DNA of 63,382 nucleotides, counting the filler, from Rhabdomonas costata (taxonomy: Eukaryota): NCBI GenBank assembly GCA_019059605.1. It is 44 parts of 44 records of this genome, joined end to end, with 100 filler letters (N's around TTAATTAATTAA, not from the genome) between each part and the next. Parts side by side here need not be neighbours in the genome. Positions count along the whole stretch, not along the records: positions 40,400 to 41,742 come from JAHMHO010018784.1; 43 more parts are not named here. One strand, written 5' to 3'. Of this stretch, positions 1-63,382 are shown piece by piece. The position numbers and the translations under genes were made by a program. Numbering within the stretch: the stretch's first letter is position 1; every line of letters starts with the position of its first letter. The notes beneath the pieces were generated by a model. That model searched no databases. It saw only the letters and a program-made list of their open reading frames with translations, and was not told the origin of the DNA.

Positions 1-1343
1 GTGTGTTGTTCTTTGTCTCTTTTTTGAAACGAGCACAAAAAAGACACGAAATGAAGTGAGCCATGCAAAGGTTTGTGGAAACTCGGCAAAGGAGACTGGG
101 CAAATGGGAGATAAAGCAGGCGGAAGGTGGGTCGGGCCAAAGGGTAAGTGAGAAGAAACTAACGGGAGTGAACCTCGAGTGAGACTTTAATCTAACACCA
201 GCTGGGAAAGCCATGGAACACGAACAAGACAGCAAACAAAACCAACCGAAGCTCCGCAACTCCCTCCGCAAATCGAGTGCGTGCCACCGTAGGGGAATTA
301 CTTCTGCCCTTCTTCATCAGTCATCTTGTGTTCCAGTTCCGCCCCGAGGCCAGGTGCTTCCCTACGCGGGTTGCTGTTCTTTTCTATGAATCGAGGAGGT
401 TGTGAGGGATCTATCTTCTTCGTTTTCATCGCCTCCAAGCAAAAAGGCAGTCTTGCTTGGTGGATGTGCATGTTGTGCGCACAAGACGCTGGCCGATGAG
501 GAGGTTACGTCTCGGTCCTCTGGTGACCCATTTCTTGCCTTCCGAGTTGGATTGCTTCGAATGTGCCCAGGGTCTGGTGGTTCCTGGGATGACGCACAAG
601 CTAGTTGATCGTTAGGACAAAGCTAATGCACGTACCTGGGGCAAGGTCCCTTGGGCACCTCACAGGAAGGCACCAGGACTCCCAAGGCGCGCCTTTCCGG
701 CCACTGTCGAAGAGGTAGAACGAGACGTTCAGCTATGGAGATCACACCCGAGAATCCCTCCAGTGGGAAAAGATTGGAACGGAACCACCGGTGTGTGATC
801 TTGAAGGGATTACAATTCTTTTTGCGCCTAACTCGCGCAGACCGCGTTTGCAGCAGAGGCCATTTGCTGTGGTTGGAACCGCAACCACCTCAAAACATCG
901 TTAAATGTGGTGTGCAATCTCCTCAGGAATTGCGCTGCATGGGGACGAGCATTCAACCCGATGCTACGATCGAAATCTTGAGCTAAGTACGGTGAGTCCT
1001 GTTGAGGCCCGGAAACGGCCAAAGAAACAGCTTCCCAGACCTCAACACGGACAATAAGGCCCCAAAAACCACCAAAATGCTTCCGGAACGGAAGCATTCC
1101 GGCCCACAGCGGCCCCTTCCTAACAGCGCCATACCTCAACCGTCTTGTCCTCCCTTAAAAGTTGAGCCAGCAGCTCGTCGAGCCGCCTCTCCACAAGGTC
1201 ATCGATCCTCTTGACGTCAAGCTTCCCCTATATTTTTTTTGGAAAGGTGCACGGACAACGGGGCCTTCAAGGAGTCTTAGAAGGGCTGGTGGCCCAAGAG
1301 AGACAGAGCGAGTGCATTGCTGACGTCCAAAGCAAGCAAGTGT

Positions 1344-1443
1344 NNNNNNNNNNNNNNNNNNNNNNNNNNNNNNNNNNNNNNNNNNNNTTAATTAATTAAN
1401 NNNNNNNNNNNNNNNNNNNNNNNNNNNNNNNNNNNNNNNNNNN
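1344..1443. other. Artificial contig linker N44-TTAATTAATTAA-N44 (first of 43, spaced about 1443 bp apart)
   Basis: An identical 100-nt spacer with a six-frame stop palindrome recurs at 1388, 2831, 4274 ... 61985. All contigs between them are about 1340-1345 bp, as in a length-sorted concatenation. Confidence 0.99.
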
Positions 1444-1817
1444 TGTGGGATGCTGTTGGTTCGACCCAAGATGGAGCTTCTGCAGGCGTGGTTTGTGGTT
1501 TGTGGTTTGTAGTAGAAAAGAATCATCTACCTTCCTATACAAGCAGTACGTAAAAAATCCGGTATCCTGGCAGCACTCAAGCTCTCTGGTATAGCCAGGG
1601 GCCCCCTTCAGGTTCGCGCATCACTTGACGAGGAAAGCGTTACTTTAATGGTTAAGCTGCTCCTTCCTGCCGCTGCACAAAAAGCAGCCCACGGAAACCA
1701 CGATCTGGGAGGCGGAAAGGGAGGGCGCGACCTGGTGTATGGCGCATCTCCACAACCCCAGTAGACGGCATCACGCGCTTTCATTGGGTTATCGGGAGTG
1801 AGTGGAAGTATACGAAC

Positions 1818-2389
1818 CTTCACCGATGAGATCGCCGCCGCCCACTCCGAACACTGCTGCGGGGTGTCGGCGCGAAGGTGAGTGCTGCGGCCTCCAGTGA
1901 TGGAGACCAGGGAGAGCTTCCGCGGCCCTGGCTCCCGCAGCTCCACCTCACTCAGAGGGATCACCTCCACTGCACAAAAAGCCCACGCGCAGGTAGAGAA
2001 GGGAGCACGATGATCCTTGAAGAGAGCACCGAAAGTGCTCACAGAACGATGTGGCCACTGAACAGAGGAGTAGCCAAGGAGAGCCGCCAGACAGGAGAAG
2101 GGTTGTTCTGTGAGTGATGTAGAAAAGAACAACAAAAGAACAACAAATACCAAAACCTAGAGGGAAAAGAACCTTTCTGAAATGTTAAGCAAAAAAAAAT
2201 CCCCAGAAAACTCAGGTTTTCAGCGATCCCCGGTTTCACCCAAAGAGCAAATACCATCCCGTTCCCCTTCATACCATGGGAGGAGGTAGGGGAAGAGGCA
2301 ACCCTCAGCACCCCCTCGGCCTCCTCGAGCTGCACGTAGCACCGCTGCCACAGCACGAAGGCCTTGCGCACAGACAGCACCCCAAACAT
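1818..2389 (-). CDS. PH-domain protein, two exons (partial gene)
   Basis: Exons 2389-2275 and 1969-1818 join in frame across a GT-AG intron: GVLSVRKAFVLWQRCYVQLEEAEGVLRV...HVEVIPLSEVEL...STHLRADTPQQCSEWAAAI. This matches PH motifs (W-x-R-x-Y strand, C-terminal W helix). Confidence 0.75.
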
Positions 2390-3274
2390 CGGTCGGTGAA
2401 CGCAGGACAGAGAGAGGACGTTGCACGAAGAAAGCCCGAACAGTTGGGTTGGGATGGGGATGGAGTAAGGATGTCAAAGGCCTCACGGAAGTGAGGGGCT
2501 TGACACGGTGGGAAACGCCGACTGGGCCTCTTTCATAAAGTGATCCTGCGGAAGAGCAAAGGAAGTGCACTGTCCGGAGCTGAAGAACCACTTCTCTTTT
2601 ATCCTTCGACACGACGCAACTCCTGCTCCCTCCTGCAGAAAATCGCTGCAACCCTCGACATTCGTTCTCCAATTCAACGCACCCCATACGATCAGTGGAA
2701 GCACACACCGCACAAGCGAAACCCCCGAAGCCCTTTCCACTCCGACTAGAGTGCTTACCGAAGATAATGCTAACATACAACAAAACNNNNNNNNNNNNNN
2801 NNNNNNNNNNNNNNNNNNNNNNNNNNNNNNTTAATTAATTAANNNNNNNNNNNNNNNNNNNNNNNNNNNNNNNNNNNNNNNNNNNNTGTGCAGGTGGCTG
2901 CCCACGCCACACATGCACATACGCACAGGCACACACTTTTGGGAACCGAAAGAGTACGCAAGCAAAGTCGAGAGGGGGTACGCGCTGCTGGGACTGGACT
3001 CCTGGGATCTTCTGCAGTATCAGGATAGCCCTGCGCCTTGCTTCATTGAGAATCAAACGTATGTGCTGGGGAAGGAACATCCGCAGCTCGGTTCCTGCAT
3101 TCACGGCACCAAAACTCACTCGCGATTTTCCTAATGAGCATACAGGATGTTCTGAGAACAACCTCGGGATCATTGCACTGCCCGCTAAATGTTTAACGGG
3201 CACCCCATCCTCCTCCCCACTCACACTACCGCGCATGACCCCGCAAAAAAAGGGCCCGATGCACAGCGCGATAC

Positions 3275-4225
3275 TTTGGCAGCAGGTCTCGTAGTCACAC
3301 CCATCTGGGGGGAAGGGGCACGCGATGCTCGAGCCCCGAGAGGTGGTCCCGGCCGGACAGGTGATTGATGAGCCGCATGTCTCTGCAGTCACCGCAAAGC
3401 CCGAAGTGCCACCCCACAAAAGACCCACAAAAGCAGAAAAGGTGAAAAGGCAACGAACGCCGCAAACTGTTGCTCCATCGATAGAAGAGGTGGACGACGT
3501 AAACGGCCAAAATATTCATGTGGCACTGGTGTCTGTGGTACATACGTACATACCAGGCAGATATGACATGCGGCGACATCCATCTCTGGAGACCGCTTCA
3601 CAGACCCGCTGGGAGGTAGGGAGCCTGGCCCAGAACTGGACCAAATACGGCCTACCGCCTTCACAAAAAGGCTTCAGAAAAGGAGATGCTGCCTTGTCCG
3701 GAAAATGTCCTTCACACTCACTGATCGAGATTATGATACAATGCTTAACGTGGGAACGCTAGCTCCGCCCCAGTTCCCAAGAGCTTCCAGGACATCCGCT
3801 TTTTCTTGCAGGCACGTTCTGTCGTACACTCCACCTCCACCCCGGTTTATGCACGCTTTATGGCGCCACACACGCACACACACACACAAACACAAACACA
3901 CAGTCTTTCTTTGTCTTTCTCTTTCTTTGTCGCACGCTTGTTGACACAGAGGCAGAGGCTCCATCGGCCTCGGGCCCGGGGTTGGGGGCGCGCACCGGAG
4001 TAGCTCACGGAGAAGCTCCCGGCGTTGCCCGTGTAGCAGCTCGCCGGCACGATGAAGTTCTGCTGCGTCCCCGAGCCCGCGCTGGTGCCCGTCCACCCGT
4101 CCCCAATGTAGAACACCTGCCCCAGCTGCGGGCTGAGCTGAGTGAACCCCAGGCCTAACGCCGAGAAGTCGATCGCCGCCGGCGGGATGCCTGTGTTGCC
4201 CCCAGAGCCCAGGAACACCACACAC
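3275..4225 (-). CDS. Putative extracellular protein: bacterial-type beta-sandwich domain exon plus Cys-rich module exon (partial)
   Basis: Exon ~4225-3996 (VFLG...DFSALGLGFTQLSPQLGQVFYIGDGWTGTSAGSGTQQNFIVPA...NAGSFSV) joins through a phase-1 GT-AG intron to the 108-nt exon 3382-3275 (ETCGSSITCPAG...CPFPPDGCDYETCCQ). Confidence 0.6.
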
Positions 4226-4427
4226 ACACNNNNNNNNNNNNNNNNNNNNNNNNNNNNNNNNNNNNNNNNNNNNTTAATTAATTAANNNNNNNNNNNNNNN
4301 NNNNNNNNNNNNNNNNNNNNNNNNNNNNNAAATGACCCAGGCGTCAACACGTCTGGTTGTCGTTTGGTTGCAGAAAGAAGCGAGCCCATGGTGGTGACCG
4401 TTACACCTGGCGGAGTCTCTTCTAGAG

Positions 4428-5600
4428 TTGATTCCAGAGGGTGCTATTTCCACAGTTGAGTTGGAAGATGTCACTCCGACTAAACAGGACCAGCGTAAAA
4501 GAAAGTTGCGAGATTCGCCTAGGAAGGAAGTAGAGAAGTTAATTAAGGAGGTGGACCACAGCATTTGTGGCCCCCCTTGTGCGGTGTTACCAACACCTCC
4601 AGAGATCGAGAAGTTAAACCAAGAATTTGCGCACACCTTTCCAGCGTCAGTTCCCGGAGGGTTATCCCCTTCGAGGAGGACGGACCACAGGATTGATTTG
4701 AAGCCTGACAGTAAGGTACAAGCCCAGAGGCTGTACCGAATGTCCCCTGCGGAAGATGAAGAATTGCGGAAGCAACTAAATAGTCTCCAGGAGCTTGGTT
4801 TTATAGAGCCAGCAACCTCGCCTTATGGCGCAGGGGTGCTGTTCGTTCCAAAGGCCAACGGTAAGTTGCGCTTGTGCGTGGATTACAGACCGTTGAATGC
4901 GATCACCGTTACAGATGCTTACCATTTACCCCAAATTGACGAGATGATTGATCACGCGGTAAAGGCCAAGTGATTTTCCAAACTAGATTTGCATGCGGGA
5001 TTCCACAATGTGGAGATGACGGCATTCAAGACAAAGTACGGTTAGTTCCAATTCAGAGTCATGCCATTTGGGTTGTGTAATGCCCCAGACACGGTTCCAG
5101 AGAACCATGGACTTTGTTCTTGAGGATCTGCGAGAGACTACAGATGCGTATGTGGACGACATTCTCGTTCATGCGGAGACCTTGGAAGCCAATGTAGAAC
5201 CTTTGCGGGTTTTGTAGCAGAGGTTGGATAAAGAGAAGCTTTTTGCAAATCCAGAGAAGTGTATGTTTGCACAGCCAGAAGTCGATTATTGTGGATTTAT
5301 TGTGTGGAGAAATGGGATTAGACCCCAGTCGAGGAAACTGATGGCCGTATATAAATGGCCGCAGTTGCGGAACCCTATAGATGTGAAGAGTTTCCTCGAG
5401 TTGTTGTGTGAGTTTTACCAGAGATTCGTAGAATATTACCCCACAGTGGCAACCCCACTGACGGACCTAATAAAGAAGAAGAAGGAGTGGTTTTGGAGTG
5501 AGGCGCAGAAGACGGTGTTTCAGAGGTTGAAAGCCAGACTGTTGAAATCTCCAGTTTTGGTCGTGCCAGATTTTAAGAAGCCAATGGTGCTTCACTCCAA
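4428..5600 (+). mobile_element. Degenerate Ty3/gypsy LTR-retrotransposon pol (RT to RNase H linker)
   Basis: Motifs SPYGAGVLFVPK..GKLRLCVDYRPLN, FSKLDL, VMPFGLCNAP, YVDD (5149-5160), LFANPEKC and W...Q...F..LK..L...PVL..PDF. In-frame stops (e.g. TGA at 4971) and frameshifts are present. Confidence 0.93.
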
Positions 5601-6181
5601 AACCACTCCTTCTTCTTCTTTATTAGGTCCGTCAGTGGGGTTGCCACTGTGGGGTAATATTCCACCAACCAACNNNNNNNNNNNNNNNNNNNNNNNNNNN
5701 NNNNNNNNNNNNNNNNNTTAATTAATTAANNNNNNNNNNNNNNNNNNNNNNNNNNNNNNNNNNNNNNNNNNNNGGTTTGTGTGGGTCCCAAGGGCGCCCT
5801 GGCGGTTGTCGAGACCGTTAAGGTATTTTTTGAAGGCGTTGGGGGGAGTGCTCGCCGTTGCTGTGCACCGGCTCTGTTTAGAGGATGTCCGCGCGTGCGT
5901 GCGTGCCTGCAAGTCTGCTCCCAACGGTTATGCAGCTTAGTTGTGATGGGATATGTCTTGAACACCTGTGCAGGTCGTCACCCGTTGGTTACTGCTGGGC
6001 ACTGCGGTGTTTACCGCATACCCCATCAGCCCCTGTCCCCTGAATATTTCGCGTCCGTCCGCTTCCTTCCAATCAATTTCAGGAAAATTTACCACCATTT
6101 TCTTTGAGAAGTGTGGAAGAGGAAAAAGGAGGGAGGAGGGAAAGCTCACTTCCTCGTGTCCACGGTGGGGACCGCGAACAG

Positions 6182-6949
6182 GCGATGCCCACGGTGCGGG
6201 AGCTTCGGCTGGCGGGGAACTCTCTGAACAACGAAAACATTGAGGCCCTGCTGGCCCACCTCAAGGGACACCCTGCGCTTACCCGAGTGGATCTCAGGTG
6301 GCGGTTGCGCTGGAATTCTCGTCCCTCCCTCCCTCACGTCACTTCATCGCATACCACACCCGCACATGTTCCGCAGGAAACGGCACACAAGCGCTGTTAC
6401 TAATGCATCCCGTCACAATGGCAAACGAACCCTGTATAGCAGAAGTTGTGCACCAGTCAAAAACGGTAACCGTCCTGGCAGAGTCCTCCCCTCGAATGAT
6501 TCCACGCAAATTACAAGAGAAGGAGAGAGGGAGGGTGTACCTGGGAAAGTGCAGCCCTAAGGATTCGGCGGAAGGGCAGTGCCTCGTGTTGTGCCCCTTC
6601 AATTCGCCAAGAACTTCAAACCTGCCTCAATAACACAACGGCAGCAGTCACAGAACCACCAACAGCCGGGGGCCAATGTCCCTCATCGGCTCAGATCCTC
6701 TGTTTGCGCGCATCAGTCAGGACGGACCGAAACGGCGCCTGCATTCCTTGCACGTTCTGCATCTGACGACGGTAGCGTGGGCGCGGGGGGGTGACGCAGC
6801 GACAACCCCATCAGTGTCATCGCGGGGCAGCTTCTGCTGCAATTCATATCGGCCAACCCTCGCATCCTCGAGGTGGACCTCTCTCGGACGATGTGCCTGC
6901 AGGCCCATGTCAGCCAGCTCGCGCACATTCTGGACCAGCGTCGAGCGAG
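6182..6949 (+). CDS. RNI-like leucine-rich-repeat protein, two exons (partial)
   Basis: Exons 6182-6297 and 6800-6949 with GT-AG borders join in frame: VRELRLAGNSLNNENIEALLAHLKGHPALTRVDLSDNPISVIAGQLLLQFISANPRILEVDLSRT. Confidence 0.8.
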
Positions 6950-9900
6950 GTGAATGGGCCATTTGGAATGGATGCCGGCAGAAGTGGATACGGTTCCAAC
7001 GAAACCCCAACGAGCGTTGGTGTAGGAAGGGGAATTGTACGTGTTGGGGGCGTTTTGGAAGCGGTGGGTCTATACTAGTCGTGCGTGACCGTGGGAAGTC
7101 AGTGCCCCCACACACANNNNNNNNNNNNNNNNNNNNNNNNNNNNNNNNNNNNNNNNNNNNTTAATTAATTAANNNNNNNNNNNNNNNNNNNNNNNNNNNN
7201 NNNNNNNNNNNNNNNNTTCGTGGTGATGCGAATGAAAGGGCTGCTGCCGAGCCGGAGTGGTGTGTGGTTCAGCTGAGTGATGCCGTTTGACGCCTCGGCG
7301 ATAACTGTCAGCGACAGCAGGACAATGTAAGCCAGTTTGGTGGGGAAGGGGTGCGCTCTCATTCTTGCATCATTATTGTGTGCCGACCGGTGAAAGGAAA
7401 CCGCCGCACGCAAAAATTTGCTAGAATGCTTACCAGGTGCTGGATGTGTTTCTGCCATTTTGTTCCTTGCTCGGCATGCGCTTGAGGGAGACGAAACAGA
7501 AACCACCACAGGAAAGAAACAAGGGAAGAAAAGCTCGAACAGCTATATCGTAACCGCTCAAGGACTGCGACACCCGAGGTGGTGGAACAGTTGACTGTTG
7601 AAATCCGCAACCCGCTGCCGCGGACGCCTGTGACTTTGTGTACTGCCTGCTATCCCTTCCAAGAACTGGGGCGGGAGATAATGGAATCACATCAGCGTGG
7701 CACACACGCACAAACTGGAAAAGAGATCCACAGAGTGGTGTGTGTGACAGCTATCCTGGTGGTAATGCTGCAACCCTAACCCACGGTACACATATTCGAT
7801 GACTCAAGATCTTCGACTGAACGCCCCCCATCGGAATGTGGTCTTCCATGAAACATGAGAACGAACGAATCAGATCCGGTGCGCATTATTCACGCTCTCC
7901 TCACCCATCAGAGGGTCTTCTTGTCAAGGGGCATTCTGATGGGGATTCGGTTTTTGGGTTTTGCTTTTCACGGACACGGCAGTTTCGTGCAAAAGGGTAC
8001 TTAGCTTCAACCAGATCGAGGGACCGCAACACGCATATGTCCAGAAAATGTGTCGAAATAGCACCTGTGTCTGAGCAAAATCCATTAATCTTTTTCGCTC
8101 GTTTCATCATTAATCAACAATGATGAAGAGCATACAAATCAATAGATTTGCATCATAACATTCTACTCTTTTGTGCACGGCTTCGTTTTGCTCCGTGTTA
8201 ACCACCTGCAGCTGAAAACAATCCGCACGCAACTAAACTACCTGTCATCACGGGTAGGTAGCGAACAAAAACAAGGAGTCAAATGCTCAAATGTGGTCCG
8301 GCAAAACCAATAGCATAGCAACCACGATTAGCGAAATGGCCTTGATAAAGCCCCGCTTTGGCACCCTTACTGACTCTGAATAAGATCATTTTTTCGATTC
8401 AATTTCTTTCTCTTATGCCCCTCCCTCCACCGGGGCAGCCGGGTTTTTCGTTGTCCCTCTGTTTGTGTTTTTCGTATGTGGTCACCGAGTGGTCGATTGA
8501 GCTGCCCACGACCCCATCACCCCACACAACCGTCTTCGAAAGTAAAGCTCAAACCCACANNNNNNNNNNNNNNNNNNNNNNNNNNNNNNNNNNNNNNNNN
8601 NNNTTAATTAATTAANNNNNNNNNNNNNNNNNNNNNNNNNNNNNNNNNNNNNNNNNNNNTTTTTTTTGTTTTTTTTTAATTTTACATGTTGCTTGTTGCT
8701 TGTGTTGTTTCACTTTATTCAGGAGGTTGAGGAGCTTCTCCGTCACGAATGCTAATGGTGCCAGGGAGCATCCGAGCGAGTATTTTCTCTGTTCGGTTTT
8801 TGCTGTTTTTCTCGTTGTATGGCTGCCGTTCCATCTCCTATCTCCCGTCTCCTGTCTTCGGACCGGAGAGGATGTTGCTTTTTTTGTTTGCGTATTCGAG
8901 GAAAACGGGCAGGGCTCGACCGTAGTAGTGAAGTCAAGGGGGCGCGAGCGGCCGGAGGAGGGGCTCCAGTCCAACCTTGGGTGGATCTAGTCCTTTGGAA
9001 AGGGGACCGGATGTTAGCTCCCAAGGTATATGCATCTCCCCTGCCTCGCGTTGATGTGCATGTGCATGCTCTGTGTGTACAGCTCTTGGGTATCGTGGCA
9101 TGTCTGGACTTTCCTGTCATGGCTTAGGAAAGAAAAAGGCCAGAACAAAACGGGTCTTTCGTTCTTGAGTTCAGTGACGTGCCTGTTCGGGGGCATTGGG
9201 TTCCCCCTTAACTTTTCCAAAACTTCTGTTGGTCCCACTGAATTCGAAAGAGTTTGTCGAAGGGAGCAAACATTGTTTGGCCTTATCAACCTGCTGGGTT
9301 AATTCTGCATCTGAATTTGGAAAGGAAAAAGATATGTTCGAATTTGGAATTGAGTTTGTGTTGGATAATATCCTTTCGTTCCATGGCTGCTGTTTTGTTG
9401 TTATTTATGAAGGAACCTTTTGTGGGAAAGTAGGGATCCGAGGGGGTTTGGTTTGTGGTGCGTTGCCTGTGAGAAGTTGTGTATGCTGTCGAGGAACATT
9501 TCGTAATGAGTAGCTTCCGATTTGGGCGGCTGTGGTCCCGCCTGGAGCGTGGCGGCCGCAAACTCTTTTCCACCTCCTCAGCCAAGCAACGGGCCTTCAA
9601 CCGGATTTTCGAGCCAAAAGTGCTGTTCATTCAGGTCTCGTCTGCATTTGCACTGCCATTTATATTTTCTTTTCGTTCATGCAGGCGAACAACCTCGAAG
9701 AGACAAGGTGTGCACGCATCGGAGCTCCCTCTCTCTCTCTAAAGTGTGTGCATTGCCTTCAGCAGACAGCTACTTGTGTATATCTGCAGTGAAAAGCGCT
9801 ATTGTGGAATCACGCCTCACATCTCCAGACAATTGGAGAATTGCTGGGGGTATTGTGGTTGAGGAATGGTTGTCGGCGTTGATGCATATTGTTGACCTCC

Positions 9901-11688
9901 CTCCTATCAAGTGCGTTTTGGGGACCCCCCCCCCATTTACAGTGCATTTTACGGACCCAAGGTATGTGGGAGTGGGGTCCCAAAAATACACCTGAAAGGA
10001 NNNNNNNNNNNNNNNNNNNNNNNNNNNNNNNNNNNNNNNNNNNNTTAATTAATTAANNNNNNNNNNNNNNNNNNNNNNNNNNNNNNNNNNNNNNNNNNNN
10101 GGGTGGGGGAGGAGGCGGTGGAGGCGGCTGCAAAAAAAGCAAGTGAAGTGGGCCGGAGTTTCGAGTTTCGGAAATTTATCTCAGCCTTGGAACCTGCAGC
10201 AATCGCGATAGTCACATTCAGCCCGGCTTCGTTCTAACGCATGGATTTGGAATTCGAAGATAGCGAAAACGCGGAATTCCCTACGCCCCAAGCTCTTATT
10301 ATATCGTGCACCAAAGACTCCCTGTGAGGGCAAATTAACACAACACGGAAACAGAAGTTTTCGGACGAAAAAATAAACGCGCCAAGCTGAGAAACAAAAG
10401 CAGCTGTTCTCCGGGACTGTTTGGTTATAACCATTGATTAAAACCAACCAGGTTTTTTTTGCAGCCCTGGGTAGCTTTTTCCAAACGTTCGTTCTTTTGA
10501 GACGTGTTCGAATACTCGGTTTTGACAGGTGAACCCACTAAGCTGACCTCTCCTGCGTGAGGCTGACTCAACGGAGGGCCAGAACAGCTGAGATGCAGGG
10601 GCGTACCGCTGGAAACAGCGGCCACCACCCGGCGCGGTTCAACCAAGGATCGCTGTAGTACTTCGGCCGCAGGAGGTCCGAGTAGTTTCCGACCTTGTAC
10701 TCCACGGGCAGCGCGGGGACTGTGGGGGCGCGGGTGCGGCAGGGCTTCCCCGCTAAACTCGGGGATAGACCAGTGGAAAGGGGTGCAACCACAGGGGAGA
10801 GTTGTGTTGTGGTGGTCACCGGGTTGGCCGCGGCCAGTGGGGACGGCGGGCTGGCTTCCATGGAAGGCGATGGAAGTGACATCCCAAAGAAAAACGATTC
10901 AGAAAAAACGGGGGACACAGGAGCTCCTTTTGGAGCTCACTGACAGGGAAGAGCGGAAACATGACACCCAGCAACACAAACACAGTTCAATTCTTTAATT
11001 TTTGACGGACGACTAGGACAGTGTCTCCTGATTTGCGAAACAAACAGGTGGTCAATAGGTCCAATAGTGACAAGGAACAACACCTGGCCGTGACCTGGTG
11101 CCTTTGTGCTGACAGACATTTCATAACAGTATCTTGAAGTTCAACCTCTTTTGGCACTATGACCACCTCTTGCAGCGGGTACAAGTGTTCGGGGACTTTC
11201 CCGACAAGGACTGACGGTTTTAAGTTTAACTAACCCCCATCGCAAAAAAAAAGCTGTCCTAGGGAACCTGGTAAAGTTCCTGAAGTATACCCAATGCAGT
11301 ATTCGTAATAATACAATAAATGCAGTACTTTGGAGTATTCGGTCAAAGTCGTTTTCGGCAGAAAATTCATTACCGCATGTCCGCAATAAATTACAACCGG
11401 AATGTACACTGGAACACATTGCACTTTGGTCCGCTTCGGAATCNNNNNNNNNNNNNNNNNNNNNNNNNNNNNNNNNNNNNNNNNNNNTTAATTAATTAAN
11501 NNNNNNNNNNNNNNNNNNNNNNNNNNNNNNNNNNNNNNNNNNNGTGGTGGGTGTGTTTGGGGTTTGTGGGCAATAATGGGGAAGTGAGCAACCTCCCATG
11601 CTCAGGTCTTGAGCATTGCTTGAGCATTATTCCCTCCTCGCCCTCGCCCCTTGCCCGGTCTTTCTATGGCACGTTTTGTCATCTGTAG

Positions 11689-12886
11689 CCGAACCGTTTA
11701 CCAGAATCTCAGTGGGACGAGATCTTCCGTGGACTACGTAGAGTTCCCCTCGCAGCTGTTTGAGGTGTTCGCCCGTGACAAGCGCGTCCTGGCCACCTTT
11801 GCCCGAAAGAATCCTAAGGTATGTGTGATGGGATGGCTGCTCGATGTATGCTGTGTTTGCTGAGAATGGAAAACAAGGAGCCCGTTTCACAGTGCCCGCG
11901 CCGCTTCAACCCTTGCGCGGCGAGTGGGCGTCCGTATGGACCAGCGGATTTCTGCCTTTGCTCTCTCTCTCTCGAGGCACACGGAGACACGCTTTTGTGG
12001 TCGTCGCATTGCTTTGAGGCTTTGATGCCAGGCCCACCCCACAGCATGGCTGAGGCAGAGGGTACGACGGAAGGTCCTCATGACTTTGCACTTTTGGTGG
12101 GTGGGTTTGAATTTTTGTTCGCTTGATGTGCTGGTTGGGGTTTTGGTTTCGGGTAGCGGCCTGGATTTTGTATTTAGCTATGCGAGGCGCTTGGATGCCT
12201 TTCTGCGTTTCTTCAGAACGAGGGCCGTGTGGTGGACCCGCTGTCGTCGCTGTGTGGTGGCCACGGCGGCAACGAGGGCCCCGCCCTCCCCGAGGCGCTG
12301 TGGCAGATGCACTTCGGGCAGAAGCCTTTTGCCCGGCTGGAGACCCTGGTGCAAGTCCTCCACAGCGGGGTGGACCAGCTGCTGCACCACCCCCCGCCGT
12401 GGGTGGTGCCTGCCCCACAGGCGCCGGGGCAGACCAGGTCGCTGTGTGTGATGTGGACTTGAGCCTCGTCGATTGATATATATTTGACCCTAGTTGATTC
12501 GATCCACGGTTACTCGTGCCGGCTCAAAAGGTTGTGGAGGGAGGTTTCGGCACTGCGCTCTTAAGACAAGCAGGCATTTCGCAACCCCTACCTGGGAGCA
12601 CATCCTGTCACCTTCAGTGGTCTTCCTTGCAGGTTTGCGGTTGGGTGCGTAAGTGTGTGGGCGGAAAGTCGTTCAGTGTCGGGTCTTTCAGTTTATTAGC
12701 GTAGTAGGCGATTTTTTCGAGTATGCCTGTCTGTGAACGCATTCACTGGGGGGAGCTGGGGTCGCTGTACATGCCCCTGCTGCGACACAGCCGTGGGGTG
12801 CAGGAGCTGGTGAGCAGCGTGGACCACTTCGTCAACTACCCCGCAATGTACTACAGCTACCTGTACAGCGTGGCTTTCAGCAAGCG
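11689..12886 (+). CDS. MIPEP: Peptidase M3A, mitochondrial intermediate peptidase-like, three exons (partial)
   Basis: Exon 11689-11818 reads RTVYQNLSGTRSSVDYVEFPSQLFEVFARDKRVLATFAR. Exon ~12217-12443 contains QVLHSGVDQLLH. Exon ~12805-12886 reads HFVNYPAMYYSYLYS. These are M3 C-terminal motifs. Confidence 0.85.
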
Positions 12887-12986
12887 NNNNNNNNNNNNNN
12901 NNNNNNNNNNNNNNNNNNNNNNNNNNNNNNTTAATTAATTAANNNNNNNNNNNNNNNNNNNNNNNNNNNNNNNNNNNNNNNNNNNN

Positions 12987-14288
12987 GGGTGGTGGTGGAG
13001 TAAGCGATCTGGAGCTGGACGATGTGGTGGACGAGCGTGGGAAGCTCATTGGAACCCTGTTCCTGCACAAGCTCCACCAGATGCTACGGCTGCTGACCCC
13101 GCCTGGGAGCGGCGGGAGTGCTTCGCCAGTCAGCCTCCTGCAGAGGTCTGCCACTCAATGATTCTCTTTTTGCGCAAGAGTTGTGGTTCCATCTGAACAA
13201 TTGTTCACGCTGTTCATGAGATGACGCGCCGGTGCGGCGCGAACCTTCTTTGATTGGGACAGAGTGGCCAGGGTGCCATGGGGTGCAGTCCTCACTTCAC
13301 CTCTGTCCTGTGTGCGTTGAGCTCATATCTCACTGGCTGATAAGGAAGTTTCGGAGGCAGGTGGGAATTTGCTCACCGGTCTAGATGAGAAGAAGGGATT
13401 ATTCGATGTCGGAGACATCTGCTCACCATCCGCCAGCGCGCTATGTGCTCAACAAACACGCACGAACGCCGACATTTACGCATCCTTCCACTGCCGCAGG
13501 TGCCTGCGCTGCGACCGCCTATTTTGTGCCGATTGGGCCATCGGTGCTGCTGGTGGAGCTTCGGTTGGTCGAGGCACAGTGGGGGTCGGTGCCCTCCACG
13601 CCTCCGTGGCATTTCGCTGCCCGTGTGCTCCAGTTGCTGTTGGCCTTCATGGCGAGTTCGAAGCCCCACATTCTCCAGACCCACGCTTCGACGCGGGGCA
13701 GCACCTCCTCGGGTTGCGCTGGCAAGGGCTGCCATGGAAGGTGAGCTCAGTGGTTCCATTTCAGCGGATCTAGCCCTTCGACTCAGATCCAGATGCAGCA
13801 CACAATACCCAATACGCAACACACGCATATGCAGTATCGCTTACACGTCCCCTAATTTGTACTTGCTCTTCCACGCAAAGTTTTTTCACCAAAATTTCCT
13901 GGGGATGGACTCCGCCGCATGTGTGTCACCTTTTTGCGTACATCGTCACCTAAACCCTGCGAGACTAATACTATCATCCGCAGGCTCACCTAATCCCCTG
14001 CGAGGCCAAACAACCTCATTTTTCGACACGTGCACCGCCATCGAACCGCTTGCGAGACCAAATAATCATTTGGGACACACAATTGACGCATGCTCTGTCC
14101 GCATGCTACGCAGTTTGCTGTCACTGTGGCCCTTCAAACCACAGGAGATCTACTGGCGAGTTTGGGCGATGGTGATGGAGGCAAACTGCGCCCGCTGCGC
14201 GCAGAGTTTTCCTGTGCGCGAGCTTTGGTCGTGCAGCGGGAGTCAGCGGGCCTCCAAGGATCTGGGCTGCGATTCCCTCCTACGCGAG
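12987..14288 (+). CDS. SANBR/KIAA1841 (DUF3342-family) homologue, three exons (partial)
   Basis: Exons 12987-13145, 13500-13740 and 14145-14288 are GT-AG and in frame: ELDDVVDERGKLIGTLFLHKL..., LQRCLRCDRLF..., H.PDPRFD..., WKEIYWRVWA....CARCAQSFP. This resembles the recalled KIAA1841 stretch KDKFKSKLF...LYRC..C...WRDVYWRLWG...CSRC. Confidence 0.7.
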
Positions 14289-14697
14289 GTGAGTGTCGTG
14301 CACCCACGGCTTGCTTTTCTTCTGTCGGTNNNNNNNNNNNNNNNNNNNNNNNNNNNNNNNNNNNNNNNNNNNNTTAATTAATTAANNNNNNNNNNNNNNN
14401 NNNNNNNNNNNNNNNNNNNNNNNNNNNNNGTTGGGGGGGGTAACGAAAACCGCGCTTTTATGCGGATTTGAGGGATTTTTGAGGCTCTGGGGACGGATTT
14501 TGGGGCAAAAAAAAGCCTTCAAAAGGGGACATTTTGGCGACAAAAAGGGCTTCAAAAGGGGTGAAAATTAGGGAACTTCGGCCGCTTGGGTAAAGTGGTG
14601 ATTCGGTTGGTTGCAATAGCGGCAAACTGCGGGGAGGGGTCCCCCTTCCTCCAAGTAGGTGTAATACATAGTGGGATAAGCACCCTCGTTTGGTTAC

Positions 14698-14739
14698 GGG
14701 ACCCCTTAGCGCCGCGCGCCGCGCGCGCCCTTACTCGTC
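14698..14739 (+). mobile_element. Helitron-like 3' terminus (GC hairpin then ACTCGT)
   Basis: GGGACCCCTTAGCGCCGCGCGCCGCGCGCGCCCTTACTCGT, a near copy of the motif at 23095-23137 in another contig. Confidence 0.4.
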
Positions 14740-15367
14740 AGTCCCTCTAGTATAGCGCTAATTTTGGTTTCAGCTTCGCTACGCGCCGTGCGCGAATACA
14801 GCCCCAACTTGGTGTGTTTTCAAGATTCAAACATTGAAAGAAAAGGAAGTACGAAAGTACCTAGGATCTTGACCGCGAGCCCCTGGAGAATGCCTTCCAT
14901 TGAAATCCAAGGGGACACGTATCGCCTCCTAACCCCATGCAAAATCTTTTATTGGAAACGCAGGGGACACGTGAATCACTTCCTAACCCGCAAAAGTACA
15001 GCAAAAGTAGAGCAAGAGTAGCGATCTCTACACTAAAACTGAGAAACTGAGTGGCACCGCAACACCACAATCAGGGGGGGGGGCATCTATAGCCGGAAAG
15101 GAGACAAAAAAATGACTAGGTGGGCGAAATCGCTGCTTCTGCTGAGAGAGCCATGAAGCAAGTGTTGAGCAAGCAAGCACAAGGGGGGAAGAGTGTAGTG
15201 TCTTTACCTTTCCTTTTTTATTCGGGCACCAGAATTGGAAACTCCCTCTCACGCACACACAAATGTCCTTTGGGCTGACAAAAAAAGAGATGGGACGCCA
15301 TTGTCACCGGACAAAACTGACAAAGAGAATAGCAGAGCAGTGTGTGTGTGTGTGGGGGTGCCCATAC

Positions 15368-15754
15368 TCTGGCCACGTGGCTGATGCTGGCCAGGGCTTC
15401 CCCGCGGAACCCAAATGTTGCGATCCCACGAAGATCATCGAAGCTCCGCAGCTTGCTCGTGGTAAACCTCTCACACACGATGGACATATCCTCGGGCCGG
15501 ATACCGTGGCCATTGTCCTGGATCTGCAGTAGCTTCAGCCCCCCACCCCGAACCGTGACCGTGATCTGGGTCGCTCCCGCATCCAAGGAGTTCTCCAGGA
15601 GCTCTTTAAGCGCAGACGAGGGACGCTGCACAACCTCACCTGCGGCTATTCGATTGACAACGTCCGGGGGAAGCTTTTGAATCGCCGGAATCGCCGGGCC
15701 ATCACTTCCCACGACGGCTCCACAGGAGGATGTGCTGTGTTCATCCAAATCCAT
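15368..15754 (-). CDS. MLH1: DNA mismatch repair protein MLH1, first exon
   Basis: [34 protein letters not shown]...[15 protein letters not shown]...CERFTTSKL...[16 protein letters not shown], followed by a GT donor at 15367. Confidence 0.95.
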
Positions 15755-16059
15755 AGTGGTTTCCAAAACACANNNNNNNNNNNNNNNNNNNNNNNNNNNN
15801 NNNNNNNNNNNNNNNNTTAATTAATTAANNNNNNNNNNNNNNNNNNNNNNNNNNNNNNNNNNNNNNNNNNNNGGGGGTTTGGGAAATGAAAGGAAAGACC
15901 TGGAGTACTGACAAATGGAATGTTTTCCACAGGTTTGATCAGTTTTAACTGTCCAATAAACACATTCAACACCAATAAGGGAAACGTTTGCCACAGATCC
16001 AATTGGATGGACACGAGCGGTTGTAACAACGATAGTCTATTCCTTTTGCCAAAGAAAAT

Positions 16060-16250
16060 GCGGTACCACCGTCACCGCTGCTAAAAGACGTGCCGTGTCT
16101 TAACTGAAGCTTGTACTACTTGACCTGTTTGTATTGGTGGCCTGTAATTCGCCAGATGAAAGTCTGTTTGGTGTGTAAACAAGATCAAAGCTCTGCATCC
16201 ATTCCACTCCGCAAGTTTACTTCCTATAGCTCTTCCAAAACCCTTTGTCA
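16060..16250 (+). mobile_element. Decayed Ty3/gypsy integrase Zn-finger remnant
   Basis: YWWP...CLVCKQ followed, after a frameshift, by LLPIALPKPF. This matches the integrase HHCC/linker consensus. Confidence 0.45.
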
Positions 16251-17930
16251 TGCTAAAAGAAGAACGGAGAGGCACCCCCCAACATATTCTATAGCGCTAC
16301 CTTATGTTGTGGAGTCAAGCTTAAAAAGTGCAATGAACAAACAAACAGCCGTTATAAACGTCGTCGACAGCAAAGTGCACATACAGAGGCAAACATTAGA
16401 CAAAACTACAGCGTGGGAGCAAGACCATAACAAAAACAACACACAAAAAGACCCATATGTGAAAAGCACACCGAGACGACAAGCGACGTATAATATAGCA
16501 CGGCGGCATTGAGAAACGGAGCAGGCACAGCTTGGTGACTACTCAATCGTTATTTCTCATCCAAACAATCCGACTTGCGGTTTGACTCGCAATGGGTCTT
16601 TGAGGGGGGCCGGTTGAGGGGTTGGTGGATTTCGTTTGTTCACTGAATGAAGACACCAGCACCAGACGTTTTGGAGAAACGCAGAGAAAAGAACATCCTT
16701 ATCATTAATCTACAATTCGGAGAAGATGAATATACCGTTTGAAAGTGCGTTTGAAAGTATTTGCCACGTCTCTGATATTGACGTATTCCAATGAATCCGG
16801 TTGGATGCGGGTTAGCTTTCTTTACGCGGAACTTTGTTGGCATTGATACCTGACAGCCCAATACCGTAAAAAGAAGTATTCCCAAAGTGGCGTGATACGA
16901 CCTTCCGGTGCTTGCTCGGTGGATCATCGTGAGATCTATCATTTCCACTACCCAACCTTCGGAAAGAACCCGCCAAAACAGATCCAAAAACAGCTCCCGG
17001 CATAAATCCGGGCTGGTATCCCCATAAGCATGCCGGACGGCACCGAGGAAAAGAGCATGCCGGCAGGAGGCCCTCCTGCCTTGGTTTCCTTGGCGGGCAA
17101 AACCCGCGAAAAATAACCAGAAAAACCCTGTAAAACGAAGCTTTTCCTACCCTGCAAAACACAATCCAGCAGGCAAAGGAGCCCATATTTACATTACATT
17201 AAGACCACAAAACCANNNNNNNNNNNNNNNNNNNNNNNNNNNNNNNNNNNNNNNNNNNNTTAATTAATTAANNNNNNNNNNNNNNNNNNNNNNNNNNNNN
17301 NNNNNNNNNNNNNNNGGGATGTATTTGCAACCCAACACGAAATGCAGTGAGGAATGCAAAGGTGGCCAAGGGGTCCGTGGGGAGAATCTAAAGGGTGGGT
17401 GTGGGTCCCCATGATGCAAAACTTGTTAAAAACGTCCTGAAAACGTGTGCTAAAGTATCGCAACGCTTTGCTGATGAGATCACTTGGGTTGAATCATTCT
17501 CGAGCCTCTCAATTCATGTGAGGTTGTGTTACTTTTTTTTTCACTTTTTTTTAAGGAACAGCGGCAATTGCTGCTCTTTGAGTGCAATGGTGAATCATAA
17601 AGCGCTTTTGCATTTGCTGAGCTCTTTTGGGAGAAACGTTTGTTTTGCAAACATCGGAAATGACCCTTTTCTTTGGTGTGCCAGAAATGACACCAGCCGG
17701 GCATTTTGGCGTTGCAAATTTCCAGAACAGTGTCAGAGTGTTTAGAATGCTATTTGCACGGCAGAAAAGCCCGAGGCGCTTCAGCTTCAGCCCCCATGGG
17801 AGAGGTTATATCGATTTTTAAAAAAACATAGTTATATCGAAGATATGCTTAAAACCCGTTTGGGCGGATTCGGGGCCGTCAAAGGTATCACCCCTTCTAC
17901 CGGAAAGACGACCCGGTGGCCTCTGTGCAG

Positions 17931-18165
17931 TCCCGGATGGCCTCTGGGCAGCACGACGGGCTTCCCGCCCTGCGCCAGGGCTCGGTGGAAGCCTGCGCGC
18001 TGGTGCTGCCCATGCTGTACCCGTTTCCCTCGGCCCGGCCCCTGGCAAGAGAGGCCCTAGGGCACCCCTTCTTCTGGACTGCGGACCGCCGGCTGAGGTT
18101 CATGTTCGACTTCGGGGAGTACCTCGGGGAGGAGAGGATCGTCGCCCCAACCGCCGCAACCAGCA
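17931..18165 (+). CDS. IRE1/RNase L-like kinase C-lobe to KEN junction exon
   Basis: After a CAG acceptor: EACALVLPMLYPFPSARPLAREALGHPFFWTADRRLRFMFDFGEYL. HPFFW...RL.F..D is the IRE1 kinase-KEN signature. The 3' exon boundary is uncertain. Confidence 0.65.
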
Positions 18166-18761
18166 GTGCAGGCTCTTCTCACCCCCCCCCCCCCCCCCAT
18201 TTTGCGCTTATTTAATTTGCTTGCTTTCGTTTGGAACAGCAATTCCGCACTTGAAAAGAGGATGCACAGAGGAGGTGCAGGTCATATCAATCATAACCAC
18301 TTGACCACCTTACATTCTCCATAAGTCCTTCCATTTTCCTTTCCAACCAAATAATTTATGCCTCTGTACGCTGCTGCCGTGACTCTTATTTCGACTATTT
18401 TTTATACAAAAAATGTTCAGGAACTCCAAAAATTATTTCCTTCACTAAATTTTATTTGGGGCCTTGCTTGGAAACCTGATCATGTTTTCGCTGTAGATGT
18501 GTAATTGTGAAGAAAAATTGTGAAAGAAGAAGAAGAACCTGGTCTTCGGGAACTTTGTGGCTTTTGCATGCTTGTGCTGCGTAGCCCTTGCGAAGGAAGA
18601 GCGGAGCTACGCACGAGTGCTGCAGCAGCTGGAATCACCCTCTACGGTACCCCAACACNNNNNNNNNNNNNNNNNNNNNNNNNNNNNNNNNNNNNNNNNN
18701 NNTTAATTAATTAANNNNNNNNNNNNNNNNNNNNNNNNNNNNNNNNNNNNNNNNNNNNGGG

Positions 18762-18969
18762 TTGAAGTTGCGGTGATGGGGAAATAACCAACTACTACGG
18801 GTACGCCTTCGTGATTCAGAACCCAAGTGAGGCAAGATTCGAAGCGTAGCGGATTAGGAGATCTGGATCGCTCTCGGTGAGCTCCACTTCGAATCTTGCC
18901 TCACTTGGGTTCTGAATCACGAAGGCGTACCCGTAGTAGTTGGTTATTTCCCCATCACCGCAACTTCAA
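18762..18969. repeat. Perfect 83-bp inverted repeat (fold-back) at contig start
   Basis: 18762-18844 is the reverse complement of 18887-18969. Probably an amplification chimera. Confidence 0.9.
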
Positions 18970-21900
18970 TCCCCGTAACTCAGCGGTTGGAGCAAGCCGT
19001 AGCCCCTCAGCAGCATCAAGTCATCACGTGGTGGTCGCTGCCCCTCTGACACCCATCACGTTAATACATTGAGTGTAGTAACACGAGGTGAGTAATGTTG
19101 AGGTTACCACTGCAGCGGCCACCCGACAGTAGCGATTTCAGCTTGGTTGCATCGTGGCATACAGCATGGTAGCCCTCTCACACCCTGGCTGGGTCATCAC
19201 TTCCACTACTGCATCAACGTCATGCATAGGGTTAGCCTCACTTTTCACTCTCACATCATGGTGGTGGAGTGGGTGATGTTGCCCAGCTGTACCATGGCAT
19301 CGGTGGGGTGGTTCGGGTGATGTAAGCAGTGAAGTTTGGCATTGACCACTGGAGCAGTGTCGTTGCGTGTCCTGTGCTTGGGGTGGTTGTGCGGATCCGG
19401 TGCAACCACTTTACCACTGTACACCATCACCAAGAGGAGCATGTAGCAGCCCTCTGTCACCTGATGCATTGTACGGTCAGCACTGTATGGTGGGTCATGC
19501 ACCTCCTAGCTATGGGTTCGTGGCCCAGTAGTGGTGTGTGTCATGCCTCTACTCCAACGGTGCATCACAGTGTGGATCATCTACTACATGAGGTTATGTT
19601 TACCATATAGTGTAGTGTAGTGCATAGCATGACCGTATCCTTCACCACGAACCGTGCGGGCACCCAACCACTGGAGAATGTCAGTCATTGCCACTACGTG
19701 TGGTTAACCTGGACAGCTCACATCCATCTGAATCCACCGCTAGCGTAAGAGTTTGAGTAGTGTGCTCCCTCTTGGTATGGCGTCACCGTCTGTGGGTTTA
19801 TGTCGTAGCCTGGCCACTACGCAGGGTATCTCACTGTGACGTCATGCGATATATGCGGTATGGGGTCACTGTGACGGTGTGACCCACTGTCAGTATACAT
19901 GTGATACCCTGTCACCTTACACACTTAGCCTCTGACACCCATCATGCTGTAGGGTTGCCGTAGCAGTGGGTTGATGCTGTGAGTGTTGGCATCTCAGGGT
20001 GGTTGTCAGCATCGGTCATTTCGCCCTCGGCGGGCTCCACTTCGGATGTTGTACCCTGAGGGCTTCCACCGGTAGGCATCACGACTACCAGGTTGTCCCT
20101 CNNNNNNNNNNNNNNNNNNNNNNNNNNNNNNNNNNNNNNNNNNNNTTAATTAATTAANNNNNNNNNNNNNNNNNNNNNNNNNNNNNNNNNNNNNNNNNNN
20201 NTTCCCCCCCCCCCAGTCTTCAGTTGGAGTCTCAGAGAGGGCACGTGCATCGCCTCTAAAACCCTATTGTAATTCCTGGGGATATAAGCCCGAAAGGTTT
20301 TTGGGAGAAAGCCCCCGAAGAAAACTTCTCCCGAAGAGGGGGCCCAAAGCAATTGCCTTTTTTTGGCTTGTGTGTTTTTCGGTTCCAGATACTTCCCCCC
20401 CATCATCACCCCACGTCCAATACTGCTCATTGTGAAAATTGAACGAGACAAGGCGAAAAACGTTGAAGGCTGGTGCTGTTTTGATGGCGATGGGTGTGAG
20501 GAAGCAGCACGAGCCCTGAAGAAGAGAACCGCTATTTCATTTCACATTCACACACAGGTGCCGCACCCGGGGACGGATTATGGGCAGCGCCAGGGCGGAG
20601 GAGGGGCTGGGCAAGGCCGAGGCCTTCCGCCCTACGGACCTCCTGCTGGGCCTCGTAGGGGACTCCCTGGAGAGTAACCCCTTGCTGAGGACGATCTCCG
20701 CGGTGGTGGCGGGGACCCCTCCTTCTACTGGAGCCGAGAAAACAGACGCCACAAAGGACACAGTTTTACTGCCATCTGGGGAGCTGGTGGACCTCCTCCT
20801 GCTCTGTGCGTGTTCCCTCCCCCACCCCCGCCGCCAAATAGGAAGCCCCATTGGATGAGTCGGGGGTCGCTCTGCCGCCGCTATATGATGTTTTCCCGTC
20901 GCTTTCCGGTCTCGCATGAATCACAGCCAGTTTATTCTTTGTCTTGCCGGCCGCGTGACCGTGCCTTGTGTTATCGCCTTTTCCACGGCGTGCGCGTGAG
21001 CGAAAACAGAAGTTATCGAAGAAAACCGCTTCTACACAAAGAAAGCATCAAGCTCACACTGGCGCTTGCTTGCTTCGTTGCCCCACACATGCTCATCAGA
21101 AAGGACATTGAACGTTGGGGGGTGGGGGCTACACCGCTAAGCACCACCAAATGACAACTCTTGAGCTATCCGGAATCCTGTATGCAGCTCCGCTCAGCCC
21201 TTCAGAACCATTTTTGTGAAAGGGGAGCATCTGTCTTCCTAATCCTTGTTGGCATTGTACTTGTACTTGTCCTCGTCTTTTCTTTTGTTTATGCCTATTT
21301 TTCTATTTTAGCCGAGAGCTGGGGGCAGACAGCACTTCAGCAAATGCGCTCGGTAATGAGCAATCTCGGCCGCACTGCTACACTCAAAAGTTCCCCATTT
21401 CACGCACACACACACACACAAAAAAAAAGAGGCCCGCGGGACTCATTCTGATAGGACGTACGATCACGGGCTGTGCAGTGTGCGCGAGAAGGATGTCTAT
21501 GGGGACGACAACCCTGACGAGAACTTATTCGCTAACCCACCAACNNNNNNNNNNNNNNNNNNNNNNNNNNNNNNNNNNNNNNNNNNNNTTAATTAATTAA
21601 NNNNNNNNNNNNNNNNNNNNNNNNNNNNNNNNNNNNNNNNNNNNGGTGTTTTGGGGATCATTGATATTGGTGCCCTGACGAAGCGTTGCTGTTGATCTGC
21701 TTCTCTTGGGTCTTGTGAAAGCCGTTTGAGAAAAAGGAAGCATGTCTGTCAATGCTCCGGTTAAGGTAGTGTATTCTTCTGCAAAAACATGTGCTTGTCA
21801 TATTCAATTTTGGACTCCAGGCCCCGTAGGGACCTCGCTCTGACCGTTGCTGCTGCTTTCACTGTTGATATGCCTAGCCCAGCCAGCTTTCACCCAAAGC

Positions 21901-23094
21901 AGCCAGGCCCCTGGTTCTCATGAATTCGGCTCTGGCCCAAGGCATCGTTCCGGACCCCGCCAATCGCTCGCTATTTTGTTACTGCTATGCATGTCTACTT
22001 TGTGGAGCTCGTGCCTCCTCTCCCCTTCATTGCCTCTCCGCCCTTTCCACAGGCAGCTCACAAGGCCCTGACTTCATTGTCGCCCTTCCCCAGCTATAGC
22101 CTTCTGCTCTACCCCGCGGCCCCCGCTCGTGTGGGAGCTCCAGTTTCTGCTCCCCGTCCCACTGAGGTTGTTCAGCAACACACACACACACACACACAAA
22201 CAAACACAGACATGTGTTTGTATGTGTTTGTACGCTGGCTTTCGGATTCCTATTGGGACATTTGCAGCCACACTCACGCAGACACTCCCCCGTCATGGAT
22301 TGTTTTCTTTGGCAAATGCTAACACTCTACTCAGAGCTTAGTTCTGGATAAGCTGGTACCCCGTTGTACACACCAGAACCACGCTGTTCTGCTTGGGTCT
22401 GAGCCTGTGCCCCCTTTTCTTTATTGGATTTCCTGCACCCCAAAACGGGCTTCGCTGTGAACTTTTGAATTGAATAGAGCTTTAAACTGCCCTACGCTGA
22501 ATTTCGAACTGGTTGAGCTTTGAACTCTGAATTCTGAATTGAGCTTTTGCCCAGTCTTCAAGGATACAAGGATATGATATGATATCTGAGTTTTTGATGG
22601 TTTTGATGGTTCTGTGAATTTAACTGCCCTGATTAAAGTATGCCTATTATTATTGCCCTACGTTGAACTTTGAGCAATGAGCTTTGAACTGAATTGACTT
22701 TTGAGCACCCCCACATTGAACTCTGAGGTCGATGCAACCCTGCCTATGCAATTTCGGTGCAACCCCATTCTCGACTGAAAGTCTCTCATAGTTCTTCTTG
22801 GGTCCACCTTGTGAGAAGAAGGGGGGACAAGAGCGATTGTGCCGGAATGACGGGGGCTGCATGTTTTTTTTGGGTAACCTTCCAGATCGTCCCCATATCC
22901 CCCGAGAATTGCCCCTCCACCTCGGCCGCGACTGCTGCAGTCCCTGAGGACCCGCCCGGAGCCTCCCAGCTCCTTCCCCACACCACNNNNNNNNNNNNNN
23001 NNNNNNNNNNNNNNNNNNNNNNNNNNNNNNTTAATTAATTAANNNNNNNNNNNNNNNNNNNNNNNNNNNNNNNNNNNNNNNNNNNNGTTGTTGG

Positions 23095-23137
23095 GGGACC
23101 CTTAGCGCTGCGCCCGGCGCGCAGCGCCCATACTTGT
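23095..23137 (+). mobile_element. Helitron-like 3' terminus (9-bp GC stem then ACTTGT)
   Basis: A GCGCTGCGC-ccggc-GCGCAGCGC stem is followed by CCATACTTGT. It shares the GGGACCC..TTAGCG leader with 14698-14739. Confidence 0.45.
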
Positions 23138-23211
23138 CTATTCTCTGCCCTGCCATTCAGGCCGGCATTTTTTGTGCCTATCCGACATATACTCGCCGAA
23201 GAGCAACCACT

Positions 23212-23820
23212 ATGCACGGCAGTACCTGTACCCCTGCCAGCGTGCCACCCGCTGGGGAGGCGTCTCCTCTGTGGTGTGTGTGGTCCGACACCTGGGACAC
23301 CCTGGGGGATCACCCCCAGCAGTCCAGCCTAGAGCTCCTGCAGCGGTGCGGCAGCCCCGCGGCGTTCCTCCAAGAGCTGTGCCAGCGGTCCCCCTCGAAG
23401 CTTTTGGACTGCACCAGCGTGCACATCTTCGTAGAAGGGGTGCAGCCGACCTACGAGGACCCCACTAACCGCCCCGGAGGGCACTTCAAGCTGAGCGCGA
23501 GCACGATCCCGGCGGCGGAGCTGCTGTGGGCCACACTGGGCCAGGCGTTGCTGCTGCGCCAGCTGCCAAGGATGGAGAAGGTCGTCGGGATCAGCGCCTT
23601 CCGCAAGCAAAGGGCCAACTTCGCGGTGAAGGTGTGGCTGAGGGACTCGCTGGACAAGACCCACATCGGAGAAGTCCGCGAGTACCTCACCTCCGTGCTG
23701 GACCACTCCTGGTTCAACTTCATCCGCTTTTGCTCTCATCGCTTCATTCTGCAGACCCTAGAGAAGCAGAAATCCCACCAGCTGCGCCGCCGCCGCAGCA
23801 GCAGCACACTCCATCCTCGC
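23212..23820 (+). CDS. Divergent eIF4E-family cap-binding protein (first exon; probable second exon ~24090-24243)
   Basis: WCVW...HIFVEGVQPTYEDPTNRPGGHF...LLW...VVGISAFRK...VKVWL...RFCSH aligns with the eIF4E core. GT at 23821. Confidence 0.85.
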
Positions 23821-24288
23821 GTTCGGTTCCGATTTTTTGCCCGGGTCTCGGTACCTGTGCACAGGATCCTTCCCTCATTCGGCAACCTGTTACACTACCG
23901 TTCCCATCCCTGGCCTTTCCTCCGCTGATTCTTGCCGACATTTCTGGAGAGGTACTCGCTGTTTTTATGTTTAGTCTTGGGTATTGGGTCTCCTCCACCT
24001 TCCATCTCTTCATTTTGAACTTGCTGGAAATTTTTGAAATCTGTGTTTTGAAGGGTGCTGCAATCTCCATTCCTTTCTCCGCCTTCAGGATGCAAAAGCA
24101 GCTGTTGCGCGCGCAGTCGCCGCAAGACGCGCGGGTTTTACGAGGCCCCGTTCTCTCCAGAAATGCCCGGAAGCAGAAGCGGCTGCGGAGACGGGGACGA
24201 TTGGCGCGGCGGTGCAGCCGTCAGTTGGCTGCCCGCCTGCAGGTGGATACACTCTCACTTCCTGTCCCTCTGAGTTGGGTTGTCTTTT

Positions 24289-24425
24289 TGTTGTGATGTT
24301 GTATATGTCTGTACACAAACGCCGCCGTCACCCTCCCCCGTGCCATCTGCTCACCACAGTCACTATAGGGCACGGGGGAGGGTGACGGCGGCGTTTGTGT
24401 ACAGACATATACAACACCACAACAA
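24289..24425. repeat. Terminal fold-back inverted repeat (arms about 56 bp)
   Basis: TTGTTGTGATGTTG...CCCCCGTGCC is mirrored by GGCACGGGGG...CAACACCACAACAA at the contig end. Confidence 0.9.
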
Positions 24426-25382
24426 CNNNNNNNNNNNNNNNNNNNNNNNNNNNNNNNNNNNNNNNNNNNNTTAATTAATTAANNNNNNNNNNNNNNNNNN
24501 NNNNNNNNNNNNNNNNNNNNNNNNNNGCACAGAGAGTCCTCCCATTCAGTTGCAGTTGGATGGGATGGGAGACTGGTTGTGGTTGGAGACAAAGGGGTGT
24601 GCTTCCGCAAAGAACACCAGGGCTCTGAAGGCCCGTCTCACCCTTCCAAGTCAGGTTAGTGTCCTCTCATCTGTCACACGTGTCCCGAATTCCACATTTT
24701 GATTGAGTTTCCATGCCGTCAAAGTGTCGATGTCGCCGTTGTCAGAATCGGAAAGGCCATTTTTGGCCATCGCTTTCCGCTTTCCGCTTCGGCCCTGATT
24801 CGTTTTTGCACCCCTGGTTGGACTCATGTGGCCATTAATTCGAAAAGAATTTCGCCTGTTTTCTGGAACCAAAACGTGGTTACCGAAATTCTGTATCGTG
24901 GTGGCAGAGACATAGTCCTTGGAGCGTTGACAAAGCGGATAAAGCCGACAGGAAACCCGCCAGAAACCACTTTTGGAGAGGTGATAGCTTTCTTCAGCCA
25001 AAGCGAGGCGCAAATTTGCAGTGTGAAACGTCCGTGCAGATTTGCAAAACCGGTATTGTATTGACTGCCACACCATTTTTGCTCTGCTCAGTGCCTGCTG
25101 TGCCTTTAAACTCTGCTAAACCCCTTTCTTTTTGCTCCCTGTGAGACTTCCCCAATAACCGCCCGCTCACTCACCTACCCATACACACTTGCCTTTTCTT
25201 CCCCACTCCTCCTCCCAACGTTTACATCCTCCCGTTCTCTTTATCCCTAAGTACCCCGCTCCCCCTGCGAAAGACGGGCATGCCTTCGGGGCCTGCCTTC
25301 CCCTTCTCCTTTCCTTCACTGAGGGCCTCTGTGAGGGTCCCTGCTTCCTCCCATTTGGAAGGCTCTCTCACCCTCCCTCAGG

Positions 25383-25537
25383 CCGCGATTGGTTGTGGAG
25401 TGCCCCTGTGGTGGCTGCTTGTGGTTGTGCTGTGCACGTTTACGGTGGTGCCTGCGGTGGCGCTGTGGGTAGGCTCGTGGCGCGCAGGCCAAGCCACTCT
25501 GGCCACCGTGCAGGGCATGGCAAAGGCCTCCCTGGAG
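25383..25537 (+). CDS. Transmembrane exon, possibly the N-terminal TM of a receptor-type nucleotide cyclase
   Basis: AG...GT-bounded GC-rich exon VPLWWLLVVVLCTFTVVPAVALWVGSWRAGQATL. The family guess rests on resemblance only. Confidence 0.35.
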
Positions 25538-25969
25538 GTGCCACGTGTGTGGTGTGTCAAAGTATTGACGATGCTTGATCATTGAGTGTAGGCCTCTCCA
25601 TTCCCGTTGCCCCCAAAAATGCCAGAGGGTTGTGGCTCATGCGCTTTCATTGTGGCTGGATCAATGGTCCCTCGGATTTAGGCTTAGCGAAGATGAGTGT
25701 GATGATCTTGTGACGGCATGCTGCGCTATTCGGGACTTACTGGCACAGTTTCCTGGAAATTTTCTTCTGTCTGCATCCTAGAACGTATGCTGGGGTATGC
25801 GTGGATGCCCCCAGCCCTACAAAAAAAAAGAGGGCGCAAGTTGCTTTCCAGTGCACTCCCAACCCCCCCNNNNNNNNNNNNNNNNNNNNNNNNNNNNNNN
25901 NNNNNNNNNNNNNTTAATTAATTAANNNNNNNNNNNNNNNNNNNNNNNNNNNNNNNNNNNNNNNNNNNN

Positions 25970-26995
25970 CTGCTAGTGCTGACACGAGAAAGCTTCCGAA
26001 TCGCCACCCCCATCGCCGAAGAGGGGACAGAGATGAAGGTGGAGGAGTTGGCGGTGGTGGACGGGCTGCCATCCGGGGAGCTGGCAGGTACCGCCGCGGT
26101 CTTCCCGGCGGCGTACCTGCGCATGTAGCCGTCGTGCAGGCCCCCCACGAAGGCGGGCTGGAAGGCACAGATGGAGCGGCCCACCAGCTCCGAGCTGGGG
26201 TAGCCTAGCGAGGCGCAGAACTCCGGGCTGCAGCTCAGCAGCACCCCGGTGGAGTCTGTGGTGGCCCACAGCTGCTCCTGTGGGTATGTGTGCGCGGCGA
26301 TGGAGCGGCCAGGGGCGGGCTTTTGCATGTGTGTGTGCGCCGGTCCCCTGGGTCCCAGCTGCACACCTCGGGCTCAACACGTCACGTCCTGTCCCCTTCC
26401 GACAGGCAGGAGGGGCTGCGCGACCTCTCCCCAGTGGAAGTACTGCCCCATTGTCTCTGAGGCTCTGGAATGTTTTTCGGGAAGGGCCTGGGTTCCGGAG
26501 CCTAGTGCTGGTCCGCAGAGCAAAGATGACAGTGAACCAACGGCAAAGGTCGCCAGCCCAAAAAGCTCCCCAACCAAAAACCGCATCGCATTCCTCCCCA
26601 CCCTGTCACCCCAATGCAAATAACTCCAAGAACGCCCCAGAACAACTGAAAGTCTTCGCCTGGGAGTGTATGCCAGGACTTCAACCACTTCAACAGTGAT
26701 GGTTATCACAGCTGAGGACCTCATCCTTGGGAAGGGAAGGATACCACAACCCACACACGAACGAACGCAAAACAAAGCGGAAACAACCTCCTTGCGGAAG
26801 TCGATCTGGTGCTCGTCGTCGCCAGCATTCTTCGCAGCGTTCAGCATCACCGAGCTGATCATGCCGTACACCTTCAGCCACGCTGCCTTGGTCTCCTCGG
26901 TCATGTTAGGGCCCAAAGTCTTGGCCAGGACCTTGATCAGGGCCTCACCAACCAATGGATAGTGCAGCGCGGTCACGCCGTACTTCAGGTGCCGC
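25970..26995 (-). CDS. Globin-PAS fusion sensor protein, two exons (partial)
   Basis: Exon 26995-26788 reads RHLKYGVTALHYPLVGEALIKVLAKTLG...AAWLKVYGMIS (globin F-H helices). It is joined by a phase-0 GT-AG intron to an exon from 26277 reading TDSTGVLLSCSPEFCASLGYPSSELVGRSICAFQP...HDGYMRRY (PAS). Confidence 0.85.
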
Positions 26996-29900
26996 CTGCG
27001 ACCCCCCCCCACCATGCACCCATCCGATAGGCTACCATCCTGGTTACCATCTTCGTGGTAAAAGGCCACTTGAACAAGCGAATCTGTCCACCTTGCTACA
27101 GCCTTCAACAGGAGCCACGACCAGCCGGTCGGTCAGTCGCTCGGTCGCTGGGTAGGAACGACTTGGCGAGCGCCGCGGGCAGCGAACAGTCCAGGGCGCA
27201 TCACCGCACAAAAATTCGTGGTAACGCTATTCCTACAGATAGCACCCAAAAGTTCCCGGGCCACTTAGCACCCATATTCACAACTAAAAGTTCACATAGT
27301 GGCCCCCCAACCNNNNNNNNNNNNNNNNNNNNNNNNNNNNNNNNNNNNNNNNNNNNTTAATTAATTAANNNNNNNNNNNNNNNNNNNNNNNNNNNNNNNN
27401 NNNNNNNNNNNNTTTGTTTGGTCACCGTTTTCCAACGATCACATTATGAGAATAAACTGTGCGTTAATGCGGGTTTGGTGAAGCTGGGTCACTGGGACTG
27501 TATAAGTTTGTATAAGTTTGTTTATGTTTGTGCGCGAAAGAAAAAGACGAAGGAGAAGGGGAAAACGGGAAAGAAAAGGGGAAGAAAAAATGCTGTCCAA
27601 GTCAAGACGCGCGCAGCCTGGGTGCTCGCACGGAGGGTCCTATAGCACTGCCAGGTGCCGCTCCGGCTCACCACAAGACAGGCCAGGATGCCCCCGCCAG
27701 CCCCGCGGGTCCCAGACTTCAAGGAAACCGCGCATACAATCCTTTCTGCTGCCCAACACTGGGGCGCGAAATTCAAGCAAAAGTGGGAATTAGCACGTCG
27801 CCATGAGGCTCTTCCTCTCTGCCCAAACCGGAAAGAAAGCTGGGAAGAAGTACACAGTTCCCGCCCATCCTGCGGCTCGATGGCGGGACTGGAAACAAAT
27901 TACCCCTGCCCACAAGGAGGTCATTGTGAATGCGCACGCGGCGAAAGTGTAGAAGATGCCCGCGCTGCTTCATCCCATTTTTCAACTGCAACAATCAGCC
28001 ACTCTACACCTCACACCTTCCTGTCTCCCACCTTTTCCTTTCTCGCTCACTCGACTTATCAACATTCTGATAAGTACCCACAGCGTTGTGCAAAACTTAT
28101 TGTGCGTCAATGTTGAAAAGTCGTTCCAGCAGTGATGAACTCCCCATGACGAAGAACCAGTAATGCCTCAACATTCACCTTAACCGTTAACCGGGCGAGG
28201 GGACGGGGGTTCCGTCCATTTTTGCAAAATGTTGTCTGGAGTCTTATTTTTGGAAAAAGATGGCTTTTAAGGAGTTTGTAGCACCTAAATTAAGGTTTCG
28301 GAAATGATTTGCGAAAACACGAGTCATCATGTGTCATGGCATCTCTCACTTTCATTAAAAACCAACAACCACCATCCTGCAAAAACAGGAGGAATCACAA
28401 CAATGTTCCAGCACACACTCAACCTCCCCCCTCTCAACCCCACTCCAGAAAAAGTACACAAACCAAGCTGCTTCAAGGTCTCCCACGCCCACAGCACCTC
28501 CGTGTGCATCTGGTGCCGGAGCATCGCGCGAAACGACAACACCAGCACGCCCTTTCTCTCTTCTTCAGACTGCTGAGGGGACACACAAGCCATCAAACAG
28601 AGCGGCAGGTTTTCTTGGGATGAAGTGTCCTCAGAAACGGAATGTTTTCTTGCTTACGCGTGTGACATGTGCGGATGTGTGATGGGGTGCGAGTGAGGAG
28701 GAGAGGAGGAGAGGAGGAAACAAGCAACCGTTACCATAGACCGTAAACCAAATATNNNNNNNNNNNNNNNNNNNNNNNNNNNNNNNNNNNNNNNNNNNNT
28801 TAATTAATTAANNNNNNNNNNNNNNNNNNNNNNNNNNNNNNNNNNNNNNNNNNNNTTGTGTGGGGCAAACAAACATTTTGTGGGCATTCTTCAACGCCGG
28901 ATTGTCGCAGAAACACCACCAAAGCGGCGTTGAAGAATGCCCACAAAATGTTTGTTTGCCTCACAGCAACTGATAATCCAGAGACCTGCAATAATTGTAA
29001 CGGAAACAAGAAACAAGAACTGATGTTCCACCCTATTCAACTTTCTCTTTCAAAAATTGACCAGAAAGAAACGGCACGTTTGTTTTTCCATATAGAGAAA
29101 TGTTACCTTCCGTGCAATGACACGGCACCATATGGGTTTGGTGAGATTACGCGTGTCGTCTGCTGACTTAGGGCTTAAGTCCCACCTCCTCCCTGTTGAC
29201 AGGAGGGGGGACTTTGAACGGCATAACGACGTTATGCGGCATAACTACGATAGATGGAAACAACGTAACACGGCAACAACGGGAAGTTGGAACAGAAGGC
29301 ACGTTGACTATTTAATATATATAATAAGGATTGTGGGCGGAATTACTGCTCGTGGCACAATGGGAATCCTCGTGCCTTCTAGCAACTAGCCAGCAGCCCT
29401 TCCTGCAGGCTGGAGGCGATGATCCCGTCATATGGGGGTTACTCTGGGCACTAAAGACCAACCCAACGACAACAGTTTCACCGCGTTTCATCCGATCTTA
29501 GCACCCAAAAGACAACCTAACTATCGTTATCAGTGTTCATCGCGGTTTCCCTCCCTCCTTTCGTCAGTTTTGATTGTGCCATATGACTGTTTCGTTACAT
29601 TGCAACCAAATCCATCTCCTCCCTCGTTTCACGCACCCTATTCAACAGCAGGGCTTTCCCACCCCCGTTGTAAAGGCTGTAGTGAGCTTTCTTCAAAGTG
29701 TTCCCCGGTACCCTTCCTCGTGGCCCCATTAGACTTTCTTTTCTATGTCTCGTGGCCTTTGACCACAGGGGAAATACCTCAGACCATGTACTATCAACTT
29801 TAGCTGCGAAGCGCCCTTTTTCCGCCATTATTGCCTTTGGGGTTCTTGGTGAAGAATTTTCGACCAGGCAACCTTTGACCATTAAAAAATACAGCTCGTT

Positions 29901-30537
29901 GTTAACATTCATGTAGCTTTATTATCATTCATCTGGGTCACATTTTGCATTCATCATACTGGGGACTCGTGCCTGAGCTGCTTAGAAGAACAAAAATCTG
30001 GGTTCATTGGTGCAAAAAGGTGCAGAAAGGCATTTCGACCAACCCATCAAACCAAAAAGACCCTCGTGATCACACAAAATGGGTGCAGGAACATCCTCAC
30101 AGACTTTTTGCTTTATCTGTTCAGGCAAAAACAAAGACCTGACGCTCTTGGGAATGAGCCCACAAGTTTGCATGCGTCAGATGACACCCAAAACAACANN
30201 NNNNNNNNNNNNNNNNNNNNNNNNNNNNNNNNNNNNNNNNNNTTAATTAATTAANNNNNNNNNNNNNNNNNNNNNNNNNNNNNNNNNNNNNNNNNNNNGT
30301 TGGTTTTGTCTGTCGTCGAACTCTGCTCTGTCGTTCATCATACGGGCTGGTTCAAGATATGGGGCAAGTCTCCAACCTTCATTTACGGAACGGTGATGAA
30401 AGCTTCGATTCCCGTTTCTTTTCTTCCACTTTTCTATTCCTTCTGCCCTTTCTCATTCTTTCTCACTTCGTCTTTTAGTACCGCATCACAGTTGCATGAG
30501 AATCTGTCTGGGCTTTCCATGTATCTGTCTTGTGCAG

Positions 30538-31496
30538 ATCCTGGGCACCCCGTACAGCATGGGCTACCTCTCGCTGAATGTCGCCGTGACCCGAGCCGTG
30601 ACCTTTGCCCAGCTGCAGAACCAGCACGGCGTCAGCACCTCCCCAGCCGCCGCGGCGATCCAAACGGACCTGGACAACACGGAGTTTGACAGCCACTTCA
30701 CGGTCCCGCTTTCCTTTGGCCTCACCACGCCCGCGGCCCCACACCGCATCCTCCTCGTTCTGCCTTGGCACTGCTGCAAGATGAATGACACCTTGCAATT
30801 TGCTTTGAAATGTGCCCCCCTGTACTCAGCACTTGTCAGGTGTCGTGTTGGTTATTTTATTAGGCTGATGTGATTGGGCTGCCTGGGTTGACCACGTACC
30901 CCATCGTGGGGCTATCCTATGCCCTCATCGACACCCAGACCCTAGTCCCGAACTGCACCGGCGCCCCCACAGTGTCGGAGCTGCTGAAGTGGTACTTGTT
31001 TTGTAATGGAAGAATGAACGAGCGGAGTTTGGCACGAAGGTTTTTCGTACCCCAGGTTCAGCGTGGCACCTTCCTCGATGTTGTTTTTCCCTTGAAATCA
31101 GCGAATGTGTATTTCAACCCAGAACGATTCCATCCCGGCGATACCCCCTCCTAAAGGCAGAAGACCTGAATTGCCCGTGGCTGATAGCTTTTCCGTTGTG
31201 CTTGTTTCAAGTGCACAAGTGCCGGTCTTTTTGATTCAGTCGTGTCTTTATCTCAAAGGGTTCTCTCCGACGCGACCGTCCGCTCCACAATGCTGGGGAT
31301 GGGCTACGTGCCCCTGCCCGCGTCGGTGGCCTCGGACTCCGTGGACACTCTGCTGCAGGCGCAGTGCGGGGGCCAGGCCGTCTCACAGGAAATGTTCCTG
31401 CAAGGCGGGGCGTCTAATGAAGCCAGCACGCTGCTGCACACCATGGCCTGGACCTACTCCGCGGTGACTCCCGGCGTGGTGCTCAACCACCAGGAG
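30538..31496 (+). CDS. Protein with tandem PstS-like (PBP type 2) solute-binding domains, three exons (partial)
   Basis: Exons 30538-30702, 30864-30991 and 31259-31496 join in frame: SMGYLS...AQLQNQHG...YPIVGLSYAL...LLKWVL...GYVPLP. A second repeat then starts (LQGGAS...Y....PGVVLNH). Confidence 0.75.
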
Positions 31497-32499
31497 GTTT
31501 GCAGCCCTCTTTTTTTCGTGCACAGCAGACTCCCGTGCAGCCAGCACGTCCGCGTTTGTACCTCAAATCGTCCTGACCCGTTTGTTCAACGAAATCATCA
31601 CACACCTGTTGCAATCAGACTGCTTCCTTGTCCCCCCCACANNNNNNNNNNNNNNNNNNNNNNNNNNNNNNNNNNNNNNNNNNNNTTAATTAATTAANNN
31701 NNNNNNNNNNNNNNNNNNNNNNNNNNNNNNNNNNNNNNNNNGGGTGTGGGGACGGTGTGGATGGAGCTCAGGATGGTTGTTGGCACCACGTGGAGAAGGT
31801 GGGTCAGTCCAACATCAGCTTGTGTGCTGTCAACGCTTCGTGCCATGCCTACGACCGTGGTATCTGCATCTACACTCTCTGCCTTCCAACGGTGACGTCG
31901 CAGGTCGTACACATCTAGTAGAAGGTCCGGTTGTGTGTGGTGTCGGTACGAACATGTGGTCATGCGGTAGTCCAACGTTGGGGCATGGTTACCCTGTTAG
32001 TAGACTGTCACGTGGTGGCATGTGTAGGGTTGGCGTGAGAGGTGACAGGTTCCTTGCTGCTAGGGCGTACCGACCGAACAGCTTGTGGACACCCTCCACG
32101 TACGGACCTTACACATAACACACATGCTACACCCTATCCCTATGCATCGAGGTAGGACACAGGGCCTGTATGTCATCAACGTAGGGTGTGTTACCCTATT
32201 AGTAATGGTTTACGCGTTCTGCGATTGCCTTGCTGTTGGTGGTGGTGGTAGCGTTGGTGGTCGTGGTACGGAGTCAGGGCATCACTCTAACCGGTGTGTC
32301 AGTCCTTGCGCAGTACAGCACCCCGACAACACGGCAGCAGCATCGAGGTAAAGCATCACGTCCTTACTCAGAAGTAGGCATAGAGGATGTAAGCGTCAAG
32401 GCCCCGCAGGGACAGTGCCCATGTCAAGATGAGTCGTCACACTCGCTCCTTGCTGCGCAATGTCGCTCCTGTTCCTCCATGGCTAAGTCATGGTCGCTG

Positions 32500-33075
32500 C
32501 GTCACAATCGCTACGCTCATGTTCCTAGCTCCTTCTTCTGTCACTCCGACTCTCGCTACGCTCGTGTCTTCGTTCCTCCATGGTCGACTCTCACACTCGT
32601 CGCTGCGCTCCTCCTGTTCGTGTCTCCTACGCATTCAGTCGTCGTCACTGCGTTCCTATCGTCGCGTTGCTCCACAATGTCACTCCGTTCCTCCTCCGGT
32701 TCACAATCGACTCTCACTGCGTTCGTGTCTCATGTTCACAGCCATGGTTAAAGGGTTCTGTCACTCACTCGCATCAGCTCGTTCGTTCCTAGGTCGCTGC
32801 GTCACTCCCTCCGGTCGTTCCTTGCTCCTGACGTCGACATTCACTGCGTTCATGTCTCCTCTGCATACGTTCTTTTCATCACGGTTCACACTCGACACTC
32901 TCTACGCTCATGTCTCCTGTTCACTGTGTCGGTCACAATCGCTACGCTCATGTTCCCTCCTGTTGGTATTCTGTCTCTCGTCGCTACGCTCCTCGTTCCT
33001 TGGTCGCTCACTACGCTCGAGTCCCTCGCTACGTTCCTCCTGACGTCACTCCCTCCACTGCGTTCCGGTCGTTCC
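32500..33075 (-). repeat. Strand-specific array of GA-RC-GNA-GY-GA mini-hairpin motifs
   Basis: About 11 exact TC-RC-TNC-GY-TC copies on the plus strand (32508, 32553, 32600, 32645, 32680, 32714, 32841, 32939, 32981, 33008, 33026), plus nested variants. Confidence 0.75.
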
Positions 33076-33234
33076 TCTGCATAANNNNNNNNNNNNNNNN
33101 NNNNNNNNNNNNNNNNNNNNNNNNNNNNTTAATTAATTAANNNNNNNNNNNNNNNNNNNNNNNNNNNNNNNNNNNNNNNNNNNNTGTTTTTTTTTCATTC
33201 GCACTCCTTTGAACACAGGTCATCTGCTAAAAAA

Positions 33235-34527
33235 ATGGCACAGGCGCGAGCCCGTCTGCTCTCCCGGCTACACTCATGCTACGTGGCTTCCTTCTTCTTC
33301 CTGTGCGTGTGGGTCTTCGGAGTGTGCAGCACAGCGATGCAAGACTGGTGGTACCTTAGTCCGATGCAGTACCGCGAGGGGCTGTGGTACGGGTGCATCG
33401 CGGACTACTGCGTGTCCAACCTCTACGAGTACACTGGGGACTGTAATGGCAAGCTCAGCGCGGTGCGGTGCTTCAACATTTTGACGATCATCTTCGGGTT
33501 TCTGACGTGCCTGTTTGGACTGTTCCAGGCCTTCGACAAGGACGGGGTGGGGCCCTTCATCGTGCTCCTGGGATTTCTGGCGGTGTGTGCACTGTCATTT
33601 CCACAGATGCACAGATTTTGAGTGTCTTGTCAAGCTGATACTTCAGCAGTCAAGTTTGCGAATGTGTGAGGCAGAGATGACGAAAAATCCATGAGACCGA
33701 TTCGCGACCAAAACCTGGGACGAACCTTGCATCCGTCCCCAGCGCAGAGACTTCACCGTTTAGTCACCATTCTCCATATACACGTACATACAACACATAG
33801 AAGCTTTGATGAGTTGTTTCACAAATGAAGAATACTAAGTGAAGGCAGGAACTGCCTCGGCATTGCTGGGTGCGTCATCAAGACCTTTTAACAGAACTCC
33901 TCTGAATCAAGCCTGTCGATTCATACGCCAATTTATCTGCACCGGCCAAGTGTTGGTGGAATAAATGTAATCGACAAATTCATGAGACATGCTCTGGTTC
34001 TTTTTCCATGAATGGTGTCCCGGTGCTCCTCTGTTTCTTTGCTTTTTATGAGCTCTGGGGTATGATGAGAAATCCCTTTTTTCCCATCGGGCAAGCGTTC
34101 CGGACTTTAAGCGTTTCGAGGCCTGATACATATTTGAATGTACAAAAGACCCCAACTTTGCTTGGGCGTCGCCCTCAACATATTCCTTCCAACAATCCCC
34201 CCCCTTTTTGAGGGTCGTCTGCCTATTATCCGGAACTTTTCGCGCGGGAGGTTAAGATGTTCTCCACCAATTTTCATTTCACTTGGACTTCGCATGGGGG
34301 GGCCTCCCTTAAGTTGGCCTCGACTTGCCTGACCTGGCCCATCTACTTGGGTTTCCTTTCCGAGTGCATGTCCCTGGGCGTCTCCAAGGGCTCCGGGTTC
34401 GCCTTCGCGGTGACCACCTTTCCCTGCGCCTTTCTGGGGTTCCTTTTTCTGCTCTATGGGATGATCCCTCCTAAAAAGAAGAAGAAGGTGGAGGAACCCA
34501 AACCCAAGCCTCCCGCCCCACCCCCCC
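33235..34527 (+). CDS. Claudin/PMP22/amastin-superfamily four-TM membrane protein, two exons
   Basis: Exon 33235-33582 has TM1, W...GLWYGC...C, TM2 and part of TM3. Exon 34314-34527 has the rest of TM3, GSGFAFAV TM4 and a Lys/Pro tail. The intron is phase 0, GT-AG. Confidence 0.75.
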
Positions 34528-34635
34528 NNNNNNNNNNNNNNNNNNNNNNNNNNNNNNNNNNNNNNNNNNNNTTAATTAATTAANNNNNNNNNNNNNNNNN
34601 NNNNNNNNNNNNNNNNNNNNNNNNNNNGTTTGTGG

Positions 34636-34862
34636 TTTTTCAGCTGTTTCTGTCTTTCCAGTTTCACCCCTATCACTGAATGTCATTCCCTTCTCTTTTT
34701 CGGCAATAGCCAGCGTGATTGCGTCACTACACACATACCATACACGTTCACATGCAGAAAAGACCCCCGGAGGGACGAGGGAAGCCGAGCACAGCCGAAA
34801 AAGAGAAGGGAATGACATTCAGTGATAGGGGTGAAACTGGAAAGACAGAAACAGCTGAAAAA
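34636..34862. repeat. Terminal fold-back inverted repeat (arms about 67 bp)
   Basis: TTTTTCAGCTG...TTTTCGGC is mirrored at ~34794-34862. Confidence 0.9.
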
Positions 34863-35199
34863 GCACAATACCCAAGAAAGGTTCAAAAGGAAATATAACT
34901 AAATTACTCGAAAAGTTAAATAAAAAAGCCGATATACCCGAAAATTGAGGAAGAGGACAACAAAGAAACGGACACGGAAATGATGGGGACACAGAGGAGA
35001 GGAAGGCCGGGAGGGGGACACATTTAACTGTAAAGCCCAAACTGTGCTTGTTTCAAGAATCTGTTCACGCTCGATTAGCTCCAATTGAAACACAAAACGG
35101 ACACCGTTCTATGGGTGATTTGGAGACCGTTTGGGGGGCTTGCTATGTAGCCCATCTATATCGCTTCGTGACGGCTTTGTTGAGTTTTTTTTATAAAAG

Positions 35200-35404
35200 G
35201 GGACTACAACACCTTCGAGCGCACCCGCTGTGAGAACCTGAAGAACCAGGCCAGCCGCCTGGATGCGCAGGAGAAGCAGCGCAAGCACATGCAGGCCTTC
35301 GTGGACCGCTGGCGGTACAACGCCAAACGGGCGAAGATGGCGCAGAGCCGCATGAAGGCCATCGCCCGCCTGGAATTCATCCCCGCCGCGGTGGAGGACC
35401 CCAA
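35200..35404 (+). CDS. ABCF3: ABC-F protein (ABCF3/GCN20) inter-ABC linker exon
   Basis: AG/GT-bounded exon GDYNTFERTR...QRKHMQAFVDRWRYNAKRAKMAQSRMKAIARL. It is absent from the ORF track because it has no start codon. Confidence 0.85.
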
Positions 35405-36601
35405 GTGTGTCCACAATGCATGCGCCTGCAGAATGGTGTGTGTTTGCAAAGATGTTTGGACGGCGTGAAATCCTTGCACGCACCGCCAGCTGCTATGAAG
35501 GAGAACACGGTGGACCATCACATAAAAGCCTCCGCAAAGGGATGCTAAATTAGGCCTAATCTATCCATACCTGACGAAGACAAAGACGAAGAAACCGGAG
35601 GAGAGCAAAGGCAAATTCTGTCGTCTTTTTCAGCCATCCCAGTCTTCTGCCGGGCTTGAATACCATCTCCGTCTCCGTCGTGGTTCGAATCGCCGACGTT
35701 GCTTTTAAAAAATGCATCAGACCGGCAACATGTGGACGATCGACCGGTTCCTCCATGAACGCCTCCCAGTTTGTTCCCGAAACGAAACGAAGTGAGGTAC
35801 GAACGTATTAAGTTGAGGGTTTATAGAAGAGCGTCTGGGTGTCTGCCTATCTTCCTTTCCGCCAGCAACGAAGGTGGAACAAAACAGAGCACGGCAAGGC
35901 ACGGCATAGTCACAGTGAACGTCGTCCAGATAATTCTGGAGGCGAGTGCAGATTCAGCGACAACCACCCCNNNNNNNNNNNNNNNNNNNNNNNNNNNNNN
36001 NNNNNNNNNNNNNNTTAATTAATTAANNNNNNNNNNNNNNNNNNNNNNNNNNNNNNNNNNNNNNNNNNNNTGTGTGGTGGGAGACGGGCGGGATGCAGGT
36101 GAAACAAACAAAGAGAAAGAAAAAGAGAAAGGAAAAGGGAAGAAGGCAATGGAAGAAGCAGAAAGGGGAGGGGTGGAGAGGGGTGGAGAGGGAAGTGAAG
36201 AAAGGGAAAGCGCGAGGGGTCTAATGCCTGTGCATCAGATCATATGATTCTAGACCTCAAAAATTATCGGGCACCGACAGAAGCACGGTCCGAGAATCCA
36301 GGTTGTGTATATCTTTTGCTTGCATTTTAGTTCTGAAAAACACAAAACCTAAAAAACCGAACAACAAAAAAAAACTGCCTTCTGACATGAACCACGCCGT
36401 ACAATGCGGGAAGACGAAGACTCGTCAAAAGGTCTCAATTGCTACAAGACGGAAACAGCAACGTGGACTGGACAAAGGTGACATCTTGCCAAAATAACTA
36501 GCAGGACTAACTTAAAACAACTCCCGCCGAATTCGACATTAACTTTTTCTGTCTCACAGCCCTTCTTGTAAAAGGACCAAGAGGCAGAGGATTGATCGTA
36601 C

Positions 36602-36767
36602 CAATGGTCACCAGGCCATCCAGTACCACAGACAGCTTGTTGGTATCCAAAGCGAGCCCCCGGCTGATATTCTTCACAGTGCTGGCGCCGTACTTGTCCA
36701 GAAACTCAAACACTCCCAGCTCAATCGCGGTGTTCAGGAGCATGGTCAAGTGGAACCCGTGAAAGAG
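36602..36767 (-). CDS. O-methyltransferase (ASMT/COMT-type) dimerisation-domain exon
   Basis: GFHLTMLLNTAIELGVFEFL...GASTVKNISRGLALD..KLSVVLDGLVTIG, with CAG and GT borders. Confidence 0.7.
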
Positions 36768-37513
36768 CTGAGGAAATATGGGGCGAGGCTGGGGGTGAGG
36801 TGGATGAGAGCAGGCGCAAGGAATATGTCAAAAGTTGCAATGGATTAGGTGCGGTGTGGTACGCGGGCGCCTGGGTGGTGCGCAAGAATGAGAGTGGCTC
36901 CAAAGGACCGGAGGTTCAATGTACAAACGGCAGCCCTTTACTAAACGGGCCCAAGAATAGGATTAATTTTTGGGAGGGGGTTAGGGAGCGTCGCCTCTTT
37001 GCAGAATTGCTACGTTTTCTCTGTTTGGTAGAAACCTCCCTCCCTCGGCCGATCCCTTCCTTTCTCTGCTCTGCTGCATCCGTGACGGTTGTTTGCTGTG
37101 ACTGTCGTGGGGTTGTTTCGTCTTCTTCGTGGGCCTGTTTGGTAAAGGTATGCCGTATAAGCCTCATTTTTTCATGTTTTCCTAGCTAGTCGAATTTATT
37201 CTGCGCCCAACACGTCTTGCTCGGACAAGAGAATAAAAGACTTCGTCAAAAAAAATCTTGTGTCAAACAATGTGCAAACATGGTAGCCGTTTTGGTTTTC
37301 TGGCCTTCGCCAAATTCTCAGCCAGTAATTCGGAACGAAACGCCCAGAACCACAGAATCGCATCCTTTCCATTGCTTCTCAATAGGACACCTTAATTGGG
37401 CCTCACCAAACCCNNNNNNNNNNNNNNNNNNNNNNNNNNNNNNNNNNNNNNNNNNNNTTAATTAATTAANNNNNNNNNNNNNNNNNNNNNNNNNNNNNNN
37501 NNNNNNNNNNNNN

Positions 37514-37930
37514 AGCCATTCACCATTGGCCACTCTAACAGTAAGAGGTTGTTTCAAAGGAAACTGCAACCACAACTCCATCACAACAGCCAACCTCACA
37601 AAAGAGTCTGACGCCTACGAATTCAGGAACGCTCTCACCTGCTTCTTTACCACAACCATTTGCAAGAAAAGCAATGTTTGAGGCGGAGGCTGGTCCTTCA
37701 AATTCTCCCAGAACCAGTCATCATATGGGTACATCTTTTCAAAAGGCAAAGTAAACAAAGTGGCAAACAAAGGGTCTGCTATCAATATGTCTTTTCGCCA
37801 CCACAGGTTCCGCATTGCTCCACTGCTAGACTCCAAGCTAAGCTCTTTGACCAACGACTCTCCACTTTGCAATCTCTTTACAATGTTGTGTACGCACGAA
37901 ATCCGTCCTTGGGCACGAAGGGCCTTTATC
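37514..37930 (-). mobile_element. Degenerate retroviral-type (DDE) integrase remnant
   Basis: Broken frames give VEQCGTC...K, LPFEK and LW..F...PLTVRVANGE, resembling the integrase C..C, PFE and P..I.SDNG.E motifs. Stops are present. Confidence 0.4.
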
Positions 37931-40399
37931 TTTGCTGCACTACACTCTCTTTAACCCTCGGTCACAAACATTAACAAGAAACCCCCTTCGTCCTGAACAG
38001 CTTTCTGAAGGGGCTCTTTCCACACCACAGGTAAAACATCACAGTGCTCTCCCACACTCACCTTCTCCTTATGTCTCTTATGTCTAGAACAGAGAATGAG
38101 GCAAGAGCTGACCATTCAGCAGGCCTGATGGCACAAATAGGTGTCTTATCGAAAACGTTACCCCTCAAAGCATTTAGTCTCGCCAAAACTGGCTTCTAGA
38201 GTGCATCATCTACGTTACCCAACAAGTTTTGCGGCACCGTCAACCTGGTCGAAAGATCCATCAACTTGTTGAAAACATTGAGATAGGCTGAGGTAGGGTG
38301 CACTTCCAGAGAGTTTGTCTTGAGCTCTTGGTGCTCACTCTTCGTCAGTAGTCACACTAGGAAGGTCAACCGCCACGTTTACAACCGTCTTCTCGGAACA
38401 AGTGAGTGAATTTTGCAGCACAAGCGGCTCAATAAACCTTATCTGCACAAGCTCTGCGTCTAGTGAGAACATGGTTTCATTCAGTACCGAACCACAGAGT
38501 TTGGATGAACTTGCTTTAGAGTCAAACAGCGGTAAACGTCCTGCTACACACAGTTACTGCGCTGATACTGTCTCTTCCGAGTCTTGCCTCTGATCTGTGT
38601 TTACATACTGCCTTCGAGCTCGGACCTGATCGAGGTCTTAGCGTTTCATCGACCCACCCAGTGTTGCTGACTTGTTGCTAGCGGGATCTGCACTGGAATG
38701 GTCTTTCCGCTGCTCAGCTCTTCTTACAGGTCACCTTCATCACTTGCTTGCAGACAAACTTGCTCACCACACAACATTACTCCTTGTATCTCTGGCCTAC
38801 AGCTTGACCCAAAAACCACGGCAAGTCCAAATTGCTCCCACACTCTCCCTCTTGCTNNNNNNNNNNNNNNNNNNNNNNNNNNNNNNNNNNNNNNNNNNNN
38901 TTAATTAATTAANNNNNNNNNNNNNNNNNNNNNNNNNNNNNNNNNNNNNNNNNNNNTGTGGTGGGTGTGGGGGGTGTGTTTGGTGGTTTGGTTATTGAGC
39001 CGGCTTCACTTCAAATCACGTCACTGGGATAAGACCCGCGCATTTGTCCTGAGCTGCTCTCTCTCACTCTCTCATAATCATCAGCTCCGAAAACAGCGCA
39101 AGAATGTGCGGGAGCATAATTTCCTCCCTTTCTGTCCGCCAAGCATTCCTAATCTTCACAGCTAAAAGGACAAACACCCGCACACCCACGCACCAAGGCG
39201 AACGCGGTGCCTTGTTGGGTGGTAACGGCGACCGAAGAGTTGGGGGAGCTGGAATAGCACGACGACCCCAGCGAGCCCACATACCCCGCGGGCTGACCGC
39301 GAGCCGCCCTACAGCGATTATCACACGGCACAACACACCCAGACGCCAACCAGGCCCCCGCTCTTCCCGCCGCATCAAACACAGCCACCATAAATGCTGG
39401 GCATCCGAGGTGAAGCCACGGGCGACCAAACCACGGGAGAGAAGGAGAGGAGATCGGGAGATATATTTCCAAATTCCTTTGAATGGATCCGATTTGGTAA
39501 AAGTCATCGGCGGTTCTTTATAGCACTGCCATGGTTTTTATACGCTCGGGCTGGCAGGGGTGCAGAGAGCTCAGGTGGCTCACTACAAATCCAGATGTGA
39601 CTTGTGGGGAGAGGACGAGAGCGCAACATTCGTACCCCAGCGCCACCCGCTGCAGAAGCCCACGAAGGTCGCCCCCGGAGACGTTGGCCGCGGAGGCAGT
39701 GGCGGCCGACGAGGAGAGCTGCCCCGCTAGCCCCCCAAGGGTGCACACTAAGGGCTCGGCCACAGCAGCGGCTAGGGTGCCCCCAGAGACGTTCAGCAGG
39801 GCACTCACAAGGCCAGGCACAACAGACTTTTTTTTTGGTTTGCAAAGTGATAAGGCAGTGTGAATGAGCAGGAATAAGAGACAGCTCAGTATAAGGATCA
39901 GAATGAAAGAGAGAGAGAGTAAGCGTTTCCAGCTCAACGGATTTTAAGGAAGACGTAAACCGTGTGGCCTCCATTCCAACACAAACTGCCACGATCAGGG
40001 TGAACGGATACGGCAACTGCAACCAAGGGGGGCTCCCACCTCAGGGTCGAAAAAGGCCTTAACAGCGCGACTCTCCCCGGGAATCCGCAAATCACCGAGG
40101 ACGTATTGCCTTCCCAATGACATGACCACCTGCGACGCGGGGAGGTCATCACAAACCACACGTACACAAAATACACGCCAGCTGCTGAGCGGTCATGTAG
40201 GGCACGAGGGTTTCCAGGACCCCGGCCCTCTGCGGCAACTCCACCGTAGTGTCATTCATGGGGGAGCCCACGAACTTCGCCAGGCTCTCCACAAACCCCN
40301 NNNNNNNNNNNNNNNNNNNNNNNNNNNNNNNNNNNNNNNNNNNTTAATTAATTAANNNNNNNNNNNNNNNNNNNNNNNNNNNNNNNNNNNNNNNNNNNN

Positions 40400-41090
40400 G
40401 TTGTTTTTTTTCAGTTATTACTTTTTTTTCAGGTTCTTCTTTATCTGTTGATTTAACAATGGACAGTTTTTTTACTTTATTTGTATATTTATATTCAATT
40501 GTTTTTGCCGAATCACCTTTACCGATCATAACTTTCATAGGTTCATCTAATTTTTGACGAATACCAGTATATGAATATTCTTTATGTTTACTTCCACGAG
40601 TACATTCTTTTATTTTGAAAATAAAAGGTTTATTATCAAGAGAAGTATCAGGTTCAACATTTTTAATAATTGCAGTTAATGCTTTATTTGCAGCCTGTTT
40701 TGGTTTATTACCAGAAAAACGACCATATGATTCATTTTTATAAACTAATTTAAAATATCTTGTTACTTTTCCATTTTTTTTAGTTTTATTTTCACTATCT
40801 GCAACATCTGATTTTACTAAATCAGATACATTTTGTTTGTCAGTAGTAGGAGCGGCATCATCACTTTTTCCTCCTTTTAATAGTTTTTTAACACGTGGTT
40901 TCTTTTCTTTAGTAACAACTTCTTTTTTTGTTTCTTGTGTTGTTTCTTGTTTTATTTCTGGTTTTGATTCAGATATATCATTTTTTTTAGTATCAGTTTC
41001 TTGTTTGACATCCAGTTCTTGTTTAATTTCAGTGTCACCCTTAGTATCAGCTGTTTTAGATTGTTTTGTTTTTTTGATAACAGTTGCCAT
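40400..41090 (-). CDS. Giant-virus MC1-domain DNA-architectural protein (3'-truncated)
   Basis: Intron-less AT-rich ORF with a Lys/Glu-rich N-terminus, then RYFKL...GRFSGNKPKQAANKAL...IKECTRGSKHKEYSYTG.RQKL.EP, the MC1-like domain as seen in Mimiviridae. Confidence 0.85.
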
Positions 41091-41197
41091 ATTTACTAAT
41101 ATTATTTATATATAATTTATTTCAAAAAAAAACACAGTAAAAAATATATAATTATGTCAACATAAATTTTATATATTTTCGAGTTATATATTAAAAA

Positions 41198-41742
41198 ATG
41201 AATGTAAATTTTCACATTTTACAACATTATTATATAGTATACTCTAAACATATTTATAGTATTTATTGTCATATTGAAAATTGTGTTGATAGTAACATTA
41301 TAGCTATATATAATAGAAACAATTATCTAAAAATTATAAATAAAATTATAAAAATATTAAATGAAGAATATAATGCTCATATAAAACAATTAAAAAATAT
41401 TCAAACGTCTAAAAACAATGAACATTTAATTTATGAATTATATCAATTAACAAATATATCTTATGATAATATCATAAATAAAAATGTATATATGCCATTT
41501 AAAAATGTATATCATGAATTGTGTATGTTAGCAAAAGAAATAGGATTTAAAACAATTGACGACGGTATGTTGATGTTATGTGGTGAAAAATATAAACTTA
41601 TATATACAAAACAAATAATAAATAAATTAGAAGAAATAAATATGTTATTTATTCCATTAAAATATAATGTAATAGATGCAAAACATATAGAAGATATACA
41701 ATTAGAAGATATTACAACAAAACACCAAACTCACCTAACACA
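41198..41742 (+). CDS. Giant-virus ORF, probable N-terminus of a Mimiviridae Lon protease (3'-truncated)
   Basis: AT-rich ORF divergent from the MC1 gene. Motifs ILQH.Y...HIE.C...RN.YL and PF...L..LAK.IGF...FIPL.Y resemble Mimiviridae Lon N-termini. The protease domains are not in the contig. Confidence 0.55.
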
Positions 41743-43367
41743 NNNNNNNNNNNNNNNNNNNNNNNNNNNNNNNNNNNNNNNNNNNNTTAATTAATTAANN
41801 NNNNNNNNNNNNNNNNNNNNNNNNNNNNNNNNNNNNNNNNNNTGGGGGGTTTCCGCTGCCGGCGGAAGAGGCTAGATAGACCCACCTGGTAGAACCCCCC
41901 GGACAGCGATAAGAGAAAGAACGGAAGAATAAGGTGACGATGACGAAAAGCCCCGGCGGCCTCGAAAGATGGACATTGTCAACTTCTTTTGCTTGCTTTG
42001 TCCTGGAAAAGCTGTGGTGTGGACCTTTGTGGTGCTACCCAATGTTGTTTCCCTTCCGTCCGCGGCGCTGGTCTTTGTCCCTAAAATAACTGTGTCCCTT
42101 TTGGTAGGCAATTCCTGGGAACCGTTAAATCGCCGTTCGCAGAAGTTAGCCGCTTGCACACCAGAGAAGCCGGGGAAAGGTACCCCAGTAAAAAAGGTCA
42201 ATATTGCAACATACCGTTTAACAACCTAAAACCAATCAACATCGGAAAACCGTTTAACACCCCCCCCCCCAAAAAAAAAGTATCGGACCGGTCGGCCACG
42301 ACTTTTGCCATTTTCAGACAACTGAGAAACGGAAGATTGACTGGCACTACAAAGCAACCACGTGATAAACACAGCATCGCCAAGCGACCACGTCAGCGCA
42401 AACCCATACACAGCTTTCCGCATTCCAAATCTACGACAGTCGTTCTGCAAAGGCCCCCTGCCTTGAAGTAGTATAGCCTTCATCGCGGTGCGGACAAATG
42501 GGAAACAAAACTCGCGGAATAATATAGCAGACAAAACCCTCCCGACCAATTCAAGCACCAAGACAATCACATGAAAGCAACGTGCATACACGAATATCTG
42601 AGCCTAGCACAACCTAAACAGTTGGTGCTCGAGCGGCCGCTTGCGGCCTAGGCAGCGGGTTATGAAAGCAAAAAAAGGGATGTTGGTGCACAATGTTGTG
42701 ACGGATGGCCACGTAGAGACGATAGTCCTCGAAAATCACCCACGTCACCAGGACGCAGGCCGCGGGAGTTAACATATTTGTGCAAGAGAGCAATAGCATC
42801 AACCCCATAAATGGCAGGGAAACCCACACCAGGCCCTGAAATCAGAGACAGGTTATCGTGAAATTAAAAAAGACGGACACGAACAGATTGCACAACAGCT
42901 GATCCGCGCGATAACCAAATTCTTTCCACTGTGTCAAACAAGGTGGGGTCCGAGGCACTCAGAGGTGGGATGTTATTTCGTAAACAGATCAAAAATAGTT
43001 TGCCTCCGAAGACGACGCCCAAAAATCACTACACCCAAAAATGCAGAACAAGACCGCAGGAAAACCCACACCAGGCCCTGAAATCAGAGACAGGTTATCG
43101 TGAAATTAAAAAAGACGGACACGAACAGATTGCACAACAGCTGATCCGCGCGATAACCAAATTCTTTCCACTGTGTCAAACAAGGTGNNNNNNNNNNNNN
43201 NNNNNNNNNNNNNNNNNNNNNNNNNNNNNNNTTAATTAATTAANNNNNNNNNNNNNNNNNNNNNNNNNNNNNNNNNNNNNNNNNNNNGGGGTTTTTGAAG
43301 AGATTTATCAGTAATCTTTTTATTCCATCCACAATCTAATATTCTTAATGATTTTAAAGTTATAAAA

Positions 43368-44141
43368 TTGTGTACAACATCATTAGTCATTGATAAACAT
43401 ATATTTAATAACATTAAAATTCTAAAACATATTCAAGTTTTAAATTTATGTCAAAATGAAATGATTACAGATACTATTTTTAAATATTTTGTGTCATTAC
43501 ATACACTTATATGTGGTCATAATGAATCAATAACAGACGACGGTATTATTTATTTAAAATCATTAAGAATATTAGATTGTGGATGGAATAAAAAGATTAC
43601 TGATAAATCTCTTCAAAAACTTCAATCATTAACATTTTTAAATTGTGGTCATAATACAAATTTTACAGATAACAGCCTTCAGCTATTATCAACATCTCTA
43701 AAAACATTAAATTGTGGTTGTAATGGTAATTTTACGGACGATTCCATTCAAAAACTTCAATCATTAACAAATTTAAGATGTGGATATAATAATAATTTTA
43801 CAGATAATTCCCTTAAAAAATTATCGTTATTACAAACACTTGAATGTGGATACAATAAAAATTTTACGGATAACGGCCTAAGACCGTTATCATCATCATT
43901 AACATCTTTAAATTGTGGTAATAATACAAATTTCACAGATATTTCTCTTGAAAAACTTCAATCATTAAAAATGTTAAGTTGTGGTTTAAATAATAATTTT
44001 ACAGATGACGGCCTGAGACCGTTATTATTATTACAAATACTTAATTGTGGTTATAACACAAATTTTACAAACCATGGAATAAATAATTTATCATTAACAT
44101 TATTAAATTGTGGTTTAAATATAAGACATACAATCATATAA
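43368..44141 (+). CDS. Giant-virus-type leucine-rich-repeat protein (5'-truncated)
   Basis: About ten 22-23 aa repeats L..LNCG.N.NFTD.SL..L, AT-rich and intron-less. Confidence 0.85.
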   Translation: MCTTSLVIDKHIFNNIKILKHIQVLNLCQNEMITDTIFKYFVSLHTLICGHNESITDDGIIYLKSLRILDCGWNKKITDKSLQKLQSLTFLNCGHNTNFTDNSLQLLSTSLKTLNCGCNGNFTDDSIQKLQSLTNLRCGYNNNFTDNSLKKLSLLQTLECGYNKNFTDNGLRPLSSSLTSLNCGNNTNFTDISLEKLQSLKMLSCGLNNNFTDDGLRPLLLLQILNCGYNTNFTNHGINNLSLTLLNCGLNIRHTII

Positions 44142-44150
44142 TTTTAAATA

Positions 44151-44158
44151 AAAATTGA
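44151..44158 (+). promoter_or_regulatory. Mimiviridae early promoter octamer AAAATTGA
   Basis: Exact AAAATTGA in the 68-bp intergenic gap, about 50 bp upstream of the ATG at 44210. Confidence 0.75.
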
Positions 44159-44209
44159 AAATTAAATATAATAACAAGTAAAATTAAATAAATATAAACT
44201 TGTAATAAA

Positions 44210-44630
44210 ATGAACAATTTACCAATTGATATTTTAAATTATATAATTGAATTTGTTGATAAATCAATAAATTTAAGATTATTAAATAATAAATTCTGTT
44301 ATATATGTACTTATCATATTAATATAATATTGTTACATAATTATGTAATACCAATAAATTTTAAAATAACAAAATTATATTTATCATCAACAACAACAGA
44401 CAAGGATATAATTAACAATTTAAATGTATTAAAAAATATAAAAATATTAGATTGTTGTAATAATAATTTAATTACAAATAAATCCATTCAAAAATTTCAA
44501 TCACTAGAAGCATTAGATTGTGGAGATAATAAAAATTTTACTGATGATTCACTTCAAATATTTCAATCATTAAAAATACTTTATTGTAGATATAATACAA
44601 AATTTACAGATAAATCCATTCAAAAACCAC
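44210..44630 (+). CDS. F-box-like/LRR protein, tandem paralogue (3'-truncated)
   Basis: N-terminal MNNLPIDILNYIIEFV (F-box-like), then LDCG.N.NFTD.S repeats. Confidence 0.8.
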
Positions 44631-47012
44631 NNNNNNNNNNNNNNNNNNNNNNNNNNNNNNNNNNNNNNNNNNNNTTAATTAATTAANNNNNNNNNNNNNN
44701 NNNNNNNNNNNNNNNNNNNNNNNNNNNNNNCCTGTTCAAATAGGTGGACGAGAGGGTAAAATGCGCCGTAAACCGAGGGGGGGGGGTCCTCGTAATACCA
44801 CAGCACAAGCAAAAAAGATGGCTTGTGGCGGACATTAAACCCTTTAATGTCAAATGCATGAATGCTTCCAATGTTACACCTCATCACATCTCATCACCAG
44901 TGCCTCTGATCGCCACGTTGCTGCCCGCTTTTTCCTATACAGCAGACCCGATTACCACCATCCAAACCAAAGGCTCGATACAAAGCACAAATCCAGAGCC
45001 GCCAGACGTCGAAGTATCCACCATCACGTTGGTGAGCAGCGGAAAAGTCTGGGGGGTGGCAACACATAGAGGGAGACGGGCCGCGACGCGCACACAACAT
45101 AAAAGAAAAATCTCCAGGGGTAAATCTGGGAAAGGCATTCCAACATAAAGACTTTGAGAACGCGCCTAATGTGCGCAAACAGAGAAGAGGCAGGACGCAA
45201 AGGCTAAAAATCCTGCAAAAAAATCCTGGAAAAGAAAAGGGTTCGCTGGTTTTGGAGGTAAGCGTGCATTGCGTGTGTGTGTCCCTTTAGACTGAAGATA
45301 TTCTTGTCGGGGGTTTCTCTGAAACCGAAAAGGCACTCCTACAAAAGGTGCGGGCGCACACAACGGCAGAGGTAAAAGAACGTAAACAACGCAAAAAGGT
45401 ACTTTTGCGTCCGCGCGCGGATGGTGGGGTCGGGGGCGCGGAAGGAACCTGGAGAATAGCAGAGGCTCTATCTTTCTGCCTGCCACAGCGTGTGTTTTGA
45501 ACTCGAGCGGTTTGGGCTGTGGGTATGTTCAGCTGCGAAGGCATCGGATCCGTTCTCCACCAGGGACAACTGAAGAGGGAAAGGGCCAGAACTGTGTGGT
45601 ATCAAGGAAGGCACAACAACGTGCGTCCCTGGGGGTGCATAAATGGCATGGAGGCACGGTAAAAGATGCCACAACAGCGAGCGAATGTTTTAAGCATCTT
45701 TCTTCGTACGGCGGGTGAGAAGATACTTGGAGAGAGAGAGGAGGGGAATCAAGAACAGAACTCATTCAACAGGGATGGGGCTCAAAGCAGAAGCAGGAGA
45801 AGAGAAGCAGAAAGCCCTTTCGGAGAAGCATCCCCGAACTCTTGGACCTCACGTTGATCCACGCTGCGAGGAAAGATGAAGAGCACACCGCTGTGTTCAA
45901 CAAGGATGGGGCTCAAAGCACAGGCGGGAGAAGAGAAGCAGAAAGCCCGAAAGCGAGCGAGCGGGAGCGAACACAAGCCCTTCCCTTTCCCCTTCCCTTT
46001 CACAGGAAGACGCACCAGCGAAAAGCATCCCAAACAAAAGCTTGGCGCCCATTTTGGAGATCCCATTAAAAGANNNNNNNNNNNNNNNNNNNNNNNNNNN
46101 NNNNNNNNNNNNNNNNNTTAATTAATTAANNNNNNNNNNNNNNNNNNNNNNNNNNNNNNNNNNNNNNNNNNNNGGTTTTGTTTAACAGTAAAAACACAAT
46201 TAGGGGGGTTGTGTTTTATGCTTGGGAAAAGTCGACGTTTGGCCTCCGCTGGAGATTGGGGTGATACCTCTGTTACAAGTGTGCTTGCTAATTTTTCCAC
46301 GTTTTGGTAGCGCCCCTGCGCGACTTGCCCAAGAATCATGCCTTTGTGTTCCTGCTTGAATTCCACAAGTTGTGTTTATTTTCTGGAATGGAGAAAATGA
46401 TAATTGGTTACAGGCGGCGCACGAAATGGGGGTCTAGCAGCAAAAAGGGGCAGAATTATTATTCCTTGCGAAAAATTCAGAAAGAAATAGCAAAGGGGGA
46501 AGGTGAAAAGTTTTGCAAGAAAACCAAGTGTAAGCAAGTGAAAAAAGAAAAGATGGTTTCTTTTTGCTTCCAATGCGCTTTTGCACACCTTGTGTCATGA
46601 CACGTACTTTGGCTCCATATAATGCGAAAACAGGGAGGCTCCAATGACACTGCGATACGGGGGTACGCGCCATCTGAATTTCAACTATCTTTGATGCTCG
46701 CAGTACAGCATGATTTACTACAAAAGATGAGCCTTTGAGCGCTGACCCGGCAGCATGCGAGCACAGGTGCCCGTGCACCTTTTTAATCTTTCCTGGTCTG
46801 CCTTCGTCCCTTTTTACCAACCAAGTTAGCCCTGAACAGAGCTGAAAGCCCTTCTTGGATCACTGTGCATTTTCACGTGGTCACCAAAGGCGCGCTTAGG
46901 TTGCCGTCGGAAAGTGCCTTCCGTTTCTTATTTTCTCGGCAAACACTCTGCCTTCCTTTCTGCTATTGAATGCCGGACTTTGTAGACGCGCCCTATTTTC
47001 CAGTTCTCCGTC

Positions 47013-47050
<38 letters not shown>
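47013..47050. repeat. (TG)n microsatellite
   Basis: About 19 near-perfect TG units. Confidence 0.9.
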
Positions 47051-47051
<1 letters not shown>

Positions 47052-48425
47052 TGAAACTCCTCTAACCGCGATTGAATGCGGTTTCCCGAGGACTTCCGTT
47101 CAGTAGCCCGGCAGGGACAGTTTTCTAGAGCCCGAAGGCGATAAAAACCTCCTCCAATGCAATGCCTTGTGCATATAGTGCGTGTGCATCTGCAGGCGCT
47201 TCATGACGTCAATGCTGCTCTTCGAGAGTTTGCCGAGGGAGTGGAGCGCGGGGAGTGCCCCACTCTCATTGAGCTGGTCCACCGCGTTCAGCAGCTCCGG
47301 TTTAAGCGCCGGGCAGCATTGTCTGTCTCCTTTTCCCCTCCACCCTCAACTCGCTTTTTTCATAGAAGCAGGTAGCGCAGGGCAGTTTAATGCGAAAACT
47401 ATCTGAGCGTGATCTTCGTATTTGCATACCCGATCTCTGGCCAGGACGACTTGCTTCAAGCTTGGGCCCGATTGAAGGCAGCATATTCTTGCGACCATTT
47501 TTTCAAAACAAACAACCNNNNNNNNNNNNNNNNNNNNNNNNNNNNNNNNNNNNNNNNNNNNTTAATTAATTAANNNNNNNNNNNNNNNNNNNNNNNNNNN
47601 NNNNNNNNNNNNNNNNNTTTGTTTGGGGAGTATGTGCACGCAAGTGGGCACTATTTTATTGGACGTAAGTAGGTGAATTTGGTCCATGCAAAATTTTTTG
47701 GTTTAGGTGAGTGCTGTGCCCCCAAAGCCGCTGCTAGCTAATGCCTGCTGCTGAATTGGTGTTTTGAGGTCGGGGTCGACAGGTTTAGGGAGGCCAGCGG
47801 AGGGCGCTAGTTGACCGAGCGTTTCCAGAAAGGCGTCTTTAAATAGAGATACTGCAAGATCAGATTATCAGATTATCAGATTATTCACTTCTCCAGAAAA
47901 AACCAGAAAAAAATTGCAAAGCTGTGCTCCTGTAGTGTGAAAATGGAGTGCGGGACGCCAGAAGGAAGGCTGGAAGTTGTGCTTTTTTTTTTGCTTTGGT
48001 GGTTGGCATGCTTAAAAGAGTGAGGCTGACATTGTTGTGGCAATTCTTGGCGAGCCGTAAGCGGCATTCGTATCGTTACCTCTCTTCGTCTGTAGCATCC
48101 TGCTCAAATAGTCGAGAATGGTTGAATTAGACTTCGTGCGCTGTTCCTCGCGGCCGCAGCCCTGGCGGACGTTCTGCATCCCTCCCAATCTGATTCCCCA
48201 TAGGTACCAATATCCGTCAGACCTTTCCAACACAGTTTCCAAATACAGGACCTGGACATCGTCTGACTCCCATACGCGTAGCCGCCTCGTCTTTCAGTAG
48301 TTGTCTTTCGTTTCTTCTCGTTTTGCTTTCTCGAGGTTGCCGCTTCGTTGTACTTGCGGGTGCGTCGGTCGTGGTTGTGGTAGTCGTGGTGGTGGTGGTG
48401 GTGGTGTTGCATTGCTGTGAGACCA

Positions 48426-48540
48426 ATGTCACTGGCGAAGGTTCCCTCCCGCGAAAAGGGCAGCTCCGTGGACGAGCCCCTGGATCTGATCCGGCTCAGC
48501 CTGGACGAGCGCATCTATGTCAAGCTTCGCGGTGACAGAG
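48426..48540 (+). CDS. LSM3: U6 snRNA-associated Sm-like protein LSm3, first exon
   Basis: MSLAKV...[24 protein letters not shown], followed by a GT donor at 48541. Confidence 0.92.
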
Positions 48541-49063
48541 GTCCTCACACGCTCCTTCTTTTTCTGCATGGCGGTTGCCTCGAAGATGGATGTGTTTTGC
48601 TGTGCTCTTAACGTTAGCGACCGGTTCCACTTTAAATGCTTAACAACTTTCGTCACAGCGTTCGCCAAGGCACCCAAGTTTATCATCACGCAAACACGAA
48701 CGTGACCCCATGAAGGCAGCGGAAACCTCATACGTTGTTGGGTTTGCCCTGGGTCTCAACATGCAAACCGTATTCTTCGCATAACGCAAAACACCAATCT
48801 GAGAAAAGATCCTGCAGCCTTCATGGGGTCACGTTCGTCACAGCGTTCGCCAAGGCACCCAAGTTTATCATCACGCAAACACGAACGTGACCCCATGAAG
48901 GCAGCGGAAACCTCATACGTTGTTGGGTTTGCCCTGGGTCTCAACATGCAAACCGTATTCNNNNNNNNNNNNNNNNNNNNNNNNNNNNNNNNNNNNNNNN
49001 NNNNTTAATTAATTAANNNNNNNNNNNNNNNNNNNNNNNNNNNNNNNNNNNNNNNNNNNNTGT

Positions 49064-49161
49064 TTGGAGATCAAGTTACGCTCAATATGCTCCTATGCGG
49101 AAACATATCAGGTCCCATATGGATCCGCATAGGAGCATATTGAGCGTAACTTGATCTCCAA
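49064..49161. repeat. Terminal fold-back inverted repeat (arms about 38 bp)
   Basis: TTGGAGATC...CTATGCGGA is mirrored by TCCGCATAG...GATCTCCAA. Confidence 0.9.
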
Positions 49162-52100
49162 GCAATTTTCACCTCGCCACATCACAGAATGGCACGAACG
49201 GAATGAATCGGAACGTATTCACGACAAATTAGAGTCCAGGGTTGCATCTGCACTGAGGAAGAGATGACCACTACGTTCATACCGCCTCGCGGGCATGATG
49301 CACCAGAACCAAGGCAAGGGACAGCAGAGGAGCAGTGACTGCGCTAGGAAGCTGCGGCGGAAGTTGAGTGGGAAGCAACCGGTGGAACACTGCCTCGAGA
49401 ACCTCCCGGCTGCCCAGCAAGGGCTCCGCCTCCTGCCATAAACCCACAGTTCACGCGCGTGCGCGCGCCACACACACACACACACACACATCTCCCACCC
49501 GGTTGGGGGAAGCGAGAACAAAAAAATAGCGGACATTGGAATTTACAGAGGTTTGGAGCGTGGAGCGTGCAGAAAAATTCCTGACAGAATGGCAGCCTTC
49601 TTTGAAAAGGTTTCCACCTTTTTGTCATTCATTGTGGAGTCTGTAAATTCGCTTGCGCTTTTGCAACAGATTGGGAGAAATTGGGATGCGTATGGATGGA
49701 AAAGGTATGGGTGACAAGCACGAGAGAAAGAAATTATTCGCATTTACTCTGCATGCAGTTGTTATTTGGTGAAACGCGCTATATGTGGCTAATTCTGTCC
49801 CACTGAGTGGCAGTCTCCAGTGCTTCACAGCTGGCTTCTACTCCTGGGACATCAAAGCCCATCCCCCCCCCACACACACACACAAACAGAGGCACAGAGC
49901 CGTACCTCCAGTGCTCGCCGAAAGATCGGAAGAAGCACATGGGTGAGGCAATTCGCCCGGACCTCTGCAGGAGCCGTGGGTATCACGTGCTCGCAGAAGT
50001 GAAGGATCACCTATTGCCACAAAAAAGCCCCCATTCCAGAAGAATATTGACGCTCGTCCGCCCCAGGCCTCTCATACCCATCAGTAGCCATTCGAGTTCA
50101 CAATTCAGCGTCCAAAGTCCGATACCAGATAAATCTGGATACACCCCGCTCCAAGGGGATTTCTGATGTGCATGAACGAATGTTCACTGAAAATCGGGTA
50201 CAGGTAGCAAACGCATCAATCCTTGCCCCTGAAGGTGAAATCTATTGCATAAAGGCAGCCTACCCATGTCAAACCTGCTGCCGGTGTCTCAACGGAAAGC
50301 GGGGGAGCTCGTCAGAGAAGAATCGGGCCACGAAGCGGTAGTCTGCGCAGGACCTAATGGTAGGGAGTCAAAGGGTGGAGCCACGGGGAAGGACACAAAA
50401 AANNNNNNNNNNNNNNNNNNNNNNNNNNNNNNNNNNNNNNNNNNNNTTAATTAATTAANNNNNNNNNNNNNNNNNNNNNNNNNNNNNNNNNNNNNNNNNN
50501 NNGGGGTGGGTGCCGGTAGTGTGTAGCTCCTTGGTCGCCTCAATCAGCAGCTCCATGACGGTACACGTGGCTTCAGAGCCGTCCAGATCGTGCTCCACGT
50601 ACACCTGTCCAGAACAGAGGGTGAACAGCCACGATGGAAGGGGGGGCATTCCTGGGTGACTGGGAGGACGCATCTTATTCCAGTGCTCGAAAGTTGACGA
50701 CATTTTGAGAGACCACCGACCACACAAAGAGAAGGGCTACAGTGCGCAGGCCTTCCGGAAGACCGTCCAGGTTTTGTGTGGCAATCGAGCGCAGTATGGT
50801 TGACGTTACCACGCTGCAAAAGCGACAAAAGGCATTGCAATGCAAAAATAGTGCAAAGTGAAGGGAAAAGAGGTGTCTGCGTGTGTGTAGGGGGTCTTCT
50901 TACGCTGCTCTGACCTCCTAAAAATTGAAGAAAAAATAGGACTCGATCGAAGAGAGATTACCATGACAATCCGCGTGACGCTCGGTATACGCAAAGAAAC
51001 GACAACCATGGAGTAGAAAAGGAAGTAGTGATGACGGATTCAAGAAATTCGTATTCACAGACAGCCGGTTTACTTCCCGACATCCACATAGTTTTCACCG
51101 TGACAGCGAAAAAGTCTACAGGAGAAACGCGGCAGCCCCAGAGGGCCAACATACAATTGAGCGTCGGCCTGGGATAGCACATGACGCCTCCTCAGAAACA
51201 AAGCGCTGTGAAAAGCGTGGGTGGGTAAATTGTACATGAGCACCCACAATGTAGTTCCGAACCAGGATGAGAAAGAGTCAAGGACGCAACAAGTACCAGT
51301 TGAGGCCCACCAAGCCGTACCGGCGAACCAGAAGAAAATGCAGAGTAGCGTTCTGGAGCAGGATATTACACCCGTAGGCCAAGATAAACTCCGCCTTGCA
51401 CAACTCCGTCGCCTCGGCCTCCGCAGCGCCGGTATGGTCATCCACAATGGCCTTACAGAAGTACATTACCTCCTGGCACACCAATGTGGCCTGGGGCTTC
51501 TGGTGTTGTTTCGGGTTGATCGCAGTCACGGCCGGATTGTTGTCCTGTGTCTGGAGCTTTGTTATTGTACAGTGAAGCAGAAGAGCCTGATTTTTTCTGT
51601 GGATCTGACAATTATGAAACTGCGGCCGATCTTCACGGCGTTTTTGCATCATTTGCGGAAGACGATGCGAAGGGTGGCCCGTGCCTTGGCTGTGTTGGTG
51701 CAGGATGCGCGGAAACTGGTTTTGCAACAGCAGCCTGACCATTTGCCCATGTGGCAGCTACAAGCTGGCACCACTGACTTCTAGCAGTGGCTAGAAGTGG
51801 TTTTTGTTTCGCGTTTGTTCGTGACTCCGAATTCAGACAACCGATNNNNNNNNNNNNNNNNNNNNNNNNNNNNNNNNNNNNNNNNNNNNTTAATTAATTA
51901 ANNNNNNNNNNNNNNNNNNNNNNNNNNNNNNNNNNNNNNNNNNNNAGCAATGCATCTGCCGTTTACTGCCACCAGTAAAATAGTTGCCACCACTGGCATT
52001 TGCAGTTCAATTTCACAACTGGAATTTGACTTTAACTGCAACACTTAGGACATTCCTAGCAATTATGTCAATTTCTGGTATCAGTTCATATTTCAGCTAG

Positions 52101-55100
52101 AATTTGCTGCCGCTAGCGTTGTGAGAAACGTTTTGCAAGGCAAAACAAAGCCATAAATCCCACATTTTTATCACCACATTTACATGGGTAGTATGTTAGT
52201 ACGCATTCACTTGACGCCTAGGAATCACATGAATAGGTGCATTTATGACACCAACTATCAAGTGGATTTATGGGCCCTATTACTTAATAACTGATATTTA
52301 TGAGACTTCGTGGTGAACGTGTCGCTCAATTCCAGTCTCAGAACGTGTCTTGGTAACAAACCCAGAAACATAATGCCATGGTAACAATTCCACAGTTTTT
52401 ATTTCAACCAATTGTGCACCGGAATTATTTAAACAGAACCAGTCACTCATCACGCGTGCTGGAAAACTCCTCACTTTTATTCTCGTTATCTTGTGGTCTT
52501 GGAAACCTGCTCACTGCATAGAAAAAACGCTATCGCGGATTGAAAAACGACTCTTTGTCTTGTAAATTGTGAGAACAACACCAAAACCCGCAAATGTGGT
52601 TTTGAGTAGGTCAAAAACATTGTCTGATACCAGATGTGATGTGCGGAGACTTCCGCAAGAATTCATTATTGACACCTTACCATCCTCCGTGTGTTTCTAT
52701 AAATACGGAGCCTATATGGTGAGACTTTTTGCGCTGCTAATTTGCAATGTTACACACTGATATACACTCATCCACAAAAAGATACTCCCAGCGCTAATTG
52801 TGCTCAAACCATCAGCGTCAATTGTAATTTTAACTTTTGAGTTTTGTATTGAGGATAATGACTTTAACTATGTTCTTTTATGGGACTTATGTGCACTTCT
52901 AGAGTGAAAGGAACACAGCCTTAGCGGATTTATGTGAGGTGTGAAACAAATAAAGAATAACCAAACAATTGGGTTACGCAAAGATATTCCAACACTTACA
53001 CACACCTAATTTGAAAGCCAAAGCACAAAAATACCAAATTTATCTTTGATCAATTTCCATTTGTATAAGGCAAATACGCAATAGTAAACGCAGCACAAAT
53101 GTGCAAATGCAATCCCAAAGAAAAGCAAAGACACAAACTTCCAACATTTGCATTGATAAAGTGACAAAACTCGAAATAAAAAGGGGCTTAAAATGGACAA
53201 TAATTCGGTATCTCGTTACCCCCTTCCCCCGCCGGTCAATGTTGGACCCGAAAAAGTGCAGGGCCGGGAGGGACATACTACCACCATANNNNNNNNNNNN
53301 NNNNNNNNNNNNNNNNNNNNNNNNNNNNNNNNTTAATTAATTAANNNNNNNNNNNNNNNNNNNNNNNNNNNNNNNNNNNNNNNNNNNNCGGAGGCCCCAG
53401 TTCATGCGACGTATCGTCCGCTCATCTCAGCATCTGTTTCGCCGGTTGCCGTCAGCGAACTGAACAAGGACTTGGCGGCGCTTTGCGGCAGGGAGCCCGG
53501 GCAAAACCTTCGGGAATATCTAACGCCAAACCTGACCCTCGAAAGGGTTAAACGTATTGGATGTATTTCTGCCCGGCTTCCGGTCGTTCGCCAACCAGTC
53601 GCCAAGGACGCGGCGTGAACCCGGGAAGAGAACATGGCCGACACCAAGTCCGATGAAGGCGCGGCGCCCCACGGGAACAGGGACGCATCCGCTTGATGTT
53701 ATGTTGCGTACCCTTCACCGCAGGATATATTGATGTGAAACGCGATGGGGCAGCCAGCATTTCATCTTGTATGCCAGCGAAGTTCGGTAGAAGGTGGTAC
53801 CAAGTCTGGTATATTAACGCGCTTTCCATAGCATCCACAGCAAATAATGATGAAAACAAATCGAGGGCAAATCCCAGCAATGCACAGAGCAGATCCAGGA
53901 CTGCAGATACTCGGCAAAGTGCCGCGGGTGAGACCTTCTTTGATTTCCCATACCACATGAGAGTACAATAGGAAGAGGATAACCTTTGCCACGATGGTTG
54001 AAAGCACAATGCTCACAGCCTCAGCAAGGGTTGCAAGAGGAAAAAAACTGTACCCAACTTAAAGTTCATTCACTCCCATTGCCACGTATACAACGTTAAA
54101 CAACCTATCACCACGTTGTCCTGACGGGTTGTAGGGTCCACAGCTTGGTACACCGCCAAGACAAGTGCAGTCGCGAGCTCAGTGAGGCGCGAAGGCAGCG
54201 CGCAGAGGCCGTGCTGTTAGACGCACCGACCTGGGGTACGAAAAGAAAGAATGCCGGTGAGTAGCACATCCTACGATTCGGTTTTGTGGGTTGGGATAAT
54301 CACTTCGTATGACTTGGGTCAACGCAGCACCAGGGTACCAAGGGCAGAAAAGGGAATGTATACGAGTGCATCCGAGCTATTGCGACCACATCCTACTCCC
54401 CCAGAAGGAAAGATACCGTCGCCAAGAGCTGTCCCTGCGCAAAGCGCCACTGAACGGGGCGGACCTCGTCACTAAGCGCGCAGGGAATCAGCTTGAGAGC
54501 CATGCTTCTCGAGTCTGTGACCTTTTGATTTTTTATTAGAAGGGTTCGCAGTGGTCCTGCACGTCCTGCTCAGCAGAACTGGTCAACGGGTATTCTTCAC
54601 GTCAGTCGGTCATGTGTCAACTGAGGGTGAAGGCATGCCCGTCACTATGCACGTGTATCGCCCTTGAACGCCCATCTCCCTGCAAATCATTCGTTGAAAC
54701 CCAGCGGACTCGTCCATCGCCATCTAACCCNNNNNNNNNNNNNNNNNNNNNNNNNNNNNNNNNNNNNNNNNNNNTTAATTAATTAANNNNNNNNNNNNNN
54801 NNNNNNNNNNNNNNNNNNNNNNNNNNNNNNGGGGGGTGTTGGGACACGGCGATGAAATGCACTAATCGAAAGTGCAGAAAGTGGGGAAGGGGTTTGTTAG
54901 ACGAGAGGGGAGGGAAAACAACAGGAGACTGTGAGGTAGTTGTATTTGAAGAAACTGGTGGGAAAGTCAGACCAAAGCAGGTCAATTCGTACGGTCATTG
55001 GTTCAGGATTTTTCACGTAATAACAATCCTGTTGCATCCACATCGCAAGGGACAGGTTCACACTTCATAAAACAGCACTATGCTTGTCATTCAGAAAACA

Positions 55101-57485
55101 CCAGAGAAGTGTGCTCGTGTGTACGCATCCGACTAGGCTCCGTAGAGGTCGATAAGTGGAGGATGTGGAGAAATCTGATTGCAAGGGAGGACGACCCCAC
55201 TCTAAATGTCTTCAATTATTACTACATTCCAATCACTATTGTCGGCGCTATCTCATACTGGACGTCCTGCCGTCGGGAGGCAACGCGGCGCAACCCTTCG
55301 GCAAGGCCCTCGTGAACATCCTTTGAGAGACCCAGGTCGGAGCATATCCGTGAGGGGAAACATTAACCACCCTCAGTTCCATCTTCGTACTTAATGGGCA
55401 CGTCCCCTGAGTACGGATGTGACCACATATTTTGGTCGCTGTCGGTCCGGGGACGAGAGTAAAACCAGCGATGTTGCGTGTACCACACGGTCATCCCTGA
55501 TCCACGCAACCTCTACGTCGTCGTCTAACACTGTAGAGGTCCAAATACACGTGCCTTGCGAGCCAAGAGAAATCAACACCGCTGCTACAAGCCAGACCCC
55601 TGCTTGGCGTGGGTAACGATTGAAAGGCACGCAAAGTACGGGTCACCAGGAACCAGTCCTCGGCGTCAGATGGGACAGTATCAAAGTTCCGATTTCACGC
55701 CCTGGGCTCCCCCTTGCGACTTTGCGACGTAGCGATCGCAATGCATGAATCCGAAAGGCGGACAGGTCTGTGTACATCGGTCGCCTAAAGCAACGTGCCC
55801 GAACAAGCAGAGCGAGTGCGGGCACGTCGATGAGTGGAAAACAATGTTCCTCCTGCAAACGTTCTGAACCTCTGATCTAACGGATGGACCAACGCGTCCT
55901 TTTAAATTTGGCGAAGGCGCGCAGCTGACATAAAGGAGCTTTAAGAATAGCGCTTTCAAAGTGAAACTATGTGAGATTCTCCCCCTATATTTCAACATGA
56001 AAAATCGACTTGCTCTATTTACAAGAGGCATCACAACAACAACGGCAGTTCAACCAGCTCAGCAAAGAGTGGGACTTCTCAGCCACCCCTTGGTGATGGT
56101 TCACCTTTTCCTGCGCAAAACAAAGTGTCCCCCCACTGCCAACATTAGCCGATGCAGGTGAAGGTGGAATTTNNNNNNNNNNNNNNNNNNNNNNNNNNNN
56201 NNNNNNNNNNNNNNNNTTAATTAATTAANNNNNNNNNNNNNNNNNNNNNNNNNNNNNNNNNNNNNNNNNNNNGTGCAGCTGCGTGTGCGCAGAAACCAAA
56301 TGTCAATGAGGAGTTGGCCCGTACTTGGAAGGGAGTTGGCCACCCACAGAACCCTTTTCCCGGCCAGAGTGTCTCATGGAGAGTCTCATCCACAACTTTC
56401 CGCCCACCTCACAAGCTACGCATTCCTCCTGCACCCACGCTCCCTGTATCCCTGCCTTGTGGCATCGATTGTCTTCTCTCTGATGCTCCAGCCCAGACTG
56501 AAGATTTCATTTGAAATTTAGATTTTAGGAAAGGGAAACAACCTATTATCCCCTCAACATTTCTCTTCAAAAATATGGGGGGGGAAGACGTTTGACTTCA
56601 ATACAATGTTCAGTTTTTTATATTCAGCGGCAAGGATGCGTCACAGAATATGATAAACAAGGCTGACAACTCCTAACGTTGGTAATAAAATCCTAAAGTT
56701 TGTCCCAAGTCCTCAAGTTTAAACAAAAGTATTGCAAAAAAACATTTTTGTTTCTGTAATTTAGCAAAAAAATTTTTTGATAAATGTAATTAATGTTTTT
56801 CAAGGATCCTGTTTCTAATTGTTGAGCGCTCAGTATTCGGATTGTGACGCCCAGGCGTTGTCCGATTTCCTATGGTATTGGTGCTCATAATAATTGAAGA
56901 CTCCAAGAAGATAGGAACGTAAAATGTTGATTTTGTTTACTGTCCTTTCCTTCGGAAACTTTTGTTTTCTCCCCGCAAGCACAAGAGAACAGCACAAAAG
57001 CACGTCCACGGGAACACAGAAGGGAAAACTGAAGGTAACAGAAATGGTCCGGGACGCGAGTGGGAGGGCGTGACCTCCAGCACCCCGCCAGAAACCAGAC
57101 AGCTGGTGAGCATGTCTGTGGCAGGTGGGCCCGTTGGCGTTTCACATTGTCTGCGCGGAGACTACGGGTCTTGGGAACCTCTGCGCGGGATGTAATCTAT
57201 GGGTTGGCCCAGCTCCAGTCCATGCGCTGCGGGCACCTCCGTGGCGTTGTCGTTAACGTAGATGGTGATGTTGCCTGTCGGTTCCTTAACTCCTCAACAA
57301 CAATAAGGGCGCCTCGGTTCTGTTTAACTCCAACGCCATTAAACCGCAAAACGGTAGCTTTTGCGGTGCTGACCGGATGATCGAGCTCGATAGCAAAAGC
57401 TACCGATGGGAGTTCAGCTCGGTGGCGTTCACTCCAACCGAGAGGGCCTATAACGGATTCACGGTACGTTTAACCAGCAACTTCC

Positions 57486-57570
57486 TATAAAAAGGGACAC
57501 CACGTTGTTTGCACTGCACCCCCTTCTTCCTCTTCTCCTCAGTTTCTTCTTGTCCAGTGCCCGCCAAACA
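57486..57570 (+). promoter_or_regulatory. TATA box, pyrimidine tract and AG acceptor upstream of an ATG (putative outron / trans-splice site)
   Basis: TATAAAAA at 57486, a long C/T tract, CAG ending at 57557 and ATG at 57571. Confidence 0.5.
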
Positions 57571-57615
57571 ATGTCTCTGGTTTATGGTGCTGGCTACAGT
57601 GGCCTGGGTTACAGC
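57571..57615 (+). CDS. Start of a Gly/Tyr/Ser-rich protein (truncated)
   Basis: MSLVYGAGYSGLGYS in an ACAATG context, cut by the contig end. Confidence 0.45.
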
Positions 57616-59443
57616 NNNNNNNNNNNNNNNNNNNNNNNNNNNNNNNNNNNNNNNNNNNNTTAATTAATTAANNNNNNNNNNNNNNNNNNNNNNNNNNNNN
57701 NNNNNNNNNNNNNNNTAAAAAAAAAAAAGTGTACACGAAATCAGGCGTTTGACTTGGATGCTAAACCCGGTGGGGGGAGCAACTAGATTCCACTGCACAT
57801 CGGTTGTGCTTACTGATGTTTTACCTCCTTCTGTTGCCATTACTGGTGACACGGGCTAATTATGAATGAATTCTGTATTCTGTATTCTATGAATGTATGG
57901 CACAACTGCCGCAGTGACCCTTTCCTCTCTCTGATAAAGCATTATTGGACGTTTTTTTGATGGTATATTTTATTCTTCTTGCAGATAGTTTGGGATCGAT
58001 CCGTGTGTCCCCCAGGGCAGGAAGTTCTCGCTGGTGGTTAGGGAGATGCTATCTCTTAATAAAGGGTCAGTGCGGTAGTTATGCCGGATTGTATTCCTTA
58101 GATGATGTTGTATGAAAAGAGGTTGATCGCAGGCCTGCATTGGCTCAGCAATGTTGGGGTGGTATTGATATTTTTAATGGAGATCCTCCCAAAAGCCCTC
58201 GTGCCGTGAAGAGCTGTGTTCGTGGGCGTGATCCCGGTTGAATGACACCGAGGAGGTGAAAGAGTTTACGACAGTATTTTTCGATGTTTTGGCCCTTTCC
58301 GCTGGACTAAAAGGGTATTTTCCTGCACACATGACGTGAGTTTGATGCGGCATTTACATATGATTTACAGCGGTTTTTTTTTTGCCTTCCAAACTTGGTA
58401 ATTGTCCAAGTCAAGCGCAAAAAATGTTGTTGACCAAATGTTAATGTTGATGTCAAAAATTGATTGTTGAGGGTTACAAAAAGCTTTGATGCAAAAAATT
58501 TTATTGGAAAGAAATGGCCCTGATTGTGAGGTTTGTGACCTATTCGCACGCCCTTTTCTTACGTGGTTTTCGTCCCTCATGTACTTGGGAGGAAGCGAGG
58601 AAGGCTTGTTCGTGTTGGTGGGTTGGTGGAATGCTTCTAACGTTGTGTATGTGGTGTGGGCGGAGGAAAGTGAATTTTCCTCCCTCGTGGCAGGGAAGGG
58701 CCCAAGTGGTCGGATGTGGTACCTCCGGGCCACAACTGGTGGGCTACACCACGGCACTGACGACGGATCATCAGACTGTGGGGCTTGCCTTGGTCGACTC
58801 CCTGGCCGACACTGCGAATGGAGTGCTTCATCAGCTGTGTCATCTGGCCAATGACACCACGGCGGAGAGCAACACTAGCCTTCTCGTCGTTGTCAGGCCA
58901 GACTTTGTGCCCTACCTCACCTCTTCAGACGTATGCCCCCAATTCCAATTTCAATAAGAACAACGCTTGGGCTCTCCGTGGTAAGGAGACCTGAGGATCC
59001 CTGGTCAGAAAGGGAGTTGCAACCGAGCAGCAAATGCAGACTGGGCGAACGTAGAGNNNNNNNNNNNNNNNNNNNNNNNNNNNNNNNNNNNNNNNNNNNN
59101 TTAATTAATTAANNNNNNNNNNNNNNNNNNNNNNNNNNNNNNNNNNNNNNNNNNNNTTGAGGTCTTTGGGTTATGTGGATTGTTTCGGTATTCGAATGGT
59201 GATGGGTGGTGGTCATCTTGGGTTCAGGCATTCAGTCTAGGTACAGGTTCGATGTGAGGTGTTGGCATTCTTGTGGTTCTTGTATATGTGGATCTGGAAC
59301 AAATGCGGATAACTCGGTGATGTCATCCTCTTTTTTATGACTTGGAAATTGTACGGAAACGCCGCAACAGCAGCCATTAATGATGAACTGTAGAGTTTTA
59401 GCGGATGGCTGGGTTTTGCTGTCCGTTTTCATTCGCCACGCAG

Positions 59444-60490
59444 GAATTATGGCGTGGGGCAGCTCTGCCGCCTCAGCTGCGCCGCCGCGAAAGATATTTT
59501 GGGAGACCTACTCCTCGGAAAGCCGTACTATGTGAAGGTTTGCAGCTTTTGCCTTTCCTTGCAAATTCCAGGTGCTCGATACGTGTCGGTGCTCCACGCT
59601 TGCTGCCCCCACAACCGATATTTTATGCTGGGTTCCATCTTCTTCTTCTGCTCGCTGGACACCTGGACACCGCATCCTTTTCGTTTCCAACGGCGCACCA
59701 CAGTATGGTCTGTCTCTTCACCTTTTAGGGTTTTCGTCATGTGCGTCGATAATAGCTGGACTCAAATCTCGAAATAAGTTTTCTGCTTCCACTTTGACTT
59801 CTTTCTGCTTTACTGAACAGATCTACGGGCAGCCCGGGGAGTGGGGCATGCTGTGCACTCCGGAGTGCCAGGAGGGCTACGGTGGGTTTGTCTCCAAGTC
59901 GCCGCGCGGAGGCTGGGAGAACGCCGTGCTGGCTCGGTGTGGCAGCGTTGTTCCCCACAGCCCACAACCCCCCTCCCTCCAGGTTGTTCGCCGGATGGTC
60001 GATGCCTGGGTGTTGCCTCACGTCATCGTCTCCTTCCTTTTTTGACCCCTTTGAAGTGTCCAAGGTCGTGATCGACTCATAAATGTCTCATGTATCAGCG
60101 ATGCAGAGGGATGTTTTCATGTATCCATGTCAAGCCTCCTTTTTCAAACTCTCTGGATCCAGGCTTCAAAAGCGTTATATGCAGTCGGTTTCTGTCCCTC
60201 GTCCCAACAAAAGAACGATTCAAAATAAGGGACACACCTTTCCCCTTTCCTCACTGTGCTACTCACGTCCACCGACTCAAGGCAGGAGCTCTTCACCCGG
60301 TCATCACGACTGCCTCATGGCTATACCGGCTGGGGTGCAGCACTGCTCGCCTGAATGAGTTCGCACCCTAACTTTTTTCCCCTTTCTTCCTTCCTTTGCT
60401 TGCTCGTAGCCCCATCTCCCCTGCGTTTCCGGATCTCTCACCCACACGCAGCCTGGGGCTGACGATCATGCTCTACCGGCCATATGCCAC
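59444..60490 (+). CDS. Unidentified Cys-containing protein, three short exons
   Basis: AG/GT-bounded GC-rich exons ~59444-59537, 59821-59936 and ~60452 onward read in frame (LLLGKPYYVK|IYGQPGEWGMLCTPEC...WENAVLAR|LGLTIMLY). Confidence 0.45.
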
Positions 60491-62685
60491 CCAAAACCNN
60501 NNNNNNNNNNNNNNNNNNNNNNNNNNNNNNNNNNNNNNNNNNTTAATTAATTAANNNNNNNNNNNNNNNNNNNNNNNNNNNNNNNNNNNNNNNNNNNNGG
60601 GGGTTGTGAAATCATTTCTCCAGAATCTCCACTCACTCACTCAGGCCAAAAACGTGTGTTCTGAGTCAACGGTGTAACGTGCCATATTTCCTGGGGGCAG
60701 CGACTTCAGCGAGCTCTGACTAAGGTGCCGAAGGCTTTATTTACAACCTAGAGATGGCGTTGAAATAGGGAGTGTTCCCCAACGATATCCAGAATCTGAT
60801 GGAGTGGTGCCTATTTTGGTGTTTATAGATGGATTCAAAACCCTCAGACAAGCCATATTTTGCAGGCAACGGATGAGGGCGGGCCTCATCGTTCTTTCGG
60901 TGGTTGGGGTGACCAACATAGAGGAAAGATAGTCGGGAGAAATGACCAACAAAACGGGAAAACCCAATTTCAAGTGAAGTTGTAATATCGTCATATGACA
61001 ACGTATAACGCCTGCACCCGGCCCCAAAAAAGTCCCGCAGACCGACCATACGAGATGGCAGACATTCCAGCGCACCAAATCAAGGGTTTAAGACGCGCTT
61101 CTCATATCCAGCACGTGCCAAGTTGCACCAACCTTTAACCAAAGGGGAGGTGTCCTCACCTCTCCACGAGAAACTAATTTTTGGTTTAGGTAACCGAGAC
61201 AGTGTGCATGTTTGGTGAAGAAAGAGGTCTGAAACAGATGAGGAGAACACGTCCCATTCATATCAAAAATTAAGACCCGAGGGGCTTCAGTCGCAGCCCC
61301 ATGGCCCCAAGCGCGAATTATTGAATTGTTGTATAAAAAGTCTTGCAGAGTGCATTTTTGTATGAAAACTCTTTCAAAATTCTTAGATACTTTCGCCAGA
61401 TTTTATGCTTTGACTTGGGGACTTTCGCCAGAGTTGCTGGGACCAAAAAGGTCGCTTTCGTTTCTATTAACTGTCGCCTGTAAAATGAAACGGACAATAC
61501 CACAGAAATACGTGCCATTCATTCATGCTGTGCGGGTGGAATACCTAACACCAGCACAACAAACTCGATAGCACAACAGAAACAGGAAACGGCAGCAGAG
61601 CGGGTCTGGGGATCTAATTCCCCCATCAATACCAGAGGCAACAAGCGAAGCATCAAATGCGTCTGTCAAACGTGTATTTGGCCTTTTGCCAAGACCCCAG
61701 GCGAAAGATCAACCCAGAGGTGGATATAAAATGAAGAAAGCCAACATGCCTGACATGCAGTTGCCCATTTCCCAAACCAGAAACGGGATGAAGATGCACG
61801 AGAAAGAGCATTGCCCCATATTACAAACACAATTGCGCACAAAACCATGTGCGGCAGACCACAGATCGTCTGCCAAAAAAAACCCCACGTTCATGTAAGC
61901 ACTCATGCCAACTCATGCATCCCCTAAATATATCACACCCNNNNNNNNNNNNNNNNNNNNNNNNNNNNNNNNNNNNNNNNNNNNTTAATTAATTAANNNN
62001 NNNNNNNNNNNNNNNNNNNNNNNNNNNNNNNNNNNNNNNNGTGGTGGGTGTGTGTGGGTGTTTTGGGGGGAGGAGGACACAGCTACCCTCACACCTTTCC
62101 AGCAGCGCGCAAGGGCGGTTTCTTTCTGAAAAAAGAGTCCTCCTCCCTCCAAAACCGTCCAGCAGACGCGCAGAGTGCACGTCTGTTTGCACTTCCCACT
62201 TCAATTGCCTTTTGTGCGTTGCTTTGGAGACACCTCTTTGAGGAGTGCTGTTGGTGCCATGGATCCCCCGTCAGACAGGGGAAAAACGCATCACTATTCC
62301 AGGTCCTCTTCCCCAACTAAGTTTCCCTAACCCTAACCACTATTCACTGAACCCACTCTTCACTGGGCAACGACCTTTCAGGCTTGACACTCCATCCTAA
62401 GCCTCAGAGTACTGGCCCACCCAACCCAACACAATAGTCGGGGGGAGGAGCCACGGGAGCAGCCGTTGCTTAGGTTTCGATCCCGACCGCCAGCGCGGTC
62501 TCATCCTGTGGCGGAGGGGAATGGGTCCGATAAAACCAACATGGATCCCTTTCTCACGCTCCAGGGGTGAAATTGCAGCACCGGAAGGTTTCGCTTTCGA
62601 GGGCCCTCCTCACAGGAAATAAACATAGAGAAAAAAGAGAAGAAGCGAGAGGGGAGAGGTGCAGAGAGAAAGAGAAAGGACAAAC

Positions 62686-62822
62686 CTTCAGCAGGCTCTC
62701 GATGAAGCTCTTCGCCTCGGGGCTGACCTTCTCCCACAGCGCGGGCGGGTTCCACGCGAAGTTCCCCTTTAGGGATTTGAGCATGATGTGCTCCTCCGTG
62801 GACCCATAGAACGGAAGCCGCC
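62686..62822 (-). CDS. CAMK/CDPK-type protein kinase exon (subdomains IX-XI)
   Basis: GRLPFYGSTEEHIM...GNFAW....WEKVSPEAKSFIESLLK, with AG and GT borders. Confidence 0.85.
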
Positions 62823-63382
62823 CTTTTGGGTGCAGGGGACCCCACCCCATTGCAACGGCACCCGAACGCTGGACCGACCCCTGGTACTCACCCCAAAGCA
62901 CCAAACCCTGCGGCATTTCTCCCAAAAGAGAATGTGGGCGGGGGCGCGCAGCACAATGTACACGAAAGTCTCAAATCAACAGCATTTTATTTCAGCAGAA
63001 TGATGAACAGCAATGTTGTTCACGTTATACAGTCAAGCAGTAGCACAGAGCCACCCTTCAGTTATTTCTCTCATCGGAAATGATATGGCCGCACTAAAAA
63101 AGAGGATTTTTGAGACCCAATCAGGAAGCGTGTGAACCAACTATGCACCGAAGCAAAGTGGGCAGATGCCGCATTTCAGTAAAAAAAAATTTTTCCGTTT
63201 TTCTCTCTTGCTATTGAGTCCGAAAAGGTCGCTTTAGGGCGAAATTTCTCAGTTTTAAAGTGAAGCGGACTACCATTCGGCTAATTGTATGGCCCTGCAA
63301 AAGGTCCGAACAGTTTCCTTCCCAGCTCAGGAAAGGGTCAAAAAGCACAGAACGCATTATGTCATTGGGGCACCAACTTGTG

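What the first reader, a model, noticed from the sequence alone, without database searches (positions are those of the whole stretch)
40400..41742. Mimiviridae-like contig (MC1 gene divergent from probable Lon) inside a protist assembly: candidate new virus-host link
Seen: the contig is far more AT-rich than its neighbours, intron-less and gene-dense, with head-to-head ORFs about 107 bp apart, one with a clear MC1-like domain. Recalled knowledge: Acanthamoeba mimivirus has a Lon homologue (L251) beside an MC1-like gene (R252) in divergent orientation. Inference: an Imitervirales virus was co-amplified with this probable euglenozoan cell, by infection, ingestion or endogenisation. Giant viruses of euglenozoans are sparsely known (Bodo saltans virus is the cultured example I recall), so the pairing could be new.
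Basis: partly seen in the sequence, partly recalled or inferred. Interest (0 to 1): 0.75.

Follow-up and report, generated by a model that had tools for sequence, protein, structure and literature searches.

The report
Giant-virus fragment in a protist assembly
A 1.3-kb AT-rich scrap in this protist assembly is a piece of a mimivirus-like giant virus, carrying the gene for its DNA-packing protein back to back with a Lon protease gene, but the scrap alone cannot show that the virus infects this protist.

Summary
Contig 40400-41742 has 22.3% GC, against 46-60% for 41 of the 43 other contigs. It is 92% coding and holds two head-to-head frames exactly 107 bp apart.

The minus-strand gene is a homologue of Mimivirus R252 (gp275/ILS1): a disordered lysine-rich half followed by an MC1-type DNA-bending domain. 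Its own sequence misses Pfam MC1, but close homologues pass the curated cut-off. The plus-strand gene is the first 181 residues of a giant-virus Lon protease. Full-length relatives carry AAA+, Lon_lid and Lon_C.

The same divergent Lon/MC1 pair stands in 31 of 39 IMG/VR giant-virus loci (27 of 33 distinct). Two relatives lie in bins with NCLDV capsid and A32 genes. So a viral, mimivirus-like origin is well supported.

The host link is not testable here. No whole assembly or reads were available, and both contig ends lie inside viral frames. No near-identical sequence was found elsewhere (best 71% amino-acid identity).

This scan had already noted two other AT-rich giant-virus-like contigs in the same assembly (e1-7141344, e1-7216957).

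Verdict: a new member of a known kind, of moderate-to-low interest. The conserved Lon/ILS1 pair is a useful by-product.

The parts
40400..41742 (.). One whole 1343-bp contig of giant-virus origin, with 22.3% GC and 92% coding
40400..41090 (-). Gene for a homologue of Mimivirus R252 (gp275/ILS1), 230 aa. It runs off the contig after the domain, so at most a short C-terminal tail is missing.
   Evidence: 161 homologues at E<=0.01, best 2.5e-36. Alignment A1. 17 of 39 members match PF05854.
40776..41090 (-). Disordered K/E/T-rich N-terminal half (residues 1 to about 105)
   Evidence: AlphaFold2 pLDDT of 41-54 per 10-residue block with no secondary structure. This region is variable and low-complexity in all homologues.
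40461..40763 (-). MC1-type domain (residues 110-210), with order beta1-beta2-alpha1-beta3-beta4-beta5. The helix motif KPKQAANKA includes the invariant K131.
   Evidence: pLDDT of 87-97. Invariant columns. Profile match to MC1 chain 1t23 at E 0.097. Homologues score 34, 30.7 and 27.8 bits against a cut-off of 23.
41091..41197 (.). 107-bp AT-rich divergent spacer that must hold both promoters
41120..41137 (-). Upstream element (CTGTGT, a T-run, then GAAA) about 30-47 nt before the MC1-like ATG. It is the window's version of an element conserved before this gene in one group of relatives.
41198..41742 (+). First 181 codons of a giant-virus Lon-type protease. This is the helical N-terminal extension; the AAA+ and protease domains lie beyond the contig end.
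   Evidence: Search hits P0122-P0137 and their Pfam domains. tblastn to the loci. Alignment A2. Model.
43288..44630 (+). Second low-GC contig (20.6%), probably from the same or a similar virus. It holds two tandem LRR genes (about 43368-44141 and 44210-44630) and one AAAAATTGA at 44150-44158 in the spacer between them.

Best explanation
The contig is a fragment of the genome of an uncultured mimivirus-like (Imitervirales-type) giant virus.

The minus strand encodes the homologue of Mimivirus R252 (gp275, also named ILS1). It has a disordered lysine-rich half and then an MC1-type DNA-bending domain. In Mimivirus this protein binds, bends and condenses DNA. It phase-separates with DNA to form the inner layer of the viral factory, it is packaged in the virion, and it is likely essential.

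The plus strand is transcribed divergently from a 107-bp spacer. It encodes the N-terminus of the Lon-type AAA+ protease of these viruses.

The pair and its shared short promoter region form a conserved synteny block of this virus group.

Shown here: the homologies, the synteny, and the viral context of the relatives.
Inferred: the functions, from the Mimivirus experiments.
Undecided: where the DNA sat. It could have been in virions, in an infected cell, in another organism of the sample, or in a recent insertion. The unameliorated composition and the intact frames argue only against an old, eroded insertion.
For: MC1-like gene:
- It has 161 homologues at E<=0.01. The best (P0001) scores 2.5e-36, with 69% identity over the domain.
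- 17 of the 39 aligned members match PF05854 at E<=0.1, best 3.7e-8.
- Of 10 close homologues rescanned, all list MC1 and 3 pass the 23-bit cut-off.
- The only PDB hit of the family profile is MC1 chain 1t23, at E 0.097.
- The model has a confident domain in the published MC1 strand and helix order.
- K131 is invariant. It aligns with the archaeal Arg, and it is the Lys that the preprint mutated as K126.

Lon gene:
- 17 representatives match at E<=0.001. The query aligns to the N-termini of proteins of about 930 aa.
- Of the 7 long proteins scanned, 5 have AAA, Lon_lid and Lon_C. The other 2, which are shorter, have AAA and Lon_lid.

Synteny:
- Lon lies directly upstream and divergent in 31 of 39 IMG/VR loci, which is 27 of 33 distinct groups.
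- In 7 of 11 JGI metagenome loci Lon lies upstream on the opposite strand. In two of them, L044 and L047, it lies about 1.4 kb away.

Viral context:
- The contig names include GVMAG bins.
- Of 3 records searched, 2 giant-virus bins (547 and 675 kb) hold 3 and 4 NCLDV capsid genes and an A32 ATPase.
- The nearest Atlas clusters are 100% viruses, Nucleocytoviricota.
- No relative was found in 185,579 prokaryote species genomes or in the phage records.
- The relatives are equally AT-rich, at 16-30% GC.
- The window shares the upstream element of one group of relatives.

Function: Mimivirus R252 papers, read as passages.
Against: - The window's own protein gets no Pfam MC1 hit at E<=1.
- No hallmark gene (capsid, PolB, A32, VLTF3) can lie on 1.3 kb, and the rest of the assembly could not be searched.
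- Placement at order level was not tested against named reference viruses. The preprint also reports gp275 homologues in chloroviruses and in one Marseillevirus MAG, so the MC1-like gene alone is not specific to Imitervirales.
- MutS_V, recalled as a Mimiviridae marker, was found in only 1 of the 4 relative records searched.
- The octamer AAAATTGA is absent from this contig.
- That Mimivirus L251 is a Lon homologue is recall only.
Confidence: 0.85

Rival explanations
1. Bystander virus. The DNA comes from virions, or from an infected cell of another eukaryote in the culture or sample, or from reagent or run carry-over. It has no biological tie to the assembled protist.
For: The contig is short, and nothing joins it to host-like sequence. 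Viruses of this group are common in freshwater and soil metagenomes: 39 IMG/VR loci and 11 JGI loci were found. Only 2 of the 44 contigs of this window are of this composition.
Against: Earlier notes of this scan report two more AT-rich giant-virus-like contigs in the same assembly, so this is more than a single stray read. No near-identical sequence was found in IMG/VR or in JGI metagenomes; the best match was 71% amino-acid identity and 67-74% nucleotide identity over 200-300 nt. There is therefore no sign of a known laboratory or environmental contaminant.
Confidence: 0.45
2. True host link. A mimivirus-like virus replicates, productively or persistently, in this (reportedly euglenid) protist.
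For: Both frames are intact and strongly constrained. The composition is unameliorated. Several viral-type contigs are reported in the same assembly. A giant virus of another euglenozoan, Bodo saltans virus (Imitervirales), exists.
Against: There is no direct evidence of any kind: no coverage data, no read pairs and no transcripts. A replicating virus usually assembles into long contigs, whereas here the pieces are about 1.3 kb.
Confidence: 0.2
3. Endogenous element. The fragment is part of a recently integrated giant-virus insertion (GEVE) in the protist's nuclear genome.
For: GEVEs are documented in Euglena gracilis (PMC12455990, passages). The same assembly holds several viral-type fragments.
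Against: Both contig ends lie inside viral frames, with no host-like flank. The contig has 22% GC and GC3 of 7-10%, against about 50% in the host contigs, and the frames are intact. This is unlike the eroded, transposon-invaded Euglena GEVEs, which are also Asfuvirales and not Imitervirales.
Confidence: 0.15
4. Not viral. The contig comes from an AT-rich cellular organism or an organelle.
For: Lon proteases and MC1 proteins are cellular in origin, and low GC alone fits many symbionts and organelles.
Against: The nearest relatives of both genes, and the gene pair itself, lie on giant-virus contigs and bins. No relative was found in the GTDB species genomes. The Atlas neighbours are 100% viruses. 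The N-terminal extension of this Lon is not the cellular Lon N-domain.
Confidence: 0.03

Closest known systems
Mimivirus R252 = gp275 = ILS1 (preprint 10.1101/2024.02.22.580433; PNAS 2025 PMC12415211; passages read)
   Same: The architecture is the same: a disordered basic N-terminal half followed by an MC1-type domain with beta1-beta2-alpha1-beta3-beta4-beta5. A Lys sits in the helix where archaeal MC1 has Arg. The gene sits in a giant-virus genome next to a gene on the opposite strand.
   Different: I had no R252 sequence to align, so identity to it is unknown. The window protein is at most 71% identical to anything found. Its DNA binding, phase separation and packaging are inferred, not tested.
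Archaeal chromosomal protein MC1 (PDB 1t23, 2khl, 2nbj; Pfam PF05854)
   Same: The profile of the viral family matches residues 2-31 of 1t23, which cover beta1, beta2 and the start of the helix. Close homologues cover Pfam positions 3-73 of 96 above the cut-off.
   Different: The viral proteins carry a long disordered N-terminal half and have Lys for Arg in the helix. The window protein itself is below Pfam detection.
Lon-type proteases of giant viruses (for example the 948-aa gene of L003; Mimivirus L251 by recall)
   Same: The window's 181 residues align with the N-termini of these proteins, sharing conserved motifs. The same divergent position beside the MC1-like gene is seen.
   Different: Only the N-terminal extension is on the contig. 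That extension is predicted to be all-helical. Pfam finds no cellular Lon substrate-binding N-domain in the relatives at E<=0.001. The catalytic parts cannot be checked here.
Known giant-virus links of Euglenozoa: Bodo saltans virus (Imitervirales, a kinetoplastid host) and Euglena gracilis GEVEs (Asfuvirales) (PMC12455990, passages)
   Same: This is giant-virus DNA associated with a euglenozoan. The type is Imitervirales-like, as in BsV.
   Different: BsV is an isolated virus with a proven host. The Euglena GEVEs are integrated, eroded and belong to another order. Here there is neither isolation nor a junction, and relatedness to BsV was not tested because no named reference was available.

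Membership tests
MC1 domain / Mimivirus gp275-ILS1 family | Sequence homology to proteins that pass the curated Pfam MC1 (PF05854) threshold | tested here: met
   The window protein matches P0005 (E 1.3e-29), P0006 and P0010 at 54-65% identity over the domain. These three score 34, 30.7 and 27.8 bits against a cut-off of 23. The window protein alone gets no hit at E<=1.
MC1 domain / Mimivirus gp275-ILS1 family | MC1 fold: beta1-beta2-alpha1-beta3-beta4-beta5 pseudo-barrel | tested here: inconclusive
   The model's elements are E111-117, E120-127, H130-145, E155-162, E171-189 and E196-208, at pLDDT of about 96. This order matches the published description. The structure searches gave no clear match.
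MC1 domain / Mimivirus gp275-ILS1 family | Basic residue in the helix needed for DNA bending (Arg in archaea, Lys K126 in gp275) | tested here: met
   K131 in KPKQAANKA is invariant in 39 of 39 aligned sequences. It aligns with the Arg of the 1t23 PRQAA motif.
MC1 domain / Mimivirus gp275-ILS1 family | Disordered N-terminal region before the domain (ILS1 scaffold architecture) | tested here: met
   Residues 1 to about 105 have pLDDT of 41-54 and no secondary structure. They are low-complexity and K-rich in all homologues.
MC1 domain / Mimivirus gp275-ILS1 family | DNA binding, bending and condensation; DNA-triggered phase separation; packaging in virions | not testable with these tools
   Known only for Mimivirus R252.
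Lon (S16) AAA+ protease | AAA+ module, Lon lid and the S16 proteolytic domain with the Ser-Lys dyad | not testable with these tools
   These parts lie beyond the contig end at 41742. They are present in 5 of the 7 long relatives scanned and in the L003 gene.
Lon (S16) AAA+ protease | The fragment is homologous to the N-terminus of proteins with that architecture | tested here: met
   P0122 (923 aa) scores E 5.5e-20 with query residues 11-174 against protein residues 6-169. P0123, P0125 and P0130 match likewise at their N-termini. tblastn to the loci. Alignment A2.
Lon (S16) AAA+ protease | Canonical LonA N-terminal substrate-binding domain | tested here: inconclusive
   No such Pfam family was found in the 7 long relatives at E<=0.001. 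The model is all-helical. The fold search gave no clear match. This is probably a lineage-specific extension.
Imitervirales / Mimiviridae-like genome | NCLDV hallmark genes (capsid, PolB, A32, VLTF3) on the same genome | not testable with these tools
Imitervirales / Mimiviridae-like genome | Nearest relatives lie in genomes with NCLDV hallmarks | tested here: met
   Of 3 records searched, the two giant-virus bins hold 3 and 4 PF04451 capsid genes and one A32 each. The third, a 57-kb fragment, has none. Two handles were not held.
Imitervirales / Mimiviridae-like genome | Conserved divergent Lon / R252-like pair | tested here: met
   Found in 31 of 39 IMG/VR loci, which is 27 of 33 distinct groups. 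That Mimivirus itself has it (L251/R252) is recalled, not checked.
Imitervirales / Mimiviridae-like genome | Placement inside the order in a tree with named reference viruses | not tested
   No named reference sequences were available. The unlabelled MC1-domain tree leaves the window in an unresolved cluster.
Imitervirales / Mimiviridae-like genome | AAAATTGA-type early promoter octamer before genes (motif recalled) | tested here: inconclusive
   There are 0 occurrences in contig 40400-41742. There is 1 in the second low-GC contig, in the 68-nt spacer about 52 nt before the ATG. R252 is an intermediate or late gene in Mimivirus, so absence here is not informative.
Giant endogenous viral element (GEVE) | Junction with host DNA, or host-type sequence on the same molecule | tested here: not met
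   Both contig ends lie inside viral frames that align with homologues to the last residues. This shows nothing beyond 1343 bp.

The most novel reading that the evidence does not exclude
The low-GC contigs of this assembly come from a mimivirus-like virus that replicates in, or has only just integrated into, this reportedly euglenid protist. If so, this would be the first Imitervirales-euglenid pairing. In print, the only virus-Discoba links I found are Bodo saltans virus, with a kinetoplastid host, and eroded Asfuvirales insertions in Euglena gracilis (PMC12455990).
Probability: 0.2. Interest if true: 0.6.

Novelty: new member of a known kind. Interest (0 to 1): 0.35.

Why it matters
Hosts of most metagenomic giant viruses are unknown, and Discoba have one isolated giant virus. 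A confirmed mimivirus-like virus of a euglenid would therefore add a host lineage. This contig cannot deliver that. It only marks the assembly as worth binning and checking.

The by-product may be more useful. The gene for the viral-factory scaffold and DNA-condensing protein (R252/ILS1 family) sits head to head with a Lon protease gene in most relatives examined. These relatives span two deep groups whose upstream elements differ. The three R252 papers I read hold neither 'Lon' nor 'L251' in their main text. The pairing suggests co-regulation and, by analogy with cellular Lon acting on nucleoid proteins (recalled), a testable protease-substrate relation.

Tried and rejected
- Whole-assembly search and binning: no genome is held.
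- Single-protein locus scan in IMG/VR: the patterns fell in the low-complexity half and nothing was found. The alignment-based scan worked.
- Phage records: no match.
- Rfam on the whole window: 0 matches.
- Bacterial promoter and terminator scan of the contig: 18 promoter-like sites against 14.4 +/- 3.7 in shuffles, and 0 terminators. This is uninformative.
- Structure searches with the MC1-like model: Foldseek against PDB gave nothing at E<=0.001. VIA-align wide gave a best Z of 4.1, with no MC1 chain among the 50 rows shown. The MC1 structures are small NMR models, so I read this as inconclusive.
- Foldseek with the Lon N-terminal model: nothing at E<=0.001.
- PDB sequence hits of the Lon fragment (Plexin-B2 at E 0.037, YvdD at E 0.28): taken as chance.
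- Complex prediction of the Lon N-terminal fragment with the MC1 domain: the verdict was 'no answer', score 0.00 (after queue-full tries). This is evidence neither way.
- MutS_V as an order marker of the relatives: found in 1 of 4 records, so not decisive.
- Published interactome: L251 is not among the preys in the 187-row R252 AP-MS list of PMC13186993 (supplement file 4). Supplement files 13-17 were not searched. This gives no support for a stable Lon-R252 complex.
- Paper searches for L251 or Lon in Mimivirus: 0, 0 and 2 irrelevant papers. Searches for 'Lon protease' with Mimiviridae or giant virus returned only intein papers or reference-list mentions.
- Second LRR frame in IMG/VR: no relative.
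- LRR homologues: 21 proteins at 29-51% identity, on contigs without taxonomy.
Full report
**What the window is**

The 63,382 bases are 44 separate contigs of 1340-1345 bp. They are joined by artificial spacers of 44 N, a 12-base all-frame stop spacer and 44 N. 'Neighbours' in this window are therefore only contigs of similar length from one fragmented assembly, not flanking DNA.

**Checking the observation**

- Contig 40400-41742 has 22.3% GC. One other contig (43288-44630) has 20.6%, one has 39.3%, and the remaining 41 have 45.6-60.2%.
- The contig holds two frames that both run off its ends. The minus frame goes from the ATG at 41090 to 40400 (230 aa). The plus frame goes from the ATG at 41198 to 41742 (181 aa). 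They are separated by 107 bp.
- 92% of the contig is coding, and GC3 is 7% and 10%.
- Frames of this length are not chance in such AT-rich DNA. Of 2000 first-order Markov simulations, 0 reached 230 aa and 1 reached 181 aa.
- No internal repeats of note were found.

**The minus-strand gene**

On its own the protein gets no Pfam MC1 hit, even at E<=1, and no PDB sequence hit at E<=10. A search of 5.8 billion proteins gave 161 homologues at E<=0.01. The best was 2.5e-36, with 69% identity over the domain.

I aligned the window protein with 38 of the 120 listed hits (A1). The alignment shows a variable, low-complexity, lysine-rich N-terminal half and a conserved domain of about 100 residues with 32 invariant columns.
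- 17 of the 39 members match PF05854 (MC1) at E<=0.1, best 3.7e-8.
- Of 10 close homologues rescanned, all list MC1. Three pass the curated 23-bit cut-off, at 34, 30.7 and 27.8 bits, covering profile positions 3-73 of 96.
- The family profile's only PDB hit is the archaeal MC1 chain 1t23 (E 0.097, residues 2-31).

An AlphaFold2 model built on A1 gives a disordered half, with residues 1 to about 105 at pLDDT 41-54. It also gives a confident domain at residues 110-210 (pLDDT about 96) with the order beta-beta-alpha-beta-beta-beta. That is the order the preprint on Mimivirus gp275 describes for MC1. Structure searches did not retrieve MC1: Foldseek found nothing at E<=0.001, and VIA-align gave a best Z of 4.1. 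I count the fold test as inconclusive.

The helix motif KPKQAANKA is invariant. Its second Lys (K131) aligns with the Arg of archaeal MC1. This matches the Arg-to-Lys replacement that the preprint reports for mimiviruses and tested as K126A.

**What that protein does in Mimivirus** (all from passages I read)

[quoted passage not shown] It is found in virions, is expressed from the intermediate stage, and is needed for viable progeny (10.1101/2024.02.22.580433).
- Under the name ILS1 it is the scaffold of the inner layer of the viral factory. It phase-separates only with DNA and is likely essential (10.1101/2024.09.01.610734; PMC12415211).

The window protein has the same two-part architecture, so I infer the same role. 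Nothing here tests it.

**The plus-strand gene**

Pfam finds nothing in the 181 residues. The two weak PDB hits are chance. A full HMMER pass over 1.84 billion representatives gave 17 hits at E<=0.001. One is a 169-aa fragment at 68% identity (P0121). Several are proteins of 728-985 aa, and the query aligns with their N-termini.

I scanned 7 of those long proteins. Five have AAA, Lon_lid and Lon_C. The two shorter ones have AAA and Lon_lid. So 'probable Lon' is right, but only the N-terminal extension lies on the contig.

That extension is conserved among the viral proteins (alignment A2) and is predicted to be all-helical. Pfam does not recognise it as the cellular Lon N-domain in the relatives, and Foldseek finds no match. 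It is probably lineage-specific.

**Synteny and viral context**

An alignment-based scan of IMG/VR returned 39 loci with the MC1-like gene, several on contigs named as giant-virus MAG bins and up to 1.15 Mb long.
- In 31 of the 39 loci a Lon gene lies directly upstream on the opposite strand. After merging near-identical loci this is 27 of 33 distinct groups.
- The 8 exceptions: two have too little upstream DNA (L011, L022). Two have Lon elsewhere (L019, L039). Four have none within reach (L023, L024, L031, L038).
- In a scan of JGI metagenome contigs, 7 of 11 loci have Lon upstream on the opposite strand. In two of them it is about 1.4 kb away. The closest one, L040, has it downstream on the same strand.
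- The relatives are equally AT-rich, at 16-30% GC, with spacers of 55-318 bp.
- Three records behind the loci could be searched. The two giant-virus bins (547 kb and 675 kb) hold 3 and 4 NCLDV capsid genes and an A32 ATPase each. The 57-kb fragment holds none. Two handles were not held.
- MutS_V was found in 1 of 4 records searched.
- Atlas neighbours of the MC1-like protein are clusters recorded as 100% viruses, Nucleocytoviricota (best score 0.90).
- No relative was found in one genome each of 185,579 prokaryote species or in 50,697 phage records.

The refutation 'best hits are cellular AT-rich organisms' is not met.

**Finer placement**

The spacers fall into two types.
- Type a has a conserved AT-only block directly before the MC1-like ATG.
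- Type b has an element of the form GTGTGTTTCTTTTT followed by an A-run, about 50 nt before the ATG. A strict pattern for it hits 12 times in all 39 loci. Eleven of those hits lie in the stretch just upstream of the MC1-like match.

The window carries a version of the type-b element at 41120-41137.

I built a tree of the MC1 domain with 62 rows: the window, 32 distinct locus sequences and 29 proteins picked from the 120 listed. Type-a loci form one clade (support 91/93), and the window lies outside it. The window sits in an unresolved cluster with P0005, P0006, P0008, P0001 and P0003, and no well-supported set holds it.

The best identities anywhere are 71% (L040, MC1 domain) and 68% (P0121, Lon fragment). 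The best nucleotide matches are 67-74% over 200-300 nt. The virus is thus new at sequence level and was not seen in these collections.

One relative, L003, shows the wider block: TFIIB, an unknown gene, Lon, the MC1-like gene, an unknown gene, a dual-specificity phosphatase and HSP70. From memory this resembles Mimivirus L250-L254, but I could not check that. Order-level assignment therefore rests on four things:
- the R252 family;
- the gene pair;
- composition;
- the size and capsid-paralogue number of the relatives' bins.

No tree with named references was possible. The preprint notes gp275 homologues also in chloroviruses and in a Marseillevirus MAG.

**The host link**

Nothing in the window bears on it directly.
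- Both contig ends lie inside viral frames that match homologues to the last residues, so no junction is visible.
- The unameliorated composition and intact frames argue against an old, eroded insertion of the kind described in Euglena gracilis, which belongs to Asfuvirales (PMC12455990).
- They do not separate a free virus, a persistent infection, a very recent insertion, or a bystander virus from another organism in the sample.

I scanned 32 of the longest open frames of the window. These were chosen at about 150 aa or more; the shorter ones were not scanned. Four frames on ordinary-GC contigs gave eukaryote-type or general domains: retroelement RNase H, HATPase, eIF4E and globin. That the assembly is a euglenid comes from earlier notes of this scan, which I did not test.

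The scan had already reported two other AT-rich giant-virus-like contigs in this same assembly, with the same conclusion that the host link cannot be judged (e1-7141344 and e1-7216957). Together with the second low-GC contig here, this suggests a real low-GC viral fraction worth binning.

**Literature on novelty**

As of the papers I could search, the only isolated giant virus of Discoba is Bodo saltans virus (Imitervirales). The only euglenid record is the Asfuvirales insertions of E. gracilis (PMC12455990, passages; search listing). An Imitervirales-euglenid link would be new if shown. It is not shown here.

**The Lon/ILS1 pair**

The three R252 papers that I searched for the words hold neither 'Lon' nor 'L251' in their main text. 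Paper searches for Lon with Mimivirus, Mimiviridae or giant virus gave nothing relevant.

The conserved head-to-head arrangement suggests co-regulation. It may also point to a protease-substrate relation, by analogy with cellular Lon acting on nucleoid proteins (recalled).

Against a stable complex: L251 is not among the preys in the 187-row R252 AP-MS list in the supplement of PMC13186993 (file 4). Files 13-17 were not searched.

**Verdict**

- The viral reading is supported.
- The host link is open.
- This is a new member of a known kind.
- Interest: 0.35.

Noticed in passing
window 43288-44630: A second low-GC contig (20.6%) holds two tandem leucine-rich-repeat genes (Pfam LRR_4 at 1.8e-10 and 1.2e-4). 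The nearest Atlas cluster scores 0.95, with 87% viruses, Nucleocytoviricota. Sequence homologues are only 29-51% identical and carry no taxonomy. The second gene starts with an F-box-like LPxDIL stretch (my reading; no Pfam hit). It is probably from the same or a similar virus.
   Followed up: partly
window 44150-44158 (+): AAAAATTGA, the recalled Mimiviridae early-promoter octamer with an extra A, lies in the 68-nt spacer between the two LRR genes, about 52 nt before the ATG at 44210. It is the only copy on either low-GC contig. My rough expectation is about 0.4 copies per contig on both strands and about 0.01 in that spacer on that strand, judged post hoc.
   Followed up: partly
window 43291-43365 and 43546-43620: A 75-nt inverted repeat, 96% complementary, has one arm at the very left end of the second low-GC contig. 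Both contig ends stop in the same LRR unit. This looks like an assembly break or chimera at repeated units, or an inverted paralogue fragment.
   Followed up: partly
L001-L039 (IMG/VR) and L040-L050 (metagenomes): The MC1-like (R252/ILS1-type) gene and a Lon protease gene are head to head in 31 of 39 IMG/VR loci (27 of 33 distinct). In 7 of 11 metagenome loci Lon lies upstream on the opposite strand. I did not find this pairing mentioned in the R252 papers read.
   Followed up: yes
L001-L005, L008, L010, L012, L035, L036, L038; looser versions in L027, L029, L037 and window 41120-41137: A conserved non-coding element, of the form GTGTGTTTCTTTTT followed by an A-run, lies about 50 nt upstream of the MC1-like ATG. 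A strict pattern hits 12 times in the 39 loci, and 11 of those hits lie in the stretch just upstream of the MC1-like match. It therefore looks gene-specific rather than a general promoter. A second group of loci has a different conserved AT-only block instead.
   Followed up: partly
L003 1-10300: The neighbourhood of the pair in a 482-kb viral contig is TFIIB, an unknown gene, Lon (948 aa), the MC1-like gene, an unknown 373-aa gene, a dual-specificity phosphatase and HSP70 (933 aa). From memory this resembles Mimivirus L250-L254. Not checked.
   Followed up: partly
window 41198-41742 and alignment A2: The first 180 residues or so of these viral Lon proteins form a conserved, predicted all-helical extension: a long helical hairpin followed by a small bundle. 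It has no Pfam family and no Foldseek match, and it is not the cellular Lon N-domain.
   Followed up: partly
window 51946-53288: A contig with 39% GC and no open frame of 90 aa or more on any strand. It is intermediate in composition between the host-like and viral-like contigs. Its origin is unknown.
   Followed up: no
window 5218-5673, 15221-15772, 23089-23925, 26377-27132: Ordinary-GC contigs carry a retroelement RNase H piece, an HATPase_c domain, an eIF4E domain and a globin domain. This is consistent with a eukaryotic assembly.
   Followed up: no
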